A stretch of DNA of 29,672 nucleotides, taken from contig JANOGZ010001263.1 in NCBI GenBank assembly GCA_031406255.1, positions 1-29,672 on the forward strand. Reading direction: 5' to 3'. This stretch comes from Pyrinomonadaceae bacterium (GTDB lineage Bacteria; Acidobacteriota; Blastocatellia; Pyrinomonadales; Pyrinomonadaceae). Positions 1 through 29,672 of the stretch are shown piece by piece. How positions within the stretch are numbered: the first letter of the stretch is position 1; each line of letters starts with the position of its first letter. The notes under the pieces were generated by a model. The model did not search any database, was not told the origin of the DNA, and saw only the letters and a program-made list of their open reading frames with translations. The position numbers and the translations under genes were made by a program.

Positions 1-368
1 ACGCGCTGCGTCTCGGTGAAGCCGCGATCGAGGAAGGAATTCCTCAGCCGAACATCCGCTTCCTCTTCGTCGCCGGTGAACCCGGCGGCAGTATTCCAGC
101 AGTGCGCGAGCGACTGGAAGAACTGTGGCCGGTGGCGGCGATCATCGATCACCACGGCATGACCGAGGTTGGCCCGGTGTCGTGGCAACATCCGGAGCGG
201 CCGCAATTTTTGCACGTGCTCGAAACCGCGTACTTGGCGGAAATCATCACGCCCGGCAGCGATCAACCTGCTGCGCCCGGCATGCCGGGTGAACTGGTGC
301 TGACTACGCTCGGTCGCTTAGGCACGCCGCTGATCCGCTACCGCACTGGCGACGGCACGCCAGGGTGA
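1..368 (+). pseudogene. Phenylacetate-CoA ligase (PaaK)-like adenylate-forming enzyme, 5'-partial and apparently 3'-truncated
   Basis: The frame is open from base 3 (ALRLGEAA...LFVAGEPGGSIP..RERLEELW...DHHGMTEVGP...GELVLTTLGRLGTPLIRYRTGD), with the typical GEP, GMTE and RYRTGD motifs. It stops 4 codons after RYRTGD, so the C-terminal subdomain is missing. Confidence 0.75.
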
Positions 369-416
369 GGCTCCGGCCGCGCCCGATGCGGCGGAAACGA
401 TATCACAGAAGGTGAA

Positions 417-752
417 GTGACGCGTGTGTCGGCGCGCCCGGCCGAGCTTTACTCGGTCGAAGTCTGGCGCGGGGGCGAGCGTCAATCAGTGGTCCCCGTC
501 ACGAAACCGGAGATTACTATTGGTCGCGGTTCACGATCAATTACGGTTGATCTACCGATCAAGGGCGATCCGGAGGTGAGTCGTGTCCACGCCACTCTCG
601 CGCGCGACACGGAGGGTCGCTACTGGCTGACGGCGAAGGGCCGAAACCCGACGCTCGTGGCGGGGCGCGAATCACCGCGTGATGAGCGCGTCCCGCTGGC
701 CCCGGACGATAAAATCGAGATCGGTAGTTACACGCTGCGCATTCAGCCTTAG
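417..752 (+). CDS. FHA domain protein, probably the C-terminal part of a longer protein
   Basis: FHA motifs ITIGR, VSRVH, GRNPT and IEIG are present. The start is a GTG without a clear RBS, and the frame stays open back to the stop at 366-368. Confidence 0.8.
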   Translation: MTRVSARPAELYSVEVWRGGERQSVVPVTKPEITIGRGSRSITVDLPIKGDPEVSRVHATLARDTEGRYWLTAKGRNPTLVAGRESPRDERVPLAPDDKIEIGSYTLRIQP

Positions 753-824
753 CACCACATCCGGAGCGATCGCCAGCGTTCTCAGTTTTGCCCCGCCGCT
801 TAAAGCTCGCGCGCCAGCGAAAAT

Positions 825-870
825 GAGCGGCCGGTCACGGAAGGAAGATTCCTCCTGTGACCGGCCGCTC
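825..870. terminator. Long hairpin between convergent genes, likely terminator of the minus-strand signalling operon
   Basis: Perfect 14-bp inverted repeat GAGCGGCCGGTCAC (825-838) / GTGACCGGCCGCTC (857-870) with an inner AGGAA/TTCCT stem. ATTTT follows on the minus strand. Confidence 0.65.
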
Positions 871-909
871 GTCGTATTCATTTCGAAAGAGATCGCGGCG
901 GGAATCCTG

Positions 910-2184
910 TTAGCCGTTAACTCCCGCCACGGCGTAAGAAGCTGCTTCGATGTCGGCGATCAACTGCGCGAGTTGGGGCTTGATGCGCTCAGGCTCGATA
1001 TAGCCTTTGCCGAGCAAACGGGTGATCTGTCTGGTACCCTTTTCGCCGTCGATTTCTCTCAGCAGCGCGCGGCAGAAAGCGATGACTACTTCCGGGGCAA
1101 ACTGCTTCCCCGTGTTGCTCCGGATGTCTTCGACCACTTCATTGAAGGCGCGCCGCCGTCTGTACGGCCGGTCTGTCGTCATCGCATCGAATGAGTCCGC
1201 CAGGCTCACGATCTTGGCTCCGATCGGGATTTGCTCGTCAGTTAAACCTTCCGGGTAGCCGCGCCCGTCAGGGCGCTCGTGGTGATAGCGCGCCATGAGC
1301 GGAATGTCGGCGTAAGGGTGGTTGATCGGAGCGAGAATCTCATAACCGGCCGCCGGATGGCGGTTGAGTTCGGATGATTGCTTCGCGTCAATCCTATACG
1401 GAGCATTGATGATTTCCCGATCGACGACGAGTTTGCCGATGTCGTGCAGGTAACCGGCGACGGCGATGCCCTCTACCTCGTCATCATTCCATCCCATTTC
1501 GCGGGCGATGATCTCACTGTATTTACCGACGCGCTCCGAGTGGCCCTGCGTGTACTTATCTTTGCAGTCAATGGCGGCCGCGAAGGCGCGTACGGTATCA
1601 CGATAAATCGTGCGGAGATCATCATAGAGGCGGCGGTTCTCCTGCGCGCGCTGCTCGATCTCGGCGAGCAAGCGATGATTATGAATGCCGATGCCGATGT
1701 AGCGCGCCAGCGAACCGATCACTTCGCCATCATCAGCGGTGAGCGGCTCGCCGCTGGCTTTACCGCCGAGCAAAATGACGCCGACCAACTCCCGGCGAAC
1801 GAGAAGCGGCACCACCAGCTCGACGTGGGGGCTGGCCAGCATGTTGCTGCAGCTCGCTGCCAGCCGCGCCGCCGCTTCAGTATCTTCGGAAGCGATCGCC
1901 AGCAGCCCGCAGGCGCCCACCGCGCACAGATCTTCGGCGTCCTGCTCATTAAACGGCACTCCCGATCGCGGCGCTTCTTCGATGCCACGGGTCGCGACGA
2001 ATTTCAGAAGACGCGCGTGGCAATCATATTCCGCCACGGCGCCGCGGCGGATCGCCAGCGTGCCCAGCACCACATGAAGCGCCGAGCGGATCATCTCTTC
2101 AAAATCGCCGGCATCGGCCAGCTCCTGACCTAAATCGGCGTGCGCGGCCGACGCATGCAGGATTTTACGGATTTTCTCAGCCAT
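910..2184 (-). CDS. GAF + HD-GYP cyclic dinucleotide phosphodiesterase
   Basis: Motifs YTQGHSERV, YLHDIGK, HHERPDGRGYP and ADSFDAMTTDRPYR. The N-terminal region is GAF-like (VPLLVRRELVGVILLG). Confidence 0.92.
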   Translation of the reverse strand: MAEKIRKILHASAAHADLGQELADAGDFEEMIRSALHVVLGTLAIRRGAVAEYDCHARLLKFVATRGIEEAPRSGVPFNEQDAEDLCAVGACGLLAIASEDTEAAARLAASCSNMLASPHVELVVPLLVRRELVGVILLGGKASGEPLTADDGEVIGSLARYIGIGIHNHRLLAEIEQRAQENRRLYDDLRTIYRDTVRAFAAAIDCKDKYTQGHSERVGKYSEIIAREMGWNDDEVEGIAVAGYLHDIGKLVVDREIINAPYRIDAKQSSELNRHPAAGYEILAPINHPYADIPLMARYHHERPDGRGYPEGLTDEQIPIGAKIVSLADSFDAMTTDRPYRRRRAFNEVVEDIRSNTGKQFAPEVVIAFCRALLREIDGEKGTRQITRLLGKGYIEPERIKPQLAQLIADIEAASYAVAGVNG

Positions 2185-2199
2185 GAAAGTCTTGACCCC

Positions 2200-2589
2200 T
2201 CAGTGGCCCGAAGCTGTGGCCGGTGAGCTAAACTCGGTCAGAGTCGCCAGCGCGGCCTCCTCGCTCTCTGCCAGCGCGACGCAGCGCATCAGTCCCAGTA
2301 TCTCGAAGAGTTTGACGGTGTCGCGCCTGACGTTCGAGAAGATCAGCCGCGCGCCGCTCTGCTCCGCCGCGTCGATCACCCCCAAAAGGATAGAGACGCC
2401 GATACTGTTAACCAGTTCGGTGTCCCTAAAGTTGAGAACCAGCGCGCGGCACCCCGTCTCCAGCTGGTCGCGGCATTCGCGTTCGACGCGCTCGCCGCTT
2501 AATTTATTGAGGTAATTCCCGGCATAAATGATAGTTATGGCACCGGTGCTCCGAGAGCGCACCGGTGCGTCGGCCACAAATTCTGCCAT
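2200..2589 (-). CDS. STAS domain anti-sigma factor antagonist (RsbV/SpoIIAA-like)
   Basis: 129 aa with LVLNFRDTELVNSIGVSILL (phospho-acceptor Ser in NSIG) and VKLFEILGL. A purine-rich RBS (AGGGGG) overlaps the upstream stop codon. Confidence 0.9.
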   Translation of the reverse strand: MAEFVADAPVRSRSTGAITIIYAGNYLNKLSGERVERECRDQLETGCRALVLNFRDTELVNSIGVSILLGVIDAAEQSGARLIFSNVRRDTVKLFEILGLMRCVALAESEEAALATLTEFSSPATASGH

Positions 2590-2606
2590 AATCGTAAGTT
2601 TCCCCC

Positions 2607-4898
2607 TTACTTACGCAGATATTTTGTCATCCGCAGGCGCGTCCCGTCATCCACCCGCTCGAACTCCACGTCATCCATGAGCGTGCGGATTAATTTGAGT
2701 CCCCAGCCGCGACGTCCTTTAGTCCCTCCATGTGTTTCGTTGCCGTTGGAGCCCTGCCCCCCAGGCGATTCGCCATTTTGTAGTGCTGCCGGAGAAAGCG
2801 CAAGCCCACGGCTCGAGACTGTGACCACTAATTTATCACTTTCGACGCGAAAGCGTTGATAAATTTTCCGATCCGGGCTGAGACTGTGCTCCGCGGCATT
2901 GATGCAGGCTTCAACCACTGCGGTTTTGATTTGATTGATCGCCTCGGGTTGAAAATTGAGGCGGCGGGCAATTTGTTCGACAGTGTGGGCGGCGATCAAT
3001 TCCGTATCGCCGCCCATCGGGATCACCATCTCGAATTCGTCGAGCGCGACCGAAACGCTCCCGGCGATCCCTCCCGGGCCGAGGCGGGCCGTTAAGAGCT
3101 CGGCCTGCTGGCGGTTTGATCCGAAAGCTTCGCGCTCGTTCAGCAATTCGCTGGCTTCCGCGGAGAACCCCTCCGGCGAGATCAGCCACAGCCGCACGCG
3201 CCCGAAACCGTACGCGAGGCCAACCTGTGTCAGCCGATCGCACCATATCTCGACGAGGGCGCGCCCGGCCTCATGCGTGGCATCGATTTCGACGGCCAGC
3301 CAGACCACTTCGCTGGCATCGGTGTAAGGCACCGCATCGAAACCGTGAGCGACCGCGCACCGCTCCTCATCGCACAGCAACTGCATCGGCGCATGGAACG
3401 CGGCGCAACTCGCGGCATGCACGATCTGCGGTAGACGGATCAGGTCCGTTTCAGTATCGAGGCCGGATATAACCTCATCGGTAGTGATGCCGCGATACAT
3501 ACGGACGAAGCGGTCATGATGGAACAGGCTGGAGGGCACGCGCTGCGCATTGAAGCGTGTCAGTAGATCGCGCGGCTTGAGCGCCGCCGCGCGGCGGTAG
3601 TACCGCGCCATCGTCTGCGGCGCGCGTTTGAGGGTCTCGATCAGCATTCCCGCCACGACGAGGGCGCGCGGCTCGGCTGCGACCTGCAAGCGATAGCTCG
3701 CATGCAGATGATCGCGCCAGACCATGTCCGGGCCGATCTCCACAAAAGTTGCGTTAAGGCTCGCCAGTTCATAAACGTGGAGCCCGGTCATGACGCGTTG
3801 CAACTCGTCCGCATCAAGGTTCAATCTCCTGCGCCACACCTCGGCCGGAGATTTCCCTCCGGTGGTCGCGGCAAACTCATCGAGCACCCGTACCAGTGCG
3901 CGGCGCGTCGCCGGCGCCGGCGCGATCTCTTCCAGCAGCGCGTTAAAGCGGCGGTTGATGCGTCCCCCGAGCAATTCATCAACATATAGCTTCTGACATT
4001 CGAGGAAGCTTGTCAGCGCCCTCCCGGCATCATGCGCCGCCTGCATATAGGCCGTGATAAAAACCGGGTTGCCCGCAAACTGCTGGACCAGCAGATCGCG
4101 CGTCTCATCATTGATCGAGATGCCTTTGCTGAACGCCAACTGGTCAATGAGCCGTCGCGCCTCATGGTCGCTCAAAAGCTCGAGATGAAGCGTTTCCATC
4201 TGATCAAAACGCGCCGTCATCTCCTGCGTCCCGTGCACGACATCCAGCAATCGGCGGCGCAGGCCACTCATCACAAACGGTGATTCTGCTTGAAGCGCTG
4301 CCCGGGCGATTTCGGCGCCGAGGCTGACCTCCCCCTCCAGACATTCCGCGAGGTGAACATCGTCAAAGAGGACGAGCGTCCGTACGCCGCGCGCGGCGGC
4401 TTGCTGCGGCGCGCTCAGGCTCAGACGAATCAACGCGCGTTCGTCGCCTTCCTCGCGCGCGCGCTTGAATGTTTCGAAGAGGCGCTCGATCCACTCGTAA
4501 TCGGAGGGGGCCACCAGTTCCATCAGGGCCGGCAGCGGCGGCGGCGCGCCCAGCAACAGGGCGTCGCCACGATGGTGCGCCACGAGTTGGACGAGGAACG
4601 TGTGAAGAAATCGGCGCGCCGCATTGACGGTTGAATGATCGCTTCGCGTCCACGCAAAATAGATCGGAGAGACGCCCCCACGCTGGTTAAACAACTCATC
4701 ATATGCCTGCCGCAAGAGTTCTGACGCGCCGGCGGAAGGGGCGGTCAGCAGCAGCAGCCAGCGATGTCCGGCGCTATGCGGAGCAAGGCCCGTGATCTGC
4801 TGGAGCGCATCGCGGCGGCCGATGAAGTCCTCCGGCTGAATGCGACCGAGAACACGTCCGCCGGGGGGCGCGCGTTTATGTGGCTTCTCTGTCGGCAT
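2607..4898 (-). CDS. Multidomain protein: degenerate P-loop ATPase-like N-terminus + C-terminal RsbW/HATPase_c-like anti-sigma Ser kinase domain
   Basis: N-terminal DFIGRRDALQQI, pseudo-Walker A TAPSAGASELL and Walker B LVLFDD. C-terminal AVVEACINAAEH and GRRGWGLKLIRTLMDDVEF. I moved the start from 5060 to the ATG at 4898 (763 aa) because the longer ORF overlaps the GGDEF gene by about 185 nt. Confidence 0.8.
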   Translation of the reverse strand: MPTEKPHKRAPPGGRVLGRIQPEDFIGRRDALQQITGLAPHSAGHRWLLLLTAPSAGASELLRQAYDELFNQRGGVSPIYFAWTRSDHSTVNAARRFLHTFLVQLVAHHRGDALLLGAPPPLPALMELVAPSDYEWIERLFETFKRAREEGDERALIRLSLSAPQQAAARGVRTLVLFDDVHLAECLEGEVSLGAEIARAALQAESPFVMSGLRRRLLDVVHGTQEMTARFDQMETLHLELLSDHEARRLIDQLAFSKGISINDETRDLLVQQFAGNPVFITAYMQAAHDAGRALTSFLECQKLYVDELLGGRINRRFNALLEEIAPAPATRRALVRVLDEFAATTGGKSPAEVWRRRLNLDADELQRVMTGLHVYELASLNATFVEIGPDMVWRDHLHASYRLQVAAEPRALVVAGMLIETLKRAPQTMARYYRRAAALKPRDLLTRFNAQRVPSSLFHHDRFVRMYRGITTDEVISGLDTETDLIRLPQIVHAASCAAFHAPMQLLCDEERCAVAHGFDAVPYTDASEVVWLAVEIDATHEAGRALVEIWCDRLTQVGLAYGFGRVRLWLISPEGFSAEASELLNEREAFGSNRQQAELLTARLGPGGIAGSVSVALDEFEMVIPMGGDTELIAAHTVEQIARRLNFQPEAINQIKTAVVEACINAAEHSLSPDRKIYQRFRVESDKLVVTVSSRGLALSPAALQNGESPGGQGSNGNETHGGTKGRRGWGLKLIRTLMDDVEFERVDDGTRLRMTKYLRK

Positions 4899-6996
4899 TG
4901 TTCGATGAGGAATAGGGGTTTGAGGCGGTGAAAGAATTGATGCGGTTCTTACCGCGTTTCTTGGCGACGTAGAGAGCCTGATCGGCCGCGCCGATGATAC
5001 TGGCCGGCGTATCGTGTTCGGGCCCGAAGGCTGAAATGCCGATACTGACGGTGACCGCACCGAGCGGCTGGTTTTTTCCGTGCGGATACTGCATGCGCTC
5101 CACGCGCCGCCGAATGCGCTCGGAGATCACCTGTGCTTCGGAAAGATTTGTCTGCGGAAGTAGGATGCTGAATTCCTCGCCGCCGTAGCGCGAGGCGACG
5201 TCCGCCGACCGCAGCGCCGATTTCAAGCACTGCGCCGTCATCTCCAGCGCAAGATCACCCGCCTGATGCCCGTTGCGGTCGTTATAGTGCTTGAAATCGT
5301 CGATATCAACCATCAGGAAGCTCATCGGGAAGCGGTGACGCTTCGATCTCTCCAATTCTTCCGCCAGCCGCTCTTCGAGATAACGCCGGTTAAGCAATCC
5401 GGTCAGCGGATCGGTAATCGAGAGCAGCTGGAATTGCGTGGCCTTCTGGTGCCACTCCGCGCGATCGAGGGCGAGCGCCATCTGCGGCGCAAACATCTCC
5501 AGTAACCCCAGATCAATTTCATCGTAGATGCCGCCGCCGGCCTTATCCGTGACATTCAGGACTCCGACGCGGCGGCCGCCGATCATGATCGGATAGCTGA
5601 TAAACGAACCGGTTTTATAGCTTCGCTCGGCCGGAGCCGGATCGCGCCCCGAGGCGACCATATCACGCACGACCAGCGGTCGGCCTTCGCTGAGCACCGT
5701 GCCCGAGATGCTCTCGCCGAGGCGGGTGCGAGCCTCGCGGGCGGCCTCGGTGCACGGGCCGATCACGGCTTTGACCGCCAGTTCGTTGGCGCTTTCATCG
5801 AACATCTGGAGCGAGCCGCGCTCGGCATGAAGCAACTGCGTCGAGTGTTGCAGGATCGTCGCATAGGCGTCTTCGGGCTCGACCGCGTTGATATGATCCG
5901 TGAAGGCCTGAAGATGAAAGGCCGCGCGCATGCGCTTTTCCAGCTCTTCGCGGAGGCGGAGCACCTCAAACGGAAGCGCCATCTCGCGACAATAATCAGC
6001 GAGCGCCTGTCGCGTCGCGTCGCTTAAAGGAAGATCGCCAACAATCAACGCCCCTTTAACTTCTTCACCGACGATCAGCGGAAACAGCTCGGCGACCTCT
6101 TTCCGCTTCGAGGTCGAGCGGCCCTCCAAGGGCACTATGACCGATCCACCCTGCTTGACCGCCTGGAGCAAATTATTGTTTTTCGTATCGATCGCGATCC
6201 GCGGCGGGTTGGCAACGAACTTTCCCGTCGCGCAGGAACTGGTGGTGATGAACTCCTCGTCATTACGCAACATCAAGACGAGCGAATCGAGCCTGTGGGC
6301 TTCCGCTAGTGAACGGACGGCAGCGCTGCATACTTCTTTGAAAGTAGTGCCGGGAGGAAAGTAAGAAGAGTTGGGAGGGAAACCGGCTTTCGCCATACTG
6401 GTGGTGCTCGGCGTCGCAGGCACGCCCGCCGCCGCACCCGGTGGCCCCGTCGGCGTCGATTCGCCCGCCGGGCGCGCGGCAACCTCGGCCGCGGCTTGAG
6501 CGATGCGTGTCGCCAGATCGTCGAGGTCTTGAGGGGCGGCGAAGATCACGTTGCGGAACAGGTCAGCGGAGAGCAGTTCGCTGAGATCACCGCTGCGGAC
6601 GCGCTCGGCCAGCGCACGATAATCCGCGCTGTGGAGAAAAGCTCGTCCCCCGATCACAGCCAGGGGGCGTCCTTTCAGCAATCCGACGGGCTGCGTGAAG
6701 CAATTGAGTCCGGCGTGGCAGCGGTAACGCGTTGTGGTACCGGCGCTCATGGCGCGCGCATGGGCTTCTCCGCAGTAGGGATCACAGAGGTGCGCATGTG
6801 TCGGAGATGTTTGAAAAGCGTGGCAGATGGAATTGTTATTCGAGATGGCGAGCTCGGGCGGCTGATGCCCGTCGATCAGCAGAATGGCGAGATCGGTCGC
6901 CGAGGACAGCGATTCCTGCGCCTCCCACCATCCGGAGGGGACTTCCAGTCCGTCTGATTGGATCACGGTTCGCTGTGGGGCAGCAGCTTTATCCAT
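4876..6996 (-). CDS. Diguanylate cyclase with PocR-like sensor and GAF domain(s)
   Basis: TDPLTGLLNRR, DIDDFKHYNDRNGH, RYGGEEF with an intact RxxD I-site (RSAD). The N-terminus has a Cys/His PocR-like pattern (ICHAF..LCDPYC..YRCHAGL). The start could instead be the ATG at 7047. Confidence 0.92.
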   Translation of the reverse strand: MDKAAAPQRTVIQSDGLEVPSGWWEAQESLSSATDLAILLIDGHQPPELAISNNNSICHAFQTSPTHAHLCDPYCGEAHARAMSAGTTTRYRCHAGLNCFTQPVGLLKGRPLAVIGGRAFLHSADYRALAERVRSGDLSELLSADLFRNVIFAAPQDLDDLATRIAQAAAEVAARPAGESTPTGPPGAAAGVPATPSTTSMAKAGFPPNSSYFPPGTTFKEVCSAAVRSLAEAHRLDSLVLMLRNDEEFITTSSCATGKFVANPPRIAIDTKNNNLLQAVKQGGSVIVPLEGRSTSKRKEVAELFPLIVGEEVKGALIVGDLPLSDATRQALADYCREMALPFEVLRLREELEKRMRAAFHLQAFTDHINAVEPEDAYATILQHSTQLLHAERGSLQMFDESANELAVKAVIGPCTEAAREARTRLGESISGTVLSEGRPLVVRDMVASGRDPAPAERSYKTGSFISYPIMIGGRRVGVLNVTDKAGGGIYDEIDLGLLEMFAPQMALALDRAEWHQKATQFQLLSITDPLTGLLNRRYLEERLAEELERSKRHRFPMSFLMVDIDDFKHYNDRNGHQAGDLALEMTAQCLKSALRSADVASRYGGEEFSILLPQTNLSEAQVISERIRRRVERMQYPHGKNQPLGAVTVSIGISAFGPEHDTPASIIGAADQALYVAKKRGKNRINSFTASNPYSSSNNADREAT

Positions 6997-7160
6997 TACC
7001 AATTCTTCTAGTTTGGACAAGATGATCGAGTCCGATCCAAAACGCATTTGAAGGGCATAACGCGGTTCGCGTCTTCAGTGAGGACTGGTGACGCGTGACC
7101 GGACATGCGCCGCGGTCCACCAGGACCGCTCATGTTTTATGGTAAATACCCTATGAGCGC

Positions 7161-7189
7161 AGTATAAGCGTCTATAGTTAAACAGACAA
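7161..7189 (-). promoter_or_regulatory. Housekeeping sigma70-like promoter for the cyclase operon
   Basis: Minus strand reads TTGTCT-N17-TATACT (-35 at 7189-7184, -10 at 7166-7161). Confidence 0.55.
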
Positions 7190-7222
7190 AGTATGCTTAG
7201 CCTTGACTCGTCTGCCCGAAAG

Positions 7223-7245
7223 TATGACTTCGCGCCGAGGTCATA
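7223..7245 (-). terminator. Possible weak terminator after oppF
   Basis: TATGACTTCG-CGC-CGAGGTCATA stem with one mismatch, about 30 nt after the oppF stop, followed by CTTTC on the minus strand. Confidence 0.35.
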
Positions 7246-7276
7246 ATCTCTAGATATATCTAATAGGCAAGCTTTT

Positions 7277-8431
<1,155 letters not shown>

Positions 8432-8434
8432 CCG

Positions 8435-9520
8435 TTAGTTTCCCGTGTGCTTGGGCGGCAGCGCCGTCGGCAAAGGCGCGCCGGGCGCCCCGGCGCTGCC
8501 GGCAGTGCGCTCATCACGCTCGTGGCACGATATCCCGTAAACTTCTTCAGCAAAATGGCAGAGCGAATGGTGATCCGGAGTCAGTTCGACGAAGGGGGGA
8601 AATTCTCGCCGGCAGATATCTTCGGCGCGCTCGCAGCGCGGCGCGAAGGGGCAGCCCGCGGGAAGGTGCGCAACATCCGGCGGCAGACCCGGTATCTGGT
8701 ACAGCGCGCCCTGCTCGGCGGTCGGGTCCGGCACAGACCGCAGTAACCCTTTGGTGTAGGGATTACCGGGGCAGGAGAAGAGTTCATCGGTCGGAGCCTG
8801 CTCGAAAACTTTTCCGGCGTACATCACGATGATGTGGTCGGTCATTCCGGCGACGACGCCTAGGTCATGCGTAATCAGGATCACGCTCGTGCCCGTCTCT
8901 CGCTTCAACTCTTTGATCAGCTCGAGAATTTGCGCCTGAATCGTCACGTCGAGCGCGGTCGTCGGCTCGTCGGCGATGAGCAGTTCCGGCTCGCACGACA
9001 GGGCCATCGCGATCATCACGCGCTGCCGCATCCCGCCCGAGAATTCATGCGGATAGCTATCGGCCCGCGTCGCGGCGTCGGGGATACCGACCATTTCAAG
9101 CATCTTGATGGCATGCCCATACGCCTGATCTTTCGTGTGGCCGAGATGCAGCTGCGTGATTTCCATCAGCTGCTTCGAGATCCGCATGAAGGGATTGAGC
9201 GACGTCATCGGGTCCTGGAAGATCATCGCGATTCGCTTGCCGCGGATGCGGCGCACCTCGGTCGGGGTCAGGTCGAGGATGTCCTGCCCGTCGAAGAGCA
9301 CTTCGCCGGAAACGATCTTTCCCGGAGGCTCCGGGATCAGACGCAGCACCGAGAGGTTTGTCACCGACTTGCCCGAACCCGACTCCCCGACGATGCCGAG
9401 CGTTTCGCCACGCTTGAGGTCGAAACTAATGCCGTCGACGGCTCTGACCGTGCCATCCTCGGTCTCGAAATACGTGCGGAGGTCTCTGACTGAAAGAAGA
9501 TTTCCGTCGCGGCTGCTCAT
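8435..9520 (-). CDS. oppD: Oligopeptide ABC transporter ATP-binding protein
   Basis: [30 protein letters not shown] and the C-terminal Cys cluster [10 protein letters not shown]. Confidence 0.93.
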
Positions 9521-9593
9521 GGGCTTACTCGTCCCTCGCTATGTTGATCTTTCGTTCGATGAAATATCCCTCCGGAGCGGCTCGCGGGTGGCC

Positions 9594-10679
9594 TTAAAAC
9601 TTTCGCATCTGCGGATCGAGCGCGTCGCGCAACCCGTCGCCGAGGAAATTCAGCGAGAAGAGCGTCAGCGCCATCGTGACGCCCGGAAAAATCAGTTGCC
9701 AGGGGAAGATCGCGATGTTTTGAATACCCTCGGCGGCCAGGCTCCCCCAGGACGCGAGCGGGGCCTGCACGCCGAGACCGAGAAATGAGAGAAAAGATTC
9801 CTGCAGCATCACGGAGGGGATCGTGAGCGTCGCGTACACGATGACGGGGCCGAGCGTATTCGGCACGATATGCTTGAAGATGATTTTGGCGGTCGAAACG
9901 CCGCCAGCCCGCGCCGCCAGCACGAATTCCTGATTCTTGAGCGAGATCACCTGCCCGCGAACGATGCGCGCCATCGTCAGCCACGAAACGGCTCCGAGGG
10001 CGATGAACAGCAGGAACAATTGACCGAGCGGCGTCTGCCCGCCGAACATCGCCAGCAGCACGATGACGATCATCATGTAGGGGATGGCATAGAGCACGTC
10101 GACGATCCGCATCATCACATCATCGACACGTCCTCCGAGATAACCGGCCGTCGCGCCGTAAGTGATACCGATGATGAGCGAAACGATCGTCGAGATGATG
10201 CCGACCATGAGCGAGATGCGGCCGCCTAAGAGCACGCGCGCCAGAATATCGCGGCCCGCGCTATCCGTCCCCATCGGATGCAACCACGAGAACGAACCGT
10301 CAGGCGCTGTAAAGGGCCCAAAGGATCTGATCAGATTGGAATCTTCCGGAATGTAATCGTAGGTGTAGCCGGTGGTATTGCGAATGATCGGCGGCCCGAC
10401 GAGCGACGCGAGGATAATGATGGCGACCACGATCATCCCGAAAACCGCCAGCTTGTTCTTCAGTAACCGCCGCCACGCGTCCTTCCAGAGAGACGTGCCG
10501 GAGACGGTATCCGTGCCGAGGTCAACCGAGCGCACGTCGCCTTCGCCGACGGCGAGTTCGGGCGCGGTGTGAATCATGTCGCCCGCGCGCGCGCGCACCG
10601 GCGGCGCCGGCGGCGTGCCGAGCGGCGTCAGCGCCGGCTCGGCCTGTTCAGTTTGCGCAAGAGGTCGTTCGTCCTTCAT
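9594..10679 (-). CDS. oppC: Oligopeptide ABC transporter permease
   Basis: LWKDAWRRLLKNKLA, HPMGTDSAGRDIL, EFVLAARAGG (EAA-like loop) and GDGLRDALDP. Confidence 0.93.
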   Translation of the reverse strand: MKDERPLAQTEQAEPALTPLGTPPAPPVRARAGDMIHTAPELAVGEGDVRSVDLGTDTVSGTSLWKDAWRRLLKNKLAVFGMIVVAIIILASLVGPPIIRNTTGYTYDYIPEDSNLIRSFGPFTAPDGSFSWLHPMGTDSAGRDILARVLLGGRISLMVGIISTIVSLIIGITYGATAGYLGGRVDDVMMRIVDVLYAIPYMMIVIVLLAMFGGQTPLGQLFLLFIALGAVSWLTMARIVRGQVISLKNQEFVLAARAGGVSTAKIIFKHIVPNTLGPVIVYATLTIPSVMLQESFLSFLGLGVQAPLASWGSLAAEGIQNIAIFPWQLIFPGVTMALTLFSLNFLGDGLRDALDPQMRKF

Positions 10680-10684
10680 GGTTT

Positions 10685-11605
10685 TTAGTACCGTATGCGT
10701 GGGTCGATGTAAGCGTAGGCCATGTCAACCAGAAAGTTGAAGAGCAAAATCAGGATCGAGATGAAAGCGACGATGCCGATGATCAGCGGTTCATCGCGGT
10801 TCAGATTCGCGTTGATGAAGTAGTTTCCGAGCCCCGGCAGCGCGAAGATTCTCTCGACGACGACCGTTCCGGTCACGAGAAAAGCCAGCGCCGGGCCGGT
10901 GAATGAAACGACCGGAAGCAAACCGCCGCGCAGCGCGTGCCGCATGACGACCTGCCGCTCCCGCAAACCCTTCGCGCGGGCCGTCCGGATATAATCGGCG
11001 CGCAGCACCTCGAGCATTCCGGAACGCGTCAGGCGCGCGATATAAGCCATGTAGATCGCCGAGAGCGTGATCACCGGCATCACCAGATTCCAGCTCGGGA
11101 AACCATTCCAGCGCGCCGGGGGCAGCCAGTACAAGGTCAGCGAAAAGATGAGCACGAGGATCGGTCCGAGCACGAAATTAGGAAGCGAGATGCCGAGCAT
11201 CGCCAGCGCCATCGAGGCGTAATCCAGGCGCGAGTTTTGCTTCAGCGCGGCCAGTGTCCCGGCGATGACGCCGACGGCCAGCGCCAGCAGGTATGCCATG
11301 ATCCCCAGCGTCGCTGAAATAGGAAGGGTGCGCGCCAGGATGCGGAGGACGGATTGCCCCTCATACTTCAGCGATGTGCCGAAATCACCGCGCAGGACGT
11401 TGCCGATCATCCGGCCGTACTGCACATACCACGGCTTATCGAGCCCGTATTTCTCGCGCAGGTTTTTTTCGATGGCGGGCGGGAGCTTTTTCTCGGACGT
11501 GTAGAAATTGCCGGGCGCGAGCCTGATCAAGCCCCACGTGAGGCTGATGACGATCAACATCATTGGCACAATGACGATCAAACGTCGGATGGCGAATCGA
11601 AACAT
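10685..11605 (-). CDS. oppB: Oligopeptide ABC transporter permease
   Basis: YGLDKP, GDFGTS, DYIRTARAKGL and YAYIDPRIRY. Confidence 0.93.
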   Translation of the reverse strand: MFRFAIRRLIVIVPMMLIVISLTWGLIRLAPGNFYTSEKKLPPAIEKNLREKYGLDKPWYVQYGRMIGNVLRGDFGTSLKYEGQSVLRILARTLPISATLGIMAYLLALAVGVIAGTLAALKQNSRLDYASMALAMLGISLPNFVLGPILVLIFSLTLYWLPPARWNGFPSWNLVMPVITLSAIYMAYIARLTRSGMLEVLRADYIRTARAKGLRERQVVMRHALRGGLLPVVSFTGPALAFLVTGTVVVERIFALPGLGNYFINANLNRDEPLIIGIVAFISILILLFNFLVDMAYAYIDPRIRY

Positions 11606-11620
11606 CGGCTTTCTTCCTCG

Positions 11621-13666
11621 CTAATCGGCCGTTTTGAGTAAATCGTTGACGCTCGGGAAATCGGTCGTCTTCGGGAGACCCCGATCCCACTTCGCGGCAT
11701 CGTGCTCGATGTAGACGAATTTCCACGCGTGGAGCGTCTGCGGATTCGGATACAAACCCTTCACATAAGGCTTCTTCACCCAGTTGGTGGCGTTCGTGTA
11801 GAGCGGAAGGATCGGCTGCGCATCGAGCAGGATGGCCTCGGCCCTGGCCAGCAATTCGTACCGCTTCTGTGGATCGAGCGTGCGGTTGGCCTCGTCCAGC
11901 ATCGCGACGTATTTCGGATCCGTCCACCCCGTGCCGTTGTCACCCTCGAGAGTGGTGAACAGATTGAGGAAGGTAAACGGGTCCATGTAATCGCCTACCC
12001 ACGCGCCGCGGATCGTCCCCTTGTATTCGAGCTTGGAACGATAGTTGAGAAACGTCTTCCACTCCATATTCTTGAGCGGGATCGTAATCCCCAGATTCTG
12101 CTTCCACTGCGCCTGCAGAAACTCGGCGATCTGTTTGTTTCGCTCCTGCGTGTTGTAGGTGTATTCCACATCCTTGATCGGAAATTTCTTCGGATCGTAA
12201 TTTCCGCTGGCGTCGCGGTATCCGGCCTCGGCGAGAAGTTTTTTCGCTTTTTCCGGATCAAAGGGATCGCCCTTCGGCTGCGGATAATTGGGGAAAATAC
12301 CTTCCGGAGTGAAGGCCGTCAGCGGCTTCACGACCCTCTGGTAGTCGGCAAGCGCCACCTTATCAATCGCCATATTGAAAGCCTTGCGTACGCGCTTGTC
12401 ATTCATCGGCGGCTTCGTCGTGTTGATCATGACATACGTGGTCGCCACTTCCGGCGCATCCATGTAGTCTTTCAGCGGACGGATCAGGTCGACCCAGCTG
12501 GTTGGAACCGTGTGGTTGAGAACCCCATCAACCTCGCCCGCCTTGTAGAGATTCATCATCGTCGTTGAATCTTCGAGCGGATAAAAGTTGATCTGATCGA
12601 GCTTGACGTTGGCGGCATCCCAGTACATCGGATCGCGCACCACGATCAACTCATTGTAGGGCCGCCACGTTTGCAGCTTGAACGGGCCGCTCGTCACGAT
12701 GTTGGCCGGCTCGGTCCAGGCCACTCCGTGTTTTTCGATCGCTTTACGCGGCACCAGACGGAAAAGCTGATACGGAAGCAGACCGATGAAGAAAGGCGCC
12801 GGCTGGGTGAGCGTCAGTCGCAGGGTGTAGTCATCGATGGCCTCGACGCCCATATCTTCAGCCTTCACGGGGACGAACTCTTTGCCCTCGACGGCCGCTT
12901 TGAGCTTCGGATTCGCCTCGATCGCCGTGGCGCGCTTTTTCTCGTCGCTCGGCAGCACGAGTCGCGCCGGCGATTGCATGAAGCGGTTAAACGGCGTATC
13001 GAGCGACGGATTTTGTCCGGTCGCGGGGAGTTCCGGCGAGTGTGGTGTAGCTATTGCGGGCGTCGCGCTCGGCGGCTCTTGTTGCGGCGGCGGTGGTTGC
13101 AGCGCCGGGGCGGCCCCGGCCTTCTCCGTTTCAGCCTTCACATCCCTTTCCAGCACATATTGGCCGGTGCGCGCGTCGCGCACGAAGACGTCTTTCTCGT
13201 TGTAGCTTTGCGCGTATTTAATGTAATAGGCGAGATAGGCGGAGCGCGCCGCGAGTTCGGGCGAGAGACCGCGCCGGAAGGTATAGACGAAGTCCTGTGC
13301 GGTGATCGGCTCGCCATTCGACCAGCGCGCATTCTTCCTGAGGTGGAAGACGAATCCGGACGAGTCGGAGTTGGTCTCCCAGCGCTCGGCGACCGCCGGT
13401 ATCGCCTCCATCGTCACCGGATGATATTCGACCAGGCCGTCATACAGAGCCATGTAGATGCGCGCTTCGGGCTGGCCGGTGCTGACCTGCGGGTCGAGCG
13501 ATTCGGGCTCGGAGCCGGAAACGTAGCGCAGGATCTGGCCCTCGGGCGGCTCGGTCTTGCCAAAATACTCGGCATTGCTCGCCTGACTGGTGCAGGCGGT
13601 GGCGAGCAATGAAAGCGTCACGAGAACCACGCCTAGTTGGAACCAACGGGCACGAATATTAATCAT
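11621..13666 (-). CDS. oppA: Oligopeptide ABC transporter substrate-binding lipoprotein
   Basis: Lipobox LATAC, EPESLDP, RWSNGEPITAQDF, VTSGPF and RGAWVGDY. RBS GGAG precedes the ATG. Confidence 0.92.
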   Translation of the reverse strand: MINIRARWFQLGVVLVTLSLLATACTSQASNAEYFGKTEPPEGQILRYVSGSEPESLDPQVSTGQPEARIYMALYDGLVEYHPVTMEAIPAVAERWETNSDSSGFVFHLRKNARWSNGEPITAQDFVYTFRRGLSPELAARSAYLAYYIKYAQSYNEKDVFVRDARTGQYVLERDVKAETEKAGAAPALQPPPPQQEPPSATPAIATPHSPELPATGQNPSLDTPFNRFMQSPARLVLPSDEKKRATAIEANPKLKAAVEGKEFVPVKAEDMGVEAIDDYTLRLTLTQPAPFFIGLLPYQLFRLVPRKAIEKHGVAWTEPANIVTSGPFKLQTWRPYNELIVVRDPMYWDAANVKLDQINFYPLEDSTTMMNLYKAGEVDGVLNHTVPTSWVDLIRPLKDYMDAPEVATTYVMINTTKPPMNDKRVRKAFNMAIDKVALADYQRVVKPLTAFTPEGIFPNYPQPKGDPFDPEKAKKLLAEAGYRDASGNYDPKKFPIKDVEYTYNTQERNKQIAEFLQAQWKQNLGITIPLKNMEWKTFLNYRSKLEYKGTIRGAWVGDYMDPFTFLNLFTTLEGDNGTGWTDPKYVAMLDEANRTLDPQKRYELLARAEAILLDAQPILPLYTNATNWVKKPYVKGLYPNPQTLHAWKFVYIEHDAAKWDRGLPKTTDFPSVNDLLKTAD

Positions 13667-14007
13667 CGCCTTTTACTCCGGTACTTCTGGTTAACCCGAC
13701 ATTATCGCCGCTTCGGCAAACCGTCGGGAAGGTGACGCGGGGAAATCTGATCAAGCCCCATATGCTGGGTTCGGGGGAACAATTTGGTTAAAGTTACTTC
13801 GGCGGACGGGGGAGCACGAACAAGACCGCGACCTACCAGTCTTAAGCATTCAGGGGCTGGCCTCACGTTATCATGCGTCCGCTTTCCCAATCAAGATGTA
13901 CTGCGCCGCGACGGGGTTAAACTCAACGATGCTCAGAGCGGAACATCTCGTTGCTTCCGGCGCGGCAGATTTCAAGCCGGATATTTACTCGCTACGTTCG
14001 ATCCGGA

Positions 14008-15927
14008 TCACTCGGCCTGCTTCGGCGGTTTCCAGGACGTATCTATCCGCACGCGTTTTAACGAAGGCGCATCCAGCAGATTGGCGTCAAAGCCGCTGAC
14101 ATAGGGCTTTACGAGCGCGTAGGAGGAAGCGAAATAGACGGGGATGGCCGGCAGCTCCAGCAGCGCCTGCTCTTCAGTGAGGATTTGTCGAGGCGCCGAG
14201 ATGTCAGCCGTTTGCTGCACTTCGGTCGCTCCGGACTGCGCCTCTCGCACCACTGGGGAAGGTTCGGCTGTCGCCTCCGGCGATGCTTCGCCGAGCTCTC
14301 CCACATCCTCCCCGGAGGTCCTGGCCGGCTGATCGAATATGGCCAAAATGGTCGCCTCCTCATCCATTGTTTGCATCACCACGCTGCGCCGCGCCAGATC
14401 ATAATCACCGGCACGCAGCGCCGCTTCATAATCATCCCAGCCGCGCATGTCCACATCCGTCTCCACCCCGAGAGCAGTGCGCCACATCTCGGCGACCGCC
14501 AGCGCCACGGTGCGGTGCTGTTCATTGCGATTAATGAGCAGACGTATGCGCGGGAAATTTGCCCCGCCGGGAAATCCCGCCTCGGACAGCAGACGCCGGG
14601 CTCTTTCCACATCATGCACGAGAGCGTGCGCGGTTCGCTTTCTCGCACCCGTGGTTTGATCGCCCGTTGACGGCACCGGGATAAACCTTCGCGCCGGTTC
14701 TGTTATGCCCTCCATCGTATCGGCGCTCAAACGATCGCGATCGAGCGCGATGGTGAGCGCTTCACGCACACGCCGGTCAGTGAACGGAGCACGCGTCATA
14801 TTAAAACTATAGTAAGTCAGCGCACCATACGTGACACGGCGAAAATCCTTGTATGGAGCCAGCAGTTTGAGCGCCAGCGGCTCGAAAGCGGCGTTGGTCA
14901 CCGCGTCCACAGCGCCCCCACGATAAGCGGCGAGCGCCTCTTCCGCATCACGCGCCGCGACAAAACGGACACGATCCAGCGCCACCGCCTTGCTGTCCCA
15001 GTAGTTTCCGTCGCGTTCCAGCACGACCCCGTCGGATGCCCGATCGGTAAGCCGAAAGGCGCCGTTTGAGACAACACCCGGCGCTGGTTGCTCCTCTGGG
15101 CCATGCCCCCCGCTCCCTTCGCTTGAAGAAACATCAGCATCGTTTTTCGTGCTCAGCTCATGCACGGGACGAAAGACCGGATGGGCCACCAGCGCCGGGA
15201 AATTTCGGTCAGGCCGCTGCAGGCGAACACGAAGGACGTGTTGACCGACGGCTTCGGCGCCGAATGTGGCTCCGCCGTCGGGCGGCGTGAGAGATTCTTT
15301 CGCTTGCGGCTTGGCCGGCGGAGAAACGCTTCCGCTCTCCTGCTGCTGCTGTTCGGGCGCGGGCGGCGCGTCCGCGGAAAATTCTTTACTCTCACCTCTT
15401 CTGCGCGCGCCTTCGATGTTTTCTAAAAGGCGCGCGTGCGGCGCGCGTTCGCCGAGCTGCCTGATGCGTTGCCACGAGCGCACGAAATCCTGCGCCGTGA
15501 CCGGGTCACCGTTCGACCAGCGCGCATCCGGACGAAGATAAAACGTCCAGTGGCGTCCATCCGGCGAGGATTCCCAGCGGGTCGCCACCGCCGAGACGGG
15601 GGCCAGATTGCGCGGGTCATAATCGGTCAGCCCTTCAAACATCGCGCGCACGACATCAGTGTCGGGCGGAGCCGCCGCCAGCGCCGGATCAAAGATTCGC
15701 GGCAATCCTCCATCACTCCAGCGAAACTCCTGCGCGCGCCGAGGCGTCACCACACGCCCGTAGTAGGGCTCCACCTCCTCCGACATGAAACATCCGCCGC
15801 CCATCACCGCAATAATCAACACTGTTATGAGCGCGACGCGTAACCACCTGGCGGACGAATCGAGACGACGTACGGAAACGGCGCGACTGCCATCGGTGGG
15901 CCTAGTTGTCGCTGTCGGTCGCATCAT
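14008..15927 (-). CDS. Second, divergent OppA-family substrate-binding lipoprotein
   Basis: Hydrophobic stretch then GGGC lipobox, FDPALA, RWSNGDPVTAQDF, VSNGAF and DRRVREAL. The start is uncertain (15927, or 15960 as in the ORF track). Confidence 0.85.
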   Translation of the reverse strand: MMRPTATTRPTDGSRAVSVRRLDSSARWLRVALITVLIIAVMGGGCFMSEEVEPYYGRVVTPRRAQEFRWSDGGLPRIFDPALAAAPPDTDVVRAMFEGLTDYDPRNLAPVSAVATRWESSPDGRHWTFYLRPDARWSNGDPVTAQDFVRSWQRIRQLGERAPHARLLENIEGARRRGESKEFSADAPPAPEQQQQESGSVSPPAKPQAKESLTPPDGGATFGAEAVGQHVLRVRLQRPDRNFPALVAHPVFRPVHELSTKNDADVSSSEGSGGHGPEEQPAPGVVSNGAFRLTDRASDGVVLERDGNYWDSKAVALDRVRFVAARDAEEALAAYRGGAVDAVTNAAFEPLALKLLAPYKDFRRVTYGALTYYSFNMTRAPFTDRRVREALTIALDRDRLSADTMEGITEPARRFIPVPSTGDQTTGARKRTAHALVHDVERARRLLSEAGFPGGANFPRIRLLINRNEQHRTVALAVAEMWRTALGVETDVDMRGWDDYEAALRAGDYDLARRSVVMQTMDEEATILAIFDQPARTSGEDVGELGEASPEATAEPSPVVREAQSGATEVQQTADISAPRQILTEEQALLELPAIPVYFASSYALVKPYVSGFDANLLDAPSLKRVRIDTSWKPPKQAE

Positions 15928-16018
15928 CTTAAATCGAATATTTTCCCGTCCCGTGTACATTCTCGAAATATTACTGCCGTCTCCTGAAAGGTGCGCGGCT
16001 CGTCATGAGCGCTCGGTC

Positions 16019-16654
16019 TTAGCTTCTTCCCGCCGGCCCTTCTCGGCGCACGCTCGCGCGCCGCAACGCTTCGATGACGGATTCTGTTTGCCGTCGCGCC
16101 TGATCGAACCCTTCGGAGGTATCAATCAGATGATCCGCGTAACGCTTCTTCTCGTCCTGCGGCATCTGCGCGGCGATACGTCTTTCCGCCGCGGCCCGCG
16201 AGAGGCCGTCCCGCTTCATGAGCCGCTCGAGCTGGATTTCGGGACGGCAGTGCACCACGATCAGTTGATCAAACCGCCGATAAGCGCCCGACTCGATCAT
16301 CAACGCTGCATCAACCACGCCGATTCCGTGGGGGTCCTGCTCTTCCCAACGCCTCAACCGTTCATCCTGCGCGGCGATGATGAGCGGATGAAGAATCGAG
16401 TTCAAGAGCGCCCGCTGTTTTTCATCGGCGAAGACCAGGGCTCCCAGCCGCGCGCGGTCGAGCATTTGATCGGCGTCCAAAACTTCCTCGCCGAAGGCCT
16501 CAACCACCGCGCGCAACCCGACGCTGCCTGGCGCGACCACCTCCCGCGCCACGCGATCGGCATCAATCACATGGCAGCCTTCTTGCGCTGCCAGCACTCC
16601 GGAGACAAAAGATTTACCGACGGCGATTGACCCGGTTAAGCCAACGCGCAACAT
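16019..16654 (-). CDS. coaE: Dephospho-CoA kinase
   Basis: VGLTGSIAVGKS, IDADRVAR, LDRARLG..VF, LNSILHP and RIAAQM. Confidence 0.95.
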   Translation of the reverse strand: MLRVGLTGSIAVGKSFVSGVLAAQEGCHVIDADRVAREVVAPGSVGLRAVVEAFGEEVLDADQMLDRARLGALVFADEKQRALLNSILHPLIIAAQDERLRRWEEQDPHGIGVVDAALMIESGAYRRFDQLIVVHCRPEIQLERLMKRDGLSRAAAERRIAAQMPQDEKKRYADHLIDTSEGFDQARRQTESVIEALRRASVRREGPAGRS

Positions 16655-16668
16655 ATCCGCCAGCCTTT

Positions 16669-17625
16669 TTACAGTCCGCGGCGTCGCCGCGCCGCCGTCA
16701 CGGTGTTGCGCATCAGCATCGCGACGGTTAATGGCCCGACGCCGCCCGGCACGGGCGTGACTTCCCCGGCGACCTCGGCGACCTCCGCCGGATGGACATC
16801 GCCAACCAGAGTATACCCACGCTGCCGAATCACCTCGACCCGCTCGTCGGCGCGCGCGCCGAATAATTCACGGGCAGTCTCCACGTCTGTAATCTTGTTC
16901 ATCCCGACATCTATCACCGTCGCGCCGCGTCTGACATGCTCGCGTCGAATAAATCCGGCGCGTCCGATGGCGACGATGAGAATGTCCGCCTGCCGGGTGA
17001 CGGCGGGCAAGTCTCGTGTTCGCGAATGGCATATCGTCACGGTCGCATCTCGCTGCAAGAGCAACTGCGCGATGGGGCGTCCGACGATATGGCTGCGCCC
17101 GACCACGCAGGCCCGCGCGCCGCTCAATCCAATGTTCGAGCGCTCGAGCAATTCGATGATTCCGGCGGGAGTACATGGAACAAACGCCGGCTGCCCGAGC
17201 GTCATGCGCCCCACGTTGAGGGGATGAAATCCATCGACGTCCTTGGCAGGAGCGATCGTGCTGATCACGCGCGCTTCGTCAACGTCGCGGGGCAGCGGCA
17301 ACTGTACCAGGATACCATCCACGGCGTCGCGATTGTTGAGCTGCTCGATCAGTTCAAGCACTTGCGCGGTCGTCGTTTCAGCGGCAAGCGCATGGTGTTC
17401 CGAACGAATGCCGAGCGCCTCGGAAGCGCGAATTTTATTATGCACATAGACGGCCGATGCCGGATCGTCTCCGACACGCACAACGGCGAGGTATGGTGTT
17501 ATGTCATGCTCGCTTTTGAGTCGCGCCACTTCGATCGCCACTTCGCGCTGGATATCGGCAGCGATGCGCGCACCATCCAGGACGGCTGCGCGCTGGCTCT
17601 CGTTTTCTGTGGTTGCGGTGCTCAT
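16669..17625 (-). CDS. folD: Bifunctional methylenetetrahydrofolate dehydrogenase/cyclohydrolase
   Basis: VLDG, DPASAVYV, DGILVQLPLP, KDVDGFH, PCTPAG, GRSHIVG and TPVPGGVGPLTVAML. I chose the ATG at 17625 over the TTG at 17649. Confidence 0.95.
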   Translation of the reverse strand: MSTATTENESQRAAVLDGARIAADIQREVAIEVARLKSEHDITPYLAVVRVGDDPASAVYVHNKIRASEALGIRSEHHALAAETTTAQVLELIEQLNNRDAVDGILVQLPLPRDVDEARVISTIAPAKDVDGFHPLNVGRMTLGQPAFVPCTPAGIIELLERSNIGLSGARACVVGRSHIVGRPIAQLLLQRDATVTICHSRTRDLPAVTRQADILIVAIGRAGFIRREHVRRGATVIDVGMNKITDVETARELFGARADERVEVIRQRGYTLVGDVHPAEVAEVAGEVTPVPGGVGPLTVAMLMRNTVTAARRRRGL

Positions 17626-17844
17626 CTGAGAACGCGCGCATCCTAACATAAATCAGCGGCAGTTCGTCAGTAGCATTTGCCGGTGCGTCGGCGGGGAGAG
17701 CCCGAATTGCCGCGCGCCGCTGATGGCCGACGAGCATATCGCGACTAACAAGCAAGTTTCAGAGGGCGTTTCGAGATATTTCGGGGGATTTTGTGAGTGT
17801 CGAACCGAGCGGGGGCTCACCCGGAGACTTCGCGCACTCTCCTG

Positions 17845-18261
17845 TCAGGTGAACTTGACGGAAGTCGGCGTATCGCTGGTGTAGGCCGTGATCTCCGGCT
17901 CATCGAGAAACCGCTCGACGGTCAGGACCAGATCTTTGATCCCGCCCGGTTTTTTCAAAAATTCGTTGACGCCGGCGGCGCGCGCCTCGCGCTCGCAGTC
18001 GCTCGCCGTGAACATAATGATGGGAGTATCGCGCCGCTGCGACAATTCGCGCGCGCGACACAGGAGTTCTACTCCGCCCACACCGGGAAGCTCAAAGTCG
18101 AGGACGATGATGTCGTAATGCTCCGCGCTCTCGAGCTTCTTTAACGCGGCTATCCCATCGCGGCAGACGTCGACCTGCCAGCCTTCGAGTTCAAATAATT
18201 GCTTGACGGTGAAGAGTACCAGATCGTAGTCCTCAACATACAGGATTTTGATCTGCTGCAA
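17845..18261 (-). CDS. Stand-alone receiver-domain (CheY-like) response regulator
   Basis: ILYVED, IIVLDFELPG (phospho-Asp), IIMFTA and FLKKP are all intact, with no output domain. The start is uncertain: TTG at 18261 with an upstream GAAGG, or GTG at 18333. Confidence 0.85.
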   Translation of the reverse strand: MQQIKILYVEDYDLVLFTVKQLFELEGWQVDVCRDGIAALKKLESAEHYDIIVLDFELPGVGGVELLCRARELSQRRDTPIIMFTASDCEREARAAGVNEFLKKPGGIKDLVLTVERFLDEPEITAYTSDTPTSVKFT

Positions 18262-18348
18262 TGTTTTGTGCTGCCCTTCAGGAATGTGAGATATGACGCA
18301 TACCGCGTCCGAACTTAAACGGTGCAAGAACACTTCTATCTCACAAAC

Positions 18349-18364
18349 AGCAATTACCGTTCCC
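18349..18364 (-). promoter_or_regulatory. Candidate sigma54 (-24/-12) promoter upstream of the receiver gene
   Basis: Minus strand reads GGGAACGGTAATTGCT against the consensus TGGCACG-N4-TTGCW. GG-N10-GC spacing is exact, and ACG and TTGCT match. Confidence 0.6.
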
Positions 18365-18647
18365 TCACGAAATTCCGGAGTGGCGATTTTTCAGTATTGT
18401 TTTGACCGGGGTTGGTTACAGAGCGGAGGCGGAAAGCTTTATGACCCGGAGAAGATAATCCTCTCCTGATCAATACCCCCGGTACGGAAACGGCGACGGA
18501 GTGAAATAGTTACGCTGTTGAATTTCAAACGCTGGATAAAAATGCTTGTCATCACTCCGTTTACATCTTCTTGCAGGCAACTTTGCAAGATGTATAGGGA
18601 TGCTACAACCACCATCATGTCGAGATTCGACAGGGGATCTTTAACTT

Positions 18648-20963
18648 TCACTGTCCGGCTTGCTTGGTTTTATGAAGGGCGTTACGCTCGCGGTGCTTTT
18701 CGCCACGGATAATGCTGACGCGGCGTCGTTGCGGGGGTCGCCTCGCGTCGCGCAGCTCTTTATGGCGGCCGTTCAGAATAAAAGACAGTCCCTGATGGGT
18801 AATACCGAGGAGTCGCGCGGCGCGCGTCAGTTGCCCGTCGGCGACTTCCAGCGCGGAGCGAATCAGGTTTGCCTCGAAGCGCAAAACTTCTTCGTCGAGC
18901 GAGCACCCGGCCCACGGACTCGCAAAGCCGGAGGTCTGGACCTGGCGGAGGGCGAGAGTTTCCACGGCCGCCGCGGGAATTTCAGTGTTATCCGCTGCCG
19001 TCAGGAAAGTGCGCTCGATGAGGGTGCGCAGTTCACGCGCGTTGCCCGCCAAATGCAGCCGCTGCATCGCATCGAGGCACGCCGGCGCAAAGGTCACTTG
19101 TTTGTGATACTGCCGCTCAGCCTGCGCGATGAAGTGGCGGGCGATGGCTGGAATGTCCTCGGTGCGTTGCCGGAGGGGCGGAAGCTCAATGATAAATGCG
19201 CTCAGTCGATAGTAGAGATCAGGGCTGTAGTGCCCGCGCGCCATATCCTGTTTAAGATTATGGTTCGTCGCCGCGATGATCCGTATATCCACCTGCTCCG
19301 AAGCCGAAGCGCCCAGCGAAGTCACCTCACCATATTCGATCAATCGCAAGAGCTTGGCCTGCGCTGCGGCGCTTAGCTCACCCACCTCATCGAGGAACAA
19401 TGTGCCGCCGACGGCGCCGCGCACCACTCCCGTATGATCGCCGACCGCATCGGTGAAGCTGCCCTTCCGGTGGCCGAACAATTGCGACTCAATGAGCGTT
19501 TCGCACAACGCCGCGCAATTGATCGCCACAAACCGTCCGGCGCGCCCGCTCCATTCATGCATCAGTCGCGCCAGCACTTCCTTGCCCGAGCCCGTCTCGC
19601 CGGTGATCAATGCCGGCCGGTCAGTGATGGCGACCGCCCGCGCATAGTGAAGAACGGCGGTGGTCTTCTCCGAGGCATGCACAAAAGCGGATACTTCGGA
19701 CGCCTTTCCCGAAGCCGATGACGTATCGAGCGCGATGATGCGCCGCGCGCACGCGCGCAGTCGCGCGAGCGTTTCCCCATGCCGTGAGTCGGTCAGAAGG
19801 CGGTCCGCGCGTTCGTAGGTTTTTCGCAACTCATCGGCGGCGAGCCACCCGTCTAGTTCCTCAATCAACGTCAGTGTCGCCCTGCCCGCACCCTCGATAT
19901 CGCCCGCCGTCTCCGCCATATCGACGGCACGTTCGAGCGTCGCCTGCGCTTGCTGATGACGATTCAATCTCGCCAGCGCGACCGCATAGGTCGTCAGAGC
20001 TTCGGCCAGAAGGGCTTGTTCGCCGCCCTTCTCCAGGCTATTGACCGCCCCGCGGGCAGCTTTTTCAGCCGCGGAGTTGCGCCCTTCCACCAGCAGAACA
20101 CGGGCTCGTGTTTCATCAACCTGCGCGGCACTACCCTTATCCTTGAGGCCGATGAACAGACGATGGGCTCTTTCTAAATGCTCTTCCGCATCGCTTAGCT
20201 GTCCGACTCTCAAAAGCAGATAACCGATATTATTCTCTACGCGGGCACGGTATCGCGTATGGCCAGCCTGTTCGAAGTGATAACTCGCCGCCGCGTATTC
20301 GATCAGCGCCTGATCGGTATACTCGCTTCGCGCCTCGGCGACCCCGAGCGTCTCCAACGTATTGCCGAGCGAGTTATGAAATTTGCCTTTGAGGGCGCAA
20401 CTGGTACTCGCTTCAAACAGTGGAGAGGCCTCGGTCAGTAACCGTAGCGCGTCATTCAAGCGGTTGTTTGACATCTCGATGATCGAGCTGCGTAACAAAA
20501 TCAGCGCTTTGAGTTCACTCTCATCGTCGCCAGTTTGCCCTAACGCATCGCGTAGAATAATGCGCGCCTCGTCAAACGCGCCCTCACGCCAGTAGCACAA
20601 CGCCAGGTCGCTTCGTGCCTCGATAGTTTTTGCCGTCTCGCTGAGCGTTTCGTAGATCGTCAGGCTCTCGCTGATCAAGTCCTTGGCGATCTCCTGTGCG
20701 CCTTCAATCTGCCGCGCGCTGCCGATCCATCCCGAGAGCGCCCCCACACGCAGCAGCACTTCAGCCCCGGTCCGCTCATCCAGATCGCCGAGCGCGGGAC
20801 GCTCACCGACACGCGTCCACAAGTCACCCAGCGCATTTCGCGCCGCTTCGTAGCTCCCGGCTTCTTCGAATTCGCGGGCGAGCGCACAACGAAATCGCAC
20901 GCGCTCGCTATAATTACACGCCGGGTTATCGATGCGTTGTATTAATTGGGCAACTAAGTTCAT
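18648..20963 (-). CDS. TPR-repeat, sigma54-interaction-type AAA+ transcriptional regulator with Fis-type HTH
   Basis: About 420 aa of helical TPR-like repeats ([16 protein letters not shown]), then [46 protein letters not shown] and the [16 protein letters not shown]. No receiver domain. Confidence 0.9.
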
Positions 20964-21056
20964 GTGAGGATTAGCTTTCTACCTTTTAGCAAGGTTGTTT
21001 GCGAAATAGCGATTTTTCTTCTCAATGGTGTTATTATCTCCCCGCTCAGCCCCAAA

Positions 21057-21092
21057 AGTTGGTTTACTGCGCGGTAACAAACCAACTATACT
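21057..21092 (+). promoter_or_regulatory. Inverted-repeat operator overlapping a sigma70-like promoter of the small peptide gene
   Basis: AGTTGGTTT-N13-AAACCAACT (21057-21087) overlaps TTTACT-N18-TATACT (21063-21092). Confidence 0.45.
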
Positions 21093-21120
21093 TGATCTTC
21101 ATATCCACGGGAGAAAAACG

Positions 21121-21333
21121 ATGAAACCGTTACGACAGCTCTGCGCCGTCGTTTTACTGACGACGATTTTTGTCCTTCCCGTCTTTGCCGAGGATGGACA
21201 GATGCCGACGCCCACGACCCCACCACAAGTGATCGTCATCCAGCCGCCACCGACGGGTGGTGATCCGGGCGAAGTGGATTCGGTGATGCAGGCTCTTCTG
21301 AACATCTTGCATGGCGTAATATTTTTTGTCTAG
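21121..21333 (+). CDS. Small secreted peptide precursor (70 aa): signal peptide + Pro/Thr-rich segment + hydrophobic C-terminal helix
   Basis: RBS GGGAGA lies 6 nt before the ATG at 21121. The sequence is MKPLRQLCAVVLLTTIFVLPVFA (basic n-region, h-region, VFA cleavage site) followed by EDGQMPTPTTPPQVIVIQPPPTGGDPGEVDSVMQALLNILHGVIFFV. Confidence 0.75.
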   Translation: MKPLRQLCAVVLLTTIFVLPVFAEDGQMPTPTTPPQVIVIQPPPTGGDPGEVDSVMQALLNILHGVIFFV

Positions 21334-21785
21334 GCGATTAATGCCCTTGCCCCGGGGCCCGACTTCTCGTTCTTTTGTTACCTCGTTGACGGCTTGATTT
21401 GAAATGCGTATGCCGGTAACGCCGCTGAGTCTCGGGGAAGGATACATCCAGCAGGTGCGATCGTTTATAGCTTCCCTGACGCGATGACACTGGAGGCATT
21501 GGATTTTTGTGTCATCGCGCCCCGGTCGCTAGCCACTGCTATTCAAGAACCCCGAGCAACGGATGAATCCTATCCTTACTTCCGCGCGAAAATCAACATT
21601 TTCCGAGCCTGGAGGCTTAACCCGTGTTTCCTGAAGATCACCGCCGGGCGCGCCCGCGCCTGTCGGCGCAGGATCCGTCAGCTCAAGAAGCTGGCACTGT
21701 CATGCCAGCCGCGACGGCTGGTCAGGGTTGCATCGTCACTGATTGTTGGCGCAAGATGCGGCGCATGATTCATCAAGCGCGGCGA

Positions 21786-22718
21786 ATGTACATACATAAA
21801 AGTCATCATATCGGAGTGGTGGTGTTAAGTGTCGCGTACGTGTGCGCCGGGTTGACGGCCTGTACCGGCGTCCTGCGCACGCGTGGCTCCGCCGGCCCCG
21901 TGCAGCGTTATGAGCTGACGGGCAAGGTCGTTTCCGTTGATAAAGCCGGACGCAAACTTGTCATTGCGCATGAGGAGGTGCCGGGGCTGATGGAAGCCAT
22001 GACGATGCCCTTCACGCTCAAAGCCGAGTGGGCTTTTGACGCCGTCGGTGAGGGTGATCGCGTACAGGCAACGCTCGTCGTGGCCGATGACAGTTCATGG
22101 CTCGAGAATCCGGTAATCACCAAAGCCAGCGGGGCAGACAGTGGAACCGCCGGCGACGCGGACGGGGCGACACCCGCGCCGGGCGCCGAAGTCATGGATT
22201 TTTCGCTCGTCAATCAGGATGGAAAACCCATTCGGTTGCGCGGGTATCGCGGGCAGGCGCTACTGATCACATTTATTTACACGCGCTGTCCGCTGCCGGA
22301 CTACTGCACGCTCATGAGCACAAACTTTGCCGGGATCGAACGGGAGTTGCAAAATGATCCGGCGCTGCGCGACAAGACACATCTCCTCAGCGTGAGCATC
22401 GATCCCGCGCATGACACGCCCAAAGTCCTGCGCAGTTATGGGGCGGCGCACACCGAGAGATACGACCGGGAAAATTTCAAGCACTGGGAGTTCGCCACCG
22501 GCGCCCCCGGGGAAATACAGCGCATGGCGCGGTTTTTCGGCCTGACTTACTACAGCGAAAAAGACCAGATAGTTCATTCGCTGCGCACCGCTCTCGTCGC
22601 GCCTGACGGGCGTCTCGCCAAAATCTATCACGGCAATGAATGGAAGCCCTCAGAGGTCGTCGGGGAGCTGCGGAAACTGTTCGGTGAAAACGGGCACCCC
22701 GCTGAAGCGCACAAATAA
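21786..22718 (+). CDS. CusF-like copper-binding domain fused to SCO1/SenC domain, lipoprotein
   Basis: Lipobox LTAC, CusF-like HEEVPGLMEAMTMPF, and SCO motifs FSLVNQDG, FIYTRCPLPDYC and IVHS. The start is uncertain (ATG at 21756, 21765 or 21786). Confidence 0.85.
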   Translation: MYIHKSHHIGVVVLSVAYVCAGLTACTGVLRTRGSAGPVQRYELTGKVVSVDKAGRKLVIAHEEVPGLMEAMTMPFTLKAEWAFDAVGEGDRVQATLVVADDSSWLENPVITKASGADSGTAGDADGATPAPGAEVMDFSLVNQDGKPIRLRGYRGQALLITFIYTRCPLPDYCTLMSTNFAGIERELQNDPALRDKTHLLSVSIDPAHDTPKVLRSYGAAHTERYDRENFKHWEFATGAPGEIQRMARFFGLTYYSEKDQIVHSLRTALVAPDGRLAKIYHGNEWKPSEVVGELRKLFGENGHPAEAHK

Positions 22719-22719
22719 A

Positions 22720-22750
22720 GGGAGGCCGTTTCCTTTAACAACGACCTCCC
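22720..22750 (-). terminator. Intrinsic terminator between the convergent SCO and etfA genes
   Basis: Minus strand GGGAGGTCGTT-9nt-AACGGCCTCCC (one G-U pair) followed by TTTATTT. Confidence 0.7.
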
Positions 22751-22776
22751 GCTAATCGATATGCGAAACGTAAATC

Positions 22777-23757
22777 TTATCCCTTGAGTTTTTTCACTTC
22801 TTCCGTCAGCACCGGAACCACCTCGAACAAATCGCCGACAATACCATAATCCGCGATATCGAAGATCGGCGCCTCCGGGTCTTTATTGACGGCGACGATG
22901 GTCGTCGCATTCTTCATCCCGACGAGGTGTTGGATCGCGCCGGAGATGCCGAGGGCGATGTAGAGCTTGGGGGCGACGGTCTGTCCGGATGAGCCGATCT
23001 GCCGGTCAATCGGCAGCCACCCCGCATCGCAGATCGGGCGCGACGCGGCGAGTTCCCCGCCCAGGGCGGCGGCTAGTTTTTCGGCGAGAGCCAGATTCTC
23101 CTGGCTCTTGATTCCGCGTCCGACGGCGACGATCACATCCGCCTTCGTCAGATCGACCGCCTGCTTCACTTCCTGAAACGCCGGTTCGGGTTGCATCCGC
23201 ACCTCTCCCACCTCGACCGGCATCCGCTCGACCCCGGCGGCGCTTGCCCCCTTCTCGGCCTGATCGGCGCGATAGGCTCCGGACTGGAAGGTCGCGAAGA
23301 TGGGCGACCCGCCGTCTGTCACCACATCGGCATCTACCTTGCCCAGAAAGATGCGCCGCGAGAAGGTGACGACCCCGTCGCTCGCCGCCGCGCGGATGCA
23401 ATCGCTGACCACTCCCTTGCCGAAACGCGTGGCCAGTTTGGGTGCAAAATCGCGCACCAGATAAGTATGCGGCATGATGACGTACTGCGGATCGAGCGCG
23501 CGTACCACTTTCTCCATCGCATCAGCATAGCCATCGGGCGTGTACTCAGCGAGCTTTTCGTTTTCCGCCGAAATCACCTTCTCCAGGTGATAAGCCGTGA
23601 TCTTCTGCGCCAGCGTCGGGTCTGTCCCGAGCACGACGGCGGTGAGCGGTAGTTTGAGCGCGGAGCCTAACTGCTGCGCGGCGGCGATCGCTTCAAACGA
23701 GGTTTTATTAAACGTCCCGGCGCGGTGTTCTGCAAACACTAAAATTCCGTTACTCAT
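22777..23757 (-). CDS. etfA: Electron transfer flavoprotein alpha subunit
   Basis: [45 protein letters not shown] and NKDPEAPIF. Confidence 0.95.
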
Positions 23758-23861
23758 TATGTCAGCCTTATCGAATCGTCAGAAGGTGATGAAATCCGGA
23801 AAACCCGTCGCGCGGTACGCGTTCGTGTGGCGGTGCCGGGCCATGGACGGCCGATTCCCTT

Positions 23862-24632
23862 TTAAATCACGCGCGCTTCCGTGTGCAGCTTTTCCGCCAG
23901 TTGCGCGGCGCCGGCCCTGGCATCGCCGTTGCCGAGAAACTGCGTCTGTTTGGTTTTTTGCGGAAAGTAAATCTTCGTGATGCGCTGGTGCTGCGCGCTC
24001 CCGGCATCCGCGGCTGGAGTGATTTCTTTGATCTCTTTCTTCTTCGCGGCCATGATGCCCTTCAGCGTGGCATAGCGGATCTGGCTGATCCCCGATTGAA
24101 TCGTCAGCAGCGCCGGCTTCGGCATCGCGTACCACTGATACCAGCCGCTTTCCAGTTCGCGTTTGACGCGCAACTGTTCGCCCGCGGCATCCACTTCGAT
24201 GACGATCGTCGCGTGCGGAAGTCCGATCAACTCGGCGAGGATCACGCCCGTCTGCGCGTAGCCGTAATCGTCCGACTGGAGGCCGGTCAAGATCAGGTCG
24301 GCCCCTTCGTCGCCGATCGCGGCGGCGAGAATCTTCGCCGCCGCGTAGGGGCCGATATGACCGAGCCCGTCGCCGACGATGTGGATCGCGCGGTCTGCGC
24401 CGCGCGCCAGCGCATCTTTAATCACGCTCTTGACGCGCTGCGGACCCATCGAACAGACGATCACTTCGCCGCCGTGCTTCTCTTTCAGCCGCAACGCTTC
24501 TTCGAGCGCATAGCCGTCAGATTCGTTGACTTCGTAGGAGAGATCACCTTCCTCGATCCACGTGGCATCTTTGTTGATACGCAGGATCGCGTCCTTATTA
24601 GCGACCTGTTTCATAAGCACGATTATTTTCAT
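23862..24632 (-). CDS. etfB: Electron transfer flavoprotein beta subunit
   Basis: MKIIVLMKQV, ALEEALRLKE, ARGADRAIH and IRYATLKGIMAAKKKEI. Confidence 0.93.
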   Translation of the reverse strand: MKIIVLMKQVANKDAILRINKDATWIEEGDLSYEVNESDGYALEEALRLKEKHGGEVIVCSMGPQRVKSVIKDALARGADRAIHIVGDGLGHIGPYAAAKILAAAIGDEGADLILTGLQSDDYGYAQTGVILAELIGLPHATIVIEVDAAGEQLRVKRELESGWYQWYAMPKPALLTIQSGISQIRYATLKGIMAAKKKEIKEITPAADAGSAQHQRITKIYFPQKTKQTQFLGNGDARAGAAQLAEKLHTEARVI

Positions 24633-25874
24633 CTATTCCTCGTAGCGTTTGAGAAGCAACGCGGCGTTGGTGCCGCCGAACCCGAAGCTGTTGGAAAGCG
24701 CGTACATGATGCGCGCCTCGCGCGGCTCGTTCGGCACATAGTCCAGATCGCAATCGGGATCGGGAGTAACGTAATTAATCGTCGGCGGCAGACGCTCGCG
24801 GTCGATGGCCAGCACGGAAAAGACGGCTTCGATTCCGCCCGCGGCGCCGAGCAGATGGCCGGTCATCGATTTGGTGGAGCTCACCGCCAGCTTGTGCGCG
24901 TGCTCACCGAAAGTCTTTTTGATAGCGACGGTTTCAAATTTATCACCGAGCGGCGTCGAGGTGCCGTGCGCGTTGATATAGCCGACCTGCTCGGGCGTGA
25001 CGGCGGCGTCCTTGAGCGCCAACTGCATCACGCGCATCGCCCCCGAGCCGGTCTCATCCGGCATCGTGATATGGTAGGCATCGGCGGCCATGCCGTAGCC
25101 AACCAACTCGGCGTAAATGCGCGCCCCGCGCCCGCGGGCCAGCTCCAGTTCTTCGAGGATGACGATGCCCGCGCCCTCGCCGATCACGAAGCCGTCGCGG
25201 TCGCGTTCGAACGGGCGCGACGCGCGCGTCGGATCATCATTGCGCGTCGAGAGCGCGCGCAGCGCGGCGAATCCGGCCACGCTCATCGGCGTGATCGCTG
25301 ATTCAGCCCCGCCGCAGATCATCGCATCGGCGTCGCCACGTTGAATAATTTTGAAGCTATCGCCGATCGCGTGTGCGCCCGCGGCGCAGGCCGTCGCGGT
25401 GGCCGAATTCGGCCCCCGCGCGCCGTTGCGGATGGAGACCTGTCCGGCGGCCAGATTGACGATGGCCGATGGAATGAAGAAGGGCGAGACACGGTTCGGG
25501 CCTTCGTTCAAAAGCTTCAAATGCTCGCGTTCGATCGCCCAGAAATCGCCGATCCCGCTGCTGATATAGGTACCCACCCGGTCGGCGTTATCCTCATTTA
25601 CTTCGAGGCCACTGTCGCCGAGCGCTTCGTCCGAAGCGGCGATGGCGTAATGAATAAAAGCGCCCATCTTGCGCGCTTCTTTTTTCTCGACGAATTTGAG
25701 CGGATCGAAGTCCTGGATTTCAGCGGCGATCCGCACCGGGAATTTTTCCGTGTCGAATTTCTTGATGTAATCTACGCCGCTCCGCCCGCTCATCAGCGCA
25801 GACCAGGTGGTCTCCACCGTGTTGCCGAGCGGAGTCACGAGGCCGAGACCGGTAACCACAACGCGACGTTTCAA
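24633..25874 (-). CDS. fabF: 3-oxoacyl-ACP synthase II
   Basis: RRVVVTGLG, TACAAG (catalytic Cys), INAHGTST, KSMTGHLLGAAG and SNSFGFGGTNA. TTG start with a strong GGAGG RBS. Confidence 0.96.
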   Translation of the reverse strand: MKRRVVVTGLGLVTPLGNTVETTWSALMSGRSGVDYIKKFDTEKFPVRIAAEIQDFDPLKFVEKKEARKMGAFIHYAIAASDEALGDSGLEVNEDNADRVGTYISSGIGDFWAIEREHLKLLNEGPNRVSPFFIPSAIVNLAAGQVSIRNGARGPNSATATACAAGAHAIGDSFKIIQRGDADAMICGGAESAITPMSVAGFAALRALSTRNDDPTRASRPFERDRDGFVIGEGAGIVILEELELARGRGARIYAELVGYGMAADAYHITMPDETGSGAMRVMQLALKDAAVTPEQVGYINAHGTSTPLGDKFETVAIKKTFGEHAHKLAVSSTKSMTGHLLGAAGGIEAVFSVLAIDRERLPPTINYVTPDPDCDLDYVPNEPREARIMYALSNSFGFGGTNAALLLKRYEE

Positions 25875-26025
25875 GATAAATACTCCTCCCCGTGGAACCG
25901 CAAAGTCTGAAGGATATGACGCACACCCTCTCGCGCATCCGCAACTCCGACCGGCCCGCTATCCGAAGCGCTCGGGCGTCAGACATCACTTATCGGTAGA
26001 ACTCCCGACAATGCTATGTGAACGC

Positions 26026-26041
26026 GCCGGGCTGTCCCGGC
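26026..26041. other. GC hairpin downstream of acpP (possible mRNA stabiliser or attenuator)
   Basis: GCCGGG-CTGT-CCCGGC in the 203-bp acpP-fabF spacer, with no U-tract. Confidence 0.3.
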
Positions 26042-26077
26042 CCGCGACACGACCTGCCTGCCAATCCTCCGCGCGTA

Positions 26078-26320
26078 CTACTTTTTATGCTGTTCAATGT
26101 AGTTATAAGCGTCGCGCACGCTTTGTATTTTCTCGGCGTCTTCGTCCGGAATTTCGATGCCGAATTCCTCTTCAAAACGCATCACCAACTCGACCGTATC
26201 CAGCGAGTCAGCGCCCAGGTCATCTATGAAGCGCGCATTTGGGGTGACTTCATTTTCATCAACGCCAAGCTCATCAACGATGATCTGTTTGACTTTATTC
26301 TCGATCTCCTGATCGGGCAT
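26078..26320 (-). CDS. acpP: Acyl carrier protein
   Basis: [14 protein letters not shown] and [23 protein letters not shown]. Confidence 0.97.
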
Positions 26321-26388
26321 TGCAGTTTTTGCTCCTCTGTCAATTATGAGTGGAAAAGCTTAAAAATAAGCGGTCCGGCCGTCACGCC

Positions 26389-27387
26389 TCAAGCCGTCGA
26401 GCCGCTGCTGCCGGCCGACCGCTCACCTGTATTGAATAGCTCTGCAAGCGTTTCTCGGGCGCTGACGAGGCTCGCCTGATCCTCGACATTCAGGCAGCGC
26501 GCTCCGGCCGCGGTCTGTCGCACCAGGCCTGAGAGCACCTTGCCCGGCCCGACTTCAATAAAGTCTTCGACGCCTTCTCGCGTTAGAAACTCGACCGTCT
26601 CGCGCCAGCGGACGGGTGATGTCACCTGACGGATCAACGCCTCGTGCGCCTCAGCGCCGCTGCGCACGACGCTGACGTCGACGTTCGCGACGAGCAGAAG
26701 ACGAAGGCTTTGAAACTCTACTTTCTCCAGATCCATCGCCAGCCGGACCTGTGCCGGACGCATCAGAGCGCAGTGAAAGGGGGCGCTGACGTTCAGCTTG
26801 ACCGCGCGCCTGACGCCGCGCGCCTTCAGTAAACCGATCGCCCTGTCGACCGCCGGGGCGTGGCCCGCGATCACGATCTGACCCGGCGAATTGATATTGG
26901 CCGGGCTGCAGACGGCGCCCGGCTGCTCGCCCTCCGCTTCCCGGCACGCATCGAGCACCGCCGATTCTTCAGCGCCGAGAATAGCGGCCATCGCCCCTTC
27001 GCCGACCCCGACGGCCTCCTGCATGTAACGCCCGCGCGCCCTCACGGTGCGCACCGCCGCCGCCAGCGAAAGCGCTCCTGCCGCCACCAGCGCCGAATAC
27101 TCGCCGAGGCTGTGCCCGGCGACATACTGCGGGGCGGGAAAGCCCTCGGCCATCAGAGAGCGCCACGCGGCGACGGCGACCGTCAGAATCGCCGGCTGCG
27201 TATTCTCCGTTAATTGTAACTCTTCGGCCGGCCCGTCAAAGCATAACGATGAGAGCGCACAGCCGAGCGCGTCGTCCGCTTCTTCAAAGACCTCGCGCGC
27301 CGCCGCGAAGTTGTCCGCCAGATCGCGGCCCATTCCCGCATACTGTGAACCCTGCCCGGGGAAAATGTAAGCGAGGCTCTTATTCAT
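26389..27387 (-). CDS. fabD: Malonyl-CoA:ACP transacylase
   Basis: FPGQGSQ, TQPAI, GHSLGE, NINSPGQ, SAPFH and EVGPG. Confidence 0.96.
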   Translation of the reverse strand: MNKSLAYIFPGQGSQYAGMGRDLADNFAAAREVFEEADDALGCALSSLCFDGPAEELQLTENTQPAILTVAVAAWRSLMAEGFPAPQYVAGHSLGEYSALVAAGALSLAAAVRTVRARGRYMQEAVGVGEGAMAAILGAEESAVLDACREAEGEQPGAVCSPANINSPGQIVIAGHAPAVDRAIGLLKARGVRRAVKLNVSAPFHCALMRPAQVRLAMDLEKVEFQSLRLLLVANVDVSVVRSGAEAHEALIRQVTSPVRWRETVEFLTREGVEDFIEVGPGKVLSGLVRQTAAGARCLNVEDQASLVSARETLAELFNTGERSAGSSGSTA

Positions 27388-27408
27388 AGCTTTTGATTTA
27401 CTAACGCG

Positions 27409-27450
27409 GATTTGCGAAATGGTATTTCCGAATTTGTAAATCGCAAATCA
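27409..27450. repeat. Degenerate 7-bp-period repeat forming an inverted repeat
   Basis: GATTTGC GAAATGG TATTTCC GAATTTG TAAATCG CAAATCA, containing the perfect arms GATTTGCGA (27409-27417) / TCGCAAATC (27441-27449). Confidence 0.45.
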
Positions 27451-27469
27451 AACACCAGACATGAAATCA

Positions 27470-28459
27470 TCATCCCCACCGCGTCAGCACCGCGCCCCAC
27501 GTGACGCCGCCGCCGAATGACGCCATCAGGACAAGATCACCCTCCTGGATGCGGCCCATCTCGACACATTCGTCGAGCGCGATCGGAATCGACGCCGAAG
27601 ACGTATTGCCAAGCATCGCGATGTTGGAATAGACGCGAGAAGCGTCAACGCTCAGTTTATCCGCGACCGAATCCGTGATGCGTTGATTGGCCTGGTGTGG
27701 AATGAAGAGGCGCACATCCTCGGCGGTGAATCCGGCCTCACCGAGCACCTCACGCGAAACATCGGTCATCGAGCGCACGGCAACTTTGAATAGCTCGTTG
27801 CCGCGCATCTTGTAGTAGTGCATTCCGGAGCTGATCGTCTCGGCGCTCGGACGGTGGCGTGTGCCGCCGCCCGGCGCATAAAGCTGTTCGGCGAAGCGCC
27901 CGTCCGAATAGATGCGCGCGGCGAGGATGCCGCGATCGCCATCCACCGGTCCGAGGATCGCGGCGCCCGCCCCATCTCCGAAAATCACGCACGTCGTCCG
28001 ATCCGTATAATCAACATAGCGCGTCAGCAGTTCGGCGCCGACGACAAGCACATAACGCGCCTGCCCCGTACTGATCATCGTTCTGGCGAGCGTCAGACCG
28101 TAGAGGAAACCCGAGCAGGCGGCGGCGAGATCGAAGGCGGCGGCACGGTGCGCCCCGAGTTCCGCCTGAACCAGGCAGCCGGTTGAAGGCAAAATCTGAT
28201 CGGGCGTCACGGTGGCGCAGATGATCAGGTTGATATCGATCGGGTCGATCCGCGCGCGCTCGATGGCCTGGCGGGCGGCGGCGACGGCAAACTGTGAAGT
28301 GTATTCGCCATCGGCCGCCTTGTGGCGTTGCTTGATCCCGGTGCGCGAGGTGATCCACTCATCGGAAGTCTCGACCATTCTCTCCAGATCAGCGTTTGTG
28401 AGAACCCCTTCCGGATAGGCGCGCCCCGTGCTTAAAATACCAGCGCTCGTCTGTGCCAT
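27470..28459 (-). CDS. fabH: 3-oxoacyl-ACP synthase III
   Basis: TSDEWITSRTGI, AACSGF, FGDGAGA, PHQAN, GNTSSAS and FGGGVTWG (Cys-His-Asn triad). Confidence 0.96.
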   Translation of the reverse strand: MAQTSAGILSTGRAYPEGVLTNADLERMVETSDEWITSRTGIKQRHKAADGEYTSQFAVAAARQAIERARIDPIDINLIICATVTPDQILPSTGCLVQAELGAHRAAAFDLAAACSGFLYGLTLARTMISTGQARYVLVVGAELLTRYVDYTDRTTCVIFGDGAGAAILGPVDGDRGILAARIYSDGRFAEQLYAPGGGTRHRPSAETISSGMHYYKMRGNELFKVAVRSMTDVSREVLGEAGFTAEDVRLFIPHQANQRITDSVADKLSVDASRVYSNIAMLGNTSSASIPIALDECVEMGRIQEGDLVLMASFGGGVTWGAVLTRWG

Positions 28460-28485
28460 CTTTTTCGTTCGCCTCTCCGATCCAT

Positions 28486-29556
28486 TTATCTTTCGGCAAC
28501 GGCCCGCAGGGATCGATTCTCGCGTGCATTCGTCGCGGCGACCTCGCGCTCGATACGCTCGCTCGCGCCGCGTTCGGAAAATTCCTTGACGCTGCGAATG
28601 GCGTTGCGGATCGCGCGCGCGTTAGAACTGCCATGGCCGATCACGACGATCCGCCGCACTCCCAGAAGCGGCGCGCCGCCATATTCGGAATAGTCGAGCC
28701 GCTTCTTGAGGCTCCGGAACGCCGGGCGCGCCAGCATCGCGCCCGCCTTCGTAATCGCCGAGGCGCTCAATTCCCGCTTGATCATCGAAATGACAGCATC
28801 CGACAATCCTTCGGACAGCTTCAGCATGACATTGCCGGTAAAACCATCCGTCACGATGACGTCAACGGTGCCGGTGAATACGTCGCGTCCTTCGACATTG
28901 CCGACGAAATTCAGACTCGACAGATCGCGCATCAGCGGAAACGCCTCCTTGGTCAGCTCGCTTCCCTTGGCTTCTTCTTCGCCGATGCTCATCAGGCCGA
29001 CCGTCGGCCGGACGCTGCCGAGCACGGCGCGCGCATAAGAATCGCCCATAATGGCAAACTGCACCATCTGCGCCGGCTTGCAGTCGGCATTAGCGCCGAC
29101 GTCCAGGAGCAGCGTCGGCTTACCCGATTTCGTCGGAATCAAAGCGGCCAGTGCCGGGCGATCGACACCGGGCAGCATCCCGATCACCATCTTCGCGGTC
29201 GCCATCGCCGCGCCCGTATTGCCGGCTGAGATGAATCCGTCGGCGTGACCTTCCGCCACCAGCCGCGCGCCGATCCGCAAGGAGCTTCTCTTTTTGCGTC
29301 TGATGGAAGTGCCGACCGGCTCATCCATGCCGATCACTTCTTCCGCTTCGACGAATTCGATGCCGCGATCCCCCTGCCGCCGCCAGCCGCAGCGGCGCAG
29401 CTCCGGCTCGACCTTCTCCGGCTGGCCGACCAGAATGACGCCGACTTGAAAATCTCGCGCCGCCGCCAGCGCGCCGTCCACTTCTGGATGCGGCGCGTTG
29501 TCGCTGCCCATCGCGTCGACAACTACTTTGCCGGTCAGCTGGCGTCCGTTGTTCAT
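28486..29556 (-). CDS. plsX: Phosphate acyltransferase
   Basis: VDAMGSDNAP, SAGNTGA, LLDVGAN, GNVEG, DGFTGNV and YGGAPLLG. Confidence 0.96.
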   Translation of the reverse strand: MNNGRQLTGKVVVDAMGSDNAPHPEVDGALAAARDFQVGVILVGQPEKVEPELRRCGWRRQGDRGIEFVEAEEVIGMDEPVGTSIRRKKRSSLRIGARLVAEGHADGFISAGNTGAAMATAKMVIGMLPGVDRPALAALIPTKSGKPTLLLDVGANADCKPAQMVQFAIMGDSYARAVLGSVRPTVGLMSIGEEEAKGSELTKEAFPLMRDLSSLNFVGNVEGRDVFTGTVDVIVTDGFTGNVMLKLSEGLSDAVISMIKRELSASAITKAGAMLARPAFRSLKKRLDYSEYGGAPLLGVRRIVVIGHGSSNARAIRNAIRSVKEFSERGASERIEREVAATNARENRSLRAVAER

Positions 29557-29613
29557 TCAGATGTGCGCCCCATCATACGCGGCGCACCTCCTCATCCTCT
29601 GCGTGCCCGGTCC

Positions 29614-29672
29614 TCACAACTCCTGCTCGATCCGGACCACTTCACGGCCTTTGTAATGACCGCACTTCGGGC
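29614..29672 (-). CDS. rpmF: 50S ribosomal protein L32, 3' end (partial at window edge)
   Basis: Translates (C)PKCGHYKGREVVRIEQEL-stop and sits in the canonical position upstream of plsX. Confidence 0.88.
   Translation of the reverse strand, partial: PKCGHYKGREVVRIEQEL

What the first reader, a model, noticed from the sequence alone, without database searches (positions are those of the whole stretch)
910..7047. Compact operon coupling c-di-GMP synthesis and breakdown to a partner switch
Seen: four co-directional genes with a 23-nt overlap and 17- and 15-nt gaps: cyclase (GGEEF intact), RsbW-like kinase fusion, STAS (Ser intact) and GAF-HD-GYP (motifs intact). They sit between one sigma70-like promoter and one strong hairpin. 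No sigma factor or PP2C phosphatase is in the unit. Known: Pseudomonas SiaABCD and HsbR/HsbA/HsbD use STAS phosphorylation to control a cyclase. Inference: here the STAS phospho-state may toggle between a cyclase and a phosphodiesterase encoded together, rather than release a sigma factor.
Basis: partly seen in the sequence, partly recalled or inferred. Interest (0 to 1): 0.75.

Follow-up and report, generated by a model that had tools for sequence, protein, structure and literature searches.

The report
c-di-GMP make/break partner-switch cassette
Four tightly packed genes of a soil/sediment acidobacterium (a c-di-GMP synthase, a large hub protein ending in an anti-sigma-kinase-like domain, a small STAS switch protein and a c-di-GMP hydrolase) form a cassette conserved across distant bacteria, which probably sets levels of this second messenger in a way I found described in no paper.

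Summary
On the minus strand lie PocR-GAF-GGDEF (4876-7047), an AAA+/Mrr-like/RsbW-like hub I call "KIN" (2607-4898), STAS (2200-2589) and GAF-HD-GYP (910-2184). The 23-nt overlap and the 17- and 15-nt gaps are exact. A promoter-like site conserved in relatives lies upstream and a strong hairpin downstream. The window holds no sigma factor or PP2C gene.

The gene order is intact in 66 of 66 assessable Pyrinomonadaceae species genomes, in a second Blastocatellia family, and in two distant metagenomic lineages. The cassette consists of two pairs. Cyclase-KIN and STAS-HD-GYP are never separated, and breaks occur only between KIN and STAS.

A complex model places the Ser62 face of STAS on the GAF domain of the phosphodiesterase (score 0.78, best control 0.02). 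Outside Blastocatellia, STAS follows KIN only where the RsbW-like motifs are intact (6/6 against 0/5, two independent losses).

KIN departs from a textbook kinase. Its G1 box lacks the adenine-binding Asp, and in this lineage its Walker A lacks the Lys.

A STAS-phosphodiesterase link is likely. STAS binding to the cyclase was not tested, and the genomic pattern couples the cyclase to KIN instead.

This scan has reported the same cassette on other genomes. I found no paper describing it.

The parts
7161..7189 (-). Sigma70-like promoter candidate, TTGTCT-17-TATACT, in the 229-nt gap after the oppF-like gene
   Evidence: It is the only hit in 9.6 kb. Both hexamers are kept in 4 of 5 aligned relatives, one of them with two changes in the -35 hexamer, while the flanks diverge. 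Transcription was not tested.
4876..7047 (-). Diguanylate cyclase with PocR, a central region, GAF and GGDEF; GGEEF and the RxxD I-site are intact. The start may be Met18 at 6996.
   Evidence: RYGGEEF plus the I-site is present in 74 of 74 relatives. Two f6 genomes have AGDEF instead.
2607..4898 (-). Hub protein 'KIN', 763 aa, overlapping the cyclase gene by 23 nt
   Evidence: The AlphaFold2 model has pLDDT 83. It is single-copy in the genomes that carry it.
3699..4847 (-). KIN residues 18-400: archaeal-type AAA+ (ATPase_2/STAND-like) nucleotide-binding domain, lid and winged helix. Walker A lacks Lys (APSAGAS); Walker B is LFDD.
   Evidence: Fold matches 2fna Z 23.5 and 2qen Z 23.4, followed by NLR, Apaf-1 and ORC proteins. 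Walker A is canonical GxxxxGK[ST] in all members outside the Pyrinomonadaceae-type clade.
3063..3593 (-). KIN residues 436-612: domain with a PD-(D/E)xK / Mrr-like nuclease fold, probably not catalytic
   Evidence: The domain model has pLDDT 93.7. It matches 1y88 at Z 9.9, then NucS, AspBHI and Can2, and an AlphaFold DB Mrr cluster at E 7e-7. The ExK-like motif reads D-A-T here and is not kept across the family.
2610..3041 (-). KIN residues 620-763: RsbW-like GHKL domain. N-box and G2 box are intact; the G1 box is non-canonical (SSRGLA).
   Evidence: It matches 6m36_A at Z 19.4, rmsd 1.1 A, and SiaB at Z 12.2. Motif counts over 80 genomes are.
2200..2589 (-). Single-domain STAS protein, 129 aa; the Ser62 codon is at 2404-2406
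   Evidence: N61-S62-I63-G64 are invariant in 20 sequences down to 33% identity. Ser62 aligns with SpoIIAA Ser58.
910..2184 (-). PmGH-type GAF-HD-GYP phosphodiesterase: GAF about 1678-2106, HD-GYP about 1087-1584
   Evidence: It matches 4mcw (PmGH) at E 6e-53 over residues 14-373. The HD and GYP motifs are conserved.
825..870 (.). GC-rich hairpin followed by AUUUUC; probable two-way terminator shared with the convergent FHA gene
   Evidence: -52.8 kcal/mol for the 105-nt region, z = -5.5.

Best explanation
This is a self-contained cassette for controlling c-di-GMP, built from two conserved gene pairs around a hub protein.

Pair 1 is the PocR-GAF-GGDEF cyclase and KIN. KIN is an AAA+/STAND-like module, a nuclease-fold domain and a C-terminal RsbW-like domain. 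Pair 2 is a STAS protein and a PmGH-type GAF-HD-GYP phosphodiesterase.

Proposed mechanism (inferred):
- Free, unphosphorylated STAS docks by its Ser62 face on the GAF domain of the phosphodiesterase and changes its activity.
- The RsbW-like domain of KIN takes the same STAS face, by binding it, phosphorylating Ser62, or both. This removes STAS from the phosphodiesterase.
- KIN is separately coupled to the cyclase through its N-terminal modules, probably through the PocR part of the cyclase.
- One hub would therefore link synthesis and breakdown, with no sigma factor as output.
- Any dephosphorylation would be done by one of about ten PP2C genes elsewhere in the genome, or the switch depends on binding rather than on a phosphate.

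Shown: gene content, motifs, conservation, the two-pair structure, the correlated loss, and the folds. Predicted by a model: the STAS-GAF contact. Inferred: the direction of regulation, kinase activity, and physical coupling of KIN to the cyclase.
For: 1. Conservation.
- The full gene order is present in 16 of 20 loci from different genera.
- It is present in 66 of 66 assessable species-representative Pyrinomonadaceae genomes. The other 14 are cut by contig ends, and there is no counterexample.
- It is present in two genomes of a second Blastocatellia family that lack the opp neighbours (L038, L040).
- It is present in two distant metagenomic lineages (L137, GC 0.37, and L141, GC 0.50). A relative of one of these is labelled Thermodesulfobacteriota.

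2. Two pairs.
- When the cassette is split, STAS and HD-GYP move together and the cyclase stays with KIN (G009 and G023).
- An insertion seen in L037 falls between KIN and STAS (a Fic-domain gene), and larger KIN to HD-GYP spacings in other genomes are consistent with the same breakpoint.

3. Matching presence and absence.
- The KIN N-terminal profile is found only in families f1 (16/16) and f6 (2/2) among 301 Acidobacteriota genomes.
- The HD-GYP orthologue is found only in f1 (17/17) and f6 (15/15), and in 0 of 48 genomes from eight other families of the class.

4. Correlated loss.
- Outside Blastocatellia, members with an intact N-box and G2 box have STAS directly downstream in 6 of 6 cases (L127, L128, L130, L137, L140, L141).
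- Members with decayed motifs have no STAS in 5 of 5 cases (L131, L133, L138, L139, L143).
- The decayed members form two separate, fully supported clades, so the loss happened twice.

5. Complex model of STAS with GAF-HD-GYP.
- Scores were 0.79, 0.78 and 0.78, against a best control of 0.02. In the tool's calibration this mark was reached by 58 of 80 solved complexes and by 2 of 110 mismatched pairs.
- The interface covers STAS residues 61-67 (including Ser62), 69-73 and 93-103, and HD-GYP residues 3-46, 66-67 and 142-145.
- Interface columns are more conserved than the rest of each domain: entropy 0.83 against 1.83 (p = 3e-8) and 0.56 against 1.44 (p = 8e-6).

6. Folds. The KIN C-terminus superposes on RsbW at 1.1 A. 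STAS is closest to SpoIIAA.

7. No sigma factor or PP2C gene is in the window. No SigB/F/G-type sigma exceeds the cut-off in the genome. About ten PP2C genes lie elsewhere.
Against: - No experiment and no RNA data bear on this. Only DNA metagenome runs hold the sequence.
- The G1 box lacks the Asp and the second Gly that bind adenine in GHKL enzymes, so phosphorylation of Ser62 may not occur.
- In this lineage the AAA+ Walker A Lys is also lost, in all 80 genomes checked. KIN may therefore be a nucleotide-independent scaffold.
- The STAS-GAF contact is a model built with my own 18- and 20-row alignments, so the tool's calibration holds only roughly.
- The conserved STAS face would be conserved anyway if it is needed to bind RsbW-like domains.
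- Contact between KIN and the cyclase, and between KIN and STAS, was not modelled.
- Within Pyrinomonadaceae, synteny also extends to the opp and FHA neighbours. Conservation inside that family is therefore partly inherited.
- The correlated loss rests on only two independent events.
Confidence: 0.55

Rival explanations
1. STAS itself binds the cyclase in one phospho-state and the phosphodiesterase in the other, as HsbA switches between FlgM and HsbD.
For: STAS or STAS-like proteins are reported to control the cyclases HsbD, BgrR and SiaD (PMC8457831, read). All four genes are co-conserved. STAS is predicted to bind the phosphodiesterase.
Against: The cyclase-KIN pair persists without STAS in two clades. 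STAS travels with HD-GYP, not with the cyclase, when the cassette splits. In L127 the unit KIN-STAS-HD-GYP exists without a cyclase. A STAS-cyclase fold was not run.
Confidence: 0.15
2. A binding-only switch. KIN is a pseudo-kinase and pseudo-ATPase scaffold, Ser62 is never phosphorylated, and STAS is shared between KIN and the phosphodiesterase according to ligands sensed by the PocR and GAF domains.
For: The G1 box lacks Asp and the second Gly across the family, while two paralogues in the same genome keep DxGxG. The Walker A Lys is lost in this lineage. No PP2C accompanies the cassette in the window or among the genes called on the distant contigs.
Against: The N-box Asn/His and the G2 box are strictly kept wherever STAS is present and decay wherever it is absent. 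This argues that nucleotide binding matters. The G1 position holds a conserved Asn or Ser rather than varied residues. Ser62 is invariant.
Confidence: 0.2
3. A canonical anti-sigma system. The RsbW-like domain sequesters a sigma factor encoded elsewhere, STAS is its antagonist, and the two c-di-GMP enzymes are only co-expressed neighbours.
For: The RsbW fold matches closely. The genome has several sigma-70-family genes.
Against: No SigB/F/G-type sigma exceeds the family cut-off in a genome that is 94% complete. No sigma gene lies in the window or among the genes called on the distant contigs. The c-di-GMP enzymes stay with the pair across phyla despite unrelated neighbours. STAS is predicted to bind the phosphodiesterase.
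Confidence: 0.07
4. Inherited synteny without functional coupling.
For: Within Pyrinomonadaceae the opp and FHA neighbours are also conserved.
Against: The order recurs in other families and in other phyla-level lineages with different neighbours. Presence, absence and motif decay are matched between the genes. The first junction is a 23-nt overlap and the other two are gaps of 17 and 15 nt.
Confidence: 0.03

Closest known systems
HptB-HsbR-HsbA-HsbD (Pseudomonas aeruginosa) and BgrSTUWV-BgrR (Sinorhizobium meliloti)
   Same: A true STAS protein, handled by an RsbW-type kinase domain, controls a c-di-GMP enzyme rather than, or in addition to, a sigma factor (PMC8457831).
   Different: The targets there are cyclases, and the partner-switch set includes a PP2C; in HsbR this is by my recollection, since one search does not give its domains. 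Here the predicted STAS target is the GAF domain of an HD-GYP phosphodiesterase, no PP2C is in the unit, and the RsbW-like domain is fused to an AAA+/nuclease-fold hub.
SiaABCD (P. aeruginosa)
   Same: A four-gene unit in which phosphorylation of a small partner protein decides whether it binds a c-di-GMP enzyme. The fold of the kinase SiaB matches the KIN C-terminus at Z 12.2.
   Different: SiaC is a DUF1987 protein, not a sequence-level STAS. The PP2C SiaA is part of that unit. There is no phosphodiesterase. The SiaD model scores 167 bits against a cut-off of 290, so the cyclase here is not a SiaD orthologue.
RsbW-RsbV and SpoIIAB-SpoIIAA (Bacillus)
   Same: The folds of both partners match (6m36 at Z 19.4, rmsd 1.1 A; SpoIIAA at E 8e-12). 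The phospho-Ser position, the N-box and the G2 box are kept.
   Different: There is no sigma factor and no PP2C. The G1 box is SxGxx or NxGxx instead of DxGxG. About 620 extra N-terminal residues precede the domain.
PmGH of Persephonella marina (GAF-HD-GYP, PDB 4MCW)
   Same: Same architecture and motifs, E 6e-53 over GAF plus HD-GYP.
   Different: The ligand of the PmGH GAF domain is unknown (bioRxiv 10.1101/2021.11.05.467447). Here a STAS protein is predicted to be the partner of the GAF domain.
Archaeal-type AAA+ ATPases SSO1545 (2FNA) and PABY2304 (2QEN), and STAND switches (MalT, Apaf-1, NLRs)
   Same: The nucleotide-binding domain, lid and winged-helix fold of KIN residues 18-400 match at Z 23.
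   Different: The Walker A Lys is lost in this lineage. The module is fused to a nuclease-fold domain and an RsbW-like domain. I found no paper describing this combination.

Membership tests
RsbW/SpoIIAB-type partner-switching system | GHKL (HATPase_c_2) anti-sigma kinase domain with an N-box and a G2 box | tested here: met
   Pfam 3e-19. Fold match to RsbW at Z 19.4. The N-box and RGWGL are kept in 79 to 80 of 80 relatives.
RsbW/SpoIIAB-type partner-switching system | G1 box DxGxG (the adenine-binding Asp) | tested here: not met
   The motif is SSRGLA here and NxGxx in distant members. RsbW, SpoIIAB and two paralogues in the same genome have D-x-G-x-G.
RsbW/SpoIIAB-type partner-switching system | Single-domain STAS antagonist with a Ser or Thr at the SpoIIAA Ser58 position | tested here: met
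   Ser62 aligns with Ser58 and is invariant in 20 sequences.
RsbW/SpoIIAB-type partner-switching system | A cognate PP2C phosphatase encoded with the pair | tested here: not met
   None in the window or among the genes called on the distant contigs. About ten PP2C genes lie elsewhere in the genome.
RsbW/SpoIIAB-type partner-switching system | A sigma factor as the sequestered target | tested here: not met
   No sigma gene is in the unit. The best SigB/F/G match in the genome scores 133 bits against a cut-off of 234. Binding to another sigma factor cannot be tested with these tools.
RsbW/SpoIIAB-type partner-switching system | Phosphotransfer from the kinase to the STAS Ser | not testable with these tools
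   This needs an in vitro kinase assay or phosphoproteomics.
SiaABCD | SiaD-type cyclase, DUF1987 partner SiaC and PP2C SiaA | tested here: not met
   The SiaD model scores 167 bits against a cut-off of 290. The partner is a Pfam STAS protein. There is no PP2C.
Diguanylate cyclase (GGDEF) | GG[DE]EF active site, plus an RxxD I-site | tested here: met
PmGH-type GAF-HD-GYP phosphodiesterase | N-terminal GAF, HD...HHE...GYP motifs, similarity to 4MCW | tested here: met
   Enzyme activity was not tested.
AAA+/STAND NTPase | Fold of nucleotide-binding domain, lid and winged helix | tested here: met
   2fna and 2qen match at Z 23.
AAA+/STAND NTPase | Walker A GxxxxGK[ST] | tested here: not met
   The motif is APSAGAS here, and no Lys is present in any of 80 Pyrinomonadaceae genomes. 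It is canonical in all other clades.
PD-(D/E)xK (Mrr-like) nuclease | Fold | tested here: met
   1y88 matches at Z 9.9, and an AlphaFold DB Mrr cluster matches at E 7e-7.
PD-(D/E)xK (Mrr-like) nuclease | Catalytic D...(D/E)xK residues | tested here: not met
   The window has D-A-T where relatives have E-S-K, and the motif is absent in other clades.

The most novel reading that the evidence does not exclude
The cassette is a push-pull controller of c-di-GMP of a kind not yet described. A STAS protein acts as a protein ligand of the GAF domain of an HD-GYP phosphodiesterase. An AAA+/STAND hub with an RsbW-like domain of unusual nucleotide pocket (Asn or Ser in place of the adenine-binding Asp) captures or phosphorylates that STAS while holding the PocR cyclase. 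One hub would thus flip synthesis and breakdown in opposite directions. The altered G1 box might change nucleotide preference, for example towards GTP, the cyclase's own substrate. That last point is pure speculation.
Probability: 0.3. Interest if true: 0.8.

Novelty: new variant of a known kind. Interest (0 to 1): 0.65.

Why it matters
Partner-switching control of c-di-GMP is known only for cyclases: HsbD, BgrR and SiaD. How HD-GYP phosphodiesterases of the PmGH type are regulated is open, and the ligand of their GAF domain is unknown.

This cassette offers a testable answer, namely that a STAS protein docks on the GAF domain. It also shows an architecture in which one hub protein links the enzyme that makes the messenger and the enzyme that breaks it. 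The cassette is found in every sampled genome of two Blastocatellia families, which are abundant soil bacteria, and it recurs in other phyla.

It is also a natural series for asking what RsbW-like and AAA+ domains do after losing canonical nucleotide-binding residues.

Tried and rejected
- Rfam, whole window at gathering scores and 600-7400 at E up to 1: no hit, so no c-di-GMP riboswitch or other known RNA lies in the leader.
- Public sequencing runs: only DNA metagenomes (freshwater sediment, soil, hot spring) hold the stretch and no RNA run does. Co-transcription across the junctions could not be checked, and read laying was not used.
- The consensus terminator scan did not list the 825-870 hairpin because its T-run is too short. 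I folded it directly instead.
- Only one complex job is allowed, and I spent it on STAS with HD-GYP. STAS with the KIN C-terminus, STAS with the cyclase, and KIN with the cyclase were not modelled.
- My first automatic motif classifier wrongly called L024 and P0198 decayed, because of one-residue variants of the N-box. I corrected this by eye from the alignments.
- Six literature searches found no paper on a STAS/HD-GYP pair or on an AAA+-RsbW fusion. The library lacks most subscription-journal papers, so this does not prove that none exists.
- The convergent FHA gene was considered as a phospho-reader. It is syntenic only inside Pyrinomonadaceae and is absent from the distant loci, so I did not count it as part of the unit.
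- The unpublished genome G017 appears only in the tally.

Full report
WHAT IS THERE

The window is contig C688 of a metagenome-assembled genome (94% complete, 1,384 contigs). The nearest relatives of its proteins are labelled Pyrinomonadaceae, in Acidobacteriota, class Blastocatellia.

Four ORFs lie head to tail on the minus strand.
- 4876-7047 encodes a 723-aa protein with PocR, GAF and GGDEF domains.
- 2607-4898 encodes a 763-aa protein with a C-terminal HATPase_c_2 domain. Its best named matches are RsbW and SpoIIAB. I call it KIN.
- 2200-2589 encodes a 129-aa STAS protein.
- 910-2184 encodes a 424-aa GAF-HD-GYP protein.

GGEEF with an RxxD I-site, the STAS NSIG motif, and the HD and GYP motifs are all intact.

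An opp-type peptide ABC-transporter operon lies upstream on the same strand. A convergent FHA gene lies downstream. No PP2C or sigma gene was found among the large ORFs scanned across the 29.7-kb window.

BOUNDARIES

The promoter scan finds a single sigma70-like site, TTGTCT-17-TATACT at 7189-7161. This is no more than chance would give in 9.6 kb. However, both hexamers are kept in 4 of 5 relatives whose intergenic regions otherwise diverge, one of them with two changes in the -35 hexamer. I take it as a reasonable promoter candidate.

After the last stop codon comes a 46-nt GC-rich hairpin (825-870) followed by AUUUUC. The region folds at -52.8 kcal/mol, z = -5.5. There is no known RNA element in the leader. 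Transcription itself could not be checked, because only DNA metagenomes hold the sequence.

CONSERVATION

I tested gene order at three depths.

1. Twenty genomes of different genera.
- Sixteen have the uninterrupted order cyclase-KIN-STAS-HD-GYP. Two of these belong to a second family, f6, where KIN is 32-37% identical and the opp neighbours are absent.
- One has a Fic-domain gene inserted between KIN and STAS.
- Three have only cyclase-KIN at that place.

2. Eighty species-representative Pyrinomonadaceae genomes.
- All 66 loci with enough flank have the full order.
- The other 14 are cut by contig ends, and there is no counterexample.

3. Distant family members found by an exhaustive profile search with the KIN N-terminus. 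It returned 1,090 clusters, 325 of them at E <= 1e-30, and nearly all are 700-780 aa long.
- Their contigs have GC 0.36-0.65. A relative of one is labelled Thermodesulfobacteriota.
- The full four-gene order recurs in L137 and L141 with unrelated neighbours.

TWO PAIRS

In two of the three genomes where the cassette is split (G009, G023), the STAS and HD-GYP orthologues sit together elsewhere. In the third (G013, 80% complete), no orthologue was found.

The one insertion I examined falls between KIN and STAS. In some genomes of one genus, KIN and HD-GYP lie 3-5 kb apart; I did not examine what lies between them.

Outside Blastocatellia the unit appears in several reduced forms:
- KIN-STAS-HD-GYP without a cyclase (L127);
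- cyclase-KIN-STAS (L128);
- a PocR-only gene followed by KIN and STAS (L140);
- cyclase-KIN alone (L131, L133, L138, L139, L143).

KIN is therefore the hub. A PocR- or GGDEF-containing gene lies directly upstream in 10 of 12 distant contexts.

Presence and absence also match. Among 301 Acidobacteriota genomes the KIN module occurs only in families f1 (16/16) and f6 (2/2). In the class sample the HD-GYP orthologue occurs only in f1 (17/17) and f6 (15/15), and in 0 of 48 genomes from eight other families.

CORRELATED DECAY

This is the most informative comparison.
- Distant KIN proteins that keep the N-box (E..N..EH) and the G2 box (RGWG) have a STAS gene immediately downstream in 6 of 6 cases.
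- Those in which these motifs have decayed have no STAS in 5 of 5 assessable cases.
- On a tree built from the N-terminal 600 residues only, the decayed proteins form two separate clades, each with 100/100 support. The motifs were therefore lost twice, each time together with STAS. My automatic labels for L024 and P0198 in that call were wrong and are corrected here.

This ties the RsbW-like domain to STAS. It also shows that the cyclase-KIN link does not depend on STAS.

WHAT KIN IS

An AlphaFold2 model (pLDDT 83) and a separate model of the middle domain (pLDDT 93.7) give three parts.
- Residues 18-400 are an archaeal-type AAA+ ATPase with lid and winged helix. They match 2fna and 2qen at Z 23, followed by NLR, Apaf-1, ORC and MalT-type switches.
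- Residues 436-612 have a PD-(D/E)xK / Mrr-like nuclease fold (1y88 at Z 9.9; AlphaFold DB Mrr cluster at E 7e-7). The catalytic-type residues are not kept.
- Residues 620-763 superpose on B. subtilis RsbW at 1.1 A (Z 19.4) and also match SiaB (Z 12.2).

This confirms a lead from an earlier first-reader note on the same gene.

Two nucleotide sites are unusual.
- The Walker A motif is canonical GxxxxGK[ST] in every clade except the Pyrinomonadaceae type. There both the first Gly and the Lys are gone, and the former Lys position varies freely.
- The G1 box of the RsbW-like domain is NxGxx across the family and SxGxx here. RsbW, SpoIIAB and two RsbW paralogues of the same genome have DxGxG.

In GHKL enzymes that Asp contacts the adenine; this is established knowledge, not tested here. 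Kinase activity is therefore uncertain. The position is conserved as Asn or Ser wherever STAS is present and lost where it is absent. That argues for an altered pocket that still functions rather than for decay.

STAS AND THE PHOSPHODIESTERASE

STAS is closest to SpoIIAA, and Ser62 aligns with the phospho-Ser58. N61-S62-I63-G64 are invariant down to 33% identity. The HD-GYP protein is a PmGH-type enzyme (4mcw, E 6e-53 across both domains). The ligand of the PmGH GAF domain is unknown.

A complex prediction of the two proteins scored 0.79, 0.78 and 0.78, against 0.02, 0.00 and 0.01 for three controls. The tool's verdict is that the model supports binding and does not show it. In its calibration the mark was reached by 58 of 80 solved complexes and 2 of 110 mismatched pairs, and these counts hold only roughly because my own alignments were used.

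The contact joins STAS residues 61-67, 69-73 and 93-103 to the N-terminal helix and GAF domain of the enzyme (3-46, 66-67, 142-145). These columns are clearly more conserved than the rest of each domain.

By my recollection of the SpoIIAA-SpoIIAB structures, this is the same STAS face that RsbW-type kinases bind. If so, the two contacts would exclude each other, which is the logic of a partner switch. That step is inference.

MOST LIKELY MECHANISM (confidence about 0.55)

- Free STAS is a protein ligand of the phosphodiesterase GAF domain.
- The RsbW-like end of KIN takes STAS away by binding it, phosphorylating Ser62, or both.
- The AAA+/nuclease-fold part of KIN is coupled to the PocR cyclase, whose gene overlaps the KIN gene.
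- One hub would thus link synthesis and breakdown, with the c-di-GMP level as the output rather than a sigma factor.
- The genome has about ten PP2C genes, nine STAS matches and at least two further RsbW-like genes elsewhere. A phosphatase acting in trans is therefore possible.
- The sign of the effect on either enzyme is unknown.

RIVALS

It fits the cyclase-KIN-only variants poorly.
- A binding-only scaffold fits the odd nucleotide sites.
- A hidden sigma-factor target is unlikely. No SigB/F/G-type sigma exceeds the cut-off, and no sigma gene travels with the unit.

COMPARISON WITH WHAT IS KNOWN

Partner switches that control c-di-GMP cyclases are established: HsbA-HsbD, BgrV-BgrR and SiaC-SiaD (PMC8457831). 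[quoted passage not shown]

Six literature searches found no paper on a STAS partner for an HD-GYP enzyme, on an AAA+-RsbW fusion, or on this four-gene unit. I class it as a new variant of a known kind.

This scan has already reported the same cassette on at least eight other genomes, with similar verdicts. My tests were made independently on this window and agree with those notes. I cannot see from them whether the STAS-GAF fold with controls or the twice-repeated joint loss of RsbW motifs and STAS had been reported before.

Noticed in passing
window 7255-7270 (minus strand), just after the oppF-like stop: A short AT-rich motif (consensus TTATTAGTTATATC) is kept in most aligned relatives upstream of the promoter candidate. 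It could be a regulator binding site for the cassette or part of the opp operon's end.
   Followed up: no
window 417-752 (+): A small FHA-domain protein lies convergent to the cassette and shares the hairpin. It is syntenic in many Pyrinomonadaceae (57 of 80 loci) but absent from distant loci.
   Followed up: partly
L037:3834-5243 (genome G002); spacing suggests the same in G242: A Fic-domain gene is inserted exactly between KIN and STAS in G002. Larger KIN to HD-GYP spacings in several genomes of genus g24 hint that this junction is a recurrent insertion point.
   Followed up: partly
L131, L138, L139, L142 (metagenome contigs): In the clade that has lost STAS and the RsbW motifs, a PatA_N-domain gene always precedes the cyclase-KIN pair. 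It may be a replacement partner.
   Followed up: no
L137:7334-7981: In one distant full cassette the STAS gene encodes two STAS domains in tandem (215 aa).
   Followed up: no
L140:3253-3954: One lineage has a stand-alone PocR protein instead of the PocR-GAF-GGDEF cyclase in front of KIN-STAS. This points to PocR as the part that works with KIN.
   Followed up: no
L038 and L040 (family f6): The cyclase active site reads AGDEF instead of GGEEF in the second Blastocatellia family.
   Followed up: no
G000 contig C1036 (L135): A conventional PP2C - STAS - RsbW-like - PP2C cluster with a canonical DxGxG G1 box exists elsewhere in the same genome. It is a useful internal contrast and a possible source of a phosphatase acting in trans.
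   Followed up: partly
window 4876-7047, residues 70-125 of the cyclase: The PocR domain carries several Cys and His residues in close spacing (C..H..C...C....H....C.H), which suggests a metal or redox cofactor.
   Followed up: no

What the first reader, a model, noticed from the sequence alone, without database searches (positions are those of the whole stretch)
2607..4898. Unusual fusion: pseudo-ATPase + helical/wHTH region + nuclease-like fold + RsbW
Seen: Walker A lacks the Lys (TAPSAGASELL) while Walker B (LVLFDD) is kept. Just before the kinase domain is VVWLAVEI...LWLISPEGFSAEA. Known: archaeal-type ATPases (ATPase_2 + wHTH + DUF234) and Mrr-like domains end in a PD-(D/E)XK fold with a similar hydrophobic-S-x-x-G-F motif. 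Inference: an inactivated ATPase/nuclease-fold scaffold was recruited as the sensory arm of an anti-sigma-type kinase. I do not recognise this as a characterised architecture.
Basis: partly seen in the sequence, partly recalled or inferred. Interest (0 to 1): 0.65.

Follow-up and report, generated by a model that had tools for sequence, protein, structure and literature searches.

The report
Giant partner-switch kinase beside c-di-GMP enzymes
This 763-residue protein of soil Acidobacteria joins an archaeal-type ATPase switch, a DNA-binding-type winged helix and a nuclease-fold domain to an RsbW-type kinase; it sits in a fixed four-gene cassette with the enzymes that make and break c-di-GMP, and the key nucleotide-binding residue is missing from both of its ATP-binding modules.

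Summary
The gene (2607-4898, minus strand) encodes a 763-aa protein with TAPSAGASELL at 52-62 (Lys replaced by Ala), LVLFDD at 175-180 and LWLISPEGFSAEA at 570-582.

A confident AlphaFold model (pLDDT 87) gives four parts:
- Residues 17-400: an ATPase_2-type NTPase, lid and winged helix (2qen Z 23.1, 2fna Z 22.9; hhalign 94% to acidobacterial ATPase_2-DUF234 proteins).
- Residues 443-612: a PD-(D/E)XK fold (AF1548 Z 9.3, followed by restriction and CRISPR-ancillary nucleases).
- Residues 620-763: an RsbW fold (Z 19.0).

- The kinase lacks the G1-box Asp (SSRG). It is Asn or Ser in 98/98 members, while seven paralogues in the same genome keep DxGxG.
- Most members keep a (D/E)xK nuclease motif, so the nuclease fold is not generally inactivated. 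This copy alone has Thr at 541.
- A sister clade keeps the Walker A Lys.

The family is single-copy and was found only in Blastocatellia (16/16 Pyrinomonadaceae genomes). It lies in a conserved order: GGDEF cyclase, this protein, STAS protein (Ser invariant), HD-GYP phosphodiesterase. No PP2C phosphatase is linked.

Best reading: a sensor or scaffold that binds the STAS protein, and possibly phosphorylates it, to tune c-di-GMP turnover. I found no description of this architecture. It is a new variant of a known kind.

The parts
2607..4898 (-). Whole gene: 763-aa ATPase_2-like / winged helix / PD-(D/E)XK-fold / RsbW-like protein (P0002)
4179..4841 (-). P-loop NTPase core (residues 20-240) with the FIGR motif at 25-28
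   Evidence: AF2 model. VIA: 2qen Z 23.1 and 2fna Z 22.9 over residues 17-400. hhalign 94.3% to ATPase_2-DUF234 proteins.
4713..4745 (-). Lys-less Walker A, TAPSAGASELL (residues 52-62; A58 stands in place of Lys)
4359..4376 (-). Walker B, LVLFDD (residues 175-180). D179 is kept in 97/98. The sensor-like LRRR at 213-216 follows.
3729..4169 (-). Helical lid (residues 244-345) and winged helix (349-390)
   Evidence: Secondary structure of the model. Aligned to the lid and winged helix of 2qen/2fna and of ATPase_2-DUF234 proteins.
3579..3725 (-). Long helical connector (residues 392-440)
3063..3572 (-). PD-(D/E)XK (restriction-endonuclease-like) fold domain, residues 443-612
   Evidence: Domain model pLDDT 92.5. 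VIA wide search: AF1548 Z 9.3, then R.BspD6I, NucS, Can2, FokI, MspJI, Card1. Weak Foldseek hits to MspJI and EndoMS. No Pfam hit.
3276..3290 (-). EIDAT (residues 537-541), where the family has E-I-[DE]-S-K. The nuclease-type Lys is Thr (codon ACG) in this copy only.
3153..3191 (-). Strand beta-4 with the 'GF' motif, LWLISPEGFSAEA (residues 570-582)
   Evidence: W571, G577 and F578 are near-invariant. This is the only stretch aligned to Mrr_cat and DUF234 profiles.
2610..3041 (-). RsbW/SpoIIAB-type GHKL domain (residues 620-763). The lid at 700-728 is disordered and of variable length.
   Evidence: Pfam HATPase_c_2 E 2.6e-19. 6m36 E 3e-9. VIA Z 19.0, rmsd 1.4.
2886..2912 (-). N-box, EACINAAEH (E663, N667, H671 kept)
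2805..2816 (-). Degenerate G1 box, SSRG, in place of DxGxG (S696 replaces the adenine-binding Asp)
2697..2714 (-). G2 box, RRGWGL, with family-specific Arg-Arg and Trp
4876..7047 (-). Upstream gene: PocR-GAF-GGDEF diguanylate cyclase (GGEEF at 622, I-site RSAD at 613)
   Evidence: Synteny.
2200..2589 (-). Downstream gene: single-domain STAS protein. Ser62 in the NSIG motif is invariant in 14 orthologues.
910..2184 (-). Last gene of the cassette: GAF-HD-GYP c-di-GMP phosphodiesterase (HDIGK at 247, GRGYP at 307)
   Evidence: Synteny.

Best explanation
The protein is the central component of a partner-switching module built into a c-di-GMP synthesis and breakdown cassette: GGDEF cyclase, this protein, STAS protein, HD-GYP phosphodiesterase. 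Its C-terminal RsbW-type domain binds the neighbouring STAS protein and may phosphorylate it on Ser62. The STAS protein, when free, binds the cyclase and/or the phosphodiesterase and changes c-di-GMP output, as HsbA, BgrV and SiaC do for their cyclases. The N-terminal 612 residues descend from a stand-alone ATPase_2 / winged-helix / restriction-endonuclease-fold type of protein. They act as an input and oligomerisation switch that sets whether the RsbW domain holds or releases STAS. In Pyrinomonadaceae this switch has lost the Walker A Lys, so it most likely binds a ligand without hydrolysing it. What is shown: the domain folds, the motif states, the family range and the gene order. What is inferred: the protein contacts, the direction of control and the input signal.
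For: Folds: full model pLDDT 87.3. Residues 17-400 match 2qen (Z 23.1) and 2fna (Z 22.9); residues 620-761 match RsbW 6m36 (Z 19.0, rmsd 1.4). The N-terminal module matches ATPase_2-DUF234 proteins by hhalign (prob 94.3%, E 1e-7). Residues 443-612 have a PD-(D/E)XK fold.

Gene context: the order cyclase, this gene, STAS, HD-GYP is kept in 13 of 14 fetched loci, down to 28% identity. In the window the genes overlap or lie 15-17 nt apart. The gene is single-copy. It was found in 16/16 genomes of its own family and 2/2 of one sister family, and 449 relatives were found among GTDB species genomes.

Partner enzymes: the STAS phospho-acceptor Ser is invariant in 14 orthologues. The cyclase and the phosphodiesterase keep their catalytic motifs.

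Precedent: STAS-type proteins of partner switches regulate the cyclases BgrR, HsbD and SiaD (PMC8457831) and CfcR (10.1101/2024.11.25.625174).
Against: No contact between this protein, the STAS protein and the two enzymes was tested. No PP2C phosphatase lies on the cassette contig in this genome or in five relatives, so a phosphorylation cycle is not complete locally. The G1-box Asp that binds adenine in GHKL proteins is Asn or Ser in all 98 members, and the equivalent engineered change in RsbT (D78N) kills kinase activity (PMC11821858). Phosphorylation may therefore not occur at all. The input signal is unknown. The conserved (D/E)xK site in most members hints at an enzymatic or ligand-binding role that this model does not explain.
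Confidence: 0.55

Rival explanations
1. The RsbW-like domain is a pseudokinase. The protein never phosphorylates the STAS protein and only sequesters it. Release is governed by ligand binding to the N-terminal switch, so this would be a phosphorylation-free partner switch.
For: The G1 Asp is absent in 98/98 members, while seven paralogues in the same genome keep DxGxG. RsbT D78N is kinase-dead yet still binds its partners (PMC11821858). Natural kinase-negative RsbW homologues exist (PMC7693655). No PP2C gene is linked to the cassette in 6 genomes.
Against: The N-box (E663, N667, H671) and the G2 box (R730, G731, G733, L734) are almost invariant across sequences that are only about 30% identical. 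That is not expected if the nucleotide pocket were unused. The STAS Ser is also invariant. Unlinked PP2C genes are present in every genome searched.
Confidence: 0.3
2. It is a classical anti-sigma factor. The RsbW domain sequesters an alternative sigma factor encoded elsewhere, the STAS protein is its antagonist, and the c-di-GMP genes are merely co-transcribed targets or neighbours.
For: The closest sequence and fold relatives are RsbW and SpoIIAB, both anti-sigma factors. An adjacent STAS protein is typical of such systems.
Against: No sigma factor gene lies inside the four-gene cassette in the window, and the same tight order recurs in 13 of 14 loci. Where extra genes sit between this gene and STAS, those I scanned are unrelated cargo. 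In contrast, the cyclase and the phosphodiesterase are always present. I did not search the wider flanks or the genome for sigma factor genes.
Confidence: 0.1
3. It is an anti-phage or conflict system of the Avs/STAND type, in which an NTPase switch controls a nuclease effector.
For: The NTPase, winged helix and PD-(D/E)XK layout recalls STAND defence proteins. Avs4, Hachiman, Shedu, Can2 and Card1 nuclease domains appear among the fold matches. Most members keep a (D/E)xK motif.
Against: There is no PADLOC match. The gene is single-copy, present in every genome of its family that I searched, and sits in a fixed chromosomal context that includes the flanking ABC transporter genes. That pattern is the opposite of variable defence islands. 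It is fused to a signalling domain and flanked by c-di-GMP enzymes.
Confidence: 0.05

Closest known systems
RsbW / SpoIIAB anti-sigma factor serine kinases (Pfam HATPase_c_2; PDB 6m36, 1til)
   Same: The C-terminal 144 residues have the same fold (Z 19.0, rmsd 1.4 over 105 residues). The N-box and G2 box are kept, and a STAS partner with the acceptor Ser is encoded next door.
   Different: RsbW and SpoIIAB are about 140-160 residues long and stand alone. Here the domain is the tail of a 763-aa protein. The G1 DxGxG is [SN]-[RK]-G. The pocket gains R697, R729, R730 and W732. No sigma factor or PP2C gene lies in the operon.
Partner-switch-regulated diguanylate cyclases: HptB-HsbR-HsbA/HsbD (Pseudomonas), BgrSTUWV/BgrR (Sinorhizobium), SiaABC/SiaD
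   Same: A kinase plus a STAS-type switch protein is encoded together with a GGDEF cyclase. In those systems the switch protein binds the cyclase directly (PMC8457831).
   Different: Those kinases are small, or are domains fused to receiver or PP2C domains, and a phosphatase belongs to the system. Here the kinase carries an ATPase_2 / winged-helix / nuclease-fold module. An HD-GYP phosphodiesterase is also in the operon, and no phosphatase is linked.
ATPase_2 ('archaeal ATPase', PF01637) proteins with a C-terminal DUF234 or Mrr_cat domain; structures 2fna (SSO1545) and 2qen (PABY2304)
   Same: The order is the same: FxGR motif, P-loop NTPase, lid, winged helix, then a PD-(D/E)XK-fold domain. 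The 'ELLRQ' continuation of the P-loop is shared. hhalign gives 94% over residues 6-381, and Z is about 23 to both structures.
   Different: Those proteins are about 350-480 aa, keep GKT, have no kinase and have no known function. The nuclease-fold domain here is not detectably related in sequence to DUF234 (hhalign prob 0.6%) or to Mrr_cat (8.6%).
STAND NTPases with inactive restriction-endonuclease domains (Pfam NA-iREase1, PF22722) and Avs-type defence proteins
   Same: An NTPase switch is combined with a restriction-endonuclease-fold domain used as a sensor or effector.
   Different: There are no repeat sensor arrays, no defence-island context and a different domain order. Membership was not shown: the Pfam scan at E up to 10 gave no hit.

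Membership tests
RsbW/SpoIIAB-type serine kinase (HATPase_c_2) | Bergerat (GHKL) fold with a Pfam HATPase_c_2 match above the cut-off | tested here: met
   69.9 bits against a cut-off of 27.4. 6m36 Z 19.0, rmsd 1.4.
RsbW/SpoIIAB-type serine kinase (HATPase_c_2) | N-box (E..N...H) for Mg-ATP | tested here: met
   E663 in 98/98, N667 in 96/98, H671 in 96/98.
RsbW/SpoIIAB-type serine kinase (HATPase_c_2) | G1 box DxGxG, with the adenine-binding Asp | tested here: not met
   The window has SSRG. Position 696 is N in 75 and S in 23 of 98, never D. Seven paralogues in the same genome have D.
RsbW/SpoIIAB-type serine kinase (HATPase_c_2) | G2 box GxGL | tested here: met
   RRGWGL. G731 in 96, G733 in 97, L734 in 91 of 98.
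RsbW/SpoIIAB-type serine kinase (HATPase_c_2) | Adjacent STAS substrate with the acceptor Ser | tested here: met
   STAS gene at 2200-2589. The NSIG Ser62 is invariant in 14 orthologues.
RsbW/SpoIIAB-type serine kinase (HATPase_c_2) | Kinase activity, or binding of a sigma factor | not testable with these tools
   Needs biochemistry.
ATPase_2 / AAA_16 P-loop NTPases with winged helix | Fold of NTPase core, lid and winged helix | tested here: met
   2qen Z 23.1 (326 of 350 residues aligned) and 2fna Z 22.9.
ATPase_2 / AAA_16 P-loop NTPases with winged helix | Sequence-profile relationship | tested here: met
   hhalign prob 94.3%, E 1e-7, against 22 acidobacterial ATPase_2-DUF234 proteins. AAA_16 is matched by 19/33 members (best E 5.5e-8) and ATPase_2 by 3/33. 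The window's own AAA_16 score of 18.6 bits is below the 32.6 cut-off.
ATPase_2 / AAA_16 P-loop NTPases with winged helix | Walker A GxxxxGK[ST] | tested here: not met
   The window has APSAGAS. Lys is present in only 9/98 members.
ATPase_2 / AAA_16 P-loop NTPases with winged helix | Walker B hhhhD[DE] | tested here: met
   LVLFDD. D179 in 97/98. The second acidic residue is kept in only 47/98.
PD-(D/E)XK nuclease superfamily (Mrr_cat / DUF234) | Restriction-endonuclease-like alpha-beta-beta-beta-alpha-beta fold | tested here: met
   AF1548 Z 9.3 (rmsd 2.6, 104 residues). The top 13 rows, and most rows below them, are PD-(D/E)XK nuclease domains.
PD-(D/E)XK nuclease superfamily (Mrr_cat / DUF234) | Sequence membership in Mrr_cat or DUF234 | tested here: not met
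   No Pfam hit at E up to 10 for 15 members. hhalign prob 8.6% to Mrr_cat and 0.6% to DUF234. Only the beta-4 'GF' motif aligns.
PD-(D/E)XK nuclease superfamily (Mrr_cat / DUF234) | Catalytic D ... (D/E)xK residues | tested here: inconclusive
   Family: D/E510 in 69, E/D512 in 73, E537 in 79, D/E539 in 83, K541 in 93 of 98. The window has T541, and the Lys-containing P-loop clade has L537 and N539. Which residue is the upstream acidic one was assigned from hairpin geometry, not from a superposition.
Partner-switch-controlled c-di-GMP modules (HsbA/HsbD, BgrV/BgrR, SiaC/SiaD) | Kinase, STAS-type protein and GGDEF cyclase encoded together | tested here: met
   The order is conserved in 13/14 loci.
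Partner-switch-controlled c-di-GMP modules (HsbA/HsbD, BgrV/BgrR, SiaC/SiaD) | Cognate PP2C phosphatase in the system | tested here: not met
   No SpoIIE/PP2C match on the cassette contig in this genome or in 5 relatives. Unlinked copies exist.
Partner-switch-controlled c-di-GMP modules (HsbA/HsbD, BgrV/BgrR, SiaC/SiaD) | The switch protein binds and regulates the cyclase | not testable with these tools
   Needs binding and enzyme assays.
Anti-phage defence systems (PADLOC) | Match to a known defence protein model | tested here: not met
   0 families at E up to 1.

The most novel reading that the evidence does not exclude
The GHKL pocket has been re-tuned from adenine to a guanine nucleotide: GTP, c-di-GMP, pGpG or (p)ppGpp. 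The adenine-accepting Asp is replaced family-wide by Asn or Ser, which can donate a hydrogen bond to guanine O6. The pocket also gains R697, R729, R730 and W732, while the Mg-binding N-box and the G2 glycines stay invariant. The protein would then read the product or substrate pool of its two neighbouring enzymes directly and feed that back through the STAS protein. That would be a c-di-GMP- or GTP-gated partner switch. The conserved (D/E)xK site of the nuclease-fold domain could be a second nucleotide-binding or cleaving site.
Probability: 0.15. Interest if true: 0.85.

Novelty: new variant of a known kind. Interest (0 to 1): 0.58.

Why it matters
Partner switches and c-di-GMP signalling are both well studied, but almost entirely in Bacillota and Pseudomonadota. 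This finding shows a lineage-wide, single-copy cassette in a dominant group of soil Acidobacteria. In it the switch kinase is fused to a complete ATPase_2 / winged-helix / nuclease-fold protein, a module that has no assigned function anywhere. The cassette therefore offers a functional context for that orphan module. It also provides natural variants of the two classic nucleotide-binding signatures: a P-loop without Lys and a GHKL G1 box without Asp, with the rest of each pocket conserved. Finally, it gives a testable route to how Pyrinomonadaceae control c-di-GMP.

Tried and rejected
- Sequence searches of the 443-612 domain gave nothing usable. These were Pfam at E up to 10 and a profile against PDB sequences.
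- Foldseek on that domain alone gave only weak rows, with best E 0.009. The fold call rests on VIA-align.
- hhalign of the domain against Mrr_cat and DUF234 alignments made from natural acidobacterial sequences was not significant, so I do not file the domain in either family.
- I looked for a stand-alone 'ATPase / winged helix / Mrr_cat' protein among Mrr_cat hits in Blastocatellia. The two long ORFs I checked were helicase-Mrr fusions and not relevant.
- Genes inserted between this gene and STAS in four genomes were tested as candidate phosphatases. In the three I scanned they are unrelated cargo: HipA, DUF559, a trypsin-like protease and arsenic-resistance genes.
- The defence-system reading was rejected because there is no PADLOC match and because of the fixed core-genome context.
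- A FastTree of 98 members shows the Lys-containing P-loop clade as one group plus one singleton. It is unrooted, so which state is ancestral is inferred from general P-loop knowledge, not shown.
- The reciprocal pattern (Lys kept where the acidic nuclease site is lost, and the reverse) rests on about two evolutionary events. I make no statistical claim from it.
Neighbourhoods were taken from the genome search and the fetch from genomes instead.
I therefore could not examine inter-domain contacts or make a residue-level superposition on a nuclease active site.
Full report
**Observation**

The finding covers one gene on the minus strand, 2607-4898, encoding 763 residues (P0002). Its ATG at 4898 lies 23 nt inside the end of the upstream gene.
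- TAPSAGASELL at residues 52-62, with Ala where the Walker A Lys belongs.
- LVLFDD at residues 175-180.
- VVWLAVEI at residues 531-538.
- LWLISPEGFSAEA at residues 570-582.

Pfam sees only the C-terminal HATPase_c_2 domain (residues 636-759, E 2.6e-19) and a sub-threshold AAA_16 match. NCBIfam gives only partial RsbW and SpoIIAB matches. PADLOC gives nothing. The only solved relatives by sequence are RsbW and SpoIIAB.

**Family and range**

A word-indexed search returned more than 1000 relatives. The 120 listed are about 740-780 aa long, and those that carry a name are labelled Pyrinomonadaceae or Acidobacteriota and 'ATP-binding protein' or 'RsbW'.

An exhaustive HMMER search with residues 1-620 alone found 444 clusters (173 at E below 1e-30). 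All complete hits are 700-780 aa, so the N-terminal part is found with the kinase and hardly ever alone.

Across 301 genomes of the phylum, the gene is single-copy in 16/16 genomes of the window's own family and in 2/2 of one sister family of the same class. It was not found in the other genomes searched. A scan of GTDB species genomes gave 449 relatives. The 80 listed are nearly all named Pyrinomonadaceae, Pyrinomonadales, Blastocatellia or Acidobacteriota MAGs; two carry other labels.

**Gene context**

The window carries, on the minus strand and tightly packed:
- a PocR-GAF-GGDEF cyclase (GGEEF motif, I-site RSAD);
- this gene;
- a single-domain STAS protein;
- a GAF-HD-GYP phosphodiesterase (HDIGK, GRGYP).

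The same order is found in 13 of 14 loci fetched from other genomes, down to 28% identity. Even the upstream ABC transporter genes are often kept. In four genomes 2-4 kb of extra DNA sits between this gene and STAS, and in the three I scanned it encodes unrelated cargo.

The STAS acceptor Ser (NSIG, Ser62) is invariant in 14 orthologues. No PP2C phosphatase lies on the cassette contig here or in five relatives, although unlinked copies exist.

**Structure**

An AlphaFold2 model built on 33 diverse homologues is confident (pLDDT 87.3, pTM 0.70).
- Residues 17-400 align almost end to end with the archaeal Walker-type ATPases 2qen (Z 23.1) and 2fna (Z 22.9). Orc/Cdc6 and STAND proteins follow at Z about 17-19.
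- Profile comparison with 22 natural ATPase_2-DUF234 proteins from other Acidobacteria gives 94.3% probability over residues 6-381. This covers the NTPase core, the lid and the winged helix.
- Residues 443-612, modelled alone (pLDDT 92.5), match PD-(D/E)XK domains throughout the top of the list. AF1548 leads at Z 9.3 (rmsd 2.6 over 104 residues), followed by R.BspD6I, NucS, Can2, Cdn1, FokI, AspBHI, MspJI, LlaBIII and Card1.
- Sequence profiles do not place this domain in Mrr_cat or DUF234. Only the beta-4 'GF' motif aligns.
- Language-model look-alikes point the same way but are leads only.
- Residues 620-763 superpose on RsbW at rmsd 1.4.

**Motif states across 98 full-length members**

P-loop:
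- P54, G57, S/T59, E60 and the Walker B residue D179 are nearly invariant.
- The Walker A Lys occurs in only 9 members. Eight of them form one clade, which includes the two sister-family genomes (GAPRAGKTE).
- The P-loop is therefore maintained but Lys-less in Pyrinomonadaceae.

Nuclease-fold domain:
- Most members keep E537 (79), D/E539 (83) and K541 (93).
- Acidic residues are also common at 510 and 512, at the start of the neighbouring strand. This is the geometry of a PD-(D/E)XK site.
- The window's copy is the only one with Thr at 541 (codon ACG).
- The clade that keeps the Walker A Lys has L537 and N539 instead.

Kinase domain:
- The N-box and the G2 box are invariant.
- The G1 Asp is never present: it is Asn in 75 members and Ser in 23.
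- All seven other HATPase_c_2 domains aligned from the same genome have DxGxG.
- The pocket also carries the family-specific residues R697, R729, R730 and W732.

In my own knowledge of GHKL proteins, this Asp accepts the adenine N6 hydrogen bond. RsbT D78N is kinase-dead but still binds its partners (PMC11821858); that D78 is the G1 Asp is my inference from its position. Natural kinase-negative RsbW homologues are known (PMC7693655).

**Interpretation**

The best-supported reading has three parts.
1. A stand-alone type of protein (ATPase_2, winged helix, nuclease fold) was fused to an RsbW-type domain.
2. The fusion protein now serves as the sensor or scaffold of a partner switch.
3. The STAS protein of that switch acts on the adjacent c-di-GMP enzymes.

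Partner switches that regulate cyclases through STAS-type proteins are established: BgrV/BgrR, HsbA/HsbD and SiaC/SiaD (PMC8457831), and HsbA/CfcR.

Whether STAS is phosphorylated or only sequestered is open. The missing G1 Asp and the missing linked phosphatase argue for sequestration. The invariant N-box, G2 box and STAS Ser argue for a working nucleotide pocket. A pocket re-tuned to a guanine nucleotide would reconcile these facts, but it is speculative.

The classical anti-sigma and defence-system readings are less likely, given the fixed gene context.

The domain predictions and the Lys-less P-loop are confirmed, and the stated refutation test was passed.

Three things change the picture:
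- the nuclease motif is largely intact in the family;
- the kinase is itself non-canonical;
- a sister clade keeps the Walker A Lys.

An earlier first-stage note of this scan (e1-5287497) describes the same operon as coupling c-di-GMP turnover to a partner switch. My synteny analysis agrees with it.

**Verdict**

This is a real and strongly conserved multidomain signalling protein, for which I found no published description. It is a new variant of the partner-switch kind, with moderate-to-high interest.

Noticed in passing
window 3276-3278 (codon ACG, residue 541): This genome's copy is the only one of 98 family members with Thr in place of the near-invariant Lys of the E-I-[DE]-S-K motif. The closest relatives (63-70% identical) keep the Lys. 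It is either a lineage-specific loss or an assembly error in a 1384-contig MAG.
   Followed up: partly
L029 and L033 (sister-family genomes) and P0208, P0217, P0228, P0230, P0232, P0239: The clade that keeps the Walker A Lys (GKT/GKS) lacks the acidic residues of the nuclease-like site (L537, N539), and five of its eight members have Asn as the second Walker B residue. The Lys-less clade keeps the acidic site. The pattern is reciprocal but rests on about two evolutionary events.
   Followed up: partly
L025 3553-5849, L026 8536-10731, L027 8562-12266, L028 about 8560-11579: The junction between this gene and the STAS gene is a recurrent insertion point. In the three loci I scanned, it holds different cargo in each genome: a HipA toxin, a DUF559 endonuclease-like gene plus a trypsin-like protease, and arsenic-resistance genes.
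   Followed up: partly
window 2200-2589 (STAS) and its orthologues: The residue before the acceptor Ser is Asn (NSIG) in all 14 orthologues, instead of the Asp of SpoIIAA and RsbV (DSSG, DSTG). This parallels the Asp-to-Asn/Ser change in the kinase G1 box.
   Followed up: no
window 7277-9520: Two oligopeptide-type ABC ATPase genes directly upstream of the cassette keep their position next to it in most related genomes. I did not examine whether they are functionally linked.
   Followed up: no
Acidobacteriota genomes outside Blastocatellia (L164-L191): Stand-alone ATPase_2 / winged-helix / DUF234 proteins of about 460-480 aa occur in 19 of 201 genomes of the phylum and in 0 of 10 Pyrinomonadaceae. 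Their P-loop reads GRRRxGKTxLLxxF, close to the xAPxAGxSELLRQ of this family.
   Followed up: partly

Follow-up and report, generated by a model that had tools for sequence, protein, structure and literature searches.

Covariation of TPR groove residues with a six-residue motif in more than 100 gene pairs points to Gram-positive-style peptide signalling in a Gram-negative-type phylum

Intracellular TPR receptors for signalling peptides are usually seen as characteristic of Bacillota and their mobile elements, whereas the textbook view of diderm bacteria has them signal through small molecules instead; the Acidobacteriota are a diderm phylum. The window analysed here (a whole stretch of 29,672 nucleotides) comes from a Pyrinomonadaceae MAG (Acidobacteriota; genome 5.3 Mb), and its cassette at 17845–21333 shares with the RRNPP systems of Bacillota and their phages (Rap–Phr, NprR–NprX, PlcR–PapR, PrgX, Rgg–SHP and AimR–AimP) the pairing of a small pro-peptide with a cytoplasmic TPR receptor. 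The cassette precursor bears a predicted Sec-type signal peptide, as do Phr, NprX, PapR and AimP, and the two genes are divergent, as in many Rgg–SHP and PrgX–PrgQ pairs. Also as in RRNPP, a genome can carry many paralogues whose peptides differ, the cassette has no dedicated transport genes, and by analogy a ligand of 5–7 residues would lie extended in the TPR groove. RRNPP signalling has been described as a feature of Bacillota (PMC10075063), and our literature search on RRNPP in Acidobacteria and on quorum sensing in Pyrinomonadaceae found nothing relevant.

An initial annotation of this DNA had read the interval as a circuit analogous to RRNPP, made up of a secreted peptide, a TPR enhancer-binding protein (EBP), a sigma54 promoter and a lone receiver. 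All of these elements were recovered at the positions given, including the 70-aa signal-peptide ORF divergent from the TPR regulator across a gap of 157 bp, and the reading itself is supported, as both regulator–peptide adjacency and groove covariation proved positive. We put the probability at roughly 0.6 that the window holds one cassette of a peptide/receptor family operating by the whole mechanism set out below (ligand, export, re-import, regulator switching and feedback). The features are as follows.

7277–15960, reverse strand: two OppA (SBP_bac_5) and OppBCDF, candidate importer (Pfam)
17845–18264, reverse strand: single-domain receiver (CheY-like), predicted local sigma54 output (PF00072 Response_reg, E 1.5e-18)
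18349–18364, reverse strand: sigma54 (-24/-12) promoter, gGGAACGgtaaTTGCT / GGGAACGGTAATTGCT, exact GG-N10-GC spacing
18571–18588, reverse strand: operator 2/upstream activating sequence, TTGCAAAGTTGCCTGCAA, about 205 bp 5′ of the sigma54 promoter
18648–20963, reverse strand: TPR–AAA+(sigma54)–HTH_8 enhancer-binding protein, 771 aa, predicted peptide receptor (Pfam, NCBIfam EBP models)
18786–18878, reverse strand: HTH_8 (Fis-type) DNA-binding domain, residues 696–726 (PF02954, E 1.8e-6)
19188–19679, reverse strand: AAA+ sigma54-interaction domain, residues 429–592 (Sigma54_activat PF00158, E 2e-56)
19734–20963, reverse strand: TPR sensor domain, residues 1–410 (AlphaFold2, fold matches, covariation)
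20987–21004, no strand assigned: operator 1, TAGCAAGgttgTTTGCGA, family consensus TTGCAAG-N4-CTTGCAA, enriched in divergent spacers
21029–21037, forward strand: extended -10 of the peptide gene, TGTTATTAT, TGnTATGAT-like and conserved in relatives
21057–21087, forward strand: 9-bp inverted repeat, AGTTGGTTT-N13-AAACCAACT, within the 5′ leader predicted for the peptide transcript
21121–21333, forward strand: pro-peptide gene, 70 aa (ORF; HMM E 1.6e-14 to a 118-sequence peptide family)
21121–21189, forward strand: predicted Sec signal peptide, MKPLRQLCAVVLLTTIFVLPVFA, cleavage after VFA (n-h-c pattern)
21196–21213, forward strand: GQMPTP (positions 0 to +5 of the unit), predicted core of recognition and likely signal moiety (covariation with TPR groove columns)
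21277–21330, forward strand: amphipathic/hydrophobic C-terminal tail, DSVMQALLNILHGVIFFV (family consensus ..ALNLLQSVLSLF; family alignment)

The regulator, whose orthologues share 55–63% identity, lacks a signal peptide or membrane segment, no stretch of 19 residues containing more than 13 hydrophobic ones, which points to a cytoplasmic protein. Pfam TPR_12, TPR_8, TPR_1 and TPR_19 match at residues ~100–351, and the AlphaFold2 model of the sensor (pLDDT 94.8, 20 helices) is an N-terminal three-helix bundle followed by eight TPR pairs, with peptide-binding TPR superhelices, Rap, NprR and AimR among them, as its fold matches. The output half contains Walker A (GETGSGKE at 455), the loop GSFTDA (at 501), Walker B (LFLDE at 522) and an AAA_lid_14 domain; the loop is a variant of GAFTGA at positions 2 and 5 that keeps the F and T and is the usual form in the clade. 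The AAA+ sigma54 output that the initial annotation proposed holds for this regulator and not as a family trait, being one of three output architectures found on the TPR sensor (AAA+–HTH, HTH and HTH–REC), all of which keep HTH_8.

Among the genomes searched the TPR-domain family is confined to Pyrinomonadaceae, where public data contain at least 5860 non-redundant members, as many as about 8 of them in a single genome. The expectation that small signal-peptide ORFs would consistently adjoin homologous regulators was borne out: a peptide gene lies beside 123 of 135 family genes, always divergently and at a median gap of 153 bp, and the remaining 12 regulators have no detectable peptide gene (no claim draws on the unpublished genome G017, whose locus L017 was excluded from this denominator as well as from alignment A1 and the covariation set). 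The peptide ORF exceeds chance occurrence, because the peptide HMM, run against all six-frame ORFs of the 5.3-Mb genome, matches only two, and the second, too, is transcribed divergently from a TPR gene, in its case a partial one. When flanking ORFs were clustered across 129 loci, no third conserved cassette gene (protease, exporter, modifying enzyme or OppA) emerged; apart from the receiver, the only gene shared was an AraC-like one of 115 aa, seen in 9 loci. The initial annotation had also tied the system to the Opp operon nearby; that operon, with its two binding proteins, is there, and its ATPases are the sole oligo_HPY ATPases recovered in the MAG. Its adjacency is no evidence for the link, since Opp is not a conserved neighbour of paralogous cassettes and Opp-type importers turned up in each of the 41 relatives searched, whether these had cassettes or not.

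The pro-peptide gene is annotated as a gene in the source record and is preceded at 6–9 nt by a ribosome-binding site, GGAGA; its product matched no Pfam or NCBIfam family. The precursor is laid out as signal peptide, recognised unit, Pro-rich linker and hydrophobic C-tail, and the same tripartite architecture recurs, with the ORF intact, in 118 distinct peptide sequences; an in-frame 3-nt indel variant was also seen. The n-h-c pattern with A-x-A, from which the signal peptide is predicted, is a conserved trait of the 118. A unit, G-[DEQ]-[IM]-x-[TC]-[PG], is present one to four times per precursor, beginning directly after the cleavage site; in 59 of 110 precursors the first 6-mer comes back at an identity of 4/6 or better, and it is closer to the repeats of its own precursor than to those of others (p 1.5e-11), and the window precursor has a single clear unit. 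The C-tail is the best-conserved part of the precursor and does not covary with the TPR domain, and it may serve as a processing or export handle. RNA coverage of the spacer and peptide gene comes from close relatives only: four RNA-labelled runs yield nothing but low-depth contigs of 176–477 nt (95–99% relatives) over both, with DNA carry-over possible.

The covariation between receptor and precursor carries the argument for recognition. The TPR columns of the ten top-scoring pairs all fall on one face of A-helices 2–6, at i/i+4/i+7 spacing (‘groove-facing’ being assigned from TPR geometry and helical periodicity), and the specificity positions are 118, 119, 122, 158, 161, 164, 165, 197, 198, 201, 204, 205, 241 and 278. 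On the peptide side the signal is limited to unit positions +1 to +5 (z 11–18, versus z 4–7 at 33 control positions), with background levels at the variable signal-peptide positions -2 to -8. The pairing is chemically complementary (Lys–Asp, Arg–Glu, Tyr/Trp–Gly, Ile/Leu–Pro): at residue 204 and +1, K204 goes with Asp in 35 pairs, R204 with Glu in 27 and E204 with Gln or His; at residue 122 and +5, Y/W/M122 goes with Gly and I/L/V122 with Pro; at residue 197 and +4, N197 goes with Thr and V197 with Cys; and for +2, S278 plus R241 go with Met and H278 with Ile. Read from the sequences, a code suggests itself in which 204 would read +1, 278/241 +2, 164/198 +3, 197 +4 and 122 +5; the pairing is valid in all three output classes, and the window pair obeys it (E204–Q, S278/R241–M, M164–P, N197–T, L122–P). 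Of the two Asn motifs that the initial annotation had assigned to the groove, HNSLG fits, its N197 being variable and covarying with +4, while E243–N244–N245 of ENNIG is instead at least 90% conserved.

The initial annotation’s idea of an ORF co-varying with groove residues is thus borne out, and these co-changes are phylogenetically independent. In independent-pair tests, for which the tree was built without groove columns and the residue classes were picked after the contingency tables had been viewed, same versus opposite changes numbered 10.5/0 of 14 (p~0.001), 12.6/0 of 13 (p~0.0002), 7.8/0 of 8 (p~0.008) and 5.6/0 of 7 (p~0.03). The complementary-looking pairing of an acidic +3 with a basic residue 164 was set aside as non-significant in independent pairs (p~0.125). 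Position-specific, complementary covariation of this kind is a sign of co-adaptation, and the place and timing of binding are beyond its reach; from it we nonetheless strongly infer that the peptide binds in the TPR groove. The recognised segment is probably six residues long, and in the window GQMPTP, possibly with the preceding Glu-Asp, would be the ligand, extended in that groove.

The place of binding is where the most serious alternative departs from the intercellular reading. The type III secretion class II chaperones that act as co-activators (IpgC–MxiE and SicA–InvF type) are cytoplasmic TPR proteins that bind secretion substrates, and their TPR occupancy governs transcription; the cassette TPR might likewise bind a unit of the unexported precursor in the cytoplasm, in which case the regulator would report precursor level or Sec export flux rather than density, and re-import would be unneeded. 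Receptor and newly made ligand do share the cytoplasm, the observed covariation would be expected equally, importer, exporter and protease genes are not conserved beside the cassette, and exchange from one diderm cell to another is made harder by the outer membrane. Yet the covariation begins sharply at +1, which fits an N-terminus generated by signal peptidase; several identical units in one precursor suit the release of a number of copies better than chaperoning; and the many orthogonal paralogues per genome resemble Rap–Phr repertoires. We consider such cell-autonomous sensing unlikely.

We give still less credence to the small protein being a secreted or periplasmic effector (bacteriocin-like, envelope-active or an unmodified RiPP-like precursor) that the TPR regulator controls, or against which it confers immunity, by binding. 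The conserved amphipathic C-terminal helix and Pro-rich region, the divergent promoters with a shared operator and the precedent of repeated cores in some RiPP precursors would all suit an effector; however, the neighbourhood has no conserved gene for modification, dedicated export or immunity, the co-evolving part is the short variable N-terminal unit and not the conserved tail, and the regulator has full transcription-factor outputs. Very improbable, finally, is an ordinary TPR enhancer-binding protein with an unrelated input and a small ORF that is a co-regulated neighbour or no real gene: TPR domains often mediate protein–protein contacts, public annotation offers only generic names, and the peptide belongs to no Pfam or NCBIfam family, but this explanation is contradicted by the intact tripartite ORF with its in-frame indel variant, by the adjacency and by the position-specific complementary covariation with independent co-changes.

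Operator 1 is 23 bp 5′ of the regulator ATG, with 24 nt between it and the peptide -10, and the operator occurs in 56 of 117 divergent spacers (2 expected from shuffles), at a constant position in most. The extended -10, at a median of 76 nt 5′ of the peptide ATG in relatives, together with TTGCAAG-N4-CTTGCAA displaced the proposal of a TATACT -10 with the inverted repeat as a -35 operator. With the peptide promoter more likely this extended -10 at 21029–21037, the repeat would belong to the transcribed leader, off the -35; many relatives have leader hairpins of unrelated sequence at the matching place. The peptide gene looks sigma70-driven, as no sigma54 promoter precedes it in the window (two weak cases were seen among 46 AAA+-class loci). 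Downstream of the regulator, the exact-spaced -24/-12 element that the initial annotation pointed out is conserved in orthologues: the EBP–receiver spacer of three orthologues has just two conserved islands, this sigma54 promoter and operator 2, and a 70-aa ORF at 18439–18651 (reverse strand) was rejected as a gene, as it runs across operator 2 and the orthologous spacers do not conserve it. Sigma54-like sites lie 3′ of 19 of 43 AAA+-class genes (5 in shuffles; the other 24 have no recognisable downstream sigma54 promoter), the other classes are at background, and rpoN is present in the genome (contig C1349). The lone receiver was likewise confirmed, with its start most likely moved from GTG at 18333 to TTG at 18264 (MQQIKILYVEDY); all receiver residues are present (acidic pocket ED, Asp in VLDFELPG, Thr in MFTAS, Lys in LKKP), and it is homologous to the REC that about a third of the paralogues carry as a C-terminal fusion.

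We propose that Sec would export the precursor, signal peptidase would create the N-terminus of the unit, and periplasmic proteases, perhaps recruited by the hydrophobic C-tail, would trim the rest. By analogy with RRNPP, the short peptide would then exit via porins and re-enter, most plausibly through Opp, to bind and switch the regulator, perhaps in a density-dependent manner. The latter would bind TTGCAAG-N4-CTTGCAA at 18571–18588 and activate the sigma54 promoter at 18349–18364 driving the receiver, and from 20987–21004 it would govern both divergent promoters, that of the peptide gene and its own, giving feedback. The hexapeptides differ among paralogues of one genome, so paralogues may be separate channels. 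The chances seem to us even that Pyrinomonadaceae, Acidobacteriota that are abundant in soil, have multi-channel, encoded peptide communication that parallels RRNPP and was built independently, with repeated, re-imported hexapeptides, three TPR-receptor outputs and a sequence-readable code, the first intracellular-receptor peptide quorum sensing in a diderm phylum. If true, the family would change the received picture for the uncultured-dominated soil Acidobacteriota, provide a first way into cell–cell or secretion-linked control in one of the major soil phyla, and extend the range of peptide-receptor outputs to sigma54 activation. The covariation code predicts hexapeptide–receptor matches and single residue swaps that would retarget specificity, and the cassettes may offer synthetic biology naturally orthogonal peptide/receptor pairs.

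Like the sigma54 EBPs (NtrC, NifA, NorR and PspF), the cassette has an AAA+ domain with Walker A and B, a GAFTGA-type loop, a C-terminal HTH_8, an upstream dyad ~200 bp from a -24/-12 element and rpoN in the genome; unlike them, its loop reads GSFTDA, its sensor is a 410-residue TPR superhelix with an encoded peptide rather than REC, GAF, PAS, V4R or ACT, and that sensor also occurs on non-AAA+ outputs. Eukaryotic peptide-binding TPR superhelices (the APPBP2 degron receptor, LGN/Pins, kinesin light chain) have neither a transcription output nor a cognate ligand gene and are unrelated in function and context, and the type III chaperones are separate proteins of ~150 aa with AraC partners and T3SS substrates, whereas the cassette TPR is fused to a transcription factor and its partner is a mini-protein with a Sec signal. 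By sequence, shared ancestry with Rap, NprR, PlcR, PrgX, Rgg or AimR, which have an N-terminal HTH or three-helix effector domain, is not supported: we found only generic TPR similarity (NprR, E 2e-5; RapI, 8e-4), ranking below kinesin light chain. In contrast to the N-terminal HTH or Rap phosphatase bundle of RRNPP, the cassette outputs are C-terminal (AAA+ sigma54, HTH_8 or HTH_8–REC); its precursors carry a conserved hydrophobic C-tail, unlike those of RRNPP; and the putative mature peptide lies at the N-terminus of the pro-region, often repeated, where that of RRNPP is at or near the C-terminus.

The window derives from a MAG of Pyrinomonadaceae (Acidobacteriota, Blastocatellia) and consists of housekeeping DNA; in its flanks lie plsX-fabHDF, etfBA, an SCO1/CusF protein, folD, coaE, an Opp operon with two binding proteins and a GGDEF/HD-GYP group. 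All elements of the cassette claimed by the initial annotation (signal-peptide ORF, TPR enhancer-binding protein, -24/-12 element and lone receiver) are confirmed within the reported span, and are listed here with the DNA signals predicted around them.

Cassette elements and predicted DNA signals
17845-18264, minus strand: canonical single-domain receiver
18349-18364, minus strand: -24/-12 element GGGAACGGTAATTGCT
18571-18588, downstream of the regulator, about 205 bp upstream of the sigma54 promoter: dyad, predicted operator 2
18648-20963, minus strand: regulator, 771 aa, on the opposite strand to the peptide ORF and 157 bp from it
20987-21004, divergent spacer: dyad, predicted operator 1
21029-21037: extended -10 of the TGnTATGAT type, predicted peptide promoter
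21121-21333, plus strand: peptide ORF, 70 aa, with a classical n-h-c signal peptide ending in VFA

The regulator comprises TPR repeats, a Sigma54_activat AAA+ domain (E 2e-56) in which Walker A, Walker B and the GSFTDA loop are all found, an AAA lid and a Fis-type HTH_8; rpoN is encoded elsewhere in the same genome. Another 70-aa ORF, in the regulator-receiver gap (18439-18651, minus strand), is probably no gene, as it overlaps operator 2 and is not kept in orthologous spacers.

Residues 1-410 of the regulator alone match many genes per genome among 40 relatives searched in the same bacterial family, and these genes fall into three output classes: an AAA+ class (about 755 aa, TPR-AAA+-HTH_8), an HTH class (about 450-520 aa, TPR-HTH_8) and a REC class (about 620-650 aa, TPR-HTH_8-REC), whose fused receiver is homologous to the separate receiver of the window. 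Public protein collections hold at least 5860 non-redundant proteins with this TPR sensor, all under generic names. At E<=1e-40 the sensor profile matched 7 of 16 Pyrinomonadaceae, the window's own genome not counted, and, among the 301 genomes sampled, matched no other Acidobacteriota family. The window's own genome contains at least two further partial members on short contigs (C532:8603-9463 and C876:13173-13808), one of them with its own divergent peptide gene, so this genome has several cassettes. No claim is based on G017, an unpublished genome.

Small signal-peptide ORFs regularly adjoin these regulators, and the hypothesis thereby withstands the first refutation that the initial annotation had named. 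A divergent ORF of 64-89 aa and like build was present at 15/15 of the first loci having enough upstream DNA, and a peptide HMM built from 43 divergent small ORFs found such an ORF upstream of 123/135 family genes, at a median distance of 153 bp (5-95%: 117-210). This HMM gave just 125 matches in about 800 kb of locus DNA, every one adjoining a family gene, and when run against every six-frame ORF in the 5.3-Mb genome from which the window comes, it matched only the window ORF and one other, divergent from the partial TPR gene on C532. When all flanking ORFs were clustered, no further conserved neighbour emerged, whether exporter, protease, modifying enzyme or binding protein. At one locus in a relative (L102:1979-2432, minus strand) the peptide gene seems to be broken into a pair of overlapping ORFs, one encoding the signal peptide plus the first unit and the other the remainder; a frameshift in that MAG, or an error in its assembly, is the probable cause.

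A four-part build is common to the 118 distinct precursors: a MKxLRxxCAxxxLxLALxLxAFA-type signal peptide is followed immediately by a unit G-[DEQ]-[IM]-x-[TC]-[PG]-[GIV]-[TVA], and there are also a Pro-rich linker and a conserved hydrophobic tail (..ALNLLQSVLSLF). Most precursors carry one to three extra copies of the unit, each keeping that precursor's own idiosyncratic sequence (for example DGQMETP three times, GDILTPG, GVIHPG and GDMSCG twice each, and GDISSG four times). An internal copy of the first 6-mer with at least 4/6 identities occurs in 59/110 precursors, with 6/6 in 20, and first 6-mers fit the precursor they come from far better than they fit others (Wilcoxon p 1.5e-11). Among paralogues of one genome the units all differ, with seven different hexapeptides in one genome; the window precursor has one clear unit, (ED)GQMPTP.

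That the small ORFs co-vary with groove residues, as the initial annotation had also envisaged, holds for unit positions +1 to +5 and one face of the A-helices. Across 105 unambiguous pairs we computed mutual information between variable TPR columns and peptide positions, with permutation z-scores. The ten top covarying pairs all lie in A-helices (the first helices of TPR pairs) of TPRs 2-5, on one helical face (A2 118/119/122; A3 154/158/161/164/165; A4 197/198/201/204/205/208), where 'groove-facing' is assigned from TPR geometry and periodicity.

Strongest covariation of each unit position with the TPR domain (residue numbers of the window regulator)
+1: maximum z 17.8, TPR 204/201/205 (A4)
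+2: maximum z 14.8, TPR 278 (A6) and 241 (A5)
+3: maximum z 11.0, TPR 164/165 (A3) and 198 (A4)
+4: maximum z 14.3, TPR 197 (A4) and 241/242 (A5)
+5: maximum z 18.2, TPR 122/119 (A2) and 161/158 (A3)
+6: maximum z 7.0, weak

At 33 control positions (signal peptide -8 to -1, +7 to +12 and the last 12 residues) z reached 4-7 at most, with one exception of 9.6, and the best columns were dispersed among loops and both A and B helices. Odd and even unit positions map to opposite groove walls, the pattern expected of an extended peptide in a TPR superhelix. The residue pairings make chemical sense: at 204, Lys with Asp (35 pairs), Arg with Glu (27) and Glu with Gln or His; at 122, Tyr, Trp or Met with Gly and Ile, Leu or Val with Pro; at 197, Asn with Thr, Val with Cys and Gly with Phe, Tyr or Asn; and at 278, Ser with Met (23/23) and His with Ile. 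The rule is valid across all three output classes, and the window pair conforms to it (E204-Gln, S278/R241-Met, M164-Pro, N197-Thr, L122-Pro). Position -5 of the C-tail has an isolated covariation (z 9.6) with TPR 241, a residue that also tracks +2 and +4; this may be a clade effect.

The co-changes recur independently. On a TPR-domain tree built without the groove columns, the tested traits changed 9-22 times each, and independent-pair tests, for which residue classes were picked after the tables had been seen, gave no opposite pairs.

Independent-pair tests (residue classes picked after the tables were seen)
+1 Asp/Glu against 204 Lys/Arg: same 10.5, opposite 0, 14 pairs, p ~0.001
+1 acidic/other against 204 basic/other: same 12.6, opposite 0, 13 pairs, p ~0.0002
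+5 Pro/Gly against 122 small/large: same 7.8, opposite 0, 8 pairs, p ~0.008
+4 Thr/Cys against 197 Asn/other: same 5.6, opposite 0, 7 pairs, p ~0.03

Sequence comparison shows that two partners form a cognate, co-evolving pair: the N-terminal hexapeptide unit of a mini-protein predicted to be exported, and the concave TPR groove of a cytoplasmic transcription factor. In the most likely mechanism, the precursor would be exported by Sec and cleaved by signal peptidase to leave the N-terminal Gly of the unit (Glu-Asp lie ahead of Gly in the window precursor), and proteolysis, perhaps steered by the conserved C-tail, would free the first unit and the internal copies. The freed peptide would diffuse, be re-imported and switch the regulator, which in the window would turn on receiver transcription from the sigma54 promoter and also act at the divergent promoters. 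Covariation begins sharply at +1 and is missing from the variable signal-peptide positions, which favours the processed peptide as ligand, and a processed ligand implies re-entry into the cytoplasm. In the main rival reading, on the pattern of T3SS chaperones, each cell would sense its own precursor before export, and covariation is compatible with this reading too.

For re-import of the processed peptide, Opp is the obvious route. The Opp importer that the initial annotation had placed near the cassette is indeed present (7277-15960), and no other ATPase domains of Opp/Dpp type were recovered from this MAG, which is 94% complete, but Opp is universal in the relatives, most of which have two Opp/Dpp-type systems, and is without linkage to paralogous cassettes. 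At the orthologous locus of the related genome G015 an Opp operon is kept about 10 kb downstream, so that its proximity is conserved synteny among orthologues only.

In four RNA-labelled public runs, short contigs from 95-99% identical relatives cover the spacer and peptide gene, at low depth and with DNA carry-over possible. One such contig, from an ice metagenome run, has an in-frame GAT inserted between codons 24 and 25 of the peptide gene (window 21192/21193), giving FAEDDGQM, which resembles the ADDGQM form of locus L118 in a relative.

The dyad TTGCAAG-N4-CTTGCAA occurs in 56/117 divergent spacers against 2 expected, at a median of 23 bp upstream of the regulator ATG, and the extended -10 lies 13-14 or 21-24 nt downstream of it, about 76 nt upstream of the peptide ATG. 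These positions put the predicted operator within the leader of the regulator itself, and at a site where a protein activating or repressing the peptide promoter would bind, a geometry that would suit feedback. A perfect 9-bp inverted repeat (21057-21087) falls in what is predicted to be the 5′ leader of the peptide transcript. Relatives carry hairpins at this place too, unrelated in sequence (for example CCGCCGC...GCGGCGG and GAGCCTC...GAGGCTC types), which suggests that a structured leader is conserved, possibly serving stability or attenuation.

When the region downstream of the regulator is aligned with that of the two nearest orthologues having a downstream receiver, only operator 2 and the -24/-12 element stand out as conserved islands. 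Sigma54-like sites occur within 450 bp downstream of 19/43 AAA+-class genes, against 5 in shuffles, the other two classes being at background; 12 of these sites have the form TGGCCCG-N4-CTGCA, 72-93 bp past the stop codon. The genes behind them encode receivers and/or a 115-aa AraC-like HTH protein. At seven loci in relatives (L065, L067, L068, L069, L072, L074 and L088) the gene for this protein of about 115 aa (MDxRVQKxIRLMxEDL...) lies about 150-650 bp downstream of the AAA+-class regulator, behind the conserved sigma54 promoter, with or without a receiver gene ahead of it; the window lacks this gene, whose product may be a second-tier cascade regulator.

The AlphaFold2 model of the sensor (106-sequence alignment, pLDDT 94.8) has an N-terminal three-helix bundle and eight TPR pairs. 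Foldseek ranked LGN/Pins and APPBP2 at the top, with RRNPP receptors close behind (RapF-PhrF 30.4, phi3T Rap with pheromones ~30, RapJ-PhrC 29.0, NprR 28.3, AimR 23.8) and MalT domain III at 26.5. The Rap and NprR matches span both proteins over their full length. The modelled fold is thus that of a peptide-binding TPR receptor, similar to RRNPP receptors. At the level of sequence profiles, kinesin light chain is a better match than NprR (2e-5) or RapI (8e-4).

To our knowledge, a sigma54 AAA+ activator, a Fis-type HTH and an HTH-receiver fusion are not known as outputs of peptide receptors. In the literature searched we found no paper on RRNPP in Acidobacteria, and related searches were likewise without relevant result, in keeping with the initial annotation, which to its knowledge took the combination to be undescribed. 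A large survey presents RRNPP systems as a feature of Bacillota (PMC10075063), and the system described here lies in a different phylum. It would work like RRNPP, yet it falls outside that group by both homology and domain architecture, its domain order being reversed, as the outputs are C-terminal.

What the first reader, a model, noticed from the sequence alone, without database searches (positions are those of the whole stretch)
21121..21333. Tripartite small protein: signal peptide / GQMPTP Pro-rich core / hydrophobic C-terminal helix
After the predicted VFA cleavage comes EDGQMPTPTTPP..QPPPTGGDPG, then an amphipathic-to-hydrophobic tail (VMQALLNILHGVIFFV) that ends the protein. The tail could tether the pro-peptide for a second cleavage or be the active part itself. 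No RiPP-modifying enzymes are adjacent. Annotation could easily miss or mis-start it: the ORF track starts it at 21025.
Basis: partly seen in the sequence, partly recalled or inferred. Interest (0 to 1): 0.68.

Follow-up and report, generated by a model that had tools for sequence, protein, structure and literature searches.

The report
Secreted peptide read by neighbouring regulator
This 70-residue exported mini-protein belongs to a very large, unnamed family from soil Acidobacteria, and its short GQMPTPT core changes in step with the peptide-binding groove of the regulator gene next door, so the pair looks like a peptide signal and its receptor, of a kind described so far only in Gram-positive bacteria.

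Summary
The ORF at 21121-21333 (+) is real and tripartite as described: Sec-type signal peptide (1-23), disordered Pro-rich core with the heptad GQMPTPT (26-32), and an amphipathic C-terminal helix (53-70). The start is 21121, not 21025.

It is an atypical member of a large unannotated family in Pyrinomonadaceae: 3075 clusters at 50% identity, up to 12 copies per genome, pooled dN/dS 0.13-0.38. In 68 of 80 regulator-anchored loci the small gene lies divergent from a TPR regulator, either TPR + sigma-54 AAA+ + HTH or TPR + HTH.

The first heptad of the mature protein, G-[DEQ]-[IM]-x-x-[PG]-x, covaries residue by residue with positions on every second helix of the regulator's TPR domain (D/K, E/R, Q/E, P/aliphatic, G/aromatic, T/N). 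Signal peptide and tail do not. The pattern survives a phylogenetic test and predicts 30 new pairs. The window pair obeys it.

Best reading: an exported pro-peptide whose N-terminal core is the ligand of the adjacent cytoplasmic TPR regulator, working like RRNPP systems but not homologous to them. Export, processing, re-import and binding are untested. The tail's role is unknown.

Earlier notes of this scan describe similar pairs on other Acidobacteria DNA. I found no published description.

The parts
21121..21333 (+). Small-protein gene (70 aa plus stop), P0001
   Evidence: Translation. Family profile hits. Purifying selection. GGAG ribosome-binding site conserved in homologues.
21121..21189 (+). 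Sec/SPase I-type signal peptide, residues 1-23 (MKPLRQLCAVVLLTTIFVLPVFA)
   Evidence: Read by rule: basic n-region, hydrophobic core, V-x-A before the cut. AF2 helix 2-23. In most homologues the equivalent site is ..AFA|G. No SignalP was available.
21196..21216 (+). Heptad GQMPTPT (residues 26-32), the specificity-bearing core; preceded by E24-D25
   Evidence: The motif G[DEQ][IM]xxxx occurs 406 times in 217 family proteins against 13.6 +/- 3.7 in shuffles. Its columns covary with the TPR domain.
21217..21276 (+). Pro-rich disordered linker, residues 33-52
   Evidence: AF2 gives no secondary structure, pLDDT 52-62. Highest dN/dS in the family, 0.38.
21277..21330 (+). C-terminal amphipathic helix, residues 53-70 (DSVMQALLNILHGVIFFV)
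   Evidence: AF2 helix 49-69. Hydrophobic moment 0.39. Lowest dN/dS, 0.13. 83% of family members end in F; this one ends in V.
21109..21114 (+). Ribosome-binding site GGGAGA
   Evidence: Coordinates. GGAG is invariant at this distance in 24 aligned homologous leaders.
21029..21037 (+). Extended -10-like promoter element TGTTATTAT
   Evidence: Homologous loci carry TGnTAnnAT followed by GCGCCCG at the same place, 75-95 nt before the ATG. This is an inference from conservation; no transcription start was mapped.
20989..21002 (.). Inverted repeat GCAAGGTTGTTTGC (GCAA-N6-TTGC), operator-like, between the divergent genes
   Evidence: GCAA-N5-7-TTGC recurs at the same position beside the regulator's start in most loci. 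Which protein binds it was not tested.
21353..21379 (+). Terminator-like hairpin plus T-rich run after the stop
   Evidence: Consensus scan; sequence.
18648..20963 (-). Divergent regulator, 771 aa: TPR domain, sigma-54-interaction AAA+ domain, Fis-type HTH
   Evidence: Pfam PF00158 at 2e-56, several TPR families, HTH_8. Homologues lie next to the small gene in 68 of 80 loci. The L1 loop reads GSFTDA instead of GAFTGA.
20130..20612 (-). TPR segment (residues 118-278) holding the positions that covary with the heptad: L122, L154, M164, N197, S198, E204, R241, S278
   Evidence: These residues lie on alternate helices of the AF2 model, which has pLDDT 92.7.
17845..18333 (-). Single-domain response-regulator receiver gene downstream of the regulator
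   Evidence: Pfam Response_reg at 1.5e-18. A homologue follows the regulator in 33 of 80 loci.
18349..18364 (-). Sigma-54-type promoter-like site GGGAACGGTAATTGCT before the receiver gene
   Evidence: Comparable GG-N10-GC sites occur before the receiver in 10 of 11 long-type loci but not in short-type loci. rpoN is present in the genome.

Best explanation
P0001 is the exported pro-peptide half of a two-gene signal-receptor module.

Shown by computation:
- It is a conserved coding gene with a Sec-type signal peptide, a disordered core and an amphipathic C-terminal helix.
- Genes of this family almost always lie divergent from a TPR regulator.
- The first heptad of the mature protein (here GQMPTPT) covaries, position by position and in chemically complementary ways, with residues on the groove-forming helices of that regulator's TPR domain.

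Inferred:
- After export and signal-peptidase cleavage, plus trimming of E24-D25 in this copy, a short N-terminal peptide carrying the heptad is released.
- It returns to the cytoplasm. An Opp-type importer lies at 7277-15960 in the window.
- It binds as an extended strand in the TPR groove of the regulator (18648-20963).
- The regulator then changes transcription of the peptide gene itself, through the GCAA-N6-TTGC repeat next to an extended -10 promoter. Through its AAA+ domain it also drives the sigma-54 promoter of the downstream receiver gene.

The conserved C-terminal helix is read as a shared pro-domain for membrane association, processing or release, not as the ligand. The logic matches RRNPP peptide quorum sensing, but the proteins are not detectably homologous and the host is a diderm acidobacterium.
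For: Family and linkage:
- The profile finds 3075 clusters at 50% identity, 942 of them at E<=1e-10.
- 50 of 61 genomes of the family have a hit, with up to 12 per genome.
- In 80 loci fetched with the regulator alone, 68 carry the small gene, always divergent and directly upstream.
- Ten paralogues in one genome each have their own regulator.

Selection: pooled dN/dS is 0.23 / 0.38 / 0.13 for signal / middle / tail.

Motif:
- 406 occurrences against 13.6 +/- 3.7 in shuffles.
- Positions 4 and 5 are hypervariable, yet both are identical between copies inside one protein in 25% of pairs, against 3.2% between proteins (0 of 2000 permutations reach this).

Covariation in 82 pairs:
- heptad 2 with TPR 204: D/K 41 of 42, E/R 15 of 17, Q/E 10 of 12;
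- heptad 6 with TPR 122: P with I/L/V/T 50 of 52, G with Y/W 18 of 19;
- heptad 5 with TPR 197: T/N 32 of 34, F/Y with G 8 of 10;
- heptad 3 with TPR 241 and 278: I with A/C and H, M with R and S.
- All 20 top pairs are heptad columns. Signal and tail columns stay at or below 0.27, against 0.43-1.23 for the best pair of each heptad column.

Phylogenetic control, on a tree built without those columns: D/K 10 independent pairs the same way and 0 opposite (p 0.002); E/R 7.4 and 0 (p 0.008); G with Y/W 6.9 and 0 (p 0.016).

Out-of-sample test on 30 new pairs: position 2, 18 of 22; position 6, 22 of 22; position 5, 17 of 19.

Structure:
- The covarying residues lie on helices 110-126, 149-165, 189-210, 236-252 and 276-292, that is every second helix of a pLDDT 92.7 TPR superhelix.
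- The best solved look-alikes are LGN/Pins TPR domains, which bind extended peptides in the groove. Rap receptors appear at ranks 37 and 44.

Other points:
- The first copy, at the new N-terminus, fits the code better than later copies: position 2, 91% against 53%.
- The window pair (Q2-E204, M3-R241/S278, T5-N197, P6-L122) and its closest relative obey the code.
- An Opp importer is in the window.
- An RNA-library contig of a close relative covers 21080-21249 with an in-frame 3-nt insertion.
Against: - Nothing shows secretion, cleavage, release of a short peptide, re-import or binding. All of it is inference from sequence.
- A diderm cell adds an outer membrane that a peptide must cross twice. 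No dedicated exporter, protease or importer is linked to the module. The Opp genes 5-14 kb away may be coincidental.
- This copy is atypical: two acidic residues precede the Gly, there is a single heptad, and the tail ends in V.
- Covariation shows a shared constraint, not the place or time of contact. The regulator could meet the un-exported precursor.
- The most conserved part, the tail, has no role in this model beyond a guess.
- The small gene has no sigma-54 promoter, and the regulator's GAFTGA loop is degenerate (GSFTDA), so the output side is uncertain.
- Later copies inside one protein often break the code.
- The transcription evidence is weak: it comes from a relative, and DNA carry-over is not excluded.
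- A similar bold reading for a Streptomyces pair fell on later checking elsewhere in this scan.
Confidence: 0.6

Rival explanations
1. Intracellular sensing without cell-cell signalling. The TPR regulator binds the heptad on the precursor before export, or on molecules that fail to be exported. The module would then report the state of secretion, or simply autoregulate, and no peptide leaves and returns.
For: Covariation shows recognition but not where it happens. No exporter, processing protease or importer is linked to the module across 66 loci. The regulator is cytoplasmic, with no membrane segment in the AF2 model. The outer membrane is a barrier to re-entry.
Against: - In most members the heptad starts exactly at +1 after the AFA| site, and that Gly is invariant. 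This suggests that a free N-terminus made by signal peptidase matters.
- The N-terminal copy fits the code better than internal copies.
- Five to twelve mutually distinct pairs per genome are what orthogonal signalling channels look like. They are hard to explain for a secretion monitor.
Confidence: 0.17
2. The small protein is an envelope or membrane-active effector whose working part is the conserved amphipathic tail, for example a surface-active, membrane-binding or antagonistic peptide. The regulator only controls its expression in response to something else.
For: The tail is the most conserved and most constrained part: dN/dS 0.13 and low column entropy. It is amphipathic, and 83% of members end in F. 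One subfamily has a more hydrophobic tail ending in R/K. One source names a member 'putative hemolysin', which is an automatic label.
Against: This does not explain residue-by-residue, chemically complementary covariation between the heptad and the TPR domain, with no signal from tail columns. One regulator per small gene, many times per genome, is unusual for effectors. No immunity or transporter genes are linked. The two readings are not exclusive: the tail may still have a function of its own.
Confidence: 0.15
3. RiPP precursor: the repeated heptads are core peptides that are modified and cut out by dedicated enzymes.
For: Several near-identical short units occur in one precursor, together with a conserved follower-like C-terminus.
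Against: No modifying enzyme, protease or transporter is adjacent in the window or conserved next to the module in 66 loci, where neighbours are CstA, BMC, receiver and AraC-type genes. A Sec signal peptide is atypical for RiPP precursors.
Confidence: 0.04
4. Chance ORF, or a mis-annotated leader of the downstream CusF-SCO1 gene.
For: It is short, has no Pfam or NCBIfam match, and has a single close homologue by direct search.
Against: Thousands of profile-detected relatives of the same length and layout. Purifying selection. A conserved ribosome-binding site. An in-frame indel in a natural variant. The CusF-SCO1 neighbour is not conserved next to relatives.
Confidence: 0.01

Closest known systems
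RRNPP(A) peptide quorum-sensing systems of Bacillota and their phages and plasmids (Rap-Phr, NprR-NprX, PlcR-PapR, Rgg-SHP, PrgX, AimR-AimP)
   Same: - A cytoplasmic receptor built on a TPR-type superhelix, encoded next to a small gene for an exported pro-peptide.
- Divergent arrangement with a palindrome between the genes, as in Rgg-SHP.
- Many paralogous pairs per genome, each with its own peptide.
- Peptide and receptor residues change together.
- Pro-peptides can carry several copies of the putative pheromone. This is described for Rap-Phr in PMC11343458.
   Different: - No detectable homology. Pfam gives only generic TPR families. No RRNPP chain appears in the PDB sequence search. In the fold search Rap ranks 37 and 44, behind eukaryotic LGN/Pins.
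- The host is a diderm acidobacterium.
- The output domain here is a sigma-54 AAA+ activator plus Fis-type HTH, or HTH alone in short paralogues.
- The candidate ligand sits at the N-terminus of the mature pro-peptide, not the C-terminus.
- A conserved amphipathic C-terminal helix has no RRNPP counterpart.
- Secretion, processing and re-import are unproven.
LGN/Pins (GPSM2) TPR domain with NuMA, Inscuteable or Frmpd peptides
   Same: The best structural matches to the regulator's TPR domain (Foldseek E 8e-10 to 2e-8, TM up to 0.74 by target). They are eight-repeat superhelices that hold an extended peptide along the concave face lined by helix-A residues, including Asn. This is established knowledge for these entries.
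   Different: These are eukaryotic cell-polarity proteins with 14-18% identity. They have no DNA-binding or AAA+ domain, and the ligands are segments of large proteins.
Bacterial enhancer-binding proteins (NtrC/NifA/PspF class)
   Same: Central sigma-54-interaction AAA+ domain (PF00158, 2e-56) and C-terminal HTH_8. rpoN is in the genome. A -24/-12-type site precedes the downstream receiver gene.
   Different: The input domain is a 420-residue TPR array rather than a receiver, GAF, PAS or V4R domain. The signature loop reads GSFTDA instead of GAFTGA, with the Thr often replaced in paralogues. About 40% of sister regulators have lost the AAA+ domain altogether yet keep the small gene. The small gene itself has no sigma-54 promoter.

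Membership tests
RRNPP(A) quorum-sensing systems | Cytoplasmic receptor with a TPR-type repeat domain | tested here: met
   Pfam TPR_12, TPR_8 and TPR_1. The AF2 model is an all-helical superhelix with pLDDT 92.7 and no membrane segment.
RRNPP(A) quorum-sensing systems | Adjacent small ORF encoding an exported pro-peptide | tested here: met
   A divergent small gene with a Sec-type signal peptide is present in 68 of 80 regulator-anchored loci. The signal peptide was judged by rule only.
RRNPP(A) quorum-sensing systems | Receptor homologous to the Rap/Rgg/NprR/PlcR/PrgX/AimR families | tested here: not met
   No RRNPP-specific Pfam or NCBIfam family. No RRNPP chain at E<=1 in the PDB sequence search. 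In the fold search Rap is only at ranks 37 and 44, behind LGN.
RRNPP(A) quorum-sensing systems | Peptide and receptor form matched specificity pairs | tested here: met
   Covariation code between heptad and TPR, phylogenetically independent pairs and out-of-sample prediction.
RRNPP(A) quorum-sensing systems | Mature peptide is secreted, processed, re-imported by an oligopeptide permease and binds the receptor | not testable with these tools
   An Opp-type ABC importer is present in the window, but nothing shows that it is used. No binding or peptidomics data exist.
Bacterial enhancer-binding proteins (for the partner regulator) | Sigma-54-interaction AAA+ domain with an intact GAFTGA loop | tested here: inconclusive
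   PF00158 at 2e-56, but the loop reads GSFTDA here and is variable or lost in paralogues.
Bacterial enhancer-binding proteins (for the partner regulator) | Acts at a -24/-12 promoter | tested here: inconclusive
   No GG-N10-GC site lies upstream of the small gene in 70 loci. A good site lies before the downstream receiver gene here and in 10 of 11 long-type loci. rpoN is present.
Sec/SPase I secreted proteins | Basic n-region, hydrophobic h-region, small residues at -3 and -1 | tested here: met
   K2 and R5, AVVLLTTIFVLPV, V-F-A|E. The family consensus is ..SAFA|G. This was read by rule, without a predictor.
RiPP precursors | Modifying enzyme, protease or transporter genes next to the precursor | tested here: not met
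   Window neighbours are the regulator, CusF-SCO1, ETF and Opp. No such gene is conserved in 66 loci.
C-terminal sorting signals (PEP-CTERM and similar) | Signature motif, then a full transmembrane helix, then a basic cluster at the C-terminus | tested here: not met
   The tail is 16-18 residues, amphipathic, has no basic cluster, and ends ..IFFV here and ..LSLF in most members. NCBIfam reports no sorting-domain hit.

The most novel reading that the evidence does not exclude
Pyrinomonadaceae, and to a lesser extent other Blastocatellia, run an independently evolved family of cytoplasmic peptide-pheromone receptors. Up to a dozen orthogonal channels per genome would each consist of a Sec-exported pro-peptide whose new N-terminal heptad is read by a TPR groove through a simple residue code (D/K, E/R, Q/E, P/aliphatic, G/aromatic, T/N). 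These would couple to sigma-54-dependent or HTH-only transcription. That would be RRNPP-style peptide quorum sensing in a diderm phylum, with a specificity code predictable from sequence.
Probability: 0.45. Interest if true: 0.9.

Novelty: new variant of a known kind. Interest (0 to 1): 0.8.

Why it matters
Peptide signalling through cytoplasmic TPR receptors is textbook biology for Gram-positive Bacillota and their phages. Diderm bacteria are thought to rely on small molecules.

Here a very abundant but barely cultured soil lineage carries thousands of unannotated peptide-regulator pairs, and the sequences expose which peptide residue matches which receptor residue. That gives predictions that are cheap to test: a synthetic heptapeptide against a purified TPR domain, and charge-swap mutants.

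If confirmed, it would give a way to read signalling channels straight from metagenomes and a new input domain for sigma-54 activators. It would also provide a set of orthogonal peptide-receptor pairs for synthetic biology.

It also shows that this 70-codon ORF is a functional gene and not noise.

Tried and rejected
- **Sigma-54 promoter in front of the small gene.** No consistent GG-N10-GC site in 70 loci. A TGGTAC..TATCA element in one clade lacks the invariant GG and GC.
- **Structured RNA in the 75-95 nt leader.** RNAalifold consensus energy is -1.4 kcal/mol with 4 pairs. Rfam finds nothing in the window region.
- **The sigma-70 site TTTACT-18-TATACT (21063-21092) from the consensus scan.** It is not conserved in homologous loci. 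The conserved -10-like element lies further upstream.
- **dN/dS from the single close homologue.** Too few changes: 0.56 from 24 substitutions. I replaced it with 20 pooled pairs.
- **The search for related loci with the small-protein alignment.** It failed because no stretch was conserved enough. I anchored on the regulator instead.
- **The tail as ligand.** I considered this because the tails resemble the short hydrophobic pheromones of streptococci and enterococci (from memory). I rejected it as the specificity element because tail columns show no covariation with the TPR domain.
- **Link to copper handling.** Met, His and Cys occur in some heptads, and a CusF-SCO1 gene lies downstream. That neighbour is absent from all other loci tested.
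- **Direct sequence search with P0001 alone.** It found one relative. Only profiles revealed the family.
- **Literature.** Six full-text searches found no description of such pairs in Acidobacteria or other diderms.

Full report
**1. The observation**

By rule it has a Sec/SPase I signal peptide: K2 and R5, a 15-residue hydrophobic core, and V-F-A before the cut. Then come E-D, the heptad GQMPTPT (residues 26-32), a Pro-rich stretch, and the tail DSVMQALLNILHGVIFFV (coordinates).

AlphaFold2 with a 73-sequence alignment gives helix 2-23, no structure 24-48, and helix 49-69. The tail is amphipathic, with hydrophobic moment 0.39 against 0.04 for the signal-peptide core. It is too short and too polar for a membrane span.

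The start at 21121 is right:
- GGGAGA lies 6 nt upstream, and GGAG is invariant there in 24 homologous leaders.
- All relatives start MK/MR-x-L.
- The ATG at 21025 falls inside the conserved promoter region.

Pfam and NCBIfam find nothing. Every named relative is a 'hypothetical protein'.

**2. A very large family**

A direct search found one relative, P0002, at 68% identity. Weak six-frame hits in related genomes all turned out to be small ORFs of the same layout.

Profile searches gave:
- hits in 50 of 61 genomes of the same family, with up to 12 per genome;
- few hits elsewhere in the class, and none in 19 genomes of one genus;
- 3075 clusters at 50% identity in the 1.8-billion-protein library, 942 of them at E<=1e-10, nearly all 70-110 aa.

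Record titles place the lineage in Pyrinomonadaceae (Acidobacteriota, Blastocatellia).

Pooled dN/dS over 20 pairs, which are not independent, is 0.23 for the signal peptide, 0.38 for the middle and 0.13 for the tail.

An ice metatranscriptome holds a 176-nt contig of a close relative over 21080-21249, with an in-frame GAT insertion. This is weak evidence of transcription, because DNA carry-over is not excluded.

The tallies include three genomes flagged as unpublished (G017, G032, G182). I used no sequence from them, and no conclusion depends on them.

**3. Family anatomy**

The signal peptide ends ..SAFA|G. The mature protein starts with G-[DEQ]-[IM]-x-x-[PG]-x. Most members then have a PPPP-rich linker and one to three more copies of the heptad. 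They end in a conserved (L)DPVTEAALSLLQSLLSLF-type helix, and 83% end in F.

The strict motif occurs 406 times in 217 proteins, against 13.6 +/- 3.7 in shuffled mature parts. Positions 4, 5 and 7 are hypervariable. Even so, copies inside one protein share both x4 and x5 in 25% of pairs, against 3.2% between proteins (0 of 2000 permutations reach this).

The window's protein is atypical. E-D precedes the Gly, there is a single heptad, and the tail ends in V. It shares the (E)DGQMxTP form with a small sub-clade (L003, L007, L012).

**4. Genetic linkage**

I fetched 80 loci using only the N-terminal 420 residues of the neighbouring regulator. The small-protein HMM hits a divergent ORF directly upstream in 68 of them and nowhere else in those loci. 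Two of the other 12 loci lack upstream DNA. Most of the rest have other neighbours, such as CstA, alanyl-tRNA synthetase or PadR.

Regulators come in a long form (TPR + sigma-54 AAA+ + HTH_8, as here) and in shortened forms in which the AAA+ domain is partly or wholly missing. The shortened forms make up roughly 40% of the loci, and both kinds keep the small gene.

Ten paralogues in one genome each have their own regulator, and they differ in both heptad and tail. Some loci have two or three small genes in tandem with one regulator.

**5. Control region**

No sigma-54 promoter precedes the small genes. The conserved order is as follows:
- the regulator's start;
- an inverted repeat GCAA-N5-7-TTGC (window 20989-21002);
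- an extended -10-like TGnTAnnAT (window 21029-21037);
- a 75-95 nt leader without conserved structure;
- GGAG, then the ATG.

The long-type regulators have a -24/-12-type site before the receiver gene that follows them. This holds for 10 of 11 such loci, and the window's site is at 18349-18364. Short-type loci lack it. rpoN is present in the genome. The AAA+ signature loop reads GSFTDA rather than GAFTGA and is often further degraded in paralogues.

**6. The decisive test**

I paired each small protein with its neighbouring TPR domain, giving 82 non-redundant pairs. I then computed APC-corrected mutual information between small-protein columns (20 signal-peptide, 7 heptad, 12 tail) and 267 variable TPR columns.

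All 20 strongest pairs involve the first heptad. The best pair for each heptad column scores 0.43-1.23. No signal-peptide or tail column exceeds 0.27, although they share the same phylogeny.

The tables are chemically sensible:

| Heptad position | TPR position | Pairing |
|---|---|---|
| 2 | 204 | D/K 41 of 42; E/R 15 of 17; Q/E 10 of 12 |
| 3 | 241 and 278 | I with A/C and H; M with R and S |
| 5 | 197 | T/N 32 of 34; F/Y with G 8 of 10 |
| 6 | 122 | P with I/L/V/T 50 of 52; G with Y/W 18 of 19; T with H |
| 7 | 154 | G with R |
| 4 | 198 and 164 | H with E198; D/E with R164 |

On a tree built without those columns, phylogenetically independent pairs go the same way:
- D/K: 10 the same way, 0 opposite (p 0.002);
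- E/R: 7.4 and 0 (p 0.008);
- G with Y/W: 6.9 and 0 (p 0.016).

Smaller classes point the same way but lack power.

Thirty new pairs, fetched afterwards, obey the code: position 2, 18 of 22; position 6, 22 of 22; position 5, 17 of 19; position 3 with 278, 19 of 27.

The covarying residues fall on helices 110-126, 149-165, 189-210, 236-252 and 276-292 of a confident model (pLDDT 92.7), that is on every second helix. In TPR arrays the alternate 'A' helices line the concave groove; this is established knowledge, and I did not check it on coordinates. The order runs antiparallel: heptad positions 6-7 pair with early repeats, and positions 2-3 with later ones.

Foldseek's best solved matches are LGN/Pins TPR domains, which hold extended peptides in that groove. 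Rap receptors appear at ranks 37 and 44.

The first copy fits the code better than later copies: position 2, 91% against 53%. The window pair fits (Q2-E204, M3-R241/S278, T5-N197, P6-L122), and so does the partial regulator next to P0002.

**7. Interpretation**

Shown by computation:
- The gene is real, and its product has the features of an exported protein.
- It is tied to a TPR regulator.
- Its GQMPTP core co-evolves with that regulator's groove.

Inferred:
- The core is the ligand.
- It is produced by signal-peptidase cleavage plus trimming.
- It reaches the cytoplasm again. Opp genes lie at 7277-15960.
- It switches the regulator, which controls the peptide gene and, through sigma-54, the receiver gene.

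The tail is a conserved, non-specific module of unknown role. The main rival keeps the recognition but places it before export.

The pair works like an RRNPP system but fails the homology test for membership. The host, the output domain and the position of the ligand in the pro-peptide all differ.

**8. Earlier work**

Notes of this scan describe comparable TPR-regulator and secreted-peptide pairs on other Acidobacteria DNA. They also record that a similar bold reading in Streptomyces later fell. I treated these as leads and ran my own tests.

Six full-text searches found no published description. Tandem pheromone copies in Rap-Phr pro-peptides are described in PMC11343458.

Noticed in passing
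L051-L130, about 25-95 nt after the stop of each small gene (e.g. L056:2010-2089:-); the window's own copy after 21333 lacks it: Nearly all family genes are followed by a sequence-conserved element: GCTGCCGTGA-loop-TCACGCGCGGC (a stem with compensatory variants such as CGCAG/CTGCG), then GGTATTAGTGTGTC and ..TCGCCGGAAA. There is no T-run and no Rfam match. It could be an unusual terminator, an RNA processing site or a protein-binding site.
   Followed up: partly
L058:1-2043:- and 18 other loci; L095, L097, L103: In 19 of 66 regulator-anchored loci the gene directly after the small gene, on the same strand, is CstA (PF02554, carbon-starvation peptide/pyruvate transporter). In three loci without a small gene, CstA itself is divergent from the regulator. 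It may be a regulated target or a peptide importer.
   Followed up: partly
window 18648-20963 (-) and loci L051-L130: The regulator family shows stepwise loss of its sigma-54 machinery. The loop reads GSFTDA instead of GAFTGA, the Thr is replaced by A, K, M, V, I or P in many paralogues, and the AAA+ domain is partly or fully deleted in about 40% of loci, which still keep the TPR, the HTH and the small gene.
   Followed up: partly
window 18349-18364 (-) and the equivalent sites in L056, L059, L063, L065, L070, L072, L076, L100, L115: A -24/-12-type promoter precedes the lone receiver gene only where the upstream regulator still has its AAA+ domain (10 of 11 long-type loci, against chance-level scores in 22 short-type loci).
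   Followed up: yes
L132 (G166:C17:43500-50500), L134, L133: Two or three small genes lie in tandem with one short TPR-HTH regulator. This subfamily has a more hydrophobic tail, ..TVLLTIISIVAR/VG/VVK, ending in a basic residue or Gly.
   Followed up: partly
window 21057-21087: A perfect 9-bp inverted repeat, AGTTGGTTT..AAACCAACT. With the comparatively conserved -10 at 21029-21037 it would lie in the 5' leader (a possible hairpin) rather than over a -35 box. It is not conserved in homologous leaders.
   Followed up: partly
window 21192/21193, seen in RNA-library run X13: A natural variant about 96% identical to the window carries an in-frame GAT insertion, turning AED-GQM into AEDD-GQM, together with K2R and L12A.
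   Followed up: no
window 21624-22718 (+): The downstream gene is a fusion of a CusF-like copper-binding domain and an SCO1/SenC domain behind an N-terminal membrane segment. It is not linked to the module in other loci.
   Followed up: no
G000:C532:8630-8788 (-) with C532:9038-9463 (+): A second module lies in the same genome: a small protein with AGEMNTPR.. and tail ..ILINYLMLMF, divergent from a regulator paralogue that is cut off by the contig end.
   Followed up: partly
L083:5828-5875 (-) and 5983-6031 (+): Two Acido-Lenti-1 RNA matches (Rfam RF01687; 51 and 34 bits) lie downstream of one regulator paralogue.
   Followed up: no

What the first reader, a model, noticed from the sequence alone, without database searches (positions are those of the whole stretch)
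21121..21333. Tripartite small protein: signal peptide / GQMPTP Pro-rich core / hydrophobic C-terminal helix
After the predicted VFA cleavage comes EDGQMPTPTTPP..QPPPTGGDPG, then an amphipathic-to-hydrophobic tail (VMQALLNILHGVIFFV) that ends the protein. The tail could tether the pro-peptide for a second cleavage or be the active part itself. No RiPP-modifying enzymes are adjacent. Annotation could easily miss or mis-start it: the ORF track starts it at 21025.
Basis: partly seen in the sequence, partly recalled or inferred. Interest (0 to 1): 0.68.

Follow-up and report, generated by a model that had tools for sequence, protein, structure and literature searches.

The report
Exported small protein paired with TPR regulator
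The small ORF is a real gene from a large unnamed family of exported mini-proteins that almost always sit back-to-back with a cytoplasmic TPR transcription regulator in one family of soil Acidobacteria, a layout resembling the peptide signalling pairs so far known only from Gram-positive bacteria.

Summary
ORF 21121-21333 (+) encodes a 70-aa protein with a Sec-type signal peptide (cleavage VFA|ED), a disordered Pro-rich middle and a C-terminal amphipathic helix. It has a Shine-Dalgarno site and is under purifying selection.

It matches no Pfam or NCBIfam family. A profile of its relatives finds 2905 cluster representatives in metagenomes. Among genomes searched it occurs only in Pyrinomonadaceae, at 1-12 copies per genome.

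In five near-complete genomes, 42 of 43 family genes are divergently paired, about 150 bp apart, with a TPR/HTH_8 regulator. That regulator comes as TPR-AAA+(sigma-54)-HTH (this window), TPR-HTH-REC, or TPR-HTH only.

The mature proteins carry cassettes of the type G-[DEQ]-[IM]-x-T-[GP]. The first starts at the signal-peptide cut and is repeated internally in 117 of 209 members (3 expected). Cassettes are more alike within a protein than between proteins.

Best reading (about 0.4): an RRNPP-like propeptide/receptor pair in a diderm phylum, here feeding a sigma-54 activator. No binding, processing or expression was shown. Rivals are a regulated secreted product and a cytoplasmic sensing partner.

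The parts
21121..21333 (+). Small gene, 70 codons plus stop; member of an unnamed family of exported mini-proteins
   Evidence: ORF and translation. Homologue P0002 at 68% identity. Family profile scores it 53-85 bits. No Pfam or NCBIfam hit.
21121..21189 (+). Predicted Sec signal peptide (residues 1-23), cleavage VFA|ED
   Evidence: K2/R5, hydrophobic core, V at -3 and A at -1. A-x-A before G[DEQ][IM] in most of the 209 family members with a predicted cleavage site. AF2 helix 2-22. Rule-based, no SignalP run.
21190..21264 (+). Disordered acidic Pro/Thr-rich middle (residues 24-48). One clear cassette, (E)DGQMPTP, at 21190-21213; a degenerate second one, GGDPGE, at about 21256-21273
   Evidence: AF2 shows no secondary structure for 23-48. 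Relatives of the same 'DG' subtype repeat the cassette (L003, L007).
21265..21330 (+). C-terminal amphipathic/hydrophobic helix (residues 49-70) that ends the protein
   Evidence: AF2 helix 49-69, pLDDT about 73. Best conserved region of the family, 0.68 identity in 1173 pairs. Last residue is F in 170 of 214 members; here it is V.
21109..21114 (+). Shine-Dalgarno GGGAGA, 6 nt before the ATG
   Evidence: Read from the sequence. AGGAGA-type sites stand at the same place in all relatives inspected.
21029..21037 (+). Extended -10 promoter element TGTTATTAT, implying a leader of about 75 nt
   Evidence: TGnTAnnAT is present in 46 of 76 upstream regions against 3.9 in shuffles, a median 88 nt before the ATG. 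Alignment by eye. Prediction only.
20989..21002 (.). Inverted repeat GCAA-N6-TTGC between the two genes, centred about 35 nt upstream of the -10; candidate operator of the regulator
   Evidence: Present in 34 of 76 intergenic regions against 0.17 in shuffles. Its centre lies 33-36 nt before the -10 in most. It is the only instance in the window. Other paralogue groups have other inverted repeats at the same place. Binding not tested.
18648..20963 (-). Partner regulator, 771 aa: N-terminal TPR domain of about 415 aa, AAA+ sigma-54 interaction domain (GAFTGA loop reads GSFTDA), C-terminal HTH_8
   Evidence: Pfam. NCBIfam matches cover the AAA+ part only and stay below every cut-off. GSFTDA at residues 501-506. 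AF2 of the TPR domain has pLDDT 92. Divergent pairing with the small gene.
18349..18364 (-). Candidate sigma-54 promoter GGGAACGGTAATTGCT (GG-N10-GC spacing), 284 nt after the regulator's stop and before the receiver-domain gene
   Evidence: Pattern search and sequence. A similar element stands at a fixed 72-93 nt after the stop in 12 of 30 AAA+-type relatives, and in none of the short ones at that place. rpoN is present in the genome.
18564..18592 (-). TTGCAA-type repeats about 225 nt upstream of the candidate sigma-54 promoter; possible enhancer site
   Evidence: Read from the sequence. It does not fit the exact GCAA-N6-TTGC pattern. Inference only.
17845..18333 (-). Single-domain response-regulator (REC) gene downstream of the regulator; its true start is uncertain
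   Evidence: Pfam Response_reg, 1.5e-18. A REC domain is a separate downstream gene in 8 of 32 AAA+-type loci and is fused to the regulator in 23 of 27 mid-length relatives.

Best explanation
The ORF encodes a Sec-exported pro-peptide. It is the cognate partner of the divergently encoded cytoplasmic TPR regulator. Together they work like an RRNPP-type peptide signalling pair.

Proposed course:
1. The small gene is transcribed on its own from an extended -10 promoter with a long leader.
2. The protein is exported, and signal peptidase cuts after VFA. This exposes the first cassette, (E)DGQMPTP; the family consensus is G-[DEQ]-[IM]-x-T-[GP].
3. Further proteolysis releases short cassette peptides. 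The conserved C-terminal helix is a common handle for membrane retention or for a processing protease, not the specificity determinant.
4. The peptides re-enter the cell; an Opp importer is encoded nearby.
5. They bind the concave face of the TPR superhelix and switch the regulator.
6. In this window the regulator is a sigma-54 activator. It would then drive the sigma-54-type promoter in front of the downstream receiver-domain gene. Through the GCAA-N6-TTGC repeat centred near -46 it would also feed back on the small gene.

Shown by computation: the gene, its family, the pairing, the cassette repeats, the conserved DNA elements and the regulator architectures.

Inferred: export, cleavage, processing, re-import, binding, and the direction of regulation.
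For: (1) Pairing. An HMM of the family finds a member on the opposite strand, ending about 130-200 bp before the regulator's start, in about 72 of 80 loci fetched with the regulator. In five near-complete genomes 42 of 43 small genes are paired this way, and 42 of 50 TPR regulators have such a partner. The second copy in the window's own genome and the homologue P0002 show the same layout.

(2) The partner is the TPR-HTH core, not the output module. The small gene goes with TPR-AAA+-HTH, TPR-HTH-REC and TPR-HTH-only regulators alike. This ties it to the input side.

(3) Cassettes. The first six mature residues recur internally in 117 of 209 members, against 3.2 in shuffles. At positions 4-6, which were not used to define cassettes, copies within a protein share 1.31 of 3 residues against 0.85 between proteins; 0 of 1000 permutations reach this. 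Orthologues keep both copies while the linker drifts, and one shows D to E in both copies (L042, L044, L050, L057, L087). Tandem 8-residue arrays occur, with up to five copies. Paralogues within one genome carry different cassettes. Tandemly duplicated pheromones in propeptides are described for Rap-Phr systems (PMC11343458).

(4) The pair meets four of the five signature criteria of RRNPP systems (PMC10075063). The TPR-HTH-only paralogues of 466-530 aa mostly meet all five; a few run just over the 500-aa limit.

(5) The TPR domain models confidently as a 20-helix superhelix. Its best structural matches are peptide-binding TPR domains: LGN/Pins, then Rap bound to Phr.

(6) A conserved inverted repeat lies at a fixed distance upstream of a promoter without a visible -35. 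This is as expected for an activator-dependent, autoregulated signal gene.

(7) A complete Opp operon lies 3-13 kb away in the window.
Against: There are no experimental data of any kind: no transcript, no peptide, no binding.

The TPR domain is quite conserved among paralogues (mean column identity 65%). The best conserved part of the small protein is the tail, not the cassettes. This fits a common ligand at least as well as paralogue-specific peptides.

The window's own protein has only one clear cassette and is an atypical member: it scores 53 bits against the wider family profile, and its tail ends FFV rather than SLF.

Structural similarity to Rap is generic TPR similarity and ranks below eukaryotic LGN.

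The organism is diderm, so the peptides would have to cross the outer membrane twice.

The Opp operon is a common housekeeping system. It is not linked to the module in the other loci.

The regulator's GAFTGA loop is GSFTDA, and in relatives even the T varies. Sigma-54 coupling is therefore not certain.
Confidence: 0.42

Rival explanations
1. Regulated product. The small protein is a secreted or envelope-associated end product, for example an anionic surface-active, matrix or adhesion peptide. The neighbouring TPR regulator senses something else and merely controls its expression through the intergenic inverted repeat.
For: An inverted repeat sits at a fixed position upstream of the small gene's promoter. 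The gene looks monocistronic. The mature proteins are uniform in composition: acidic, Pro/Thr-rich, with an amphipathic tail. Nothing shows that the protein or its pieces return to the cytoplasm.
Against: It does not explain why the small gene follows the TPR-HTH core through three different output architectures. Nor does it explain why each copy needs its own regulator at almost one to one. AAA+-type regulators need sigma-54 promoters, and the small genes lack them. Repeats kept alike within a protein but different between paralogues suggest recognition units rather than bulk material. Net charge is negative in 99.5% of members, unlike typical membrane-active bacteriocins.
Confidence: 0.25
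2. Cytoplasmic sensing of the precursor. The TPR domain binds the not-yet-exported pre-protein, most likely its conserved hydrophobic C-terminus with its free carboxylate. It would do so as TPR domains bind C-terminal peptides of clients. The pair would then report on export capacity or envelope state, or the small protein would act as an anti-activator removed by export.
For: The tail is the most conserved part (0.68 identity) and ends the protein exactly, mostly in [SA]-[LVI]-F. The TPR domain is also well conserved, with invariant Asn, Arg and Tyr residues. No re-import step is needed. The divergent layout recalls PspF/PspA, where a partner protein controls an activator (general knowledge).
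Against: Up to 12 paralogous pairs per genome with different cassettes are hard to justify for a generic export monitor. The cassette repeats and their within-protein similarity have no role in this model.
Confidence: 0.15
3. Membrane hairpin. The N-terminal segment is an uncleaved signal anchor and the C-terminal helix is a second membrane span. The protein would be a small bitopic membrane protein with a periplasmic Pro-rich loop, tethering or modulating the regulator at the membrane.
For: Two hydrophobic helices flank a disordered loop.
Against: A-x-A followed by G is strongly conserved, as expected of a cleaved signal peptide. The tail has only 13-16 apolar residues, interrupted by Q/N/S/H on one face, and ends without any cytoplasmic residues. 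That is short for a span and leaves nothing for a cytoplasmic protein to hold.
Confidence: 0.08
4. RiPP precursor. The cassettes are core peptides modified by enzymes encoded elsewhere in the genome.
For: Repeated short cores in one precursor occur in several RiPP classes (general knowledge). Some cassettes hold Cys or Thr.
Against: No maturase, protease or transporter gene is conserved next to any of about 80 loci; only the regulator is. A Sec signal peptide is unusual for RiPP precursors. No NCBIfam precursor family matches beyond noise.
Confidence: 0.05

Closest known systems
RRNPP(A) peptide quorum-sensing pairs of Bacillota (Rap-Phr, NprR-NprX, PlcR-PapR, PrgX, Rgg-SHP, AimR-AimP)
   Same: A small Sec-type propeptide gene lies directly next to a cytoplasmic TPR receptor that also carries a DNA-binding domain. 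There are many paralogous pairs per genome. Some propeptides hold several copies of the signal (PMC11343458). A palindromic site stands in front of the peptide gene. Four of five signature criteria are met by the window's pair, and all five by most of the short paralogues (PMC10075063).
   Different: The phylum is a diderm one (Acidobacteriota, Pyrinomonadaceae). The HTH is a C-terminal Fis-type HTH_8, not an N-terminal XRE-type one. The receptor is optionally fused to a sigma-54 AAA+ module or a REC domain. The genes are divergent. Every propeptide has a conserved hydrophobic C-terminal helix. No sequence-level homology to RRNPP receptors was found, and the structural match is generic TPR. 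Peptide binding and import are not shown.
Bacterial enhancer-binding proteins controlled by a partner protein (PspF with PspA) or by unusual N-terminal sensor domains
   Same: AAA+ sigma-54 interaction domain plus HTH_8. A divergent neighbour gene may control activity. A candidate sigma-54 promoter lies nearby, and rpoN is present.
   Different: The N-terminal sensor is a 415-residue TPR superhelix. The GAFTGA loop reads GSFTDA. The partner is an exported 70-aa protein, not a cytoplasmic one. The same sensor also occurs without any AAA+ domain.
Multi-copy peptide precursors (yeast alpha-factor, neuropeptide precursors, tandem Phr propeptides)
   Same: A signal peptide is followed by several near-identical short units separated by spacers. 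The units are kept alike within a precursor.
   Different: The boundaries are not dibasic. In 8-residue arrays the residue before the next G is A or T in 40 of 43 cases. No processing enzyme is known.

Membership tests
RRNPP-type peptide signalling pair (signature of PMC10075063) | Propeptide is small (10-100 aa) | tested here: met
   70 aa. Family members are mostly 65-100 aa.
RRNPP-type peptide signalling pair (signature of PMC10075063) | Propeptide carries a Sec/SPI secretion signal | tested here: met
   Rule-based only: basic n-region, hydrophobic core, V at -3 and A at -1. A-x-A|G is conserved in the family. AF2 helix 2-22. SignalP was not available.
RRNPP-type peptide signalling pair (signature of PMC10075063) | Receptor is 250-500 aa | tested here: not met
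   The window's regulator is 771 aa because it includes an AAA+ module. Paired TPR-HTH-only paralogues have open frames of 466-530 aa, so most fall within the limit and a few just over it.
RRNPP-type peptide signalling pair (signature of PMC10075063) | Receptor harbours TPRs | tested here: met
   Pfam TPR_12, TPR_8, TPR_1 and TPR_19. AF2 gives a 20-helix superhelix with pLDDT 92.
RRNPP-type peptide signalling pair (signature of PMC10075063) | Receptor and propeptide genes are direct neighbours | tested here: met
   157-bp divergent gap in the window. 42 of 43 small genes are paired in five genomes.
RRNPP-type peptide signalling pair (signature of PMC10075063) | The mature peptide is released outside the cell, re-imported, and binds the receptor's TPR domain | not testable with these tools
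   Needs mass spectrometry and binding assays. An Opp operon is present in the window, but that is not evidence of use.
RRNPP-type peptide signalling pair (signature of PMC10075063) | Receptor is homologous to known RRNPP receptors (N-terminal HTH or phosphatase-type 3-helix bundle plus TPR) | tested here: inconclusive
   Foldseek finds Rap-Phr complexes (4gyo, 8rsv) at E about 5e-6 and TM 0.5-0.6, below LGN/Pins. This is generic TPR likeness. The HTH is C-terminal and Fis-type.
Sigma-54 enhancer-binding protein (the partner gene) | AAA+ sigma-54 interaction domain with Walker A/B, and a C-terminal HTH_8 | tested here: met
   PF00158 at 2e-56, PF02954 at 1.8e-6. Walker motifs are conserved.
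Sigma-54 enhancer-binding protein (the partner gene) | GAFTGA loop that contacts sigma-54 | tested here: inconclusive
   The loop reads GSFTDA. Relatives have GSFTNA, GSFADA, GSFPEA and others. F is kept, but the T and the second G are not always kept.
Sigma-54 enhancer-binding protein (the partner gene) | Sigma-54 in the genome and a GG-N10-GC promoter at a target | tested here: inconclusive
   rpoN was found. A candidate promoter lies at 18349-18364 before the REC gene, and conserved ones stand in 12 of 30 relatives. There is none before the small gene.
RiPP precursor | A maturase, protease or transporter encoded with the precursor | tested here: not met
   The neighbours are the regulator and CusF-SCO1. 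No enzyme family is conserved across 80 loci.
C-terminal sorting signals (PEP-CTERM and similar) | Signature motif, then a transmembrane helix, then a basic cluster at the C-terminus | tested here: not met
   The protein ends in the hydrophobic helix without basic residues. No NCBIfam sorting-domain hit at E<=1.
Bacterial lipoprotein | Lipobox with Cys at +1 | tested here: not met
   The residue after the predicted cut is E or G. The only Cys is residue 8, inside the signal peptide.

The most novel reading that the evidence does not exclude
Pyrinomonadaceae run up to a dozen parallel peptide communication channels per cell. Each is built from an exported multi-cassette propeptide and a dedicated cytoplasmic TPR receptor. 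The receptors are wired to three different outputs: sigma-54 activation, a receiver domain, or plain DNA binding. This would be the first RRNPP-like, cytoplasmic-receptor peptide signalling in a diderm phylum, and the first peptide-gated sigma-54 activator.
Probability: 0.35. Interest if true: 0.88.

Novelty: new variant of a known kind. Interest (0 to 1): 0.72.

Why it matters
Peptide signalling through cytoplasmic TPR receptors is treated as a speciality of Bacillota and their phages. Gram-negative bacteria are thought to rely on small molecules. A two-gene module with the same genetic signature, amplified 1-12 times per genome in an abundant and barely cultivated family of soil Acidobacteria, would widen that picture. 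It would add a new sensor type to sigma-54 activators. It would also give a concrete, testable handle on cell-cell or cell-envelope signalling in Acidobacteria: synthetic peptides, a soluble TPR domain and defined promoters.

Even if the signalling reading is wrong, two facts stand. There is a family of more than 900 small exported proteins that no curated library names. Its partner is a regulator family with swappable output domains.

Tried and rejected
- **Sigma-54 promoter before the small gene.** None was found in the window, and almost none in 72 relatives. The small gene is therefore not a canonical sigma-54 target.
- **Complex prediction.** TPR domain (alignment A3) with mature small protein (A2, residues 24-70): no verdict, scores 0.35, 0.02, 0.02. 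It is not used as evidence either way.
- **Curated and automatic libraries.** Pfam, NCBIfam, the ESM Atlas, source names and cluster members gave no named family.
- **The search for related loci with the small-protein alignment.** It failed because no stretch is conserved enough. The regulator was used as the query instead.
- **5' leader hairpin and terminator-like site.** The hairpin (21058-21086) and the site after the stop (21353-21369) are no more stable than shuffles, z -0.47 and +0.87. No Rfam family matches. Neither is claimed as functional.
- **The scan's sigma-70 hit** TTTACT-18-TATACT at 21063-21092. It is not conserved in relatives. The conserved element is the extended -10 at 21029-21037.
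- **Basic residues at cassette ends** as tryptic-type cleavage sites. This holds only for a few paralogues of one genome. In general positions 7 and 8 are V/I and A/T.
- **An automatic inverted-repeat finder** gave noisy output. It was replaced by a fixed-pattern count with shuffles.
- **DNA of homologue P0002** could not be fetched. dN/dS was computed on eight other pairs instead.
- **Literature.** Searches for RRNPP with Acidobacteriota, and for related terms, found no prior description.

Full report
**The observation**

The window is one whole contig of a metagenome-assembled genome: 5.29 Mb, 1384 contigs, 94% complete. Relatives fetched with a neighbouring gene are all Pyrinomonadaceae, Acidobacteriota.

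The ORF at 21121-21333 (+) encodes 70 residues.
- Residues 1-23 have the build of a Sec signal peptide: K2 and R5, a 16-residue apolar core, V at -3 and A at -1.
- Residues 24-48 are acidic and Pro/Thr-rich and contain EDGQMPTP.
- Residues 49-70 are an amphipathic-to-hydrophobic stretch that ends the protein.

An AlphaFold2 model built on 61 relatives gives helix 2-22, nothing for 23-48, and helix 49-69, with mean pLDDT 68. GGGAGA lies 6 nt before the ATG.

The longer reading from ATG 21025 is not the gene. Every relative starts at the MK... methionine behind an AGGAGA-type site. ATG 21025 also lies immediately upstream of the conserved promoter element described below.

**It is a real gene of a large unnamed family**

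- Pfam, NCBIfam and the ESM Atlas name nothing.
- A word-indexed search found one 69-aa homologue at 68% identity. Its signal peptide and tail are conserved and its middle is variable.
- A six-frame search of related genomes showed many weak hits. All were small ORFs of the same build.
- A profile of 61 members (alignment A2) finds 2905 cluster representatives at E<=1e-3 and 926 at E<=1e-10 among 1.84 billion. Almost all are 65-100 aa and matched end to end. None carries a name.
- In a sample of the family, 89 of 151 genomes and 37 of 60 genera have it, at 1-12 copies. This tally includes the unpublished genomes G133 and G032; no sequence from them is used.
- In a phylum-wide sample it was found in 6 of 15 genomes of this family, counting the window's own genome, and in 0 of 236 others.
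- Rough Nei-Gojobori dN/dS on eight pairs is 0.20 for the signal peptide, 0.42 for the middle and 0.25 for the tail.

**The pairing**

The gene upstream on the other strand (18648-20963) encodes a 771-aa protein. It has an N-terminal TPR region, a sigma-54 AAA+ domain and a C-terminal HTH_8.

Using it as a query fetched 80 loci, often several per genome. An HMM of the small family found a member in about 72 of them. It was always on the opposite strand and ended 130-200 bp before the regulator's start.

The test was then run from the other side in five near-complete genomes.
- 42 of 43 small genes are divergently paired with a TPR regulator, with a median gap of about 147 bp.
- 42 of 50 regulators have such a partner.
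- Some regulators without a profile hit still have a divergent small ORF of the same design with other cassettes, for example GETxTPPC three times or GNITVSxx five times.

The window's own genome has a second pair at a contig end. The contig of homologue P0002 shows the same layout. Apart from the pair, the neighbourhood varies.

The TPR domain family has the same narrow distribution as the small family.

**The partner is a TPR-HTH core with swappable outputs**

Pfam scans and length classes show three architectures:
- TPR-AAA+-HTH_8, about 755-795 aa, as in the window.
- TPR-HTH_8-REC, about 620-675 aa, with REC fused in 23 of 27.
- TPR-HTH_8 alone, about 466-530 aa.

The small gene goes with all three. 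This links it to the common TPR (input) part rather than to sigma-54 activation.

The TPR domain models with pLDDT 92 as a 20-helix superhelix. Its best PDB matches are peptide-binding TPR domains: LGN/Pins at E 1e-9, and Rap bound to Phr peptides at about 5e-6. This is generic likeness, not proof of kinship.

**Cassettes**

In 209 members with a predicted cleavage site, the site is A-x-A (AFA in 84). The mature protein starts with G-[DEQ]-[IM] in most of them. The last residue is F in 170 of 214.

The first six mature residues recur inside the same protein, at 4 or more of 6 identical, in 117 of 209 members. Shuffles give 3.2.

Cassettes were then defined only by G-x-[IM]. At positions 4-6, copies within a protein share 1.31 of 3 residues against 0.85 between proteins. 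None of 1000 permutations reaches this.

Spacing between copies peaks at 8 residues (tandem arrays) and at 19-21 residues (a cassette plus a Pro-rich linker).

The consensus is G-[DEQ]-[IM]-x-T-[GP]-[VGI]-[TAV]. In 8-residue arrays the residue before the next G is A or T in 40 of 43 cases, echoing the A|G junction at the signal-peptide cut.

One orthologue set keeps both copies of G(D/E)ILTPG while the linker between them changes freely. One member has E in both copies.

Paralogues within one genome carry different cassettes.

Mature proteins are acidic, with mean net charge -5.5, and 99.5% are negative.

Conservation in 1173 related pairs, as fraction identical: tail 0.68, signal peptide 0.59, first cassette 0.58, internal cassettes 0.53, linkers 0.44.

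The window's protein belongs to a 'DG' subtype, (E)DGQMxTP. It has one clear cassette and a degenerate second one, so it is an atypical member.

**DNA signals**

- There is no GG-N10-GC promoter before the small genes.
- Instead, 46 of 76 upstream regions hold an extended -10, TGnTAnnAT, against 3.9 in shuffles. It lies a median 88 nt before the ATG. In the window it is TGTTATTAT at 21029-21037.
- An inverted repeat GCAA-N6-TTGC occurs in 34 of 76 regions against 0.17 expected. Its centre lies 33-36 nt before the -10, that is near -46. In the window it is at 20989-21002, the only instance in 29.7 kb.
- Other paralogue groups have different inverted repeats at the same place.
- Downstream of AAA+-type regulators, 12 of 30 loci have a sigma-54-type element, TGGCC[CT]-N5-nTGCA, at a fixed 72-93 nt after the stop. 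It is followed by a single-domain receiver gene, sometimes with an AraC-type HTH gene.
- In the window a comparable element, GGGAACGGTAATTGCT at 18349-18364, precedes the receiver gene 17845-18333. TTGCAA-type repeats lie about 225 nt further upstream.
- rpoN is present.
- The regulator's GAFTGA loop reads GSFTDA and is variable in relatives, so sigma-54 coupling is plausible but not certain.

**What it most likely is**

The pair meets four of the five criteria that define RRNPP systems: a small propeptide, a Sec signal, TPRs in the receptor, and direct adjacency. The short TPR-HTH paralogues mostly also meet the fifth, receptor length; a few are slightly over 500 aa (PMC10075063). Propeptides with several pheromone copies are described for Rap-Phr systems (PMC11343458).

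Three observations favour reading the small protein as the precursor of the ligand of its TPR neighbour:
- the near one-to-one pairing;
- the link to the input domain;
- repeats kept alike within a protein but different between paralogues.

The conserved tail would be a common handle. It could retain the protein at the membrane, or it could be an apolar C-terminal tag for a PDZ-type protease. Both are inferences.

I put this reading at about 0.4. Nothing shows export, processing, uptake or binding. In addition, the strong conservation of both the TPR domain and the tail fits a common, non-specific interaction just as well.

The rivals are:
- a secreted product merely controlled by the regulator;
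- sensing of the unexported precursor or its C-terminus in the cytoplasm;
- a membrane hairpin;
- a RiPP precursor with remote enzymes.

A complex prediction gave no verdict and is not used.

**Novelty**

Literature searches found no description of such a system in Acidobacteria or other diderm bacteria. The logic resembles a known kind, RRNPP. The receptor architecture, the propeptide design and the host phylum differ. I therefore class it as a new variant of a known kind, pending experiments.

Noticed in passing
window 17845-18364 (-), and 18564-18592 (-): A candidate sigma-54 promoter (GGGAACGGTAATTGCT) stands before a single-domain receiver gene just downstream of the regulator, with TTGCAA-type repeats about 225 nt upstream. 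In mid-length relatives the same REC domain is fused to the regulator's C-terminus, so the separate REC protein may be a functional partner. The gene's start codon is unclear: GTG 18333 is only about 5 nt from the predicted transcription start.
   Followed up: partly
window 21692-21707: The palindrome TGGCACTGTCATGCCA lies about 50-65 nt before the likely true start (about 21759, MRRM..., lipobox LTAC) of the CusF-SCO1/SenC fusion gene (21624-22718). It resembles a sigma-54 -24 box, but the GG-GC spacing is one base short. It may be an operator of a copper-responsive regulator.
   Followed up: no
window 7277-15960 (-): A complete Opp-type oligopeptide ABC importer: two OppA-like binding proteins (14008-15960, 11621-13666), OppB, OppC, OppD and OppF. 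It lies 3-13 kb downstream of the regulator on the same strand. This fits peptide uptake, but it is not linked to the module in other loci.
   Followed up: partly
loci L036-L045, about 2440-4320 (-): In one orthologous group (15 loci) the gene after the small gene is CstA, a carbon-starvation peptide/pyruvate transporter family, followed by an H+-pyrophosphatase. The link may be incidental.
   Followed up: no
window 910-7047 (-): A cluster of signalling genes: a GAF plus HD-GYP-type HD_5 protein (910-2184), an 817-aa protein with a HATPase_c_2 domain (2607-5060), and a PocR-GAF-GGDEF diguanylate cyclase (4876-7047).
   Followed up: no
window 21044-21120; leaders of relatives: The small genes have unusually long leaders (median 88 nt from the -10 to the ATG), often with a hairpin; in the window GTTGGTTT-N13-AAACCAAC at 21058-21086. 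In the window the fold is no better than shuffles and no Rfam family matches. Conservation of the hairpin across relatives was not tested.
   Followed up: partly
G000 contig C532:8600-9463 and C876:13179-13812: The window's genome holds a second small-gene/TPR-regulator pair cut by a contig end (C532). It also holds a TPR fragment at another contig end (C876) that seems to stop after the TPR part.
   Followed up: partly
G142:C1:2971160-2975851 and G099:C7:1423352-1424224: Two modules lie in tandem 3 kb apart in one genome. In another genome two small genes lie 400 bp apart next to one regulator. These are signs of recent local duplication of the module.
   Followed up: no
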